Below, in pieces: positions 1 through 64,000 of a DNA stretch of 64,000 nt; the first letter of the stretch is position 1; the number at the start of each line of letters is the position of its first letter. Source of the stretch: Trichoplax adhaerens (lineage: Eukaryota > Animalia > Placozoa); the NCBI RefSeq assembly GCF_000150275.1, contig NW_002060963.1, positions 319,502 to 383,501 on the forward strand, written 5' to 3'. Made by a program: the position numbers and the translations under genes. Under the pieces are notes generated by a model. The model saw only the letters and a program-made list of their open reading frames with translations. It made no database searches and had not been told where the DNA came from.

Positions 1-2390
1 ATTCAAAAGAATCTAAAGATTCAAAAATGGTGTGCAGCAAATTAAATACTTCAATACGTAGGAGTCATCAAACATATAATAGTATTATGTATATGAACGT
101 GACCGTATGCGAAGTCGGTCATTTTGCAAACTGCCCTATATATAGTACATAGTACAACTGCAAGTGAGCCATTTTATTATACTAGCCACAATTAACACTT
201 AATTTATTAAGTCATACAGTTCTTCGCTGCATATTACTGTATTCCCTAACACATAATTACTGTATTTAGCTGAAATGATTATATAACATATATACGTACA
301 TTCCATGAACTGGCCATAATTTATTTATAAATAGATGATTGTTACGGTGATAGATACAGTTAAGTAATAGTTTACTGTTTTGAATGTTATAAATAGTTAC
401 CATTAGGGTTCCAGATCAGCTCATATAATGTGTTAGTTATATATTATCGGTCGGCTGTTCAAATGAATAATCCTGCTTACGTTAAAAATGACTGTAACCT
501 TTGAATTATATTTAGCTTAGTCTGTATAGTTGACGCATAATAATTGTAGAAATAGATTACTATCTGTTTTGATGATAGTTTAGATATGTACATTATTAGC
601 CTAGGATGATGCGAGTGTTGTTTAATGATAAACGCGAGTGATATTGCGTAAAAACAAATAAATAGTTTTCACGTTAATCATAACCAATAAAGTAATCTAG
701 TGAGTGCGGTAATTTATTGCTTACGTATTAGAAGTCAGATAGTTTGTGTTGTATTGCCGTGAAAGTTGAGTAAAAAGCTATAATTGTTACGGAGTACTAA
801 TCTTGACGAATAGTTTAGATTATAGAAGATCCAAAGATATCTTTTACTTTCTTTGTCGCAAGATTACATACTTGTTAGGGACGATAATACTAATTTAAAT
901 TTTTTTAGTAATCTTTCCGTGATAAATTTTCTTAAAAATACCACAAAAACTATAATTTTTTATAAACCTCACTTTATTATCCTAAAATTACATGCTTGTT
1001 AGGAACGATAATAATAAATTTAATTCTATCCCTAATCATTCCTTATTTTTCTTCATCTTATTTTACCTGCCGCTTAGATCATTAGCCAGGAATAGCCTGA
1101 AGATTATTACTAGAAACTCTTTCAATACACTTTCGAATTTACAAGAACTGTATATACGAAAATATCTTGATTGATGACTATTTAAATCATCTGAGTCAAG
1201 TTGCTTGCTGCATTATAAACTTGTTATAAAGTTTTTAATTTCTTTTCATAAAACAGAAATCTAGAGTTCAACCAAATTAGTTCCATTGAAGAATACGCTT
1301 TTCTTGGCATGGTAAACCTAATTAAGCTGTAAGGAAGTATCTCGAGATACTTAAGGAATTTATTGCACTGGTTAACTTAACGGTGTAGCTGAAATGAATA
1401 TATACTAAATAGAGAGTAATGAGCTGCATTTTACAGATTTTTAGATTCAAATCGAATAGCAAATCTTAAAGAGAACACTTTTACTGGTTCAATAAGTGTG
1501 CAAGAGCTGTAAGATGTGTGATAACTTATTAAAATACGGTACTATCTACGATTAAATAAGCTCTTCTCTCTTTAAATTAGGCATCTAACTGAAAATAACA
1601 TCGAACAATTCGACATAAATCACTTTAATAAACTACCATTTTTAACTTTTTTGTTAGTAGAATCCTTTATAAAGATTTTTATTACTTTTAAGTTCTAGTG
1701 GAACCCATACTTGCGATTCTTCGAGTACATATGTACTTGTACATTTTACTCTACAATAGTCTACATTATCACTAGCAGATCGCACTGAGTACGGTATATT
1801 ATATGCATATGACTTTATCTGATTATACCGAATGTACGTGTATTATTTATTTTTTCGGAAATTCTGCATTGTAAGAGATTACGGTACCTCGTAAATACTG
1901 TATTATACGATACCTAACCGTAAGGAATAGAGAGCGAAAAACCTCATTTACTCTTTGTCCTAGTTGCAAATTCAGTAAATACGACGTTATACATACAAAT
2001 GAATTAGTAGAGCAGTTGTGATATAGTTAAGAGCTAGAAATGCACTTTCAGATAATATCAACTGAGAAACAGCTATAAATTACAGCATAGTATCTCATTC
2101 TCTTTCTTTTTTGAATTAATGAGAAATTCTACTTACAATCGAACATCAATTACCTTATATTAGTTGCAATTTTTACTAACAATTTAAACTATATTCTAAT
2201 AATACATAGGGATCTTGGTTCGAATCTGTTTAAAAAATTTCAAGATTTAAGAACTAATTATACTACACCTGCATTCAAGTATCTTCGATCAATGTAAGTG
2301 AGACAATAAAAAATTTATAAGAAATAGTGTATTAATTCATAACGGAATCTAAATATCTTTTATTCTTAGTTACTTTAATAAATAAAAATT
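1..2390 (+). repeat. Duplicate of about 9205-11445
   Basis: Colinear near-identity over introns and five exons; ends at an N gap. Confidence 0.93.
1078..2293 (+). CDS. Five LRR-coding exons of an LRR-GPCR (partial; near-identical to exons at 10145-11347)
   Basis: AG/GT-bounded phase-2 exons: 1078-1149 SLARNSLKIITRNSFNTLSNLQEL, 1257-1328 NLEFNQISSIEEYAFLGMVNLIKL, 1437-1508, 1581-1652, 2210-2293. They join into the extracellular LxxLxLxxNxI LRR consensus. Followed by the N gap at 2391-2440. Confidence 0.85.
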
Positions 2391-2538
2391 NNNNNNNNNN
2401 NNNNNNNNNNNNNNNNNNNNNNNNNNNNNNNNNNNNNNNNGTATAAAGTTCTTAATAAAATTTATAGGAAAGTAAAAGGTTGGAAATTTTACTAATACTT
2501 NTGCTATAATACATGAATAATTTCTAAAATTAATTTAG

Positions 2539-5500
2539 GAGATTAGCCTTTAATAGGATACAACAACTTTCGGTAGGGATATTTACAGGACTATTTTCTT
2601 TGGAGAAGCTGTAAGTAAATTATTTGCTAATGTAGTTAATGATTAATCTGCAAAATCTACGTAAATGAAGTCTGTGAAAATGCTTACATTAATTTTATCG
2701 TTAACACTATTCTCTTTATCAATCAAATTAGCTCTTTACTAGTAGTAAGCAGGTACAGATACTGCAATATTTGTACTATTTTGATATCAATTTGTATTGC
2801 TAAATTTAGTAAATTCAGACAGTTTTTGATTGGTATTCTGCTTCTATGGTAGCATTATAGTGGATAAAAATAGTCAAATTGATATTACTTTCGACTTATT
2901 ACGGATAAGATCAATAGTAATAAAGCTAAGAGCTTAGGTGTGATGTAATTAAATTTAGAGACTTGAGAAACAACGTTTTAGAATCAATTCCCGAAACTAC
3001 ATGCCATGGTCCATCTAAACTTTATCAAATGTAACTATTGATAATTCTGTTTTAAAATGTTTGTATGGCGAACGTTAAATTATGGTGCTGAAAAAAACAT
3101 GGCTAGATAAGATTATGCAGTGCGATACCCGCATTCAATATTAATACAGTATTTTCGCTATAATTAGCATAGTAAGCTATAAAATGTTCTTTCGTCATTG
3201 TATAGCATAACGTAAAGTAAAATGTCATTACGCAAATATTTTACTCTGCTTTGTACGTGAAATTCTTTCCTATAACTAACTAAAAAAGTATAGAAAATAA
3301 GAAATTTTTCAGTTTGGAGTGCAATGTTGAAGTCCAAAGATTTATTCTTCACGTTGACAAGCATAAATAGGCAGTAAAATAAGCGTAGAGCGTAGCTATA
3401 GTCGAAGATCGGAAGTTTTATAAAACTATCATGAATATTACCGGCAATTTCTTATTTAGCTTTAATATAATTGCGGATTGTTGTCTTTTATAAATATTAT
3501 CTGATACCTTTTTTTTTCGTCGCTGCTGTTTATTCTTTTACAGAAATTTGGATAAAAATCGTCTTAAGAATCTTAACGTAGAAATCTTGCAAAACTGTTC
3601 GCAAAGTCTTACCGAATTGTAAATAAATACCAATTCATGGATTGCTATAGCAGATCAGCTTTCGTAAAAAAAGGAATTATTTTATACAGAATATTTATGT
3701 TATTCTTTTATATTCAAGTTCATAAATATAGTGCAACGGGTTTTATTAAGCAGATACAATATCGCATTAGAATTAAGTGAAAATATTCGCTATAATTTAT
3801 TAATATACTAATTATTTAGCTTCTATAGATTTGATAAATTACGAAGTACTATCTGTGAGCTGTTGAGGAAAGAAATATTTCAGACTTTCGTAATGAATTT
3901 GTTTAAAAATACTTCTTACACTAGGTACGCATCTCAGAATTCTATTTCTTACCTTAATANCACATCACTATCAACTCTATCTGCTCTTAAGAAGCTGTAA
4001 GTTACTATCTCATTGAATTTCTTTAATATATTTCTTGAAAAAATTAGTACTATCCTTAAATTGTAACAGTTTGGCAAGAATCTCTTTTCAATTATTTGCT
4101 CTTAATTACGAAATCATAATTTCATTCTATTTTAATGTAATCCTAATTAAAATATTGTAAATAATCTCATAATATAAGGAGGAATTTACTTTCTGACTTC
4201 TCTCTAGATTATAATACAAACCTTAGCATAAAAAAACTCTTATCTGTTGATTTAACGTACATTGCAGCATTTCCTTAGCTAAATATATCAATCGAAGGAA
4301 GAGATACTATCAGAACGATTTTTACTTATCAATGTGTCACAAAACAGCTTTGCAACAAGATAACGTAATATACGATCAATAGGTCAATTCCTTGAACCAC
4401 GTATCAAGGAACGATATCTGCACTATCACAAACACTTTTGCTCTACTAGCAGATTACATAAAGACTTAGACGCCTCGTATTTTACGTTAAACACTAAGTT
4501 TGAGAATTCACTTTATTACACGATATAGTGCATTTATATACTATTCCTCAATAGTTCATGAGTCATAGTTAATGCAATTAACATTGGAATCATTTACTGA
4601 ATTAGATATTAATTTTAGCTACTGCTCCCTTAATGCAGACAACAGTATTTACCAACATAGACATGTAATGACTAATACAGAATAGTCAGATTACGATATG
4701 TCTTATCACGGAACATTTCCATGATAATTTACGATCTACCATAAGTAAATTACAATCACAATGATTCGAACTGTAAGTAGATGATTTGCATTCCCTATTA
4801 TAACTATTAATTTCAGTATGTATATAAGTGTCACTATCATAAAAAGTCAGTGTTATATTAAAACACAGTATATCCAAATTAGAAGTTAACTAAATAAGGA
4901 TAGGCTAACAGGATTATCCTAACATAGATATTTCTACTCTAATACAATATATAACACTGTCACACAACGTATTATGGTTATTGTAGCCCTTTTATGTGGA
5001 CATTTTCCTACATATTACGGTGTTGATCTACGAATAAGTTGACGTTTTCAAGTAACGAAATCAACAACAATACCTTGTCACGATCAAGATTGCACCACAA
5101 AAAGAAATAACAGTACTTTCCTTCACTGATCTAACAAACCTATCTCATTACTTGCTAATAAATTAGAACTAGTCTTTTAACTCTTGTTTCTGTACTGATA
5201 TTCTCGATAATACTCTACTTGACATTTGCGTGATAAGCAGTTCTTTGATCAATGTATATACATATATATAATAATATATACAATTTTACTTTCGCCAGTT
5301 ATATATCTCAACTTGACATTTATCAGCAAGTCAATTACTTAACTAACCTTCGTTTTATAAATAGTTCCTTATATAGAGATTTTCTTTAATTAATTACGAA
5401 TTTATTTAATTCTAATAGTTACAACGTCAATAACGCAATCACACCTTTAAGAATACGCTAATCAACGCCATGCATGAGAATTAAAGTTTTACAAATAATT

Positions 5501-8500
5501 ACAATATTTAAGATACTATCATTGCTGATAATAATTTTGATATACCTAGACATCATACATAAAACATGCTTACACGTATATCATTTAATTAATCAACAAA
5601 GTATAAGTTTTGAGTATACTATGGTTAGGCACCTTGATAGCACCTCCAAGAAGTTGCTAAAGTCAGCAAACAACACTTGAGCTGTTAATAAAGTTAACAG
5701 TTTGTCATAAGAATTCAATTAATAATTATTGCTAATTATAAATCACCTGCACGCGAACAAATTTATAGCCATTAATTAATACGCATCTGTCATATGTTCG
5801 CTATCGTCATAAAACATCAACTGATAGCAGTATTAATATATAGAATTAAAAATAATTTAGATGCAATTAATATTTGTATTAGACATGAGAACATGAAATG
5901 AAATATTTACTTTTGTTTGTTGCTCAATTCTTTTTGGAAAGAAAATTGGATTATAATCCTATTTCTATGATATCATACAATGCCAACTCATCGATCAGAC
6001 CGTTGTCTCAATTACACGAACTGTAAGATGATGTATAATCAAATTACACCATAAATAACTTCTGGTTTTGAGCTAAGTGCAATCGTATTTTATATTTACT
6101 ACCTATGTTACTAGCATTAATTATTAGCACCAATAGCTTTAAAGTAACTACATTTACTGAAAGTTGTTAAAATTTATATGATAATCGGGGTGTTATGGCT
6201 ATAGCAGAGAAATAAATTCGAAGTTAATATCTTTGTTTACCATAAATAAGACTTTTGAGCCTACTACACATGATACTGTATAATCGATCACGAAAATCCA
6301 AAATTTTTAGAAAATTACAGCTCTATTTGATTTTATACATAGATGATGTAAGCATAGTTCTACTTCAGCCGCATACAGCATGTAAATACTTCTAGAAAGA
6401 ACTACTAGAATAACCTAAGTTGCTGGCTTATATACTTTTTGAAGTATTCGTGGCTATAGTCAGCATAGCAACATTCTACTACATTTTATACATTTTACAA
6501 CGGACGATCAGTAATCTAATATGGAAACTACTACAGTATTTACGTAGACATTATTTCTACCAGACAGAGTACGATGAACTAAGCATACCCTAATATATGA
6601 ATTACAGTTCTATTTTTACGTCTAACCTTAACAATAACTCGACACCCTACTGTATATAGTCATCTGTACTCTAACATAGAATCTTCCACTAAAGTCTTTG
6701 GTTATAAGCTACTAAATATATTTTAAGACAAATATAGAAGCCACGCTACCGTACATCATACTCAACATGGCTAATAGTCTACAATACTAAGAATATGTTA
6801 TATTACACCATATAAGAGAAAAACTTGATTAAAAATTTGGGGAAGGTATAAACAGTAAAAGATTTAGAATACGGATATGTCCAAATATTCATATACTGTA
6901 AGCAGCCCAATATCAGGTTTTATTGCAATCATTTAGTGTAGAACTTATTCCTAAGAATTTACTAGTCTTTCAAGTTCATATATCACTTGGCCTTGCTTAA
7001 TTTAAAACTCTTAAGCTTGATGACCTATTTATCCAATGTATTGTATTTATAAAGTGGAATCTTTTATACAGAAAATGAACATTCGATTTCAATTATTACT
7101 GCCCTTATCTACTTATAGTTCGATTGATAACACCTTATTAAAAGAAATACCTAGAGAGTCTTTTCAACTATTCGAAAACGCAATAGTAATGTAAGTAGCT
7201 AGTAAAATTTATGACTAAAAATTCTTTAACATTAAAGATACTAGGAAAAGTTACCCTGTGATGAAATAGTTATAATCGTACTTTTATTGATGAGATCAAC
7301 TCGAAATAAACAGGTGAGGATATCATTTATGGAAAATAATCCCATACGTATCCGCATGATTAATTGTATAACATATACGCGAATACTTGATGTTTGGCAG
7401 CGTTATAAGCGCAGCTAAATGTAACTATAAATTGAACAACGTATTAATAACTAAAATCTAATACTTTATTGTAAGAAATTATTTGTTTAATATATTCTCC
7501 TAGTGACAGCGATTTGTAATATTTTAAGTCACGAACTAAACAAAGAACTTAATAAGCGTTATTGGACTGAAGATCTGTTAATTTAACAGCTAACTTTACA
7601 CACCAGATTATGTCCAATTAAATTATGATGAATAACTTAATCCAATGGTATTATTATTGTTTAGGAAATGCAATTCCGCTGATTTTTCCAGTGATAACGG
7701 AGAATCTTTATCTGTCCTTTCAAACTTGCAAACATTGTAAATATTTCGTTTCTTTCATTCCTATTGTAAATATTTCCTGTATTTTGGTAGTTAACGCACT
7801 ACATCAATTGATAATTTTAATCGGTATGAAAGGTCTCAAAATTAAAAATTCTGAGTTAAAATTACATTTACAGCAATAAAATCTTACATGACATAACCGT
7901 AGATGATATATTCCATTTAAACAAATTGTAATTCGATTTTATTGATTTAAGAAATTTTAATTTATAATCTACCTCAATTATCATATTACGTAATCAGAAT
8001 TATTGCTGGAAGTCAAATCCACCCTAACTATACATTTAGTCATCATCTATCATTGACATTTCTGTGAGTAAAATAATTATATTGCTTAGGTATTGATAAG
8101 ATGTACAATATAACTTTATTATTGGATTGTAGATTATCAGCGATGCTAGTATGATGTACTGCATCGTGGCTTACTAAATTTATTATAAGAGATATTTCCT
8201 AGCTTATAATCATAGATCATAAATGAAGATGCCAGAGTACAGATGGCTATATAAATTAGAGTGTTAAGTCATTATTGATGTTAGAGATACAAAGAACTGA
8301 AATGTAACTCACTTACTAAGACATAGATAGTTCATTATACTATGGCTTGTCGGAAACGATACCTGCATAAATACTGTAGCTGCTACTATAATAAATTTTA
8401 AATAGTCCACCAAGGTATATGTTGCTAATAATAAGATGAATACTTGTAAACCAAAGTAGAACTTTGCCATGCTGATTACAGCTTCAGATGTCATGAAAAA

Positions 8501-11500
8501 TATAAAGTTTGGCAACTTTACATTATTTAGTAGCTCTGTCTATGTCTTTCTGGTGGTTGCATTTACTAGGCTAGAGCAGTATTAAATATGTTTGTATAAA
8601 GATTGAATAAAATTTTAATTCTCTGTAACGTCTGAAAATTCGTAATCTACGTATTTCATCTGTCAATGATAGTAGTTACTATCTACGAGCTAATATATGA
8701 CAGAACTAGACAATAGACATTATATCGATTATGATAAATTTTAAATTATTTCTTCTCTTCTAGAATGATAAACAACTTGATGACTCGAAATTTTAAAATC
8801 AGAAGAGAAACATTTCAAGGCTTGATTAAGTTAAAATACTTGTGAGTATCAGAATTAAGCTGAATGCAAAGTTTGACTGTTACTAATATTGATATTGCTG
8901 GCATAATCTGTAACATAGATACCTTAGTTTTAACTATATTCAAGCACTCAAGAATGATAGCTTCCCTTCTCTTCATTCACTTTACGAATTGTACGTGCAG
9001 TATTTATTTTTTTAATATTGATAGCTATTAATTGGATCATAAATATATTAAATTAATATTTAATATTTGAATTTTACGCGTGTGCTTGTTTCGTAGGCAA
9101 TTGAAAGCTAATAATATTTCTACAATCGAACCATACAGCTTTATTGGATTACCAAATTTAAGAAAATTGTAAGCCATGTTGAATTTACATGCTAATATTT
9201 TTACCATGTAAAGAATCTAATGGTTCAAAAATGGTGTGCAGTAAATACTTGAATACATACATACTGTACTTTATTAAGACATACAGTTCTACGCTGTACA
9301 TTACTGTATTCCCTGACACATAATTACTGTATTTAGCTAAAATGATTACATATACGTACATTCCATAAACTGGCCATAATTTATTTATAAATAGATGATT
9401 GTTACGGTGATAGATACCATCAAGTAATAGTTTATTGTATTGATTGTTGTACATAGTTTATCATTATGATTACAGATCAGCTCATATAATGTGTTAATTA
9501 TATATTATCGGTCGGCTGTTTAAATGAATAATTCTGCCTACGTTAAAAATGGCTGTTACCTTTGAGTTATATTTAGCTTAGTCTATGTAGCTGACGCATA
9601 ATAATTGTAGGAATAGATTACTATCTGTTTTGCTGATAGTTTAGATACGTACATTATTAGCCTTAGACGATGCGAGTGTTTTTAAATGATAAACGCGAGT
9701 GATATTGCATAAAAACAAATAAATAGTTTTCACGTTAATCATAACCAATAAAGTAATCTAGTGAGTACTGTAATTTATTGCTTACATGTTAGAAGTTAGA
9801 TAGTTTGTATTATATTTGCATAGAAACTTGAGTAAAAAGTCTATAATTGTTATGAAGTACTAATCTAGAGAAATAGTTTAGATTATAGAAGATCCAAAGA
9901 CACCTTTTACTTTCTATTTGTCGCAAGATTACATACTTGTTAGGGGCGATAATAATATTTTAAATTTTATTCGTAATCGTTCTGTGATAAATTTCCTCTT
10001 AAAAATACCACAAAAACTACAATTTCTTATAAACTTCACTTTGTTATCCTAAAATTACAGGCTTGTTAGGGACGATAATAATAAATTTAATTCTATCCCT
10101 AATCATTCCTTATTTTTCTTCATCTTATTTTACCTGCCGCCTAGATCATTGGCCAGAAATAGCCTAAAGATTATTACTAGAAACTCTTTCAATACACTTT
10201 CGAATTTACAAGAACTGTATATACGAAAATATCTTGATTGACGACTATTTAAATCATCTGAGTCAAGTTGCTTGCTGCATTATAAACTTGTTATAAAGTT
10301 TTTAATTTCTTTTCATAAAACAGAAATCTAGAGTTCAACCAAATTAGTTCCATTGAAGAATACGCTTTTCTTGGCATGGTAAACCTAATTAAGCTGTAAG
10401 GAAGTATCTCGAGATACTTAAGGAATTTATTGCATTAGTTAACTTAACGGTGTAGCCGAAACGAATATACTAAATAGAGAGTAATGAGCTGCATTTTACA
10501 GATTTTTAGATTCAAATCGAATAGCAAATCTCAAAGAGAACACTTTTACTGGCTCAATAAATGTGCAAGAGCTGTAAGATGTGTGATAAATTATTAAAAT
10601 ACGGTTCTATTTACGATTAAATAAGCTCATCTCTCGTTAAATTAGGCATCTAACTGAAAATAACATCGAACAATTCGATATGAATCACTTCAATAAACTA
10701 CCATTTTTAACTTTTTTGTTAGTAGAATCCTTTATAAAGATTGTTATTACTTGTAAATTCTAGTGAAACCCGTACTTGTGGTTCTTTGAGTACTTATGTA
10801 CCAGTACTTTTTACGCTACATTATCACTGGCAGTTCGCACTGAGTACGGTATATTATATGCATATGACTTTATCTGATTATACCGAATGTACGTGTATTA
10901 TTTATTTTTCGGAAATTCTGCATTGTAAGAGATTACGGTACCTCGTAAATACTGTACTATACGGTACCTAACCGTCAGGAATAGAGAGCGAAAAACCTCA
11001 TTCGCTTTTTGTCCTAATTGCAGATTCAGTAAACACGACGTTATACATACAAATGAATTAGTAGAGCACTTGTGATATAGTTAAGAGCTAGAAATGCACT
11101 TTCAGATAATATCAACTGAGAAACAGCTATAAATTACAGCATAGTATCTCATTCTCTTTCTTTTTTGAATTAATGAGAAATTCTACTTACAATCGAACAT
11201 CAATTACCTTATATTAGTTGCAATTTTTACTAACATTTTAAATTATATTCTAATAATACATAGGGATCTTGGTTCGAATCTGTTTAAAAAATTTCAAGAT
11301 TTAAGAACTAATTACACTACACCTGCATTCAAGTATCTTCGATCAATGTAAGTGAGACAATAAAAAATTTATAAGAAATAGTGTATTAATTCATAACGGA
11401 ATCTAAATATCTTTTATTCTTAGTTATTTTAATAAATAGAAATTTTATTGAAATTATTATCTCATTTAAATAAATGTAAGAGGTATTCTATTGTATTTTT

Positions 11501-14500
11501 GTTACGATAGAAAATTTAGCGGGAGTTTTTACTCTATGGATAATATGAGACACTTCGCTAATAAACCTCTAGAACAACTGTAAGTTTGTATGATAGTCAG
11601 TAATTTATCTTCATTAATTTCATTTGGCAAAAACACTTCAGTTACGTGTATATATATAATAAGATCAGTCCTACTGTATATTATCGTTTAGTGGTTTATA
11701 ATAGCTCATTATCATAATTTCGATCATAGCTCTATAAAGGATATTATTATATTGCTATGGCAACATTTATTTTCTACATCTGTAGCGTGTGCAATAAATG
11801 TGATATTCGGAAACTGCAAAAATCTCATTTTACCGGAGTACAGGACCTAAAATGGATGTAATCACCAATAAAATACTTATAATTCAAGTGGCTAGCAAGA
11901 TATTACAACTATAATTTTGAAATTTGTTTAGTTAATCCACTTTTAACAGCTACGATATAGGGTAATTTAAATTAACGTTTGCTGTTGCAATGTATATACA
12001 CAGACATATAAGGAACAACTTAATTCAATCGTTACCGGAGAAATTTTTCCATGATATGAAGCATGTACGATACATGTAAGAGCATTTATCTTAAACTAAT
12101 ATTAAAGGAATTTAGAGTTTAAAACTTTACATTACATTTTCACGTAGCTGATTCAATGAAAAAAATATTAGGTACCCAGTAGCGCTTAATATTAAACATA
12201 ATCTAGTCTTATTATACGTGAAATAGAAATATGTTATTAATAATTATCACAATATTGGACTTAATCCGGACATTTATAATTAAATGTGCATTTAATGTTA
12301 CCATAGAGATCTGACACTTAATGGATTAACATATTTTGACTTTACTTCACTGGAGGGCCTGCCAAATCTATTGCAAATGTTGGTATTAAGATCATATATT
12401 ATACTCAGTAGATAATCTATTTATAGTTATAACAGCCTATAAATCAATAGTTATTAGATATATATTTTGATAATACAGCATAATCTACGGCTTTGAATAC
12501 CAGTACTTAATAAAATAGAAATAATTTGTATTCAGTAACAAAGTATCTTTTGCTCAGTGTTACAGTGTTATACTCTGTAATATCGAGGTTATAGTAGAAA
12601 TATCTATGTTAGGACAATTTTGTTGATTTACCCTTATATGAAGAGTTTCTAATTTAGATATAAGATATTTAAAAATAGCACTAGCTTTTACGGTGATATA
12701 TATAGCCTACTAAAATTAGCAGTTTAATTAGGGAATCGAGAATAATCTTATTACAATTTAAATTACTGTGATTGTAATTTACTTATAGTAGATTGTAGAT
12801 TATCGTTGAAATTTTCCGTGAAAGGACATATTGTAATCCGACAATTTTGTATTAGTCATTCGATGTCTATCTTCGTAAATACTGTTGTCTTCATTAGGTA
12901 GCAGTAGATAAAATTAGCTTTTAATTCATTATCAGGTTTCAAGCATAATATTACTAACTCGGATGTCTTTGCTATCGTAAAAGAGTATGTAAATGCGATA
13001 AATCGTATGATAAAGTTAGTTCTCATGATTAGTGTTTAACGTAAGATACGAGGTATCTAAGTCTTTTTGTAGTCTACTAGTATAGGAAAAGTGTTCCTGA
13101 AAGAGTAGATACTGCTCCCTGATACGTGGTTCGGGGAATCGACAGATTGATCGTGCATTACATTATCTTGTTGCAAAGCTGTAGACTCAGTTAATGTTTA
13201 GTTTTTAATAAATAGATAATTATTATATTGATACCTACTTTAAATTAATAATTATATGATCGAGCTTTTAAATGTGAAAAATATTAATAACATAATTTAA
13301 GCTTTTATTACAGTCTTTTAGGATATAATTACCTAACTACGTTAAAAAATACTGCGTCAGCAAATTCAGTAATAACAATTGAAAAATTGTGAGTAAATAC
13401 AGGAATATTGTTATTAATGGAATAAGTGAGAATTTTAATGTAAATAGGATATATTCTGCACTAATGTAGTATATGATATCGCCTGAGCTTTCATAATTAT
13501 GTATTCGATTTTATTCCTAATAAATCTTTAGCTATGCCCCGGACAACTTTTTGACACATTTAGAATCAGATTTATTTTTTAATTTTCCATATTTGTATTA
13601 CCTGTAAGTAGCTTTTGTTTTATATTGCATGCAATGCAATGATTCCCAGACTAGAAGCGTTATGCTGATTGTATTATTGATAATAACATGCGATTTGAAT
13701 TAATTCTATGTCTTGAAACTAGTTTCATACCTAATAATCGCTTACATGCCTTACCTGATCACTTATGTAATGGTACACAATTGAAAACGTTGTAAGTAAA
13801 AAATATAGACTTTTAAGAAAATAAATTAGCTACCAAGCCTATCAATGTATACTTTAATAATTTCGAATCACCTTTAATTACAATGATTTAAGAGATGTTA
13901 GTGGAAATTTAATCAGAAAAATCAATCGTCTACAATTTACAGCCTGCAATTATTTGAAAATAATGTACGTATTATTGTTGATATCGTTATATAACTGCAA
14001 ATTGTAATGCTATAAACAAAGTTAATGACTAGAGCTCAGATACTCTGGCTAATACATATTGTATTAAATATCTGGTTTGATATATGGCAAAACTATCATT
14101 ACCTTAATAAGAAATCCGTCTTAGCTTAACTTATGTTCATTGTATGAGTTCCTCAATAATATCGGAAGATATTAACCATCCAATGTAACATGAATGAGAG
14201 TCTGATTCTCTCCGAGAACTGCCGAAGCCTGACCTATAGAAGATTAGACTAAAAAATTGTAGTCACAATTTACTACACGTGTTTGTATCGCTACATGTAT
14301 AGCTGCTTATATCTTACAACAATTACAAAGAGTATAGAAAACGTAATATTAAATGTGTAAAATAATAATTTTTGAATCATAAGAAGGGATTGCATAGGGA
14401 CGGATATCGAATATAAACTCTTATCCGTATAGCTCTTTTTAAATACACACTTTTCTAGTGGCTTACATTTTTTATAAATACTATATTGAATTTCATCAAA

Positions 14501-17500
14501 GCGTTTATTTATCAGATAACTTTAAAGTAAATAATGTCACTACCGAAACAAATCTTAATTACAATGAAAAGTGTTATAGTTTCTTATGGTTTAAACTAGG
14601 TCACTCTGGGACGTACTTTAGATAAATTAAATGAAGTTCGAAATTTGAGTATAAATGATTTCTAAACGGGTGAAGCGAAAATATAGTTACTTAATTTATT
14701 ACATAAAAAATATTCGTGCTGGATAGACAACCAAAATTTGAGTAAATGATTGCTAAGTATACATTAGGCATTTCCCAAATTTACTAGGCATTTCACAAAT
14801 TCACTAGTCTTTGTACTTCCATGTTGATGGTTGCATTAGCAAGTAAAACATATTTTCTAATATCTTTTAGAAATCTATCAGGAAACAAGATTACTACCAT
14901 CGAGACGAATACCTTTATCGATGTAAAGGCATTAAAAGAAATGTATGCCATTGTAATAAATTACTTAACACTTAAACCAAAGTAGAGTCGCTAATGTTGG
15001 TCACATTTATTAATTTCTTAATTTAGCCGACTAAGTAACAACTCTATAGATCGTATTCCACTTCATACATTCTCTTCATCTTCACCATTAACCATCGTGT
15101 AAGTATTTAAAATATCTGCTTATATCTACTCTCAGTGCTTGTTAAATATTCGGAGATCGGAAATAGTCCATAACCTGATGTTATTTATGTGGTTCGTAAT
15201 ACTGCTTGAGTCAAGTAATAAACCTCGTATAATATGTAGATAACGTAAAGTTTATTAGGAAAATTGTAAAAATACAAGATAAGGCAGATTTATAGTTGAT
15301 ATAATCTATAAGCGTAAATCAGTGTATGCAATCGTGAGGTATGAGCGGATAAGTACAGAATGGATGTAGCATGTAAGGGAAGGATGAACGTAAGATTATA
15401 CCAGTCTTAAAAAATTGCGCAGAAGAAGTACAAAACTCTGTACTACAAAAATACTATTCAATTAATAACAAATATCCGTTTAAATAGTAACAAATGAAGT
15501 ATGTTTATCCATGAGTTACATGCGTAAAATTACATTTTAGGCGAACACAAAACACGTGCAATTGTGTAACAACAAGCATGATAGCTATATTATTTAAGCG
15601 TGATAGCACATATATGTAATAGGTGCTTAACAAATACTAATAACTCTGAATATGTAATAGTTATCTGCCGCACTAACATATGTAATACCTACCCAACTAA
15701 AAGAGTGTTAATATTATCGATCACTAGATTTTTGATAATTATATCTGTATATAAATAGGTTACAATATTAGAATTATCCTTTATGCTTAAACTTACTCAC
15801 TTAAATCCGAGCTCTAACTTTCTAGATTTGCTCATGCTAGCTACAATTATAACTATTATGCGATTTACTATTAAAATTTATATTTAAAATTTGTGCTAAT
15901 GACTAGAACGAGTTCTCATATAACAGATAGCATACGTTAATTAATAAACGTTTAGTTAAGATTTCAAGCTAGTTTGGTACTATTGTAGAAAACGCTCAAT
16001 TTCTAGAACCGACATTGATAATAGGATAATCTAAAATGCTTATTTCTGTTACTTTGAATTTAGGGATTTGGCCTTAAACAAGATTAGTTTTGTTGATGAA
16101 AACGCTTTTGGGAATCTAGCAGTGCTGCAGAACTTGTAATAATACTATTACATAGACATACACTAATATACGATGAAACCCATCATTGAGTAGATACTGA
16201 CAACATTGTCAATTTGTGATTATTTACTCATAAGAGATTTATCTAGAAACCGACTGGCAAGGATTACTGCTTCTTTATTTGCAAATATTCCTTACTTAAC
16301 TTCTTTGTAGGTGAAAATTAAATACATTAGATACTCTTTTAATTCTTACCTGAAGCTTTATTATCACAACTATAGTTATAGCATTGAATATCTGATAACT
16401 TGTAATTTATCATTAAAATTTCGAAACTCGAAATTATTTTAAAGTGTACATAAGACATAATTATAGAATTCTTTTTTGGTCATATCTATTTTAAAATTTA
16501 TTAGATTTTAATTATTGTTCGTTTGATATCGCAGCTTTTCAGCAAGTCTAATTATTTTTCAATTCTTACGATAGAAATTTGACTTTAAACAGAATAGAAT
16601 CAGTTCCTGACTTTGTCTTTGTAAATTTACAAGATCTAGAGACCCTGTAAGGAAATAATAGACATATTTAATTAACATAAAATGGAAAATTATTTATTAA
16701 CTGTTCAACTATCTGAATATGAGTTTTTAAGAAAGTTTACAGTCTTTATAACATTACTTTACTGTCACTTGATTTTAAATTGTGATAAAGAAAGTGATTG
16801 TACAGGCATAATGAAATATCAATATAATTAGGTGGCTTGGGAATGAGAGATTGCGGTATCTAAATCAACAAGCATTCCATGGATTAAATCGACTAAAGTA
16901 CCTGTAAGATGAATTTTCAAGTACTTTAATGTGATAATAATACACCATAAATGTGATAAAAACTACGTGTTATATTATAAGCTTATTCTATCGATCGTGA
17001 TGTATTTTGTAGACAAATAGACTATTGCCGAAATCTACGAACGTTAAACTTCAAACTCTTTCTGAATTTGAAACCACTCTTTGCTCTGTAAATATTCTAG
17101 GAAAAAATAAAATAAAAATTAAATGTACAGAATTTCATCTTGTTTATAGCTAAATAAGGCAAATCGTAAAATATTCGGTTTTTAACGATTGAATAGTTAC
17201 AAATCGATAGTAATAACACAAGCTCAGGGAAACAGTTTATTCTCAATTTGATAAATGAACTTCATCAAATATCTTATTGATCGTATTTTAACAATGCAAG
17301 GACATAGACAACTGAATCCTATGTAGAATTTAGTAACATGTGTTGTGTATAGCTATGTTGTTTAGCAACTTTCATCTATATTTTATTGTTTTTTAATTAG
17401 ATATTTAAGATTTTGCAATCTCAGTGCTTCAGCATTCAATAGATCATCATTTCAACAGTTGTCAGGATTAAGAGCCCTGTAAGTATGGTATAAAACATAA

Positions 17501-20500
17501 AGTAAATAGTTATCGACAAATATCTTATACAATGGCAGAGTAGTCGGAGAATTTACACGTACGTATAATTGATAATTTTGTTACCGTGGTGAGAATTTAA
17601 GCTTGTAAATCGTCGTTTGATACTATAATTAAAGCAAGTCACATCTACGTTCTGATTAGCTTAAAGTATTTATCATATTCTTTAGCCTAATGAAGATCAT
17701 AATTGAAATTTTCTAGTTTTATTCGATTTTAAAAATTAGCAAAATGAAATTAACGTAATGGAATTATTAAAATTTACGACTAATTTAGATATTTAGATAA
17801 CAATGATTTATCGGACCTCGACGAATCCCTTTTCAAAAATATGGCATTTCGGAGCTTGTTAGTACTTAATGATTACACGTTTGTTTGCTAAATTTACAAA
17901 TGAAAACTTATTTATATTCCGGATTAGCTGTATGTTTTAAAATTCAAAAATTTCATCCTGCAAATGGACTGATTGTTGCACTATAATTTCTACCTTCTTA
18001 ATTCCATACCTTATCTGTGTCATTTATAAGGGGCTTAGGCTTTAGCAAACTTTCTCCTAAAAAAGTTAATTTCATTGCGTCACTGGGTACAGATCTTACT
18101 AATCTGTAGGTAATCGTTCGCTTGAATTATTAAAACCAAGATTAGTAATAAGGTAGTCTACCTCACTTTGCTTACTGATACTCAGTATGTGCTATATCTT
18201 CATTAACAAATTTATCTAGCATTTTATCGTCTACTTAAGGCTTGCTTTTGTTTTAGATATCTAGACGGTCTTCGACTAAAGGATTTCATAAACGCTTCTA
18301 TGATTTCTAAGGAAATCCAAAATCTGTAAATGAAAATTATTTTCACAGTTTGCTACAAATCCTTTAGTAACCTACTGTAAAATGCTCTCCGAGGCTACTA
18401 TTTAGCGTTACCAATCGTAGATATCCCTGTAAACTAAATACGGTATGCTCTCATAGGTATTAGAATTAAAGCCGCTTTGTTGTGATATTGATAATGTAAA
18501 GTGAAAATACGTTACACTGTGCAGTATGTGTTAAGGCACCAAAATGTCTAAAACAGGAGTCTTTATGTAGGTAAAGACATGGGTATCTTTCAAACTGTTA
18601 GATTGTGTACAGATACTTCACCGTACAATCCGTCATAGAAAGAGTATAAAAGCCGGGTGGGAGGGTTGGGAGTAAAGAGAGACATCTCGAACCGAGATAT
18701 TCCTTATATAGCTTTTGTATTAGTAAATATTTTTAACCTATTACTCATATCTAATCTTAATCGAAATATGCTATAAAGTACCGTAAGCTATATCGTTAAG
18801 GCTTGCAATGTTGTAATCTACTTATATCTTTTAAATAATTATGCTGTATAATCATTCGCTTCTACTTAAAACATCAGATATTTAAATGATAATGATATAA
18901 GCTCCATTCATGCATCATCGGCGCCGATACTTCGTAGCCTTCAGAAACTGTAAGAACATCAAACTAGCTAACTATCGAATCTTTATGTTACCTTCATCTA
19001 TTATCTTATTCAATATTGATGACTATACTAATAAATATCTATCAAACCTTTTTTAAATATAAATTTGCTGTAGTCTAAAAGATTCTAATATTACCAGTAT
19101 CTATACTTCTAAATCTACGCATGTCTTCTGAATGCATTAAATATACATGCTTAATTTCAAATTTTTACTGAAATATTTAGGGTAATGGATCGAAATAATA
19201 TGGGAAATCAGGGATATGTGACTCTAATAACTTTAACTCCAAATCTAATACAATTGTTAGTGAAAATAAATAATTAATAAGAATACAGATGCATTTACGT
19301 TGATAACTTAAACAATACTAAAAATATTGCTATGGGTAAATGCTATTTTATGTATCTGTTTTTCTTAAATATATACTAAACGGTAAGAGTGGCACATACT
19401 ATTAATAAATACGCATAAATGTTTCAACCTATTTAATGTACCCTTTGTTATTTGAGACAGTATGCTTCGCAGATACTTGAAAATGCTAAATTTTCAATAT
19501 AGCACTACTGTTTTAGATTTAATTAACTCGTTAAAAGTTCAAACTTTTATCGATGTCTTAAATATAGGTATCTCAGCGAAAATATTATCTCCGAAATTTG
19601 TCCCAAATTTCTGTCTTCAACTGCCTTTTCAAAAATACGCTATCTGTTAGTATTCACCTTCATATACCTGATAAAGAAGATTAAGAACTGCAATTTTAGC
19701 TCCATTTCTTGTTCATACATGATGAACATTAGCAGATTTCAAAAATTGTACGGATTATAATAAATTATTATCCATAATTTGTCTATAAATGATCCACATA
19801 TGCCCAGAAATATACTACACCCTTACACATATAGTAAAATTTCGCCTTTTAAGTTCTTAATAATTCATGAATGATATTAGAACTTATGTGATTTCGAAGT
19901 TTCACCATCGGTTAGAGTATACATGTTTACTGAGTAATAGTAGCCATTTTGTAGTTATGACGATATAAAGTGTGCAGAAATATACTGGTGATATATAATT
20001 TATTTAGAATATCTAATACGTCTTTTGCATATCGAACAGGCACATAATTCTGTAATATTATCTTATACTGATAACTAATTTTATGCGACTACAGTATAAA
20101 TTAGCTAGCCTTTAATAAAAATAGGCATCAGTTTAGTCTAGAAGAGATATGCAGTTTATTATGTCCTGCTTAGGATAAAGATTGTCATTATGATAAGAGT
20201 TTTACTATGGTAGACGTAGGAGAGTACTAGCCCGACAGTAGACTTCTGGTGTGTAATTTTTTCTAATTTTTTTTACTTTTCTCGTTACCAATGTCAGCTT
20301 GTAATAACTAGTGTCTTATATTTTGTTGACAGCCTAGGTAACTATTTAATTTTATGCCTGATTCATGATTAATTTTAAGCTAGTATTAGATTTTTACAAT
20401 ATTTGACTCATTATTAACGCCTATGAAATATTTGAAAGATACATTCTACGAACATGAAATAATAATTGAATTTTAAAATTAATAGAAATCTCAATAGCAA

Positions 20501-23500
20501 TAACATCGAAAAATTAGATAGCTATTGTTTTTGGAGTATGCCAGAACTGAATTACCTGTAAGTAAAATTTTACAAACTGTAATGGCTAATGCCAATTACA
20601 CGTACCACAATTAAAACTAAGGCTAGATCTCAAAAGATAATTAACATTGGCATAAGAAGTAAGGAGATTTCAGATATCCACAATATCTGAGATACTGCTA
20701 GCAGTAAAAACTAAATTCTTATTTCACTTTCACGATTCTTTCGCAGGGCTTTGAAAGATAATCCATTAATAACTTTTAATTACCGCTCTTTCGGTGGTGT
20801 AGCAGGCATTCGAAGCATGTAAGTACGTATATATATACTAGAATCTCCTATTTTTATGTAGTTCGATATAACATCAATGACAAAGGGATGATTTAAAGAG
20901 AAGAAGTTTTCATTTAGCAGTTTGACATAGAATGCGTTTAAGACTTTTGTACTTTCATCCATGTACATTTCAAGCATAACAAATAAAATTTCACGATTTC
21001 TTAATACTTTACTTTTTATTTATTGCACGTTATGATTTATTACCGGATGTACAATGTTGACGTATCTGTCACAAACTTCCGTGTGACAAGACAACGTTGT
21101 GATCGAATCTACGATCTCGCAATAATTTGTACGCCTTCGATTTACGTTATACTTCTAACCTTAGGAACTAAGAACTAACTTTTATTAATTTGTCCAATCG
21201 TTTAAATAGATTTTATCTACAAGCTTTTACACACCTCTTAGAATACTACTAATCCAACTATAGATATAAATGACCTTTAACACATCACAATTTAAATCGT
21301 ACCGTCAACAATCTATATCTGGTTACGTACTCGCTTACAATATCATTGTAGCCGCAAGGCATGTACTAATTTGGTATGGTGAGTTAGTACCGTGACAGTA
21401 TCATATTTGAATTACAAGTATATTATAAGTATAAGAATCTGAAAGGTTTCTCTAATTAGATCAAGCCGAATCTATATTTTTTGAGAACGTTTTACAGCTC
21501 AAGAGTCAGATCAACCAAACTTCTAAAGACTTAATTCTAAGTACTATAAGTGAAGATATAAAAAAGATAACGACAGAACTGAAACTGTCTACAACCATAC
21601 AACCTAATAAAAGGAAGAACGTCTTTACTTACAACAGTTCGACCCCGAAAGCCGTTGAAATTCAACAAGTTCTTCAAAAGAATCTTCTTACACTCTCTAC
21701 TCTAAATTTTCTGATTGCACTATCATGCACTATCATGTACAGAGTCTACAACGAGTATGATCAGACTACTATTAAAATTACAATTAGCTAGTAGCTAATA
21801 AATAAGGGTTATCAACAATAACTATGTAATGTAACTTAGTATTGTGATTGTAGACTGTTATCCATGTTTAGTTAAATATACGGTAGATATTTATCCTAAG
21901 AGATATTTGGTAGCTATAGCTATAGACTGTAGTGGTATAGACTCTATGCTAGAGTATAGATGACTATATACAGTAAGGTGTTGAGTTACTAATAAGATTA
22001 TAGGTAAAAATAGAACTGTAAATCATATATTAGGATATGGTTAATTTATTGTACTTTGGCTGGTGTGAATAATGTCTACATAAATACTGTAGTAGTATCC
22101 ATATCGGATTAATGATGGTCCGCAGTAGAATAGTCTTACTAAGAATAATTTAACTATGTGTAAAATAAGGTAAAAGGTTGCCGCGCGGATTGTAGCTGCG
22201 AATGCTACGAAAAATATAAAGCATGCAACTTTAGATTATTCTGTTAGTTCGTTCTAGAAGTCTTTAGTAGTAGTATTCGGCTAGAGTAGAACTGTATGTA
22301 GTTAATCTTTGTATAAGATTTAATAGAGCCTTATTTTTCTAAAATTTGGAATTTCGTGATTGATATATATCACAAACTAATAAAGGGTTATCAACAACTA
22401 ATAAAAGTTTATCAACAACAACTAAAAATCTTAGTTGATCACACTGAAGCTACGATAAACTCTTGGGAGTCTGCACTCCGTCATACACCTGCTTCTAAAA
22501 TTTATTTATTAATAAATTAAAATATTGATAAGAAAGGGCATCGATTCCATGGTGTATTTTGAAGTAGTTACATGCTAAATAAAATATTTAAAACAGAATA
22601 AATTTACTTACGTATTTTAGCACAAAACTACTTTACGAATTTATTAGCGCTGTAACGTGGAAAGGAAAAGTTCCCATATTTTCCCCAAAATGATATAACA
22701 AAACTATAATCATAAATTTCCCTGAAAGTTAATGCTACTCCCTACTTGCTGGAAGTCTATTCACAGCTTATGCTAGATGTTGAGTTCACACAATTAACTA
22801 TTTTTTAATGGATATTTAAATTCAATACAATCCATTTTCAATACATTGATTTTAATAATTTATTTAATTTATAAAACGTTGAATCACTGGTAATATAGCC
22901 TTGAAATACCTATTTCCTTCTAATTTAAATTGTCCTTCGTCTATTAACTATAGACATTCGACACGTGAATACTTATGTTGCGTTGCGCCATCCTCAATAA
23001 TTGTATGCAGACCAAATCCGAATCAATTTAGCCTATCTACATGCTTTAATATTTTGGCTCATGATTTATTGCGTGTATTTATCTGGGCAATTGGTATAAT
23101 TTCAGTCGTTGGTAACACGGTTTCTATAAGATGGCATTCTCAAAAAAAATCTGCTAAAAGACTCGGAATAGTAGAAATGTTATTAATTAACTTATCGACT
23201 GCGGATTTTATCATGGGTATCTACCTAATTATCATAGCATCAGCCAATGTATATTATGCAAACCGTTATTATGAAGTTTTTGAAATATGGCTACGTAGTG
23301 TGCCATGTCTAATGGCCTCGTTTTGTATCTCATTATCGAGCTTAATGTCGACATTTGTGCTCTTTCTAATAACTCTAGATCGTTATCTGCACCTAGTTTA
23401 TCCTTTTCAAAATTATCGTTTTTCTATTAAATTTACTTTCCTAGCATTGGTGGTTCTTTGGTTAATATCAATTGCATTAGTTGGATTACCAATTATTTAT

Positions 23501-26199
23501 AGTATTAATCAACCGTCAATTAATCGTCTATACTCTAGCAATAGTGCATGCTTACCTGGTAATTTTAATAACCCATTTTTATTAACATGGCTATTATGTT
23601 ATGCTGGATTAACCTTCGTCGTTTGGATTTTTATTGCAATCATGTATGCCGCAATTCTATCGACATTAGCAAATTCAAGCAAAGAAACTCATAGACGTTT
23701 ATCAAAGAATGATAAAATTGTTCGCGCTAAAATGATTACTATCGTAGCAACGGATTTAATCTGTTGGCTACCATTATATATANNNNNNNNNNNNNNNNNN
23801 NNNNNNNNNNNNNNNNNNNNNNNNNNNNNNNNAGAAAGCAGTACATAACGATTACATTTACGCGTTAATACGATGAAGTATATACTTTATTTGAGTAACA
23901 CCAAGGTAATTTCCATCTAGATATTTATACCAGCTCGATTCATCCATCACATGTCATTGCAATTTCCAGTAACCCTGATCTATCTAAGGTAAAATCCTTT
24001 TTATAAGATTTGCTATCTTTTATTGAAAACTATCAACTATCTTGGCTTGGCAGGGCTAATTTTAAAATCTTTCAGCAATATCCAACACAATCATAAATTT
24101 CTTTCGTCCAATTTTCGCTTTAATTACTGCACAATCTAAACTGGATCAATAGCATTTACTGTGCGTTACTCCGTATAATGACTATTGTTAGATAGAAAGT
24201 ATCGGTATGATATTCATGCAATGAGCGAAACAAGTGCACAAGGCGATTGCATGATATAAGTAGCCCTTTCTTTATAATATAAATTGTAGAGTAAATTATT
24301 ATAATATTTAAGGGAGATGCAGTTCCATCAGTAAGAAATATTTTTTTACAAATTAATTAATTAATGAATTATAAATCCAACTAGTCTAATGTTCACGTTG
24401 CCAGCACAATAGCTAAAATTACTAAAATTACATTATATTTTGCTAAGAATTTCAAACGGTATAGGCATATCATTTATTTACTGTAATAAATATTATCTAG
24501 CACCGGTTGTACAGAACAGTTATGTTAAGTGAGATTCGCGAAAAGCTCTTACAAGTATTTAACTTTGATGCAAGGTTTACATTAAAGTCAAATTACCTCA
24601 TAATTGCGGAGTGAATAATTTGGGGTGGCTGCAGCTTTACAACGCAAAAGATAACTTGCCTTGGGAAAAAGAGATATCATTTTATACATACATCAAATCA
24701 AAAGACTGTAAATTAAAGAATATTATGGGTTGTTTGTGGTACTGTAAAGGAAACGAATGTAGAATCGAAATAGATGGTGGCGAGAAGCTGTTTCCGGATA
24801 AATTGTAGGTCGTATGTTTTCAGTTTTCATAAGGAGTTATGTACATTCTGTATTTATACAGGTATATTTACAAGATATATCCTTTTTCGCAGTATAACCT
24901 GTTTTACAGCAGACGCCAATGACATTATGCTTCTGAGCAATTCCATCCGTTTGCAATCCGATTACCTGACATCACATCGGATTCTGCAAATTAGTATGAA
25001 TATTATACAAGCAATTCAATCTTTGCACCTGAATAATATAGTCCATGGATCAATAAATACCGATGCTGTTATTCTACTTATTTCGCCGAAGGTACATAAT
25101 AGCATATTTAAAGACAGATATTCAAGCGATAATATAACAATCCTGAAATATTTAAGTTCTATTAGTTTATTTTGATCATGCCTATAATTTGTGCATGGTT
25201 TGCCTACAAAACTAATATCTTCATTAATTTACTTGAATGTAGTCTATACCAATGGTATCAATCAATATAAGAATGGGCCATTAAATAATTCTTACTATGA
25301 TTAATCTACTTATAAAATAAATTTAGAATTAGAAATTTATAGATTCACGTATATCGTTTTCGTTTCAAATACAATGTAGAAATATTGTATCGCTACTAAA
25401 AATTAGAAGTAGTCAATAAATTTCAGAGATACAATTCTGGTCATTCGAATATCATCCTTATTACGAATTAGTCGAATTTCTATTACTGTTTATAGCGCTA
25501 CTATCTTTCCTTTATCGAAAAGTCATGATATAAGTGATAAATTATTACTTGTTTAAACTTATATATCTAGGAATCGATTACCGCCTTATTAGGCGTATTT
25601 TCAAATACGACGATATTTGAAAACGATCTTCACGAAATGCACAGAAATCGATACCGTCAATTAATGAAAACAGATATTTCTGACTTTGCGTTATTGTGCA
25701 GTGAATTAAGTTCATACTGCCAAACAATAATCGATCAAATCAATGAGAGCCAATTGCAACCAGATAAAGTGATGCAGGCTAGCGAAGGTATTGAATCTTG
25801 GAGATCGGTAAACGAGAAAGTAAGTATCTACTTTAATAAACTGCATTAACTGTACGTAGTTGACTTCTAGCGACAAGTGCTTAACGAAAGCAGTAATGAT
25901 ATAACTAAACCTTGAGTAATACAAGTATATTGTAAGGTAGTAAAACAGTAATCGCTATCGTAAACTGTTATATTGTACTCGTATGTCCATAACTAGTTGC
26001 ATTGACGTATAGCGATTGCTCTAAATGCTAATAATATTACGAAGCTATAATAGATTCTTTGATATTCATTAATCTAGTAAAAAATTTATCAAATTTTTAG
26101 TTACGTATTGTCAAAGATGCCATCGATGATCAATTACAGGAAAATAGAGAACCAAAGCAAATTTTAGCTGATCTATGGGCCATTACTAGTGGTGACTAA
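2539..26199 (+). CDS. Multi-exon LRR-containing rhodopsin-class GPCR (LGR/GRL101-like) with a C-terminal pseudokinase domain; copy 1, 5' end not seen
   Basis: 40 phase-2/phase-2 LRR exons of 66-84 nt start at 2539, 2959, 3544, 3925, 5942, 7119, 7665, 7998, 8764, 8919, 9097, 10145, 10324, 10502, 10646, 11264, 11511, 11786, 12004, 12307, 13314, 13532, 13723, 13893, 14871, 15027, 16064, 16235, 16575, 16832, 17013, 17401, 17789, 18031, 18257, 18878, 19181, 19568, 20486 and 20747. The hinge+7TM exon runs from 22954 into the gap at 23783. Then exons 23921-23988, 24575-24804, 24893-25091, 25571-25819 and 26101-26199 (TAA). Phases are compatible throughout; the 7TM-to-tail junction is inferred from copy 2. 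Confidence 0.8.
4335..4964 (-). mobile_element. Solo-LTR-like element, family A long form (630 bp)
   Basis: TG...CA ends (TGTCAC...GTCACA); flanks caatg/caacg (4/5 TSD); reverse complement aligns along its length with 12558-13185. Confidence 0.8.
6270..6807 (+). mobile_element. Family B element, degenerate copy
   Basis: Aligns with the reverse complement of 21825-22374 and with 36820-37382; no clear TSD. Confidence 0.75.
12558..13185 (+). mobile_element. Solo-LTR-like element, family A long form (628 bp)
   Basis: Starts TGTTAC; exact CTCAG TSD (12553-12557 and 13186-13190); homologous to 4335-4964 and shares internal blocks with 32323-32763; 3' end degenerate. Confidence 0.8.
21067..21397 (-). 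mobile_element. Solo-LTR-like element related to family A (331 bp)
   Basis: TGTCAC...GTGACA termini; GTATC TSD; empty site in copy 2 near 29490. Confidence 0.88.
21825..22374 (-). mobile_element. Solo-LTR-like element, family B (550 bp)
   Basis: TG...CA ends; AACTA TSD; absent from copy 2 (empty site near 29918, inside a short tandem repeat). Confidence 0.88.
22954..23782 (+). CDS. Hinge + 7TM exon of LGR-type GPCR (copy 1)
   Basis: Hinge YLCC...C..NQFSLSTCFNIL; TM1 IWAIGIISVVGN; TM2 INLSTADFIMGIYL; TM3 ITLDRY; TM6 IVATDLICWLP. These are LGR/relaxin-receptor-like signatures. Acceptor ctatag ends at 22953. Confidence 0.95.
23921..26199 (+). CDS. Intracellular pseudokinase exons of the LRR-GPCR (copy 1)
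   Basis: Spliced product IYTSSIHPSHVIAISSNPDLSK|VYIKVKL...LGWLQLYNAKDNLPWEKEISFY...LKNIMGCLW...|...IIQAIQSLHLNNIVHGSINTDAVILLISPK|ESITALLGVFS...KTDISDFALLCSEL...|LRIVKDAIDD...WAITSGD*. Kinase subdomains occur in canonical order, with catalytic residues replaced. Confidence 0.75.
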
Positions 26200-26477
26200 A
26201 AGGATTTCATAGCCTACTCATCACGAAGTGTACCGAATAGTGTGAATTAATCATTCCCAATAATTAATCCCTGATGACATAATAGCCAGAAAANNNNNNN
26301 NNNNNNNNNNNNNNNNNNNNNNNNNNNNNNNNNNNNNNNNNNNACAATGATAACTTATTTATATTCCGGACTAGCTGTATGTTTTAAAATTCAAAAATTT
26401 CATCCTGCAAATAGACTGATTGTTGCACTATAATTTCTACCTTCTTAATTCTATACCTTATCTGTGTCATTTATAAG

Positions 26478-29400
26478 GGGCTTAGGCTTTAGCAAACTTT
26501 CTCCTAAAAAAGTTAATTTCATTGCGTCACTGGGTACAGATCTTACTAGTCTGTAAGTAATCGTTCGCTTGAATTATTAAAACCAAGATTAGTAATAAGG
26601 TAGTCTATCTCACTTTGCTTACTGATACTCAGTATGTGCTATCTCTTCATTAACAAATTTATCTAGCATTTTATCGTCTACTTAAGGTTTGCTTTTGTTT
26701 TAGATATCTAGACGGTCTTCGACTAAAGGATTTCATAAACGCTTCTATGATTTCTAAGGAAATCCAAAATCTGTAAATGAAAATTATTTTCACAGTTTGC
26801 TACAAATCCTTCAGTAACCTACTGTAAAATGCTCTCTGAGGCTACTATTTAGCGTTACCAATCGTAGATATCCCTGTAAACTAAATGCCGTATGCTCTCA
26901 TAGGTATTAGAATTAAAGCCGCTTTGTTGTGATATTGATAATGTAAAGTGAAGAAAATACGTTACACTGTACAGTATGTGTTAAAGCACCAAGATGTCTA
27001 AAACAGGAGTCTTTACGTAGGTAAAAACGTGGGTATCTTTCAAACTGTTAGGTTGTGTACAGATACTTCACCGTACAATCCGTCAGAGAAAGAGTATAAA
27101 AACCGGGTGGGAGGGTTGGGAGTAAGAGAGACATCTCGAACCGAGATATTCCTTATATAGCTTTTGTATCAGTAAATATTTTTAACCTATTACTCATATC
27201 TAATCTTAATCGAAATATGCTATAAAGTACCGTAAGCTATATCGTTAAGGCTTGCAATGTTGTAATCTACTATGTCTTTTGAATAATTATGCTAATAATC
27301 ATTTGCTTCTACTTAAAACATCAGATATTTAAATGATAATGATATAAGCTCCATTCATGCATCATCGGCGCCGATACTTCGTAGCCTTAAGAAACTGTAA
27401 GAACATCAAACTAGCTAACTGTCGAATCTTCATGTTACCTTCATCTATTATCTTATTCAATATTGATGACTATACTAATAAATATCTATCAAACCTTTTT
27501 TAAATATAGATTTGCTGTAGTCTAAAAGATTCTAATATTACCAGCATCTATACTTCTAAATCTACGCATGTCTTATGAATGCATTAAATATACATGCTTA
27601 ATTTCAAATTTTACTGAAATATTTAGGGTAATGGATCGAAATAATATGGGAAATCAGGGATATGTGACGCTAATAACTTTAACTCCAAATCTAATAGAAT
27701 TGTTAGTGAAAATAAATAATTAATAAGAATACAGATGCATTTACGTTGATAACTTAAACAATACTAAAAATATTGCTATGGGTAAATGCTATTTTATTTA
27801 TTCGTGTTTCTGAAATATATACTAAACGGTAATAGTGGCACATAATATTAATAAATACGCATAAATGTTTTAACCTATTTAATATACCCTTTGCTATTTG
27901 AGACAGTATGCTTCGCAGATACTTGAAAATATTAAATTTTCAATATAGCACTACTGTTTTAGATTTAATTAACTCGTTAAAAATTCAAACTTTTATCGAT
28001 GCCTTAATTATAGGTACCTCGGCGAAAATAATATCTCCGAAATTTGTCCAAAATTTCTGTCTTTAACTGCCTTTTCAAAAATACGCTATCTGTTAGTATT
28101 TAACTTCATATACCTGATAAAGAAGATTAAGAACTGCAATTTAGCTCCATTTCTTGTTTATACATAATGAACATTAGCAGATTTCAAAAATTGTACGGAT
28201 TACAGTGAAATATTATCCATAATTTGTCTATAAATGATCCTCATATGCCTAGAAACATACTACACCCTTACACATATAGTAAAATTTCTCCTTATATGTT
28301 CTTAATAATTCATGAATGATATTAGAACTTGTGTGATTTCGAAGTTTCGCCATCGGCTAGAATATACATGTTTACTGAGTAATAGTAGCCATTTTGTAGT
28401 TATGACAATACAAAGTATGCAGAAATATACTGGTGATATATAATTTATTTAGGATATCTAATACGTCTTTTACATATCGAACAGGCACATAATTCTGTAA
28501 TATTATCTTGTACTGATAACCAATTTTACGCGACTACAATATAAATTAGCTAGCCTTTAATAAAAATAAGCATCAGTTTAATCTAGAAGAGATATGCAGT
28601 TTATTATGTCCTGCTTAGAATAAAGATTGTCATTATGCTGTGGTATACGCAGGAGAGTACTAGCCCGACAGTAGACTTCTGGTGTGTAATCTTTTCTAAT
28701 ATTTTTTACTTTTCTCGTTACCAATGTCAGCTTGTAACAACTAGTGTCTTATATTTTGTTGACAGCCTAGGTAACTATTTAATTTTATGCCTGATTCATG
28801 GCTAATTTTAAGCTAATATTAGATTTTTACAATATTTTGACTCATTACTAACGCTTATGAAATATCTGAAAGATACATTCTATGAACATGAAATAATAAC
28901 TGAATTTTAAAATTAATAGAAATCTCAATAGCAATAACATCGAAAAGTTAGATAGCTATTGTTTTTGGAGTATGCCTGACCTGAATTACCTGTAAGTACA
29001 ATTTTACAAACTGTAATGGCTAATGCTAATTACACATACAACAATTAAAATTAAGGCTAGATCTCAAAAGATAATTAGCATTGGCATAAGAAGTAAGGAA
29101 ATTTCAGATATCCACAATATCTGAGATACTGCTAGCAGTAAAAACTAAATTCTTATTTCACTTTTACGATTCTTTCGCAGGGTTTTGAAAGATAATCCGT
29201 TAATAAGTTTTAATTCCCGCTCTTTTGGTGGTGTAGCAGGCATTCGAAGCATGTAAGTACGTATATATACTAGAATCTCCTATTTTTATGTAGTTCGATA
29301 TAACATCAATGACAAAGGGATGATTTAAAGAGAAGCAGTTTTCATTTAGCAGTTTGACACAGAATGCGTTTAAGATTTTTGTACGCTCATTCATGTACAT

Positions 29401-32400
29401 TTCAAGCATAACAAATAAAATTTTACGATTTCTTAATACTTTACTTTTATTTATTGCACGTTATGATTTATTATCGGATGTACAATGTTGATATATCATA
29501 TTTGAATTACAAGCATATTATAAGTATAAGAATCTGAGAGGTTTCTCTAATTAGGCCAAGCCGAATCTATATTTTTTGAGAACGTTTTACAGCTCGAGAG
29601 TCAGATCAAACAAACTTCTAAAGACTTAATTCTAAGTACTGTAAGTGAAGATATAAAAAGGATAACGACAGAACTGAAACTGTCAACCACCATACTACCT
29701 AATAAAAGGAAGAACGTCTTCACTTACAACAGTTCGACCCCGAAAGCCTTTGAAATTCAACAAGTTCTTCAAAAGAATCTTCTTACACTCTCTACTCTAA
29801 ATTTTCTGATTGCACTAGCATGCACTATCATGCACAGAGTCTACAACGAGTGTGATCAGACTACTAATAAAATTGCAATTAGCTAGTAGCTAATAAATAA
29901 GGGTTATCAACAATAACTAATAAAGGGTTATCAACAACTAATAAAAGTTTATCAACAAATAAAAATCTTAATTGATCACACTAAAGCTACGATAAACTCT
30001 TGGAGTCTGCACTCCGTCATACACCTGCTTCTAAAAAACTTATTTATTAATAAATTAAAATACTGATAAGAAAGGGCATCGATTTCATGGTGTATTTTGA
30101 AGTAGTTACATGCTAAATAAAATATTTAAAACAGAATAACTTTACTTACATATTTTAGCACAAAACTACTTTACGAATGTATTAGCGTTGTAACGTGGAA
30201 AGGAAAAGTTCCCATATTTTCTCCAAAATGCTATAACAAAACTATAATCATAAATTTCCCTGAAAGTTAATGCTACTCCCTACTTGCTAGAAGTCTATTC
30301 ATCAGCTTATGCTAGATGTTGAGTTCAAACAATTAACAATTTTTTAATGGATATTTAAATTCAATATAACCCATTTTCAATTCATTGATTTTAATAATTT
30401 ATTTAATTTATAAAACGTTTTATTACTGGTAATATAGCCTTGAAATACCTATTTCCTTCTAATTTAAATTGTCCTTCGTCTATTAACTATAGACATTCGA
30501 CACGTGAATACTTATGTTGCGTTGCGCCATCCTCAGTAATTGTATGCAGACCAAATCCGAATCAATTTAGCTTATCTACATGCTATAATATTTTGGCGCA
30601 TGATTTATTGCGTGTATTTATCTGGGTAATTGGTATAATTTCAGTCGTTGGTAACACAGTTTCTATAAGGTGGCATTCTCAAAAATATTCTTCTAATAAA
30701 TTTGGAATAGTAAAAATGTTATTAATTAATTTATCGACTGCGGATTTTATCATGGGTATCTACCTAATTGTCATTGCATCAGCCAATGTATATTATGCAA
30801 ATCGTTATTATGAAGTTTTTGAAATATGGCTACGTAGTGTACCATGTTTAACGGCCTCGTTTTGTATCTCATTATCGAGCTTAATGTCGACATTTGTGCT
30901 TTTTCTAATAACTCTTGATCGTTATCTGCACCTAGTTTTTCCTTTTCAAAATTATCGCTTATCTACTAAAACTACTATCCTAGCATTGGTAGTTCTTTGG
31001 TTGATATCAATCACATTTGTTGGATTACCAATTCTTTATAGTATTAATCAACCGTCAATTAATCGTCTATATTCTAGCAATAGTGCATGCTTACCTGGTA
31101 ATTTTAATAACCCATATTTATTAACATGGCTATTATGTTATGCTGGATTAACCTTAATCGTTTGGATTTTTATTGCAATCATGTATGCCGCAATTCTATC
31201 GACATTAGCAAATTCAAGTAAAAAAACTCATAGACGCTTATCAAGGAATGATAAAATTGTTCGCGCTAAAATGATTACTATTGTAGCAACGGATTTAATA
31301 TGTTGGCTACCACTATATATAGTATTAATTCGAGGTTTTGGTTTTGGATTAGACACGCATTCACTACCATTTATCGCTGTGTTATCATTGCCACTAAATT
31401 CATGTATCAATCCGATCATTTATACGCTCTTTACAACTACCTTTATCNNNNNNNNNNNNNNNNNNNNNNNNNNNNNNNNNNNNNNNNNNNNNNNNNNTGC
31501 TTTGGAAGTTAAATTGCTGTTCATGTTTAACATTCTTTCGATCAATTCGTAAGTCAACTCAAGGCAGTCAGCCCCAAAGGAGTAAGTTAAGATCTAGTTT
31601 TAAAGTAAAGTGATTAATGTACTTCTGACGCCTTATTAAATGAGAGTTCTATAACTGTTAAGTAGTAACATATATCTTAACAACAAGTAAGCAGTACATA
31701 ACGATTACATTTACGCGTTAATACGATGAAGTATATACTTTATTTAAGTAACACCAAGGTAATTTCTATCTAGATATTTATACCGGCTCGATTCATCCAT
31801 CACATGTCACTGCAATTTCCAGTAACCCTGATCTATCTAAGGTAAAATCCTTTTTATAAGATTTGCTATCTTTATTAAAAACTATCAACTATCTTGGCTT
31901 TGGCAGGGCTAATTTTAAAATCTTTCAGCAATATCCAACACAATCATAAACTTCTTTCGTCCAATACTCGCTTTAACTACTGCATAATCTAAACTGGATC
32001 AATAGCATTTACTGTACGTTACTCCGTATAATGACTATTGTTAGATAGAAAGTATCGGTATCATATTCATGCAATGAGTGAAACAAGTGTACAAGGCTAT
32101 TGCATGATATAAGTAGCTCTTTCTTTATAACATAAATTGTAGAGTAAACTATTATAATATTAAAGGGAGATGCAGTTCCATCAGTAAGAAATAGTTTCTT
32201 ATAAATTAATTAATGAATTAATTATAAATCCAATTCGTCTAATATTCACGTTGCCAGCACAATAGCTAAAATTACTAAAATTACGTTATATTTTGCTAAG
32301 ATTTTCAAACGGTATAGGCATATGTCACGGTACGAACTACCGTGAAGAAATAGCCATCTGAATCTGGTTAATATAATATAGTGATAATGTATTACAACTA

Positions 32401-34498
32401 GTTACTTATAGTAGGAATTACTCTAATTATAAATGTGCTACAGTAAATTTAATGCTGTGCTGTAATGTGTACTGAAATGATTCTGTGAATGGACACATAT
32501 TGTAGTCCGACTGTGAAAAACTAGTTAGTAGATGTTCTCCTATGTATTTTTATAAGACGACTTGTGAATGTTAGCTGCTGTAGAAGGGTATATAAGCTCG
32601 TCAGATAGTTGAATAAAGCAGTTCTCAATTGTCTAGCTGAGTTTAACGTAGAATCAAAGGCGTTTAATTCTTGTGAGGTAGTTAAGGGATACTAGATCCC
32701 GGAAACTAATAGTAATTTAGAGATTTGTTTACGTTATCCTTGTCACGAAGCTGGTTTGTGACAGCATATCATTTATTTACTGTGATAAATATTATCTATC
32801 ACCGGTTGTTCAGAACAATTATGTTAAGTGAGATTCGCGATAAGCTCTTACAAGTATTTAACTTTGATGCAAGGTTTATATTAAAGTCGAATTACCTCAT
32901 AATTACGGAGTGAATAATTTGGGGTGGCTGCAGCTTTACAACGCAAAAGATAACTTGCCTTGGGAAAAAGAGATATCATTTTATACATACATCAAATCAA
33001 AAGACTGTAAATTAAAGAATATTATGGGTTGTTTGTGGTACTGTAAAGGAAATGAATGTAGAATCGAAATAGATGGTGGCGAGAAGCTATTTCCGGATAA
33101 ATTGTAGGTCGTATGTTTTCAGTTTTCATAAGGAGTTATGTATATTCTGTATTTATACAGGTATATTTAGAAGATATATCCTTTTTTCGCAGTATAACTT
33201 GTTTTACAGCAGACGCCAATGACATTATGCTTCTGAGCAATTCCATCCGTTTGCAATCCGATTACCTGACATCACATCGGATTCTGCAAATTAGTATGAA
33301 TATTATACAAGCAATTCAATCTTTGCACCTGAATAATATAGTCCATGGATCAATTAATACCGATGCTGTTATTCTACTTATTTCGCCGAAGGTACGTAAT
33401 AGCATATTTAAAGACAGATATTCTAACGATAATACAACAATTCTGAAATATTTAAGTTCTATTAGTTTATTTTGACCATGCCTATAATTTGTGCATGGTT
33501 TGCCTACAAAACTAATATCTTCATTAATTTACTTGAATGTAGTCTATGCCAGTGGTATCAATCAATATAAGAATGGGTCTTTAAATAATTCTTACTACGA
33601 TTAATCTACTTATAAAATAAATTTAGAATTAGAAATTTATAGATTCATGAATATCGCTTTCCACTCAAATACAATATAGAAATACTGTATCGCTACTAAA
33701 AATTATTAGTAGTCAATAAATTTCAGAAAACAATTCTGGTCATTCGAATATCATCCTTATTACGAATCAGTCGAATTTCTATTACTGTTTATAACGCTAC
33801 TATCTTTCCTTTATCGAAAAGTCATGATATAACTGATAAATTATTACTTGCTTAAATCTATATATCTAGGAACCGATTACCGCCTTATTAGGCAAATTTT
33901 CAAATACGACGATATTTAAAAACGATCTTCATGAAATATACAGAAATCGATACTGTCAATCAATGAAAGCAGATATTTCTGACTTTGCATTATTGTGCAA
34001 TGAATTAAGTTCATACTGCCAAACGCAAATCGATCAAATTAATGAGAGCCAATTGCTACCAGATAAAGTGATGCAGGCTAGCGAAGGTATTGAATCTTGG
34101 AGATCGGTAAACGAGAAAGTAAGTATCTACTTTAATAAACTGCATTAACTGTACGTAGTTGACTTCTAGCGACATGTGCTTAGCGAAAGCAGTAATGATA
34201 TAACTAAACCTTAAGTAACACAAGCATATTGTAAGGTAGTAAAACAGTAATCACTATCGTAAACTGTTATATTATACTTGTATGTCTATAACTAGTTGCA
34301 TTGACGTATAGTGATTGCTCTAAATGCTAATAATATTACAAATCTATAATAGATTCTTTGATGTTCATTAATCTAGTAAAACATTTATCAAATTTTTAGT
34401 TACGTATTGTCAAAGATGCCATCGATGATCAATTACAGGAAAATAGAGAACCAAAGCAAATTTTAGCTGATCTATGGGCCATTACTAGTGGTGACTAA
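26478..34498 (+). CDS. LRR-GPCR-pseudokinase, copy 2 (last 7 LRR exons, 7TM, pseudokinase); 5' part not seen beyond the gap
   Basis: LRR exons 26478-26552, 26704-26772, 27325-27396, 27627-27701, 28014-28091, 28920-28991, 29181-29252. 7TM exon 30493-31548 spans a gap, includes TM7 LPLNSCINPIIY, and in the frame LWKLNCCSCLTFFRSI ends at a phase-1 donor. Tail exons 31774-31841, 32874-33103, 33193-33391, 33870-34118, 34400-34498 (TAA). Splice sites are conserved with copy 1. Confidence 0.82.
32323..32763 (+). mobile_element. Solo-LTR-like element, family A short form (441 bp)
   Basis: TGTCAC...GTGACA; GCATA TSD; internal TATATAA and AATAAA; empty site in copy 1 near 24465. Confidence 0.92.
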
Positions 34499-35374
34499 AA
34501 GGATTTCATAGCCTACTCATCACTAAGTGTACCGAATAGTGTGAATTGATCATTCCCAATAATTAATCCCTGATGATACAATAGCCTGAAAATTAAAATA
34601 GAAAATCGAACTCAGTAAGAATGATGAAAATAACTTGTGACTCGAGTTTGTGCTTTTCTTAAATATAGCTTTAACAATGAGAGTAGTTCATTAAATCTAT
34701 AGTGTTATGGATATTTGACCAATGTCTGAATACACTGGTAGATTTCTATTTCCGTAAACGGTTATATTTATCATAGCAATTTTACTATAATAATATTAGA
34801 AAGTAAGTACTGTCCTTTACCTTTCGGATAGTATCGTTCACTCGGCTTAGGACAAGGTCAGTGATGAATGACCTAGAGAACTCTGGTAACTTCCCCGATA
34901 AAATTGTAATTAAAAAAAAAACATACAAACTGCTATATTGCTTGCGAGCAATGTTTTGCTGCCTTAATTGATTTCAAGAGTCTATGATAGGAACATTTAA
35001 TTACATTTATCGTCTTGTATATGATAAATACATATCCCAGTAATTATATAAAGTTTAGCATTGACATATGTGTAAGGGCACTGAAACCAATTTAAATCGT
35101 GATACTCTTGCTAATAAACTTCGTTCTTTCAATTTTGAAGCTCTCATATAAAAATTTCACATGTGTAATGTTCTCGTCTCCTTAAAAAGAGTTTACCGGT
35201 AAAATTTAAACTAGTGCACATCAATAAAATCTTTATATGCTTCTGTTGTGCTTGTAGGGACTTTGATGCACCCATCGAGGCATCTTGTATTCTCACTTAA
35301 GGCTAAAACTATCGTTTCTAAAACTATTCATTGACAGTACTCGACTATTCTAACGTCTAAATGTAATATTCTTG

Positions 35375-35815
35375 TGTCACAAACCAGCTTCGTGACAAGG
35401 ATAACGTAAAATAAATCTCTAAATTACTATAGTCTCCGAGATTCAGTATTCCTTAACTACCTCACAAGAATTTAGACGCCTTTGATTCTACGTTAAAACA
35501 ACTATACAATTGAGAACTGCTTTATTCAACTATCTGACGGGCTTATATACCCTTCTACAGCAGCTAACATTCACAAGTCATCTTATAAAAATACCTGGGT
35601 GAGAACATCTACTAACTAGTTTTTCACAGTCGGACTACAATATGTCCATTCACAGAATCATTTCAGCACACATTACAGCACAGCAATAAATTTACTGTAA
35701 CACATTTATAATTAGAGTAATTCTTATTGTAAGTAACTAGTTGTAATATAATATCATTATATTATATTAACCAAATTTAGATATCTATTTCTTCACGGTA
35801 GTTCGTACCGTGACA
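35375..35815 (-). mobile_element. Solo-LTR-like element, family A short form (441 bp)
   Basis: Inverted copy of 32323-32763 with its own TCTTG TSD. Confidence 0.92.
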
Positions 35816-36819
35816 TCTTGATACCGCTAGTCCACTCAAGTCTTTACTGCAAATTTTATGCTTTGGTGAATATGCTATTGTTTGTAAACCGAAAGTTGTG
35901 CACAGGAAAAATATAACTATTATAGAATTCTACAACTATTATCTTCTGTCAGATTTATCTTTCCCGACACTATAACTTTAAATTTTGGCGATCTGCTATC
36001 GATAGGAGGAACAACAAGGCCACTAGTCTCTCGTTAGATAAATCCGAGCCCAAGCATTATTGAAAAAGTCAGCCTATTTATAGTAAATCTACATAAAAAT
36101 TAATTATCAGCTTGTAGATATTACAAAACTAAGCAACTATCTATTAAAAGCATGTAAAACGTCATAGATAATTTAATAGGAACACGCTTCTAGATAAGTT
36201 ATCTTACAGAACCTATTACAGAACCTATGTTACAACAGCTACATAATAGTAACTTTAATAGTTGCTAGTGGATAGAATGATTTACAATCAGTTATAAACA
36301 TTCTATTGCTACGCTAGCCCTATGATATCCTACCTAGTAAATAAGATTTTATAACACCTATAATACAGCTTATTTCAGGGCCCTAGCTCTAGTGATCTTT
36401 CTTGACACAAAAAAAAACTTACAAAAGGAGAATTGTAATGGAGTATTAACGGGATCTTTGTTTTTATCTTGATGATAATTTAAAAATTAGTCTGATCGTA
36501 ATAGGTTAGATACGAAAACTCTTTAACATATTGCTACGAAGAGGAATTTCCTAATTGGTTTAGTACACTTAATTTAGCGTATGTAATTTTTGGAAGCTAT
36601 ATAGTGGTCTAATAGTTAAAATACAAGCCCATATTTCAACTTGAAAGCAAACTGTAATAGTTGAGATTGGGCCTTAGATATTATATACCTAACACAATGC
36701 GTTTGTATTGCATTTTGTATATTACAAATTAGTAGTGTATGTGATGTGATAAAATACCCGTTAATGTTTATGGTTTGCCATTCTACAAAGTTTTGCTATT
36801 GTTTTCTACTTATAGCTAC

Positions 36820-37382
36820 TATGATAAAATCCGATCACGAAAAATTCCAAAGTTGTAGAAAATTAGAACTTTATTAGATCTAATACTAATGACTAGTCAC
36901 ACACAGCTCTACTCTAGCCAAACACAACTACTGAAAGACTTCAAGAAAGAACAATCAGATAATCTAATATCTCCTGTTTTTAAACTCCTCGTAGTCTTCA
37001 GATCTACAATCAGCATAGCCGCATTCTAGCATATTTTACACATAATCAGCTTATTATTAATCACTATATTTTAAAGCGAACCATCGTTAATCTAATATAG
37101 AAATGATTTCAGTATTTTCATAGACATTATTCCTACACTCAAAGTTCAATGAACTGAGCATATTCTAATATATGATTTACAATACTATTTCTACTTCTAT
37201 CCTTATTAGTAGCTCAACATCATACCGTATATAGTCATCTATACTCTGGCACAGAGTCTATCCTTACAGTCTATAATTATGGGCTACTAAATATATCATA
37301 AGATAAATATAGAAAAGACACTACTGTACATCATACAAAACTTAGCTAATAGTCTACAACCACAATACTAAGTTACTTTACA
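36820..37382 (+). mobile_element. Family B element
   Basis: Same internal blocks as 6270-6807; flanks gctac/gctgc. Confidence 0.8.
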
Positions 37383-37766
37383 GCTGCGTAACACAGTAAA
37401 TCATTTTAAGGGTATATCTTGCAACAGTGTACTCCATATCAGTATTAGAATTATCAATTGGTCAATAGCAAAATTTATTTATTCATTCTTGAGATATATT
37501 TTGCAATAGTAGTACGCACTACTCATCAGTATTCTAATAAATATGTCACCACGTTCAATTTCTGAATAAAAGATATATAGATGTGCTTTGAATATATCGA
37601 TTATGACACTGGCTTAGAGGACATTTTTTCTGCACGTTTATTTGAGCGGGAGATATTCTAGTATTTATAGTAAAATTTGTTTCAGTACTGTAGCTGTAAT
37701 AAATTCTTCTAACTGTATGTAAGTGTGTTAGGATCTAGTTAGTTCATCGCAATTTAGCTTGTAAAA

Positions 37767-38037
37767 ATAATGTCTACATAAATACTGTAGTAGTTACCAT
37801 CTAGGATTAAGAGTGGTCTGCCGTAAAATGTTCTTACTTATAATATTTTGATTACGTGTGAAATGAGGTAGAATATTGCTATGCAGATAGTAGCAGCAAA
37901 TGTTACTAAGAGTCCGGTATTTAAGCGGGTAACTTTAGCTTATTCAGTCGTTCTTTCCAGAAGTATTTCTAGCAGTTAAAATCGGCTAGAGTTCTGATTT
38001 TTTTAAATTTTGGAAATTTATGATCGATTGTATCACA
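37767..38037 (-). mobile_element. Family B fragment (duplicate at about 42510-42782; other fragments at about 39713-39881 and 60248-60330)
   Basis: Partial matches to the family B sequence (aataatgtctacataaatactgtagtag; tactgtatatagtcatctgtact). Confidence 0.65.
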
Positions 38038-41000
38038 CTGCATCACAAGAAATCTTACTAAAAGAAATCGTAAAACAGATGAGAAAAATTTATCGATAAT
38101 CGCTTTCGAGATAGTACCTGATGAATTTTAACCAAAGTCATCTTAAAGCAACGAAATGGACATGATTTGTACTTCCGGCGAATAATCTAATACAAATCTA
38201 TAGTGTAATAAAAGTTTAAGTTCGTAAAATATACTATCGACATCCAAAATCATCTCCAGTTTTGATAAAGAGATACTGCTCTAAACGTTTTATTCTATGT
38301 AGCAACTATAGCGTTGATGTAATGCAATCTTAGGATTACGGAATATCGTTATCGCACTGTATTAACATGTATTTACTATATAACATATATATGGAGTTAA
38401 TAAAAATTTTTCTATCAGAGATTACAGCTCTAAAAATTCTGGTATATACATGTTACGGTGCTTTGCCGTCGTAATTTACAAGAAGAAAATTGTGACAATA
38501 CTACCATCTGAAGTTACTTGGAAATTGAAATTCTAATTTTTTAGTATTCTTTAAGCTAAAATTATTATACGCTTCCTACGGAGTTTTATTACTCGTATGG
38601 ATCGTCAAATAACTACATCTGCTAATCCAGTCTCAGTATTTGCTCGTAGCTCAAGGTACTCTAATAAAAACTTTATTGATATGTTTACGATCTAGTTTCT
38701 ATATTGTTTGTATTTTCTTCACCAGATTCCAATAGAAAATCTGCACTATCAAATAGCCAACCTAAATAGCTAGCAACAAATTCTAACTGATTTGCTAGCG
38801 CTCAGATCTACATAAGTATCGAATCAAATTTGTATTCTATACTGTGACTAGCTGATACATAATCCATGATTTCATGTTTACAGTAGTACTGAACTTCTAA
38901 TGCTATGACTGTAGCAACCAGCACTACGGTGATATACTGATTAACCAACATCAGTATATAGCAAATATCATTACTGAAATAAAGTATATAAGGCTAAATG
39001 GAATTTGCAAAATAATTCTTAACCGCAATTGCTGCAGATTCTATACTTGGTCTATTCCGAATATAAAAATTAAGTTGCTAGATTTTAAAGTTTAGAATTA
39101 GAAAACATGCTACAACTTTAAAGTATGTTTGCACATAGATAATTAACCTGTGATGGTTATTATCAGCAGTTGTAACAATAACTATAAAGATGGCTTCAGG
39201 CTTCGTTATGCTAAATCATCAATAGAATTGATGTTATTCTGTTATAAAACTGGAATATTCTTATTGGATTCGATCTTCCAGTTATAAGCTATTCCATAAT
39301 TCTATTCCTTAATATTTATAACTATGTAGTTGTATTCTTATTCCAATAATTAATGGATAGATTAATTTCTAGAAGTAAATAATTTAAAATGAATCTCTCT
39401 ACCTCTTCACAGCATATCTTAGCCCGTTCTTTTACTATTTATCAAACTGCAATATTTATATTCTGCTAGTGTATCCTTAGTAACCTTACTTTGTAGCATG
39501 TATAAAGTACTTTGGATAGCTTGTCCCCATCTGTATAATATTAAAAATAGGTTTAATCTTAATGCAAAAATTTATTAACTCAGTGATAATATATGGCACT
39601 GTTACGGAGCCATGCTCCAAAATATTAATTGCAATGTTAATTAAAATATCTGATTTAAATTGTTGTTTGGTCCAGTAGCTTATTAGATATTAATATTTAT
39701 TAATGAATATCTCAACACCTTACTGTATATAGTCATCTGTACTCCAGCATAGAGTCTATACCACTACAGTCTATAGTTATGGCTACCAAATATCTCTTAG
39801 GATAAATATAGAAGTTACGCTACCGTACATTATACTAAACATGGCTAACAGTCTACAATCACAATACTAAGTTACATCACAGCTATAGTTACAATGAAAT
39901 GATTATGATAGACAATGGATCTCTATAAGACTAAATAAATAATTGGATTATACTAGTGCAAACTCCCGTCGCTTTGCTGACGGTTTAACTGCAACCACTT
40001 TTAAATTCATGACTGAGTTAGTATTAACACCTCAAGATAAGGCTAATACTTAATGTTATTACTTTTCACAATGAATAGTTTTCAATGCGCTGTTAAAGAA
40101 ACTACAATTATGGAGCTACATCAGACATTATTGTCATTTCTGTTATTAATACCTGTACCGGCAGTGTAATTATAAAAGCAATGGGCTTAACGAGCACCTT
40201 CCGAAATAAAAGTAAATTTGGTCTAGAATATTCGAATGAGGATATATTTGCTATTAAGGAGTAAAACTCTCGTTCTGAGATTATTTATAATTTGTTTTAG
40301 TTATGAAAACAATATATTGTTACGGCAAGTTGTTTCTATTTTCCTGTTATAATAGTCAAGGCGAATGATAGCTCTCATCATATAATGATCTTGAATCCGT
40401 AAAGTAAATTAAAAGTTTGAACTTTCGCGTGCTTAACAGTGAATTTGCATACACTGGTGAAAAAATTGCCAATCTGCTGCAAGAGTTTATTGAGCTATTA
40501 AAATTAGATATGATGATAATCTTTGCTCTATACTAGTCTTTGTAGTAAACTAAATATCATAATATTTTGTTCGGCAAATAATTGGTTATAGACTGTTTTC
40601 ATTTATTGCTTCAAACATTGTTACACGCCTAATCATTGAACTCTAGCTATATGTCAGGGTTAAAGATCAATTCGCATGTGTGGGTGTCGAAAATTTTTCA
40701 CAGATTCTTAGTCAAAAGTAGAATAAACAATACAATTATAATTATGAGAATTGAATTGTCTGAATTTTAATCGTCAAAAATCCTTATTAATTCGGGTTTG
40801 TCTTCAGATACGCTAGATAGTATAAATATACTGCTAGGTATCTCAAAATTNNNNNNNNNNNNNNNNNNNNNNNNNNNNNNNNNNNNNNNNNNNNNNNNNN
40901 ACACAGCGCCACTAGTCTCTCGTTAGATAAAGCTGATCCCAAGCATTATTGAAAAAGTCAGCCAATTTATAGTAAATCTACATAAAAATTAATTATCAGT

Positions 41001-41710
41001 TTGTAGATATTATTACAAAACCAAGCAGTTATCTATTAAAAGCATATAAAACGTCATAGATAATTTCAATATGAACACATTTCTAGATAAGTTATTTTAC
41101 AGAACCTATTACAGAACCTATGTTACAACAGCTACATAAAAGTAACTTTAATAGTTGCTAGTGTACAGAATGATTTACTATCAGTCACAAGCATTCTATT
41201 GCTACGCTAGCTCTATGATATCCTATCTAGTAAATAAGATTTTATAACACCTATATTAAAGCTTATTTCAGGGCCCTAGCTCTAGTGATCTTTCTGTGAC
41301 ACAAAAAAACCTTACAAAAGGAGAATTGTAATGGAGTATTAATAGGATCTTTGTGTTTATCTTGATGATAATTTAAAAATTAGTCTGATCGTAATAGGTT
41401 AGATACGAAAACTCTTTAACATATTGCTACAAAGAAGAATTTCCTAATTGGTTTAGTATGCTTAATTTAGCGTATGTAATTTTTGGAAGCTATGTAGTGG
41501 TCTAATAATTAAAATATAGGCCCATATTTCAACTTGAAAGCAAAGTGTAATAGTTGAGATTGGGTCTTGGATACTACACCTAACACAATGCGTTTATATT
41601 GCATTTTGTGTATTACAAATTAGTAGTGTACGTGATGTGATAAAATACCCGTTAATGTTTATGGTTTGCTTTTCTACAAAGTTTTGTTATTGTTTTCTAT
41701 TTATTGCTAC

Positions 41711-42271
41711 TATGATAAAATCCGATCACGAAAAATTCCCAAATTGTAGAAATTAGAATTTTATTAGATCTAATACTAATGACTAGCTACATACAACTCT
41801 ACTCTAGCCGAACACAACTACTGAAAGACTTCTAGAAAGAACAATCAGATAATCTAATATCTCCTGTTTTTATACTCCTCGTAGTCTTCACATCTACAAT
41901 CAGCATAGCCGCATTCTAGCATATTTACACATAATCAGCTTATTATTAATCACTATAATTTACAGCAAACCATCATTAATCTAATATAGAAATGATTACA
42001 GTATTTTCATAGGCATTATTCCTACACTTAAAGTTCAATGAACTGAGCATATTCTAATATATGATTTACAATACTATTTCTACTTCTAACCTTATTAGTA
42101 GCTCAACATCATACTGTATATAGTCATCTGTACTCTAGCACAAAGTCTATCCTTACAGTCTATAAATATGGGCTACTAAATATATCATAAGATAAATATA
42201 GAAAAGACTTTACTGTACATCGTCCAAAACATAGCTAATAGTCTACAACCACAATACTAAGTTACTTTACA
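41711..42271 (+). mobile_element. Family B element (same insertion as 36820-37382, in the duplicate block)
   Basis: Exact GCTAC TSD (41706-41710 and 42272-42276). Confidence 0.82.
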
Positions 42272-43197
42272 GCTACGTAACACAGTAAATCATTCTAACA
42301 ATTTCTGAATAAAAGATATATAGATGTGTTTTGAATATATCGATTATGACACTGGCTTAGAGGACATTTTTTTATGGAAGTTTATTTGAGCGGGAGATAT
42401 TCTAGTATCTATAATAAAATTTATTTCAGTACTGTAGCTGTAATAAATTCTTCTAACTGTATGTAAGTGTGTTAGGATCTAGTTAGTTCATCGCAATTTA
42501 GCTTGTAAAAATAATGTCTACATAAATACTGTAGTAGTTACCATCTTGGATTAAGAGTGGTCTGCCGTAAAATGTTGTTACTTATAATATTTTGATTGTG
42601 TGTGAAATGAGGTAGAATGTTGTTATGCAGATAGTAGCAGCAAATGTTACTAATAGTCCGGTATTTAAGCAGGTAGCTTAAGCTTATTCAGTCGTTCTTT
42701 CCAGAAGTATTTCTAGCAGTTATATTCGGCTAGAGTTCTGATTTTTTACAAATTTTGGAATTTCATGATCGATTATATCACACTGCATGACAAGAAATCT
42801 TACTAAAAGAAATCGTAAAACAGATGAGAAAAATTTATCGATAATCGCTTTCGAGATAGTACCTGATGAATTTTAACCAAAGTCATCTTAAAGCAACGAA
42901 ATGGACATGATTTGTACTTCCGGCGAATAATCTAATACAAATCTATTGTGCAATAAAAGTTTTTAAGTTTGTAAATTATACTATCGACATCCAAAATCAT
43001 CTCCAGTTTTGATAAAGAGATACTGCTCTAAACGTTTTATTCTATGTAGCAACTATAGCGTTGATGTAATGCAATCTTAGGATTACGGAATATCGTTATC
43101 GCACTGTATTAACATTTATTTACTATATTACATATATATGGAGTTAATAAAAATTTTTCTGTGAGAGAGTACAGCACTGAAAATTCTGGTATATACA

Positions 43198-43736
43198 TGT
43201 TACGGTGCTTTGCCGTCGTAAGGTAACTACTTGCAGTAATGAAATACGATCATTAATTATTAATTGAATTTGGATTAACTTTGGTTGTAAATGCACTATT
43301 GCACTTCGGGCAGTTGATGAATGTAGTCTTGTATTAAGTAATCTAACTGGTAATTACTTACAGCAATGAAAATTGTGCCGGGCTTCAAGGCTCTAATTGG
43401 TTCTTAATTGGTTTATTCTAATTAATGTTGCTTATAAATTTTGCCTACACTGAGTCCTGATATAGATTATAGGATGTAATTTTATTCTAAACGTAGAAAA
43501 TGGTTAGAGCTCAGTTTGTTAGAATGCACCAGTGGCCGCTCCCAGAGAGTATAAAAGGAGCGAGCACACAACAACTAGTTGTTCCGAAATTCAGTAGTCA
43601 TAAAGGCTCGTCGAGCGATATAATAAACTTTTTAACTGAATACTTTTCGAGTAATTGATTACCTGTGCGTACCTTGAGTGCACTAGGATATTAGTTACTA
43701 GAGGAGTGAACCCTTCACAAAAAGAAAATTGTGACA
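43198..43736 (+). mobile_element. Solo-LTR-like element, family C (539 bp)
   Basis: TGTTAC...GTGACA; flanks ataca/atact; TATAAAA and AATAAA inside. Only its two termini (47 bp, 38451-38497) are present in the duplicate block. Confidence 0.8.
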
Positions 43737-44107
43737 ATACTACCATCTGAAATTACTTGGAAATTGAACTTCTAACATTTTAGTATTCGCTAAGCTTAAA
43801 TTATTATACGCTTGCTACGGAGTTTTATTACTTGTATGGATCGTCAAATAACTACATCTGCTGACCCAGTCTCAGTATTTGCTCGTAGCTCAAGGTACTC
43901 TAATAAAAACTTTATTGATATATTTACGATCTAGTTTCTATATTGTTTGTATTTTCTTCACCAGATTCCAATAGAAAATCTGCACTATCAAACAGCCAAC
44001 CTAAATAGCAAGCAACAAATTCTAACTGATTTGTTAGCGTTCAAATCTTCATAAGTATCGAATCAAATTTGGGTTCTATATCGCAACTGGCTGATACATA
44101 ATCCATG

Positions 44108-44521
44108 TGTAAGACAGTGTAATATTGTATTCTAAGTTGATGATATATTTAGTAATATCTACCGTAGGTGTTGTGTTCAACATGTAATAGATATACTCGT
44201 TAGAAGCTTAAGTATTAAATATAGCTAGCTTAGTAGCTGTAATCCTTTTGAAGAGGAGCGCTACAGTGCTCACACTAGAGCTTCACATGAAAGGTGTAAA
44301 CTAACCTGTATTTGAGATGCTAATACTGAAGTGTGTAATAAGTAAGGTGCTAAGACTGTAAATGCGGAAAGGTATATAAGCGAGTAGTTTAGTATAGTAA
44401 GTTAGTTCTTTCTCGTTAGAGGTCCTCAGCTAATCGATTACGTTGTATCTTCGTAAAGGACGTTTTGTTCAATAAATCTTAATTTTCTAAAGTTTTGAAG
44501 ATTCTTGATCTATCAACCTCA
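44108..44521 (+). mobile_element. Solo-LTR-like element, family D (414 bp)
   Basis: TG...CA ends; exact CCATG TSD; TATATAA and AATAAA inside; empty site near 38865. Confidence 0.88.
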
Positions 44522-46669
44522 CCATGATTTCATGTTTACGGTAGTACTTAACTTTTTATGCTATGACTGTAGCAACCACCACTACGGTGATACACTGATT
44601 AACCAACTTCAGTATATAACAAATATTATTACTGAAATAAAGTATAAAAGGCTAAATGGAATTTGCAAAATAATTCTTAACCGCAATTGCTGCAGATTCT
44701 ATACTTGGTCTATTCCGAATATAAAAATTAAATTGCTAGATTTTAAAGTTCAGAATTAGAAAACATGCTACAACTTTAAAGTATATTTGCACATTGATAA
44801 TTAACCTGTGATGGTTATCATCAGTAGTTCTAACAATAACTATAACGATGGCTTCAGGCTTCGTTATGCCAAATCATCAATAGAATTGATGTTATTCTGT
44901 TATAAAATAGAATATTCTTATTGGATTCGATCTTCCAGTTATAAGCTATTCCGTAATTCTATTCCTTAATATTTATAGTTATGTAGTTGTATTCTTATTC
45001 CAATAATTAATTAGTTGGGAACACGAGTACTAGTGAAGATAGTGTTTAAGACCCGGTTTCTTGTTGCAAAGGAGATTAGTAACAGTATGCAATGTTGTTA
45101 TCTCGTTCTTGAATCGTGTGTGTTGGTAGATTTCCAACTCGTAAGCATCATTGATCCCTTTAATGCCTCTGTTATACTTTTAATGTCTTCCGATATGCAC
45201 GCGTAATAATAGTTCCAATACCGCTATATCTGAATCGCAACAGCCACTAATCTCCAATTCTATTATCCATTCTAAATATATCACTTTAGTCTTTACCCTA
45301 CCTCGATTAGTATTAAATATAAGTTTACTAAACCACAATAAAGTTTGGCCTACGAACTTAAGATAAAAACTTTTGCTTTTATTGCAATATTTAAAAAGGT
45401 CCGTGTAAGCTAATCTATCATAAATTTAGTTTAACTCTATAATGAGCATTATGCAAAATGGCCGATTTCGCATCCGGATTCGTTTATATCTACCACGTTA
45501 AAGGTTCTCAGATAGAACTTTATTATTACTGGAATAATTTAGCCATATCTCACTCATCGATCACTGACAATCTAGTTTTCTATTCACGTCTAATGTTACA
45601 CATGATCAACAGATTAGAACTAATTATCTAATCCTACGATGACAACACTGCAAATAGCCTTCAATAAGCCTTCTCTTAATTCTACTCTGTTTCTCTAAAT
45701 TACTTGTTATGCTTTAAGATCTCCAAGTTATTGAATATCAAGTATTGACTATAAACTTATAAATTCATAACAATACTAACAACAGTGAAATTAACCGTCC
45801 AAATATTATAATTAATTACGAAAAATCGCAGCATCCAGATTACCATACAAATGATGCTACTACCACCACAACAGCACGGTACACTTAGTGTATAATTATA
45901 GCCTATATAGTCTTAATAAGCATATTACTATGCCAACCATAGTGCGATTAAGTCCATCGATAAGCATTTTTAGGCCAAATCAATTGAATTTTAAATGATG
46001 TAGAATTGGATTTTAGTCACGTTAATGTAGTAGAAAGATTCCTTAAAACGTACTGAAATTAAAAACGTCTAAAGCTTCTATATTGAAATATTTTAATGCT
46101 AATTAAGGGCTGTAGACTGCGAATCGAAATTTTAAAAACAAATCATACGCTTGAGTAGAAAAAAAGATGGCGTCCGCTGAAGAAAGTTCATTGCTTGAAT
46201 TGAGAGGATTATGTTACTTCTACAAGAACTTGCAACCGTTTCAAAATTTGCTCCGTAACCAGCCAAATAACTTCATGTATCCTATAAACCGGATAAGAAA
46301 GCTCATAAATAAGGAAGTACCTAGTATGGATATCGAATAAAATCTACTCTATTTTCAGGTTTAAACAGCATTTAGACTAGGATTTTAGATGTTGCAATTT
46401 TTTATTGCACTTTCTATGGCCATGATAGGTTGTATAGTATAGTACTGTAGAACGTCTTCGAGAGCATACGGTAATGTGGTAGTAAGTTGTAGCAAGGACA
46501 TCGAAAGTTGGGCATTTGTATGATACTGTATAGGCTACTGTGGGATGTTTGAACACTGTCTGAAACGACTGTCGTCGGCTCTCAGCTTGTGCCGTTGGAG
46601 ACAAACCCACTATTTTAAAGCTGCAGCTGCCAGCAAAGACGCTGCTTGGACTACATAAACCACTGCAAC

Positions 46670-47628
46670 ATGGCGAAAAGATCCATTTATTTCTGTGGTA
46701 GTATCCGAGGTGGTCGAAATGATGCCCAATTCTATGCCAAAATTATTCAGCATTTAAAGCAATATGGTGATATACTGACAGAACATGTTGGCCATTGCGG
46801 ACCTGAAGGTAGATCAAAACAACTGATCCAGTTGTGTGATAGTGATGCATAAATCACATCAAATAAACTACTTTCATTGGCAAGATGAAGCATGCTTTCA
46901 GTTATCAAATCAATAATTTCAAGGAAATCACTGTTAAAATATCTTAATGTGCAAATGAAAGGTGATGCGTATGTACTAGTATCAATTAGATGTTCTTGAT
47001 TGCTATAATAGGAGAGGAAGGCCTTGATGATAAAACTATCCATGATCGCGATCTAGCTTGGCTGCTACAATCGGATGGTAGGATATTCCATAGAATGACA
47101 TAAGATTTCATAATGTTCATAGCATCAATCAATATAAAATATCTGATGCATCGGATTATATCAAGACTAATTTGAATAAATGCTGTAAAATGCATTTCTC
47201 TTAGCGTACTAAAACGATGCATATTTTACAGTGATTGTTGCAGAAGTAACGCAACCATCGTTAGGTGTCGGCTACGAACTTGGCAGAGCAATCGCTGCTG
47301 ATAAACTAGTTTTATGCCTATTTCGACCAGATTCAGGACGTCGTAAGTAGCCACTATTATTAAACTACCTACCTGTTTACAACAGATTCTATGTCCTGGA
47401 ACGTTTTATCTTGAAAATGTACCCTTTATATGTAACTTGATGTTGCATACTATTTGTTTCAAGTACTGATCAAGAAAATATCGTCTGCATTGATATACGC
47501 ATGTAGGTCTATCCGGAATGATTCGTGGAGCAATTAACAGTGTAAACTTTTTCGTCGAGGATTATCATCAAGATGAATATGCCAGTAAAATCGACCAGTT
47601 TTTCACCGTTCGTGTGACTCGGCCATAA
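46670..47628 (+). CDS. DNPH1: 2'-deoxynucleoside 5'-phosphate N-hydrolase 1 (RCL family), 4 exons
   Basis: Exons 46670-46808 MAKRSIYFCGSIRGGRNDAQFY...ILTEHVG, 47012-47077 ..IHDRDLAWLLQSD, 47232-47342 VIVAEVTQPSLGVGYELGRA...LCLFRPDSGR, 47507-47628 RLSGMIRGA...*. These are hallmark DNPH1 motifs (YFCGSIRGG, AEVTQPSLGVGYELG, LSxMIRG). Confidence 0.96.
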
Positions 47629-49866
47629 TTCTGTACTGGCCATCATGACGATATCTGCAACACTATTGGAAGAATAGAATTTATCTTTGGTTATTCATTG
47701 CAATCTAGTAAAAGGAGTACGCGAAATTGCAAAGATATCTGTTGCAAACTCTCCATTTTTTTTATCCTTTACCGTCTAACATTATAAACTTTTCAACCTA
47801 TTTAGGATATAGAGACCCTTAACCAAGAACTTATTTAAATTCTAGATATATCCAGCAACGGTGTATCAACAACATTAAAATATTTAATTCTATGAATAAG
47901 TCTCAATACTTTCCCCAGTGAACTCTATCCTAAATTTGCAAACATTAGAGTTGGATTTAGCATTCTTTAACACTGTCGTAATTTGTTCTAATTTATTAGT
48001 CACGTTAGGAAGCAAGACTTAGTGTAAATATTTCTTGTCTTCTTTATCCTGCATAATCTCTCAAACTAATAATCCCTCCAAGATTTCTATTTCGAAAAAC
48101 TATTTGATCCTCTGCTTACTTCTTATTCTTTCCGAGTGAATTTAAAATAATTTGCGCTTAAATTGAAGGACTGGAATAGACCCACGATTTGTAGTGTCTC
48201 TAGTAAACCTAAAAATATTACACGCAATGATATTAGTACATTCTTCATGAATCATTCGATGATAGGATATCGACTATGTTGCTATACAATACATGCGTAC
48301 CCCTTACAACGACGTATTTTACGGTATATTTTCCTGCGATCATTCTCTTCTGCTAGATTGAATTCATGATCATATTGCTTAGCTTAAATGAAATGACTAT
48401 TTTACCTTTTTAATCACTGCTATCGTTGTTTAAGTAGGTATGCCTGTAATTCGATGTTAATACCGATTAAAATCCTTATATAGAGTGTTGAGGATTACCT
48501 AGTTGTAATGGATTATCAAAATGTATTTAAACGAAGTGAATGAGTATCATTGTGTTATGTGTCCACCAGTTGCTTATTAATAAACTTAAAATAGGCGATT
48601 GTACTTAATACGAGCATCTTCAAAGAAAGATTCTACATTAGTGTATACTGTATATCCTTGGCTGCTAATTGATATTATAACACGGTTGGCATCAATCATC
48701 ACTCTCTACTGCAGCTGTTGTTTGCATGTTGATATGATGTTTGATAATTTATTAACTTTATCCCTTAGACTAATTTGCTAAAGTTGCACACGATACTTTA
48801 TTTTAGCTCGGCATGCCTTGGGGGTTAGCAGTCGTATATGTGAATTTTCATCAGCTACAGTACATGAAGGACGATAGTAGCATATTAAAAGTGATAGAAA
48901 TTGTAGTCAAGTAACAGTATATCTGCATAATTGCTTCGTTAAAAATTTATACCTCAAGAATACATACGCTGCAAAAAATCTATCCAAATATTTACTGAAT
49001 TCTGCTTTCGACTTACATAAAATACTTAATATTCCGATAAACAATTTAATGAATTAAAATTTTTTTACACCATGAATACCCGGGGTATGCAAACTTTTAA
49101 ATTATAAATTAGTTAACGACTAGTACCAATTATAAGCAATATTTTCATACAACATTATTCAGAGAAGAAATCCGAATTACATATTTGTGTAAATAATTTT
49201 GATCAATAGATAATTAAGACTATGCCAGTAATGCCTTCAAGATATTTGATAACTTGAAGATTTTGGTATTCATTTCCAGAGTCAAGAAGGCCAGCAAATA
49301 TGGTTTAATGCCCCGTAGTTTATTAATTGAGATTATACAGCGTATACCAAGACAGTAAGATTTATACAGTTGTTTACAAATTAAATTTGCAAAAGTGCAG
49401 TAAAACTACGAAATTGCGCTACTGCTAATGCCCGCAGCACTCTATAATTATAATTACTAATGATAGAGAAAACTACAACAGCTTGGGTAAATTCTCTTCA
49501 CTTGTGCATATTCAATAAATACTCGTAACTAGCGAGATATTTAGATCGCTCGTGTTTGAAATACTTTCAAATCAATTGATATCATTTACTATCGTAGTGT
49601 AGCTTATTATACGTATTATCTTAAATTTTTATAGCCCTGCGCTAATCAGTGTATCACTTAAACGCTACTTTACACATATTAAAACCAGCTGATATCCTCC
49701 AAAAGGAAAGACTAATGCATTTTATGTTGGCCAGTGATAAGATACAGTAAAACGCCGTGTAAGTTTTATAACTTAAATGAAGTGAAATATAGTAGAAACA
49801 ATTAAAATTGCGTAGCAAGAATACTATAACAAATCATTAATGATCGGATCAGTGCTATGGTTTGCC

Positions 49867-52800
49867 TTATTCGACTCGATCAATAATAGCATACCGATCT
49901 CTATTCATGTTGCTCACGATGAACGAAGACTGTTGACAATTCCATTTCATGTACCACATATCAAGATGAGAAAGTGGTAGAACACGGCATAATTGTAGTG
50001 TTTGTGCTTCATAAATATGAATATGTAAAGAATTATCTTCTAAGACTATTAAAAACTTGTCAGACCACAAATTTTCGCAGTTGAAGATAGATGTATCAAA
50101 GTCAAATTTTACAATATTATTTTTATAACGTTTCATTTTAACTCTTCCCCAGCCATTTAATATCTAAGATTATGAAATGAAAAAAGTGAGTACAATACTA
50201 AAGATTTTAATACAGTCTCATTGACTTACTGCTAAATGTTCTCCCTTTTCGAGCAAGCAGATATATTGGTATTTCCAAAGGCTTCCTGCGTGCGTCATCT
50301 ATAAGACATTAAATTTAATTCAATTTTTCAAACATCCATTACTAAAGCACCATTGCATGACCCTAATCTGTTACTATCCAGTTATAACTATCGATATTGC
50401 TATACTCTATGCCATAGTTAAAATTATGACTAACAAGTAAATTGCCATCTTTCTCTCCCCATTCTTCAAGTAGCTTTCCTGTGTCCAAATTTAACGACGA
50501 GTATTTAATGTCCAACTTATAATGGCTTAAATTAGTAGGTAGAGTTAACTTATAAATTAATCCATGCTGACTATCGAATGAACATCTTTCCAGCAGCTGT
50601 ATCTGACTTTTACCATCACCAAACTTGTAGCACTACAGCAAAAATTGAAATTATAAATAAAATTCTTAAGTATTTATAAATCTTACAATCATAATAATCT
50701 CAATAAATTAGGGTATAAATAAACTACATTACATATATTTATGCAATTGAATGTTTATTTCGAAAGCATTTCAAAAATGTGTCTTATTAGTCACTGCAAA
50801 GGATGGTACAGTAAGTTTATGGAGTAAACTGATTCTATTAGTAATTTTACATTACTTTGATACTGTGTTCGTGATCGAGTTCATCTTTCATTCTTTCCTT
50901 CCTCTAATTGATGAGAAAATAATGGCTTATTGTAAAGTATTCATCAAGGAAGAAATGCTATCATTGGCAACTACCTCTGTCTGGCAAGTTACGAGGTAAT
51001 CATCATCGTAATACAAAAGGTCCATACTTCGATAACGACTTTCTTCTTGGTAAATCATTTTCTCTTCCGTCTCCAGATTTATCGTAATTATTATCATTCC
51101 CAGTCCACCGCCATCACCCTAAATTGAATTAAACTACTAAGTTAACAAATATGAATCTATCTACAGACTTTTTAACATGGAAACTGTAAGTTAAGTTGCA
51201 ATACTTATATAGAATGAAGTAAACAAGGCAACGATATCTTTATAACAGGAAATTAATTCAGTCATACCTTAGTGCTCACGACGAATATTAAAGTGTTATC
51301 TCTTCCCCTATATCTCGTTTTTAAATCGAAAATCCGACCTCTTAATGATATATTATGGTCTAGTAATTTCTTAATTTCTGTACGATCCTTTTCACTGCAA
51401 AAGTCGATGATCTACAGCCAAATCATAAGATATTTTGAAATAGCATTCATTGCACGATTTAATCAATATCAATTGTTATTGATTCTTCCCTGAAATTGGT
51501 CTATTTTAATAAACAATAATTTAGGCATTTCTACACTGTATTAACTAATATAATTACCTCTGCAATGACCATGTTTAAGCCTAAATTTTGACGATAGAAA
51601 CGAACAACGACGGCTGATCGGAAATCATTATATAAGAAACATCGATAATAACCGTTCTCTAATGAGTGATAGAACTTTCGTACGCATAATTTTGCTTCAT
51701 ATTCGCGAATCTGCTCGAGTTTTAGTCAAGTTATCGTACATTTAATGTTTGAAAGAATAAGATTTGATATATTCTAAAAGATGACACTTTACCTCCAGTT
51801 TGCAAGTAGTGTCATTCTCTATCAGCTGAGCCACGAAAGGAACACCATTAATATAGGCATAATTTACATCCAGTATTTGTGTCTCAACGCGTTGACTTTC
51901 TTCTTGTGTAAGGTAGTCTTGGATTGCTTTATTATTTTGAAAATTTTGCCAACGCAAATTATCGTCTACAGTTTGATTGAGAATGTACGGTGAGAATAAT
52001 AAACTGGAATAGCAGTCGCTAATTTAGCTCAAATAAAGACAAGCTACCTTGCAGATTATATTCATACAAGCAATTTTCGCTAGATGACTCATAAACAAAT
52101 AATACAGCGGTATCAGGCATGAATGTCAAACTTTTTGCATGCGCCATATTGATCTTCATATACGATCGAATTTGATTATTTCTAATGGTCATTAAGTAGA
52201 TCTATAAATATTGATATTACGAGTCGAGTAAATCAGTATATGATTATGTTGATAAATTTAAAACGTATTAGGAAAGACGTCGTGGTTATAAAAATTTACA
52301 TTTAACTTACATTTTCGTCCGAGGATTTGACACAATTAATGGCTACAAACTGCTGGTCATCTGATATGGTAATATTTGCAACACTAGATGAATGTGACAG
52401 ATCGAGTGTAAGTCGAAAGTTCTTCGCAAATCCTTTTCGGCAGATTTCAGGATCATGATCTTTTCTTTCCAAATTGACCAAACCAACAATATTCTTATAG
52501 GCTAAAATCATAAGAGCAGCATCATTGCTAATGGAATTTACACAAACTAGGGGTTGGCCGCCTTCGATATTAGTGGTAGCAGTATATTGATTACAAGTTC
52601 TACCAATATAAGCAGGCACAGTTACTGATCGTAGAAGGTGCCACGCTTTCAGACTCCAGACCTTCATAAAGTATTATCAAATAATATTAGGCTATTAACT
52701 TATGGCCTTGCATTTCTGTTTGAGAAAAAACTGAACATACTTCTATGTTACATTCATTAATCCAATTATTCACATCCAAAGGTTTATAATTGTCGCGATG

Positions 52801-55800
52801 CTTGTCAAAATTATACCTTCTCCACCATAATAAAATTTGGCTACCACATTTTATCCATAGACATGATTCAATCTTGTAATTGTATGATACTAGTTTGTTT
52901 TCAGATTTTATTTCTCTGTCATCAGTAATTCTCCAAAGCTATATCCAGAATATATCAGTATACTATTTAAGCGCAAAAAATTTGAATGAAAATGATTCAA
53001 TTACTCTACTTAAATTCAATGCACAATTAATACTTTACCTTAACTAGGCAGCGATTACTGGATACGGTTATCATAACAGAATTATTCTTCATGTTAGGAC
53101 AAAATTGTATAGAAGAGAAATCCAAATTTTGTGCTCTTCATCATTTTCTATAAATGGCAATTGCTTATTGCTGTTTATGTTGTAAACTTTCCATTTATGT
53201 GCAGACATCCCAATCTTAAAAGGTAAATAAACGAATTTTGTCAATTTTAAAATGAGGTATCTTTAACGTGTTTATAGTATCGTTCAAATATAAGAGAATA
53301 AAGTATTCCAAATATTTAAAAGTAACAATTTGAAATGTAAATGAATTAATTTTTAGCTTTGCTCTAAACAAATAGAGACATAAGATCGCTATATCAGTAA
53401 TTTTTTTCAGAAGCACTGCATCTATGACCAAGATCAGTTGCTGAAATTACAACAAACAATTTTGTTGCTTGAAGGTGCAGTTACTCTGATCTCTATTGAA
53501 AATACTCTGCTAAATTTATCGTTAAAATCATCAAAAATTCATTCTAACCTTGTCATCGCGATACCGAAAGGCTATAATGCAACCATCAGCTGAGATTTCA
53601 ACGCTTGAAATATAGCGATAAGATGGAGACATTTGATATACAATATGTGATGTTTGATGATCTTTAACCTGTTATTGAAAAGCTATAGCTCATACATATT
53701 TCTAGCTAAAAGTTTACGAGTACTGATTTTGCAACGCCGTTTCATTACATTTGATTTAATTTAGCGAACATACTATAATTTGACAGTCTGTAGTTCCATT
53801 ATTTTCGGTTCCAACGATTCGCCAATTTCCAGAATTAGGATTAGATATGGATATAGAATCGTCTCGAAAATTCTTACCAAATCTTTTTGATGCATTGTAT
53901 GTATATTCGGTCACTGTATTACCAGAGATTCTATGGCCAATTGTGTAGCAGGTTATTAAAATTAAAAAAAGGAACTGCGAGACAAATATAAAAATCGCTT
54001 CTATCTTTTATAGTAAACTCACAAGAACATAATCCAGTAGACAGAGTCATCAGTTTGTGTATTTATACGAGCTAATTGCACCGCTCGCTCTCTCATCATG
54101 CTATCTCTCTCTCCATACCAGAGTAAAGTTTGTATTACATCCATATCATATTTGTCTATTGAAAATTCGTGTTGTTTTAATAAATCCAGTAGTTGATTGA
54201 ATTCGTGCCAGTCCTTATTTTATCACAGAATAACAAAAATATAGATATATTTAATAATAACTTAATCTAAAATTAATAACTACTGTAAATAGCTAACCTA
54301 ATGGGCAATAATTGAACCTTTAATATTCAAGGGTATGTATTCAATCAAAAAATACCTTATTTCCCTTTCGTAAATAGTCGATATAATTATTAACATCTTG
54401 GCTTAGGTTATATATCGTATCATCCGTTCTGATTTTTATCATCATCCAGTTAAAATCAGTCATAACTTGATGTAGAATATCATCAGCTTCAGCCTGTATG
54501 ACATGATAAATCAAATATTGATAGAAATAGCCATCATCCTTATAACTTGACCAGTTTCCTCCACATCCGGCAAAGTAACCATCAATTAATTCTTTATTTA
54601 AAGATTTATGATATTCTTGACGTGATAAATTAGAAATGGTTGATTGCTGAAGATACTGAATCATTAGATCATGCAAGACAACGTAACGTCTATATGAGGA
54701 TAAACCGAAAAAAAATACGGAAAGACTTGTTATTTGAATTTAATATTCACTTGTTAAACTGTTCATCTAACCAAATTAGCTGAAACAATATAACCTTATA
54801 CTATACATTTCATGCAAAGCCTTAGCACACACTGCATCATTTTTAACACTTTATACATTTACAGTATCAAAACAAATTTGTAAGAAGTAGATTACTATTA
54901 TAACAAATACTATTAGCATAGTCAACTGTTAATAGCACTATTTCAAATTCGTTACATTTCTCTTTTATTGCCTTACCTCTTTCCTCCTGAATATTTTAGT
55001 AACGATCTACGATTCAACATCTTTAGCAGCTCGATTCCTTTCGTTATCTCAATTTTCCACAAACAAATAACAGATGCAAGTGGAATTTCTACGGCTCTAA
55101 ATACTCCAAGTAGCCGAAATAAACTCTTTTCACTATCATTTAATTTGCTCACACTTAAATCCAATGTGTTAAATACATTTAGCTCGTAGTCCGGTAAATC
55201 GTTCATTAAGTCTTTGCTGCAAATTCTTTTCCTTATTTCTTCCCATTCTTCATCACTTTGTAGATCTAAGCCGGCAATGATACTTATAGCTAAAGGTAGA
55301 GCAGCACAGCTTTTAATGACATTTTTAACTGTATCACTATTTAAAAATGTCTGATGGCAATCGTATTCGCGTCGTTTTGCTATTAATGCCATAGCTTCAT
55401 CGTCCGTAAATTGTTCCTACAATAGTCAACAACTAATATTATAGCAATCTCTCAACATCAGTAATAATAAAACTGATATAGTAGTAAACATATAATAGTA
55501 AGCATTCAAAGTCAAAACAGCGCGGTAAATGAGCTAGCGTATAAGCGATGTATAATATGTATTATATTTACTATCGATATACCAAATAATTGAGATATAA
55601 TGTCAGTTTTCTGAGTTTTACAGTTGTTCTGAGATTTTTAAACCTATATCAACTGCATGTTCTGGACAAGCTACAGCAATGCATACACTTACGCTTTGCA
55701 TTATATTAAGCATTTAAGTAAAAATACAGGTGATATATATCATAGAAAATTCGTGTCTATGCCTATTCCATGCTTCAGAAAATTTAAATTCTTTTCTGCG

Positions 55801-57491
55801 CATTATTGGAGAAATTATTTTATTTCTCAATCTACAATGAATATCAATCTTATCAATTTAGTATTAAATTTAGATTTGTAAAATGTAAAAAGTAAATCTA
55901 ACCCGTGTAGGGATGAGGATGTGGCTGATTTTGTTTCTGGCATAATTAAATCTTGACGTTGCAACAGATTTTTTAGCGAATGCTACATAATCGTAGTGTC
56001 GCTCATTCCAGATATCATCAAATATGAATAATGTTCTCGCTATTTCGGAGTTATCTAGAAAAAATTTTATTGATATATTTATCAGCAGATAATAATACAG
56101 GATCAATGATTCTACTACTACCTGTTATTAGAGTAAACTATATATACAATGAAGACTATATCAAGCATAAACCTTGCAAGAAACGATCGATTTTGGCGCT
56201 AATTTCATCCAATGTTTGAGGTGATTGCACCCAGACGATTCCAAGACGAACACTCAAATTCTTTAGTATCGACAATAGCTTCTCATCAGAAATATTACCT
56301 AGATTAAAATGAAAGAATAACCTACGATATGCTGTATAATCAATAAGTCTAATCAGCATAGTAATCGATTATTACTTGTCAATTGTAACTCCTGCTAATA
56401 TTTTATCGAATTCGTTTGATATTGTTCCTATGTGCTTTTGTCATCATTTCGTGTAATTATAATGATTTAATATTCATTAAACTACATTTCATACCAATTT
56501 TAATCCAATAACAGCCGTGTGGTTTAAAATAATTATCAGCTTCGATGCTACGTCGAACAGATTGGCAAACAGCAACACTTTTACCACTGCCGGCCATTCC
56601 ATGCACTAAAATATGACCGCTGTTTTCATGAATTCTCTTCAGTTCACTACAGATAGTGTTAACAAATTCGTTCCGAGTGATATAATCGGATTCGGGAATT
56701 ATGGGAAGATTTCTTAACAAATTTTCTTATCATTTCCGATATACAACACATATTTAGAAAACAGAATTATAAAGTGTTTATTAAATCTAATTGGTGAGAA
56801 ATCAGAGGTGATTTTATTTTAATTAGAATCAAATGCTTATTGTAAAGACAAACAACTAAGACGGAAAGAGGCTTGTAATTAATTTTTATTCAATATTGCA
56901 AGCCTGGTATAACTTTAAAATGATTCAAATTGTGAGCCAGCTTACCATCTTGAATTGCATGCTCTTCTCCTCCAGTATCGAAATAAAAATAGACATAATA
57001 TCGTTAAATTTGCTTAATATTTATATATTTAAATTATCCTAATAAGTTAGAACACGACTCTTAATTAAATGTTGTTAGTATACAAAGTAAATTTAATTAG
57101 TACACTGTGCCTTTGAAGATCGACAGGTTTCATAAATGTAACGTGGCACGAGAGTATTTAAAGTAACTAATTTACCATCATCACAAATTTTTGTAGCCTT
57201 TGCTTCATTTTCCAATTTTTGGCCAATATTTTGAACATGCTGAACCTGAGCTTCTTTTAAAATGGAGCAAAACTGAAAAAAATTCTCATCATTTCTTGAT
57301 TTCAATAGCTGAATAAATTCGAATGCCCGCTGTTTATTATTGTCGCATTTGTCTCTTAATTTGACCAGCTCATCGTCTGATATGATCATTTCACTATTTA
57401 AATCATATATTAAATCTAACAGTGGAACATCATTGCTGATGATTCGACGATTTTTATTAATAACATCAGTGATGTATTGGCTCAAAACCAT
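49867..57491 (-). CDS. Apaf-1-like STAND protein: CARD, NB-ARC, winged helix/HD2, divergent WD40-like beta-propeller (apparent frameshift near 53130)
   Basis: CARD exon 57491-57176. NB-ARC exons: 56725-56495 (Walker A HGMAGSGKS), 56298-56173, 56054-55903 (Walker B LFIFDDIW, sensor TSR), 55416-54977 (CAALPLAI, GxP-like), 54689-54356 (LHDL, MHD motif; DGYFYQYLIYH), 54213-54023. About a dozen beta-strand-rich exons follow (e.g. VK|LWRI, IE|VWSL, ISDDQQFVAI), ending in 50163-49867. Confidence 0.88.
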
Positions 57492-59532
57492 TTTGGATCA
57501 AATTGCTGTATAAAGTCGCACGATCTAGTTTAAGATACAATAGCCAAATACGGTTGTTAGCATTAGCACAACTATTGAAGTTAAAATCCAAAACGAAGCT
57601 AAAGTAGCAACTCGAACTTTGAAAGTTGTACACTTGCAATTTCGTTAATTAAGTAACTAACGGCGATACTAAAAGGCTTGATCAGAACAGGATAAAAAAA
57701 AATTTCGAATTAGATTATAACTAGGGCTTTAAGAAAATTCTTGCTAGCTCCAAATTTATCGTCAAAATAAAAGCTTATGTTGCAATCTCAGCTTGAAATA
57801 TTGTTCAATTACGAAGATTACTAACTGAAGGACAAAAAGAGTTCTATAGTATTGATGCATAACGAATAATTTATGCGAACTCTGATAGAAATGGAACCTG
57901 TACGAAAGTTACAACTTTAAAAACTGTACGCAATATTATAGTCGCTTCGATTGGAAAGTAAAAAAGCAAAACATTTGAACTACATCTTATCATGTTTAGT
58001 TATATTTGAACTTACCTAAGAAGGATGGTTATGCCGAAAATTTTACTTTAAATGTTGACATTGCACAATTAATTTAACTTGAAAGACCTCAAATAAGTAT
58101 CAGCATTGCTGAAACAGTATCTTTTGATAAAGTACAGTAAAGCTGTCCATTGGAGATTAATACCTACATTTAGCCATCTTGAAGGTGATACCAGGCAAGC
58201 TAGTAATGAGATGCAGCTCTGTAAACAATGATATTATTAATAGATCTCATAATAGTGCCGCATCCACTGGCCAGTATAGCTACAGATGTGTTTTAATTAA
58301 TTAAAATAGTAGCTAATGTCCGGACGTCCAACTTTTCCGTTACCAAACTATGAAGGAGATACTAGATTATTTAGCATTTTGCATTTGTTGTGGAAATATT
58401 TCCACAGTAGTAAGAGTAATTGGTCTTTATGAGCGTCTCTGAATGTATGCAATTAAATCCAAAGCAGTTTTCGCATGTCAGTAAGACTTGCTCATAGTTA
58501 GATGGATTGTAGTTCCTATGTTCAATAATAGCAAAATATTAATCTTAACAATATCGAAAAATCGAAAGTTTCAATCTGCCTACCTAGGCTAACTTTTATG
58601 GCTGGCTCTTACGAGGCGTTGAAATATGGTTGGTTATACGACTTCCATTTATAGCATTGGCTGTAAAATTATGCTTACTAAATTTGCTCTGGATATAGTA
58701 ATTTCAGTTTAAGATCGATATAAAATTGTAAACATTTTTAACTAGTAATTTTACCCCATAGTTGCCGATATAAATAATTTAATAATAATACCGTAACAAT
58801 TATGATTAAACCGATACCAAATAATGTGAAATTAATGGCCAAAGAGGATGTACTTAACGCCTCTAAGACTATAAGCTCGTCGTAAACAATTTCATAGGAT
58901 AGTAAAGAGAAGTAATAGTCGTTAGAGTTGTCAATCTGAAAGAGGACGAAGTATGTAAAGAAATCTATGTTGAGAACGGTATGTGTAGTCTAGCCGCAGT
59001 ATTGGAATGAAATTGAGCATGCAGGCTTATCATATAAAAAATGGAAATAATTAACTAGATAGCATTCAAAATTTATCAAACCACTTTCAATTGTATTAAA
59101 TGTATAATTACTATATGGTAAAGATCACTAAAATTTTTCCGACACTTACGTAGGATATGGTTTATTTTTATACTGATGACCGATTACAAGCGGTGTGGAT
59201 CTTGTTGAGGCAAATGAGTTAGCTGAAATTATCTCGAGATGCTTGATTACATTAAAACAGGACAGTATATGATATATTATTAACATTGCTAGCACTTTGC
59301 AATACACCCCGCGTGTTAGTCATTATACTAAATCACTTCTTACATGCGCTTTTAATATGCAAACTGATTTCTCAAAGTAAATATAACTATTTATTACATC
59401 TTTTATGTATTATTTATCATTTCAATTTGTCAAAACCATATCGCATTGCTATACTAATTACTATATCTAATAAAATCTTTTCGCTTTATTAATAAAATTC
59501 GAAGATTTATTTAGGTATCAATTTGATTTCTA

Positions 59533-60248
59533 TTAACGACACTTATTAACGCAAGTCAATTTACGTAAAGCAAACTTAATGGACGGGTATGCATGTTTAA
59601 ATTTCTTAAGGGGGCCAATAAGAACTATTCGCAAGTTAGTTTTATTGAATATGTTCAATAATAATATATAAATCTCTTTCATGATTGTTAACAATGAGCG
59701 ACGACTGTTGATAATTCCATAATTCAAGCTAATTATTGGAAAATTTATAAATGTTAGTTTCCGATACATCTGTAATGTTTTTGCATTATAAATGCCAATG
59801 CATGATTCGTCTTCATAAATTGCTTAGAGAAATTGATCTGACCCTAGATTTTCATAGCTGAAGCTATAGGTACCACAGTGCAGTTTTAAAGTATTATTTT
59901 GGCAGCATTTGATTAAAACTTCCGCATAGGAATAGATTAGGGTAGTGACTTGAAAATTGGACATTGAGAATATCTACATTGAAGAGTTTGAGCTGCGAAG
60001 ATTATATTAGGTAGCATCATTTTCTTACTGCTAAATGTTCTCCTTTTTCAATCAATAACACGTTACCACCAATATATTCTCTGAGCTCTATCTACAGTTT
60101 AGTAATTTAGTAGATTGTATTAGCTTTAATTCTACTACTAATTTCATTCACTCTTCGTCATCAAAACAAATTTATTGGCTGCACTTTTTTATGGTCATTA
60201 GTTAAAAGTAGGCCTTACAAGTAGACTGCCATCTTTCTCTCCCCATTT
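59533..60248 (-). pseudogene. 3' remnant of a paralogous Apaf-1-like gene
   Basis: Exon pieces about 60248-60219 (KWGEKDGSLL), 60091-60029 (..LLIEKGEHLA) and 59973-59533 (..YENLGSDQFL*AIYEDESCIGIYNAKTLQ..) match the last three exons of the 49867-57491 gene (EWGEKDGNLL; CLLEKGEHLA; CENLWSDKFLIVLEDNSLHIHIYEAQTLQ). In-frame TAA at 59824-59826. Similarity ends at a repeat fragment near 60250. Confidence 0.85.
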
Positions 60249-63200
60249 ACTATATATAGTCATCTGTGCCTTAGCATAGAATCTTTTACTACAATCTATG
60301 GTTATGAACTACTAAATATGTCTTAAGAGGTGAAGATTCTGTTTATTAAGTAGTTACGTGTTTTGCTAGTAGAAATTATAGAACCTAATTGTAGACTTGA
60401 TTTGTGTGAATGTCTGTGTTTAGCCCTGATTTATATCAGATATTATAATTTTTATAGACTTTGAGACTTAAAAATTTTAGCAGACTAACGTTTGCTATAT
60501 CCGGATAAAAATTTGTAACACAGAGATAAACAACGGTACTTTATAAATAGATTCGAATATTGCTAGGGGGAGGAAGAAGTCTAGAAACCTAAAGGTATAA
60601 GAGAAAAACCCATTGATAGTAGGAGAAGATAGTAATCATTAAAATATTTTAATCCAATCATTTATTACGTAGAGAAATAAAGCTGCCTTGTATAAGCAGC
60701 CGAACAGTCTTCTAGATTATTGTGAAATTGGAACCCGGCTAGTTTAGTCAAGCAGAATCGAGTTCTTTACAATTAGCTAGACAGCTAATTATGTAAGAGC
60801 TTCAAGGTTAGATTGTGTTGTAATCATGATTAATCTCGTATTATATACGATCTCTAACATGGTTTAAAGTACAACATAATTTATATTAATTTAGATCTAA
60901 GTGTAACGACAGCTAATATTATTTTATTAGTATAAACTTCCAGGTTTAGATTTGTTGTAGCTGCTCATGAATATATAGAAGGTACTCGTATTAAAGCGAG
61001 TTACTTTTACAATAAAGAGATTTCAACTTTGATTTTGGTGAAAACTAGAATCTGTGCTTAACTACTACTGGAAGCAGTTTCTGTGTTCCAAAAGTGATTA
61101 TAACATCTTTACGATATTAATTTAATGCTCTAAACTTCTAGATTGTCAAGGCCTTTTCTTAGCTTTACAACCACATTTATGACACTAAATCCCTTCTACT
61201 AACTGAGTAAACCTTTACTAAGTACGATAAAACACTTACACTGAATAATCAATTTCTAGAACTATGCTTCCGACAAGGAACATTAGCTTCTCGGGGTTAG
61301 GAACTACGCTTCCGTGTCCGATTTTGGATTAACCCTTTGCGCCAGTAGATGGATAAAGGTTTTCGCCAAGACAATTATCTGAAGGCTTTGTACACATCTA
61401 AGATATTTTTAATTGACAGTAAATCTCAACCCCTGTAATCTAATATACTGTAGTAATTTAATAAAACAACTATATTATAAATCGTGCTAACGTAAATAAC
61501 TCTCTAATGCAAAGATAAGTACAGTGTAGTGTTTACTTCTAAATACTATATAGTCTATTCTTAGTATTTGTTAATTTCCACTAGAATGTAGCATAACTCC
61601 TTCCTTGTATAATTATATTTAACAATTCACGCTGTGGAAATCTGATTATACTCTAGTCTGATTGAATCGTAGAATTACTCTAATATAGAACTAAGGTATT
61701 CTTATTAGTCATTTGTGTTTTATAAATGATTCTTCCTGTGCTTTTTAAATTGTAAAAGCTACCATCTTGCATCTATCTCGTTAGTTAGTAACTAAAAAGT
61801 TAAGCAATAATATATTTCTATCATGCTTTTACATTTCGGATATGAAGCTGAAGTAAGTAACCACATATGGTGTAGATTCACGAAAAGTAATCAACAGCAA
61901 CGTAAATAGAACCGAAGTGGCTACTAGAATCGCCATCAGTATTCAATCAGTTAGTAGAAAATTACATATCCTACTTGCTCTTGAAAATAGCTTTTATCAC
62001 TAATAAGATAAGCTACAGTACAGTAGCTCATTAACAATTAAGAGCAGAAACAGGAAATTGCAATTGGTTGATTTTTAACACATGATTTATTTATCATTGT
62101 AATGAAATATTAATGTTTGCATATTCAAACAAGAGTTGGTGGAAAGAGAAATCGAAAGTAGGCATGAATTACAATATATCTAACAAATCAACACGAATTT
62201 CGTAGTGTGTTCCACCCCATGGACTAACAGCATTATTCTAACACTTATAATAGACTAGGGAATATCCCTAAGCAATTTAGTAAGGTAGCTTATTTATTGG
62301 TTTGCATTAATTATATTTATTGATGGGGAAATATTAAGTAGAGTAAGATAATTAAAAGTCGACATCGAAAATTAGAATATACCGTACATGATGTGAAGTG
62401 TAAAGACTACGGTACTAAGACCTATTTTTTGGTATGAAATATAATAGAGATTATTATGTTATAGATGCTGTTGTACAAGCAATATCATCTAGGAATAGTT
62501 AGAACGGTCTATTATTTGTAGCATTTCGACCTGTTAATATTTACCATTTAATGATAAAAATTGAATAAGACCTTGTTAATTCGAGGAAATCCCTCCCATC
62601 TCTCACAAGTCAAAAGAGACAGTATAGAGCAAAAATTCGATCAAATGGCTAGTAATTGTTTATGACCAATAATAATAATGAAATTATTACTTATTGCTTT
62701 TTTTGATGCGGTAAAGGACATTAATCTCAGAAGCGTCATTTGAATAACATACTTAAGCCACGATTAAATGATGATCAGTGACTTTAACTGCTACAGTTTC
62801 AATATATGACTTTAGTTGCTACAAAGTTGTTTCATCCCATGCATATGTACGCAGAAATGGAAAAGAATAGCATCACGAATCGACTACTATGATTCAACGA
62901 TATTGAAAACTCGATATCTCAAAGTGTTACGCGAGGATTTTTGCTTATAATACAGTGTACTGTAATTCCAGCTTCTTACTAGATTAAAAGAATGCAGTTC
63001 TTATTTATCTATCACTAGGTACAAAAATTGACAACAAACTACGATATTTCACTTTTCAGTTCTGTAGTTGAGCCGAACTAAACGAAAAGCCAAGAACTAA
63101 TTCTTTCGTTCTTTCTGCTTTTTATGTATCAATCTCATCTTGCAGATTGTATTACCGATATATGATGTAATATATGCGCACGTTTAATATGCTACCAATG

Positions 63201-63643
63201 CGACACATAGGGCAGATATATTAGCATAAAGTATACTATTAAATCTTTGTATGCGTACGGTCATGTAATATTTTCAAGTATCGATTGCTATCTGTTTAAC
63301 AATATCTGTATACTTCCGCCTAGTAAAATCGCAGGAATATTAACAAGGATATCCTTTAGCTAATACGTAGGCTACAATATGGTATTGGCTTAGGCAACAG
63401 AATTCTAGAATCAATTTAAACTAGATACTCTTCCATCGTTCTGAATGTACACCTGCCGCAGTTTGAGTCTTAGCTTGCAACCCTTCATCCGACTTCGAAG
63501 GTAATGGCAATGCTTGGAGTTCCTCCTTTTCCAAGTTTGCAATGACAGAGTAAAAGTTGTTAATAAAGCTGTACAAAAATCACGTACTTTTACGATCGAC
63601 CTTATTTTTATCATGATATACTGGCAATTTTAAATAAAATTAC

Positions 63644-63877
63644 TTGATTTTTCTTCGGACTGACACTTTTATGTGGAGAATTACTTTTCCCACGAGTTTG
63701 CAATTTTGAATTGTTCCCAACATGGCTTGAGAAGACATCGAAGCTGGCACCAGGTATAATTTTAGGAAGTACCATAGCTTCCTTTTTATTCTTAATTTTT
63801 TTTTTAGAATCTTCACAAGCATAAGTACGAGTTAACTTGGGTAATTGAGTTTGTGCTCTTCCATTCTTATTCTCTGA
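63644..63877 (-). CDS. Possible exon of an unidentified gene (basic, low-complexity)
   Basis: ctgtag acceptor and gtaatt donor flank a 234-nt open frame SENKNGRAQTQLPKLTRTYACEDSKKKIKNKKEAMVLPKIIPG...SPKKNQ. GC is higher than in the flanks. I found no phase-compatible next exon. Confidence 0.35.
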
Positions 63878-64000
63878 CTACAGCATAGATATAATCAACG
63901 AATTAGTATTAGAAATACAGCCTAATTTTATCATAAATTGAAATACAAACAAAAGCATCACACAAGGCATATTAATTGAAATCGAATATTATAGACGATA

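What the first reader, a model, noticed from the sequence alone, without database searches (positions are those of the whole stretch)
22954..26199. LRR-GPCR fused to a C-terminal pseudokinase: an apparent LRR-7TM-pseudokinase receptor in an animal
Seen: after TM7 and a Cys-rich tail (LWKLNCCSCLTFFRSI, read in copy 2 after a gap), five phase-compatible exons run to a single stop in both copies, with no separate start exon evident. Their product follows the protein-kinase fold in order: beta2 VYIKVKL; beta3 LGWLQLY (VAIK Lys absent); alphaC PWEKEISFY (Glu kept); LKNIMGCL (cf. LRHENILGF); alphaE IIQAIQSLHLNNIV; catalytic loop HGSINTDA (HRD Asp and Asn lost); ALLGVFS/ALLGKFS (DFG lost); a short activation segment without APE; alphaF KTDISDFALLCSEL (Asp kept). 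No Gly-rich loop is present. The WxxExxxY...NIxG stretch recalls TGF-beta-receptor/TKL kinases. Established: characterised animal LGRs (glycoprotein-hormone receptors, LGR4-6, RXFP1/2, GRL101) end in tails with no kinase fold; 7TM-kinase fusions are known mainly from oomycetes and amoebae. Inference: a receptor with plant LRR-RLK-like logic (LRR sensor outside, kinase fold inside) built on a 7TM scaffold, in which the dead kinase acts as scaffold, allosteric switch or decoy. The divergent, spliced domain would be easy for automated annotation to miss.
Basis: partly seen in the sequence, partly recalled or inferred. Interest (0 to 1): 0.92.

Follow-up and report, generated by a model that had tools for sequence, protein, structure and literature searches.

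The report
LRR-GPCR with fused pseudokinase tail
In the placozoan Trichoplax adhaerens, two tandem copies of a hormone-receptor-type (LGR) G-protein-coupled receptor gene carry a catalytically dead protein-kinase domain spliced in frame behind the seventh membrane helix, an architecture I found in no paper on animal rhodopsin-class receptors.

Summary
The window is Trichoplax adhaerens scaffold DNA with two tandem gene copies that are 93-98% identical. In each copy, five GT..AG exons follow the 7TM exon in compatible phase and end at one stop.

Spliced contigs of public RNA runs show all five junctions. They also close the copy-2 gap with 24 in-frame bases. The true first donor is 31581, not 31548.

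The copy-1 gap (23783-23832) hides about 330 bases: the end of TM6, TM7, helix 8 and the first donor. Continuity there is inferred only from copy 2 and from a gap-free third copy.

The tail of about 280 aa is a protein-kinase fold. Profile searches hit kinases (PDB E 2e-5; hhalign 95.6%). An AlphaFold model of a paralogue matches kinases only (Z 14-15, with TGF-beta and activin receptors on top).

The catalytic Asp, catalytic Asn, DFG Asp and loop glycines are lost. In this gene the beta3 Lys is lost as well, so the domain is a pseudokinase.

About 15-20 loci in the genome share the 7TM-plus-tail order. Tail dN/dS is 0.30.

Public gene models already contain the fusion (Trichoplax sp. H2 "GRL101-like"), but Pfam misses the domain, and no searched paper describes it. 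This scan had already found paralogues of the family on other DNA of this genome (s1-733971, s1-734984).

The signalling mechanism, most likely a scaffold or allosteric module, is inferred.

The parts
22954..23782 (+). Copy 1, hinge + 7TM exon: Cys-rich hinge and TM1 to mid-TM6. It is cut by the assembly gap.
   Evidence: The AG acceptor lies at 22952-53. The copy-2 equivalent scores 7tm_1 E 2e-24. DRY (LDRYLHL) and CWLP are present.
23783..23832 (.). Assembly gap in copy 1. It hides about 330 bases: the end of TM6, TM7, helix 8, the Cys cluster, the first donor and the start of intron 1.
   Evidence: The flanks align to copy 2 at about 31321 and about 31687. The gap-free copy L035 shows what lies between.
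23921..23988 (+). Copy 1, tail exon 1: linker end plus beta1 and a glycine-less 'G-loop' (..HVIAISSNPDLSK).
   Evidence: AG/GT sites, phase 1 to 0. The homologous copy-2 joints appear in X7.
24575..24804 (+). Copy 1, tail exon 2: beta2, beta3 (WLQLY, with Lys replaced by Gln), alphaC (WEKExxFY) and beta4.
   Evidence: The profile's only PDB hits are TGFBR2, aligned at beta2-alphaC-beta4.
24893..25091 (+). Copy 1, tail exon 3: beta5, hinge, alphaD, alphaE and the degenerate catalytic loop IVHGSINTDA.
   Evidence: The profile hits PDB kinases at E 2e-5 to 1e-3. The library search gives 368 hits. hhalign probability is 95.6%.
25571..25819 (+). Copy 1, tail exon 4: ALLGVF (DFG equivalent with the Asp lost), a short activation segment without APE, alphaF (DISDF) and following helices.
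26101..26199 (+). Copy 1, tail exon 5: last C-lobe helix and stop TAA at 26197-26199.
30493..31581 (+). Copy 2, hinge + 7TM exon through NPIIY, helix 8, the KLNCCSC Cys cluster and a Ser/Thr-rich linker, ending at donor 31581|GTAAGT. It contains the gap 31448-31497, whose true length is 24 nt plus edge.
   Evidence: 7tm_1 E 2e-24. An X7 contig enters the exon at 30493 with 369 upstream letters. The gap is bridged in X1, X4 and X7, and the joint 31581|31774 is seen.
31774..31841 (+). Copy 2, tail exon 1.
   Evidence: Joints 31581|31774 and 31841|32874 in X7. Phases.
32318..32764 (.). A dispersed repeat of about 445 bp, inserted in intron 2 of copy 2 only. It is not part of the gene product.
   Evidence: Depth is about 1e5 in X1, and some contigs skip it. 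The genome holds at least 483 candidate copies; the 40 scored are 92-94% identical.
32874..33103 (+). Copy 2, tail exon 2.
33193..33391 (+). Copy 2, tail exon 3.
   Evidence: One X7 contig spans 32907-33103|33193-33389.
33870..34118 (+). Copy 2, tail exon 4.
   Evidence: Joints seen in X7 and in the RNA-seq run X12.
34400..34498 (+). Copy 2, tail exon 5 with stop TAA at 34496-34498.
   Evidence: Joint 34118|34400 in X7 and X12. Translation.

Best explanation
Each copy encodes one polypeptide with these parts, in order:
- a long LRR ectodomain and a Cys-rich hinge;
- a rhodopsin-class 7TM of the LGR type, closest to LHCGR, TSHR and RXFP1, with DRY, CWxP and NPxxY intact;
- helix 8 with a palmitoylatable Cys cluster;
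- a flexible Ser/Thr-rich linker of about 40 aa;
- a domain of about 270 aa with the bilobal protein-kinase fold.

The kinase-fold domain cannot catalyse by the canonical route:
- HRD is HGS.
- The catalytic Asn is Ala.
- DFG is LLG.
- The G-loop has no Gly.
- The activation segment is short and lacks APE.
- In this gene the beta3 Lys is Gln.

All of the above is shown here.

Inferred: the tail is a membrane-tethered, non-catalytic docking or allosteric module. Ligand binding to the LRRs changes the 7TM conformation or oligomeric state. That in turn changes the exposure or pairing of the pseudokinase, which recruits or regulates a cytoplasmic partner, for example an active TKL-type kinase or an adaptor. 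This would act alongside G-protein coupling.

The gene belongs to a placozoan subfamily of about 15-20 loci that expanded by tandem duplication.

My odds: architecture 0.93; non-catalytic 0.85; scaffold or allosteric output rather than pure self-regulation about 0.5.
For: Fusion of 7TM and tail:
- All five GT..AG junctions appear in spliced contigs, with no intron coverage in X7. The last two also appear in the RNA-seq run X12.
- Phases fit in both copies.
- A gap-free third copy has an open frame from TM7 to the donor.
- In 10 of 12 divergent paralogue loci on 9 scaffolds, a 7tm_1 exon (55-62% identity) is followed on the same strand by exons 2, 3 and, in most, 4 in order.
- Public models P0153 (LRR_8 2.4e-12, 7tm_1 1.1e-24, full tail) and P0009 hold the fusion.

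Kinase fold:
- The exon-3 profile hits only kinases in the PDB once the repeat artefacts are set aside (CDKL3 2e-5, STK4, RAF1, KSR1).
- The same profile gives 368 hits in 1.84 billion proteins. The three long ones scanned with Pfam are bona fide multi-domain kinases, and two shorter ones show HRD and DFG.
- hhalign of the tail family against real kinases gives probability 95.6%, E 1.2e-8.
- The AlphaFold2 model of paralogue P0003 has pLDDT 75 and pTM 0.72.
- Foldseek gives at least 500 matches at E <= 0.001; all rows listed are kinases.
- VIA-align gives Z 14-15 over 185-206 residues.
- In an exhaustive search of 48,161 chains, all top 50 are kinase folds, with TGFBR1 and ACVR2 first.
- The tail of P0009 folds with pLDDT of about 86-96.
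- The nearest ESM-Atlas clusters are all Pkinase, score 0.96.

Dead catalytic site: residue counts are.

Selection: dN/dS is 0.30 for the tail against 0.24 for the 7TM.

LGR identity: phmmer against the PDB gives LHCGR and RXFP1 at 1e-35.
Against: - The junction evidence comes from short Logan contigs laid at 90% likeness or better, so it is not resolved by copy and there is no single full-length read. Joints 31581|31774 and 31841|32874 each rest on one X7 contig.
- The JGI model of the third copy (P0151, TRIADDRAFT_61227) reads through the first donor and stops in the intron, so a tail-less isoform is not excluded.
- The window's own spliced tail was not folded.
- Pfam kinase hits stay below the gathering score (20.9 against 23.1 bits for P0009; E 0.037-0.11 for this gene's subgroup).
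- The exon-4 profile finds no kinase.
- No partner, ligand or G-protein coupling is known. The signalling mechanism is inference by analogy with HER3, KSR, JAK JH2 and the kinase-homology domain of receptor guanylyl cyclases.
Confidence: 0.78

Rival explanations
1. The tail is an intramolecular regulator rather than a partner-recruiting scaffold. It would dock on or near the cytoplasmic face of its own 7TM, or shield the phosphorylatable linker, and gate G-protein or arrestin access. This is how the kinase-homology domain gates receptor guanylyl cyclases and how JH2 gates JAK JH1.
For: The tail is tethered by only about 40 flexible residues behind a membrane-anchoring Cys cluster. The 7TM keeps DRY, CWxP and NPxxY, so G-protein coupling is probably the primary output. 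Tail and 7TM are under similar constraint.
Against: The AlphaFold2 model of the full 7TM+tail protein P0009 gives pTM of only 0.53 although both domains are confident. It therefore shows no confident inter-domain packing, which is weak evidence given the shallow alignment. No test of binding could be run, because complex prediction was unreachable.
Confidence: 0.25
2. The kinase-like exons are not part of the receptor in vivo. Either the receptor ends at the in-frame stop just inside intron 1, as in the JGI model TRIADDRAFT_61227, or the tail is a separate gene.
For: Read through the first donor, the frame stops after 10 more codons. P0151 is modelled that way. Tail-only gene models exist (P0002, P0003).
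Against: X7 contigs join 31581 to 31774 and 31841 to 32874, with depth in the 31532-31685 bin equal to exon-only coverage and none in the other introns. No start exon is seen. The order and strand are conserved at about 15-20 loci. The H2 model P0153 carries LRR, 7TM and tail together.
Confidence: 0.05
3. The tail is an atypical but active kinase or nucleotide-dependent switch that uses non-canonical residues, as WNK, CASK and SelO do.
For: The alphaC Glu is invariant and the beta3 Lys is kept in 8 of 10 paralogues. One paralogue (C1404:1078788) keeps HGD...N. This suggests that a nucleotide pocket could persist in some members.
Against: The DFG Asp is absent in 9 of 9 and the HRD Asp in 13 of 14. 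The catalytic Asn is absent in 12 of 14. The G-loop of this gene's subgroup has no glycine. This gene also lacks the beta3 Lys.
Confidence: 0.07
4. The two window copies are assembly duplicates or decaying copies, and only other family members are functional.
For: The copies are 93-98% identical, introns included. There are gaps in both, further near-identical copies on a 13-kb scaffold (C1288), and a neighbouring pseudogene with stops (L034).
Against: Both copies keep open exons and consensus splice sites. They differ by a transposon insertion and by scattered substitutions, so they are not the same DNA assembled twice. Contigs identical to copy 2 occur in RNA (X7 record 27). dN/dS against the C1357 copy is 0.30.
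Confidence: 0.1

Closest known systems
Leucine-rich-repeat GPCRs (LGRs): LHCGR, TSHR, FSHR, RXFP1/2, LGR4-6, Lymnaea GRL101; the 46 T. adhaerens LGRs of Hauser et al. 2022 (PMC9545775)
   Same: It has an LRR ectodomain, a Cys-rich hinge and a rhodopsin-class 7TM with DRY and NPxxY. The best PDB matches are LHCGR and RXFP1 at 1e-35. The H2 orthologue is named 'GRL101-like'.
   Different: Known LGRs end in short or unstructured tails. This clade carries a folded kinase-like domain of about 270 aa on five extra exons. The review that counts 46 LGRs never uses the word kinase. Other Trichoplax LGR-like receptors (33-40% identity in the 7TM) have long low-complexity tails without any kinase signal.
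7TM-kinase fusions: oomycete and amoebozoan GPCR-kinase 'bigrams', GPCR-TKL/K of acanthoecid choanoflagellates, GPCR-TK of sponges (PMC12716839)
   Same: A protein-kinase-fold domain is fused to the C-terminus of a 7TM receptor. That paper argues such fusions arose repeatedly and independently.
   Different: Those fusions carry kinase domains that Pfam/InterPro detects, and their 7TMs are not LGR-type. That paper recovered GPCR-TKs, among metazoans, only in sponges. Here the 7TM is a metazoan LGR, the ectodomain is a giant LRR array, and the kinase domain is catalytically dead and below Pfam's threshold.
TGF-beta/activin/BMP receptor Ser/Thr kinases (STKR family, TKL group)
   Same: TGFBR2 gives the only PDB sequence hits of the N-lobe profile, aligned strand for strand from beta2 to beta4 and including W..E..(I/F)Y and the xNI motif. 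TGFBR1 and ACVR2 are ranks 1-2 of the exhaustive structure search. ACVR1, ACVR2A and TGFBR1/2 are among the top Z scores.
   Different: E is 0.21 and the Z scores are tied within 1 of IRE1, SYK, EGFR and RIPK, so the affinity is suggestive only. There is no activin-receptor ectodomain or GS box, the catalytic residues are lost, and the activation segment is far shorter.
Receptor-borne pseudokinases: HER3, ROR/RYK/PTK7, the kinase-homology domain of receptor guanylyl cyclases, JAK JH2, and plant pseudokinase receptor-like kinases such as NFR5 (LysM type) and BIR2 (LRR type)
   Same: A dead kinase fold sits on the cytoplasmic side of a ligand-binding surface receptor. STRADalpha, NFR5, IRAK3, ULK4 and JAK2 JH2 all appear among the structural matches. 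This supplies the working model of a scaffold or allosteric partner. Its sensor-outside, kinase-fold-inside layout matches that of plant LRR receptor kinases.
   Different: All of those are single-pass or soluble proteins. None is built on a 7TM GPCR scaffold.

Membership tests
LGR (leucine-rich-repeat GPCR, rhodopsin class) | Rhodopsin-family 7TM with DRY / CWxP / NPxxY | tested here: met
   7tm_1 E 2e-24 on the copy-2 exon. LDRYLHL, ICWLP and NPIIY are read.
LGR (leucine-rich-repeat GPCR, rhodopsin class) | Extracellular LRR array joined to the 7TM by a Cys-rich hinge | tested here: met
   LRR exons lie directly upstream (20500-20558 and 20747-20818, read). An X7 contig splices 369 upstream letters onto 30493. 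P0151 and P0153 join an LRR exon to HSTREYLCC. P0153 scores LRR_8 at 2.4e-12. The full ectodomain is the subject of note s1-749487 and was not re-counted here.
LGR (leucine-rich-repeat GPCR, rhodopsin class) | 7TM closest to glycoprotein-hormone or relaxin receptors | tested here: met
   phmmer of P0153 against the PDB gives LHCGR 1.2e-35, RXFP1 1.3e-35 and TSHR 3.7e-35.
Protein-kinase-like fold (ePK superfamily) | Bilobal fold: five-strand N-lobe with alphaC, helical C-lobe with alphaE/alphaF | tested here: met
   This rests on paralogue models, not on this gene's joined product. Foldseek E 4.8e-6, with all rows listed being kinases. Z 14-15. The window's exons align to the modelled paralogue at 28-33% identity.
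Protein-kinase-like fold (ePK superfamily) | Significant sequence homology to kinases | tested here: met
   Exon-3 profile against the PDB gives 2e-5. hhalign probability is 95.6%, E 1.2e-8. The library search gives 368 hits.
Protein-kinase-like fold (ePK superfamily) | Pfam Pkinase / PK_Tyr_Ser-Thr above the gathering score | tested here: not met
   P0009 scores 20.9 bits against a cutoff of 23.1. P0153 gives E 0.11. The window's exon 3 gives E 0.037. This is why annotation carries no kinase domain.
Catalytically active protein kinase | GxGxxG loop | tested here: not met
   The loop before beta2 reads ..ISSNPDLSK in both copies.
Catalytically active protein kinase | beta3 Lys (VAIK) paired with alphaC Glu | tested here: not met
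   The window gene has Gln (WLQLY). Lys is kept in 8 of 10 paralogues. The alphaC Glu is invariant, 10 of 10.
Catalytically active protein kinase | HRD Asp and catalytic-loop Asn | tested here: not met
   The loop reads IVHGSINTDA. Across the family, Arg is Gly in 13 of 14, Asp is kept in 1 of 14 and Asn in 2 of 14. The mapping comes from hhalign.
Catalytically active protein kinase | DFG Asp and APE-ended activation segment | tested here: not met
   ALLG(K/V)F, with Asp absent in 9 of 9. Only about 22 residues lie between it and alphaF, with no APE.
TGF-beta receptor (STKR) kinase family | Kinase domain groups with the STKRs | tested here: inconclusive
   The only PDB hits of the exon-2 profile are TGFBR2, but at E 0.21. 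Ranks 1-2 are STKRs, but within 1 Z of others. A search of the organism's own genome for a link found only a chance Lys-rich match.
TGF-beta receptor (STKR) kinase family | Single-pass receptor with activin-receptor ectodomain (and GS box in type I) | tested here: not met
   The N-terminal part is LRR + 7TM. No such Pfam domain is found.
GPCR-TKL/K and GPCR-TK (choanoflagellates, sponges) | 7TM and kinase domains cluster with those families | not tested
   Their sequences were not at hand. The paper states that their 7TMs cluster with no other eukaryotic GPCRs, and that no metazoan outside sponges was recovered. The 7TM here is LGR-type, so independent origin is likely.

The most novel reading that the evidence does not exclude
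The tail is a descendant of a TGF-beta/activin-type receptor kinase. It would still pair with an active type-I-like or other TKL kinase, so these LGRs would feed a ligand signal sensed by a giant LRR array directly into a receptor-kinase (SMAD-like or TKL) pathway. That would be a GPCR acting as the non-catalytic partner of a receptor-kinase complex. In an animal without canonical Toll-like receptors, the tandemly expanding family might serve pattern or self/non-self recognition.
Probability: 0.12. Interest if true: 0.9.

Novelty: new variant of a known kind. Interest (0 to 1): 0.72.

Why it matters
LGRs are textbook GPCRs, and the 46-member placozoan expansion has been discussed only in terms of hormones and G proteins. 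A clade of about 15-20 of them carries a conserved, expressed and selectively constrained pseudokinase. This means early animals combined the two great receptor logics, 7TM and receptor kinase, in one protein.

The finding extends 7TM-kinase fusions, so far reported among animals only in sponges, to rhodopsin-class receptors and to Placozoa. It gives a natural system in which to ask how a GPCR can drive a kinase-fold scaffold.

It also shows that a whole domain can stay invisible in public proteomes because it scores just under Pfam's threshold and because some gene models stop in the first intron.

Tried and rejected
- **TALE hits.** The top PDB hits of the exon-3 profile are TALE repeat proteins. 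I rejected them: the scores are sums of many 2-6-bit matches to 'LTPEQVVAIA', and no single stretch is significant.
- **Exon-4 profile.** Against the PDB it gave nothing meaningful.
- **STKR link within the genome.** After the family members, the best exon-2 profile hit in the organism's own genome (C1412:807528, E 0.027) is a Lys-rich chance match, not a kinase.
- **Word-index searches.** The search for homologous proteins on the tails of P0009 and P0153 returned only the queries themselves. Because of the tool's length and word limits, this says nothing about absence.
- **LRR regex.** A strict LRR regular expression over the window was too insensitive, because each repeat is split by introns.
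- **Literature.** The supplements of PMC9545775 hold no accession numbers that could map these genes to 'Tadh-LGR' names. No paper combines placozoa + pseudokinase + GPCR. The two papers with Trichoplax + GRL101 turned up only in the search listing and were not read for the tail.
- **Complex prediction.** A homodimer test of the tail of P0153 could not be reached in five tries, so there is no result.
- **Joined model.** Exons were searched one by one by reference, and public models of paralogues and orthologues stood in for the whole tail.
Full report
**What the window is.** GC content is about 30%. The assembly has 105.6 Mb in 1,414 contigs. A paralogous gene model is TRIADDRAFT_60495 on a contig of exactly the length of G000:C1400. 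The organism is therefore Trichoplax adhaerens, and the window is C1394:319502-383501. The region holds two tandem units of about 8.3-8.4 kb (about 17.9-26.3 kb and 26.3-34.6 kb), 93-98% identical with introns included. A third copy lies just upstream of the window (L035). Near-identical copies lie on a 13-kb scaffold, and a 79% copy on C1357.

**Gaps first.**
- In copy 2, contigs of three runs bridge 31447 to 31506 with 24 letters. The gap-free third copy has the same 24 letters. These are 8 codons, so TM7 (NPIIY) continues in frame into helix 8, a KLNCCSC cluster and a Ser/Thr-rich stretch.
- In copy 1, the gap 23783-23832 stands for about 330 missing bases. By homology these are the end of TM6, TM7, helix 8, the first donor and the start of intron 1. 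Continuity of copy 1 cannot be read from this assembly and is inferred from the other copies only.

**Are the tail exons part of the receptor?**
- I laid four public runs on 30300-34900 (4,601 letters).
- Run X7 behaves as clean RNA, with no depth in introns 2, 4 and 5. The depth in the bin 31532-31685 equals what exon-only coverage predicts.
- X7 shows GT..AG joints 31581|31774, 31841|32874, 33103|33193, 33391|33870 and 34118|34400. The declared RNA-seq run X12 shows the last two.
- An X7 contig also enters the 7TM exon at 30493 carrying 369 upstream letters, so the exon is spliced to upstream (LRR) exons.
The phase is the same.
- Translated exon by exon, all exons of both copies have AG/GT sites, compatible phases and a single stop.
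- Read through the first donor, the frame stops 10 codons later. The JGI model of the third copy (P0151) ends that way, so a minor tail-less isoform cannot be excluded.
- Caveat: the contigs are short, were laid at 90% likeness or better, and cannot tell the copies apart. Two joints rest on one contig each.

**Comparative support.**
- Exon 3 finds 21 places in the genome. Its profile finds 20 strong places and then a gap down to E 4e-4. The exon-2 profile finds 18.
- In 10 of 12 divergent loci (32-47% identity in exon 3) on nine scaffolds, a 7tm_1 exon of 55-62% identity lies 1-4 kb upstream on the same strand, followed by exons 2, 3 and, in most, 4 in order.
- The 7TM search shows a clean break. 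The tail-bearing clade is at 54% identity or more, and about 45 other LGR-like 7TM exons are at 33-40%. Sampled members of the second group have long low-complexity tails and no kinase signal.
- Public models hold the fusion. P0009 (697 aa) has 7tm_1 plus tail. P0153 (Trichoplax sp. H2, 'GRL101-like, partial', 747 aa) has LRR_8, LRR_4, 7tm_1 and a tail with exactly these exon borders.
- dN/dS between copy 2 and the C1357 copy is 0.30 for the tail and 0.24 for the 7TM, so the tail is constrained like the receptor.
- One neighbouring copy (L034) is a pseudogene with stops.

**Is the tail a kinase fold?**
- Pfam alone says no. The best score is 20.9 bits against a threshold of 23.1.
- A profile of exon 3 from 14 paralogues hits only protein kinases in the PDB once the spurious TALE repeats are set aside. 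These include CDKL3 at 2e-5, STK4, MAPKAPK3, RAF1, KSR1, PAK1 and VRK3, all aligned at alphaD/alphaE to the catalytic loop.
- The same profile finds 368 proteins among 1.84 billion. The first are fragments of the family; among the rest, every one I checked is a genuine kinase (three by Pfam, two by their HRD and DFG motifs).
- hhalign of the tail family against a set of real kinases gives 95.6% probability, E 1.2e-8, and maps IVHGS onto IVHRD.
- The exon-2 profile has only three hits in the whole PDB. All are the TGF-beta type II receptor kinase, aligned beta2-beta3-alphaC-beta4, though at E 0.21.
- The language-model atlas puts the tail of P0153 next to Pkinase clusters (score 0.96).
- AlphaFold2 of a tail-only paralogue model (P0003, aligned with exon-wise rows that include the window's exons) gives pLDDT 75 and pTM 0.72.
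- Foldseek then finds at least 500 matches at E <= 0.001, and every row listed is a kinase.
- VIA-align gives Z 14-15.2 at 3.2-4.2 A over 185-206 residues.
- In an exhaustive comparison with 48,161 chains, all top 50 are kinase folds. TGFBR1 (Z 14.4) and ACVR2 (13.9) come first, and several pseudokinases follow (STRADalpha, NFR5, IRAK3, ULK4, JAK2 JH2).
- The full 7TM+tail model of P0009 folds both domains confidently, with a disordered linker and pTM 0.53, so no confident inter-domain packing is seen.

**Why it is a pseudokinase**.

| Position | State in the family |
|---|---|
| G-loop | No glycine in this gene's subgroup (exon 1 seen in both window copies, L033 and P0153) |
| beta3 Lys | Gln in this gene; Lys in 8 of 10 paralogues |
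| alphaC Glu | Invariant |
| HRD | H-G-x: Arg is Gly in 13 of 14; Asp kept in 1 of 14 |
| Catalytic Asn | Kept in 2 of 14 |
| DFG | (L/V/R)-L-G in 9 of 9 |
| Activation segment | About 22 residues, without APE |
| alphaF Asp | Kept in 8 of 9 |

**How it probably works.**
- Shown: the polypeptide has, in order, an LGR-type LRR ectodomain, a hinge, a 7TM with intact coupling motifs, helix 8 with a Cys cluster, a flexible linker and a dead kinase fold.
- Inferred: the tail is a tethered docking or allosteric module whose exposure or pairing follows receptor activation or dimerisation, by analogy with HER3, KSR, JAK JH2 and the kinase-homology domain of receptor guanylyl cyclases.
- The main rival is a purely intramolecular gate on G-protein or arrestin access. 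I could not test binding, because complex prediction was unreachable.

**Known or new?**
- The LGR expansion in Trichoplax (46 genes) is published, but that review never mentions a kinase.
- A 2025 survey reports 7TM-kinase fusions in oomycetes, amoebozoans, acanthoecid choanoflagellates and, among animals, sponges only.
- No paper in the library combines placozoa, pseudokinase and GPCR.
- The fused gene models are public, so what is new is recognising the domain and the clade. I class it as a new variant of a known kind.
- This scan had already reached the same conclusion on two paralogous loci elsewhere in this genome (s1-733971, s1-734984). My counts (about 15-20 loci) and my reading agree with them, and I re-derived both here.

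Noticed in passing
window 32318-32764: A dispersed repeat of about 445 bp sits in intron 2 of copy 2 only. The genome holds at least 483 candidate copies. The 40 scored are full-length and 92-94% identical, which suggests a young non-autonomous transposable element. Read depth in run X1 is about 1e5. No terminal inverted repeats were found.
   Followed up: partly
window 52302-57491, minus strand: An Apaf-1/NLR-like gene. Its exons score CARD (1.7e-5), NB-ARC (3.7e-4, below threshold) and the APAF-1 helical domain (2.8e-9).
   Followed up: partly
L034 = G000:C1394:261500-271499: A further copy of the same receptor gene, about 50 kb upstream of the window, is a pseudogene. It has in-frame stops in the 7TM exon and in tail exons 2, 3, 4 and 5.
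   Followed up: partly
L035 = G000:C1394:303500-311900; P0151 and P0009: Two public T. adhaerens models look mis-built. TRIADDRAFT_61227 reads through the first tail donor and stops in the intron, so it lacks the tail. TRIADDRAFT_60495 contains an extra 32 aa between tail exons 2 and 3; AlphaFold leaves residues 462-502, which hold them, disordered, and no paralogue has them.
   Followed up: partly
L019 / L031 = G000:C1404:1078788-1078958: One paralogue keeps the least degenerate catalytic loop (IVHGDISMDN: Asp and Asn present) but still has LLG in place of DFG. It would be the first member to test for residual nucleotide binding.
   Followed up: no
L038 (Logan contig of run SRR30664516, 1,796 bp): A genomic contig with an exon-3-like piece (59% identity) and an exon-4-like piece (41% identity) about 630 bp apart. 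GC is 33%. The organism is not known to me.
   Followed up: partly
window 397-2150 vs 9458-11204; 37035-39163 vs 41924-44821: The window holds further pairs of direct repeats at 92-97% identity, with periods of about 9.06 kb and about 4.7-5.7 kb. The first pair lies inside the LRR-exon region of copy 1, which suggests an internal duplication of the ectodomain. The second pair was not examined.
   Followed up: no
window 24521-24614 and 32821-32913: An ATG-led open frame of 30 aa (MLSEIRxKLL...) overlaps the acceptor of tail exon 2 in another frame. No read evidence supports its use as a start exon, since X7 splices 31841 to 32874.
   Followed up: partly
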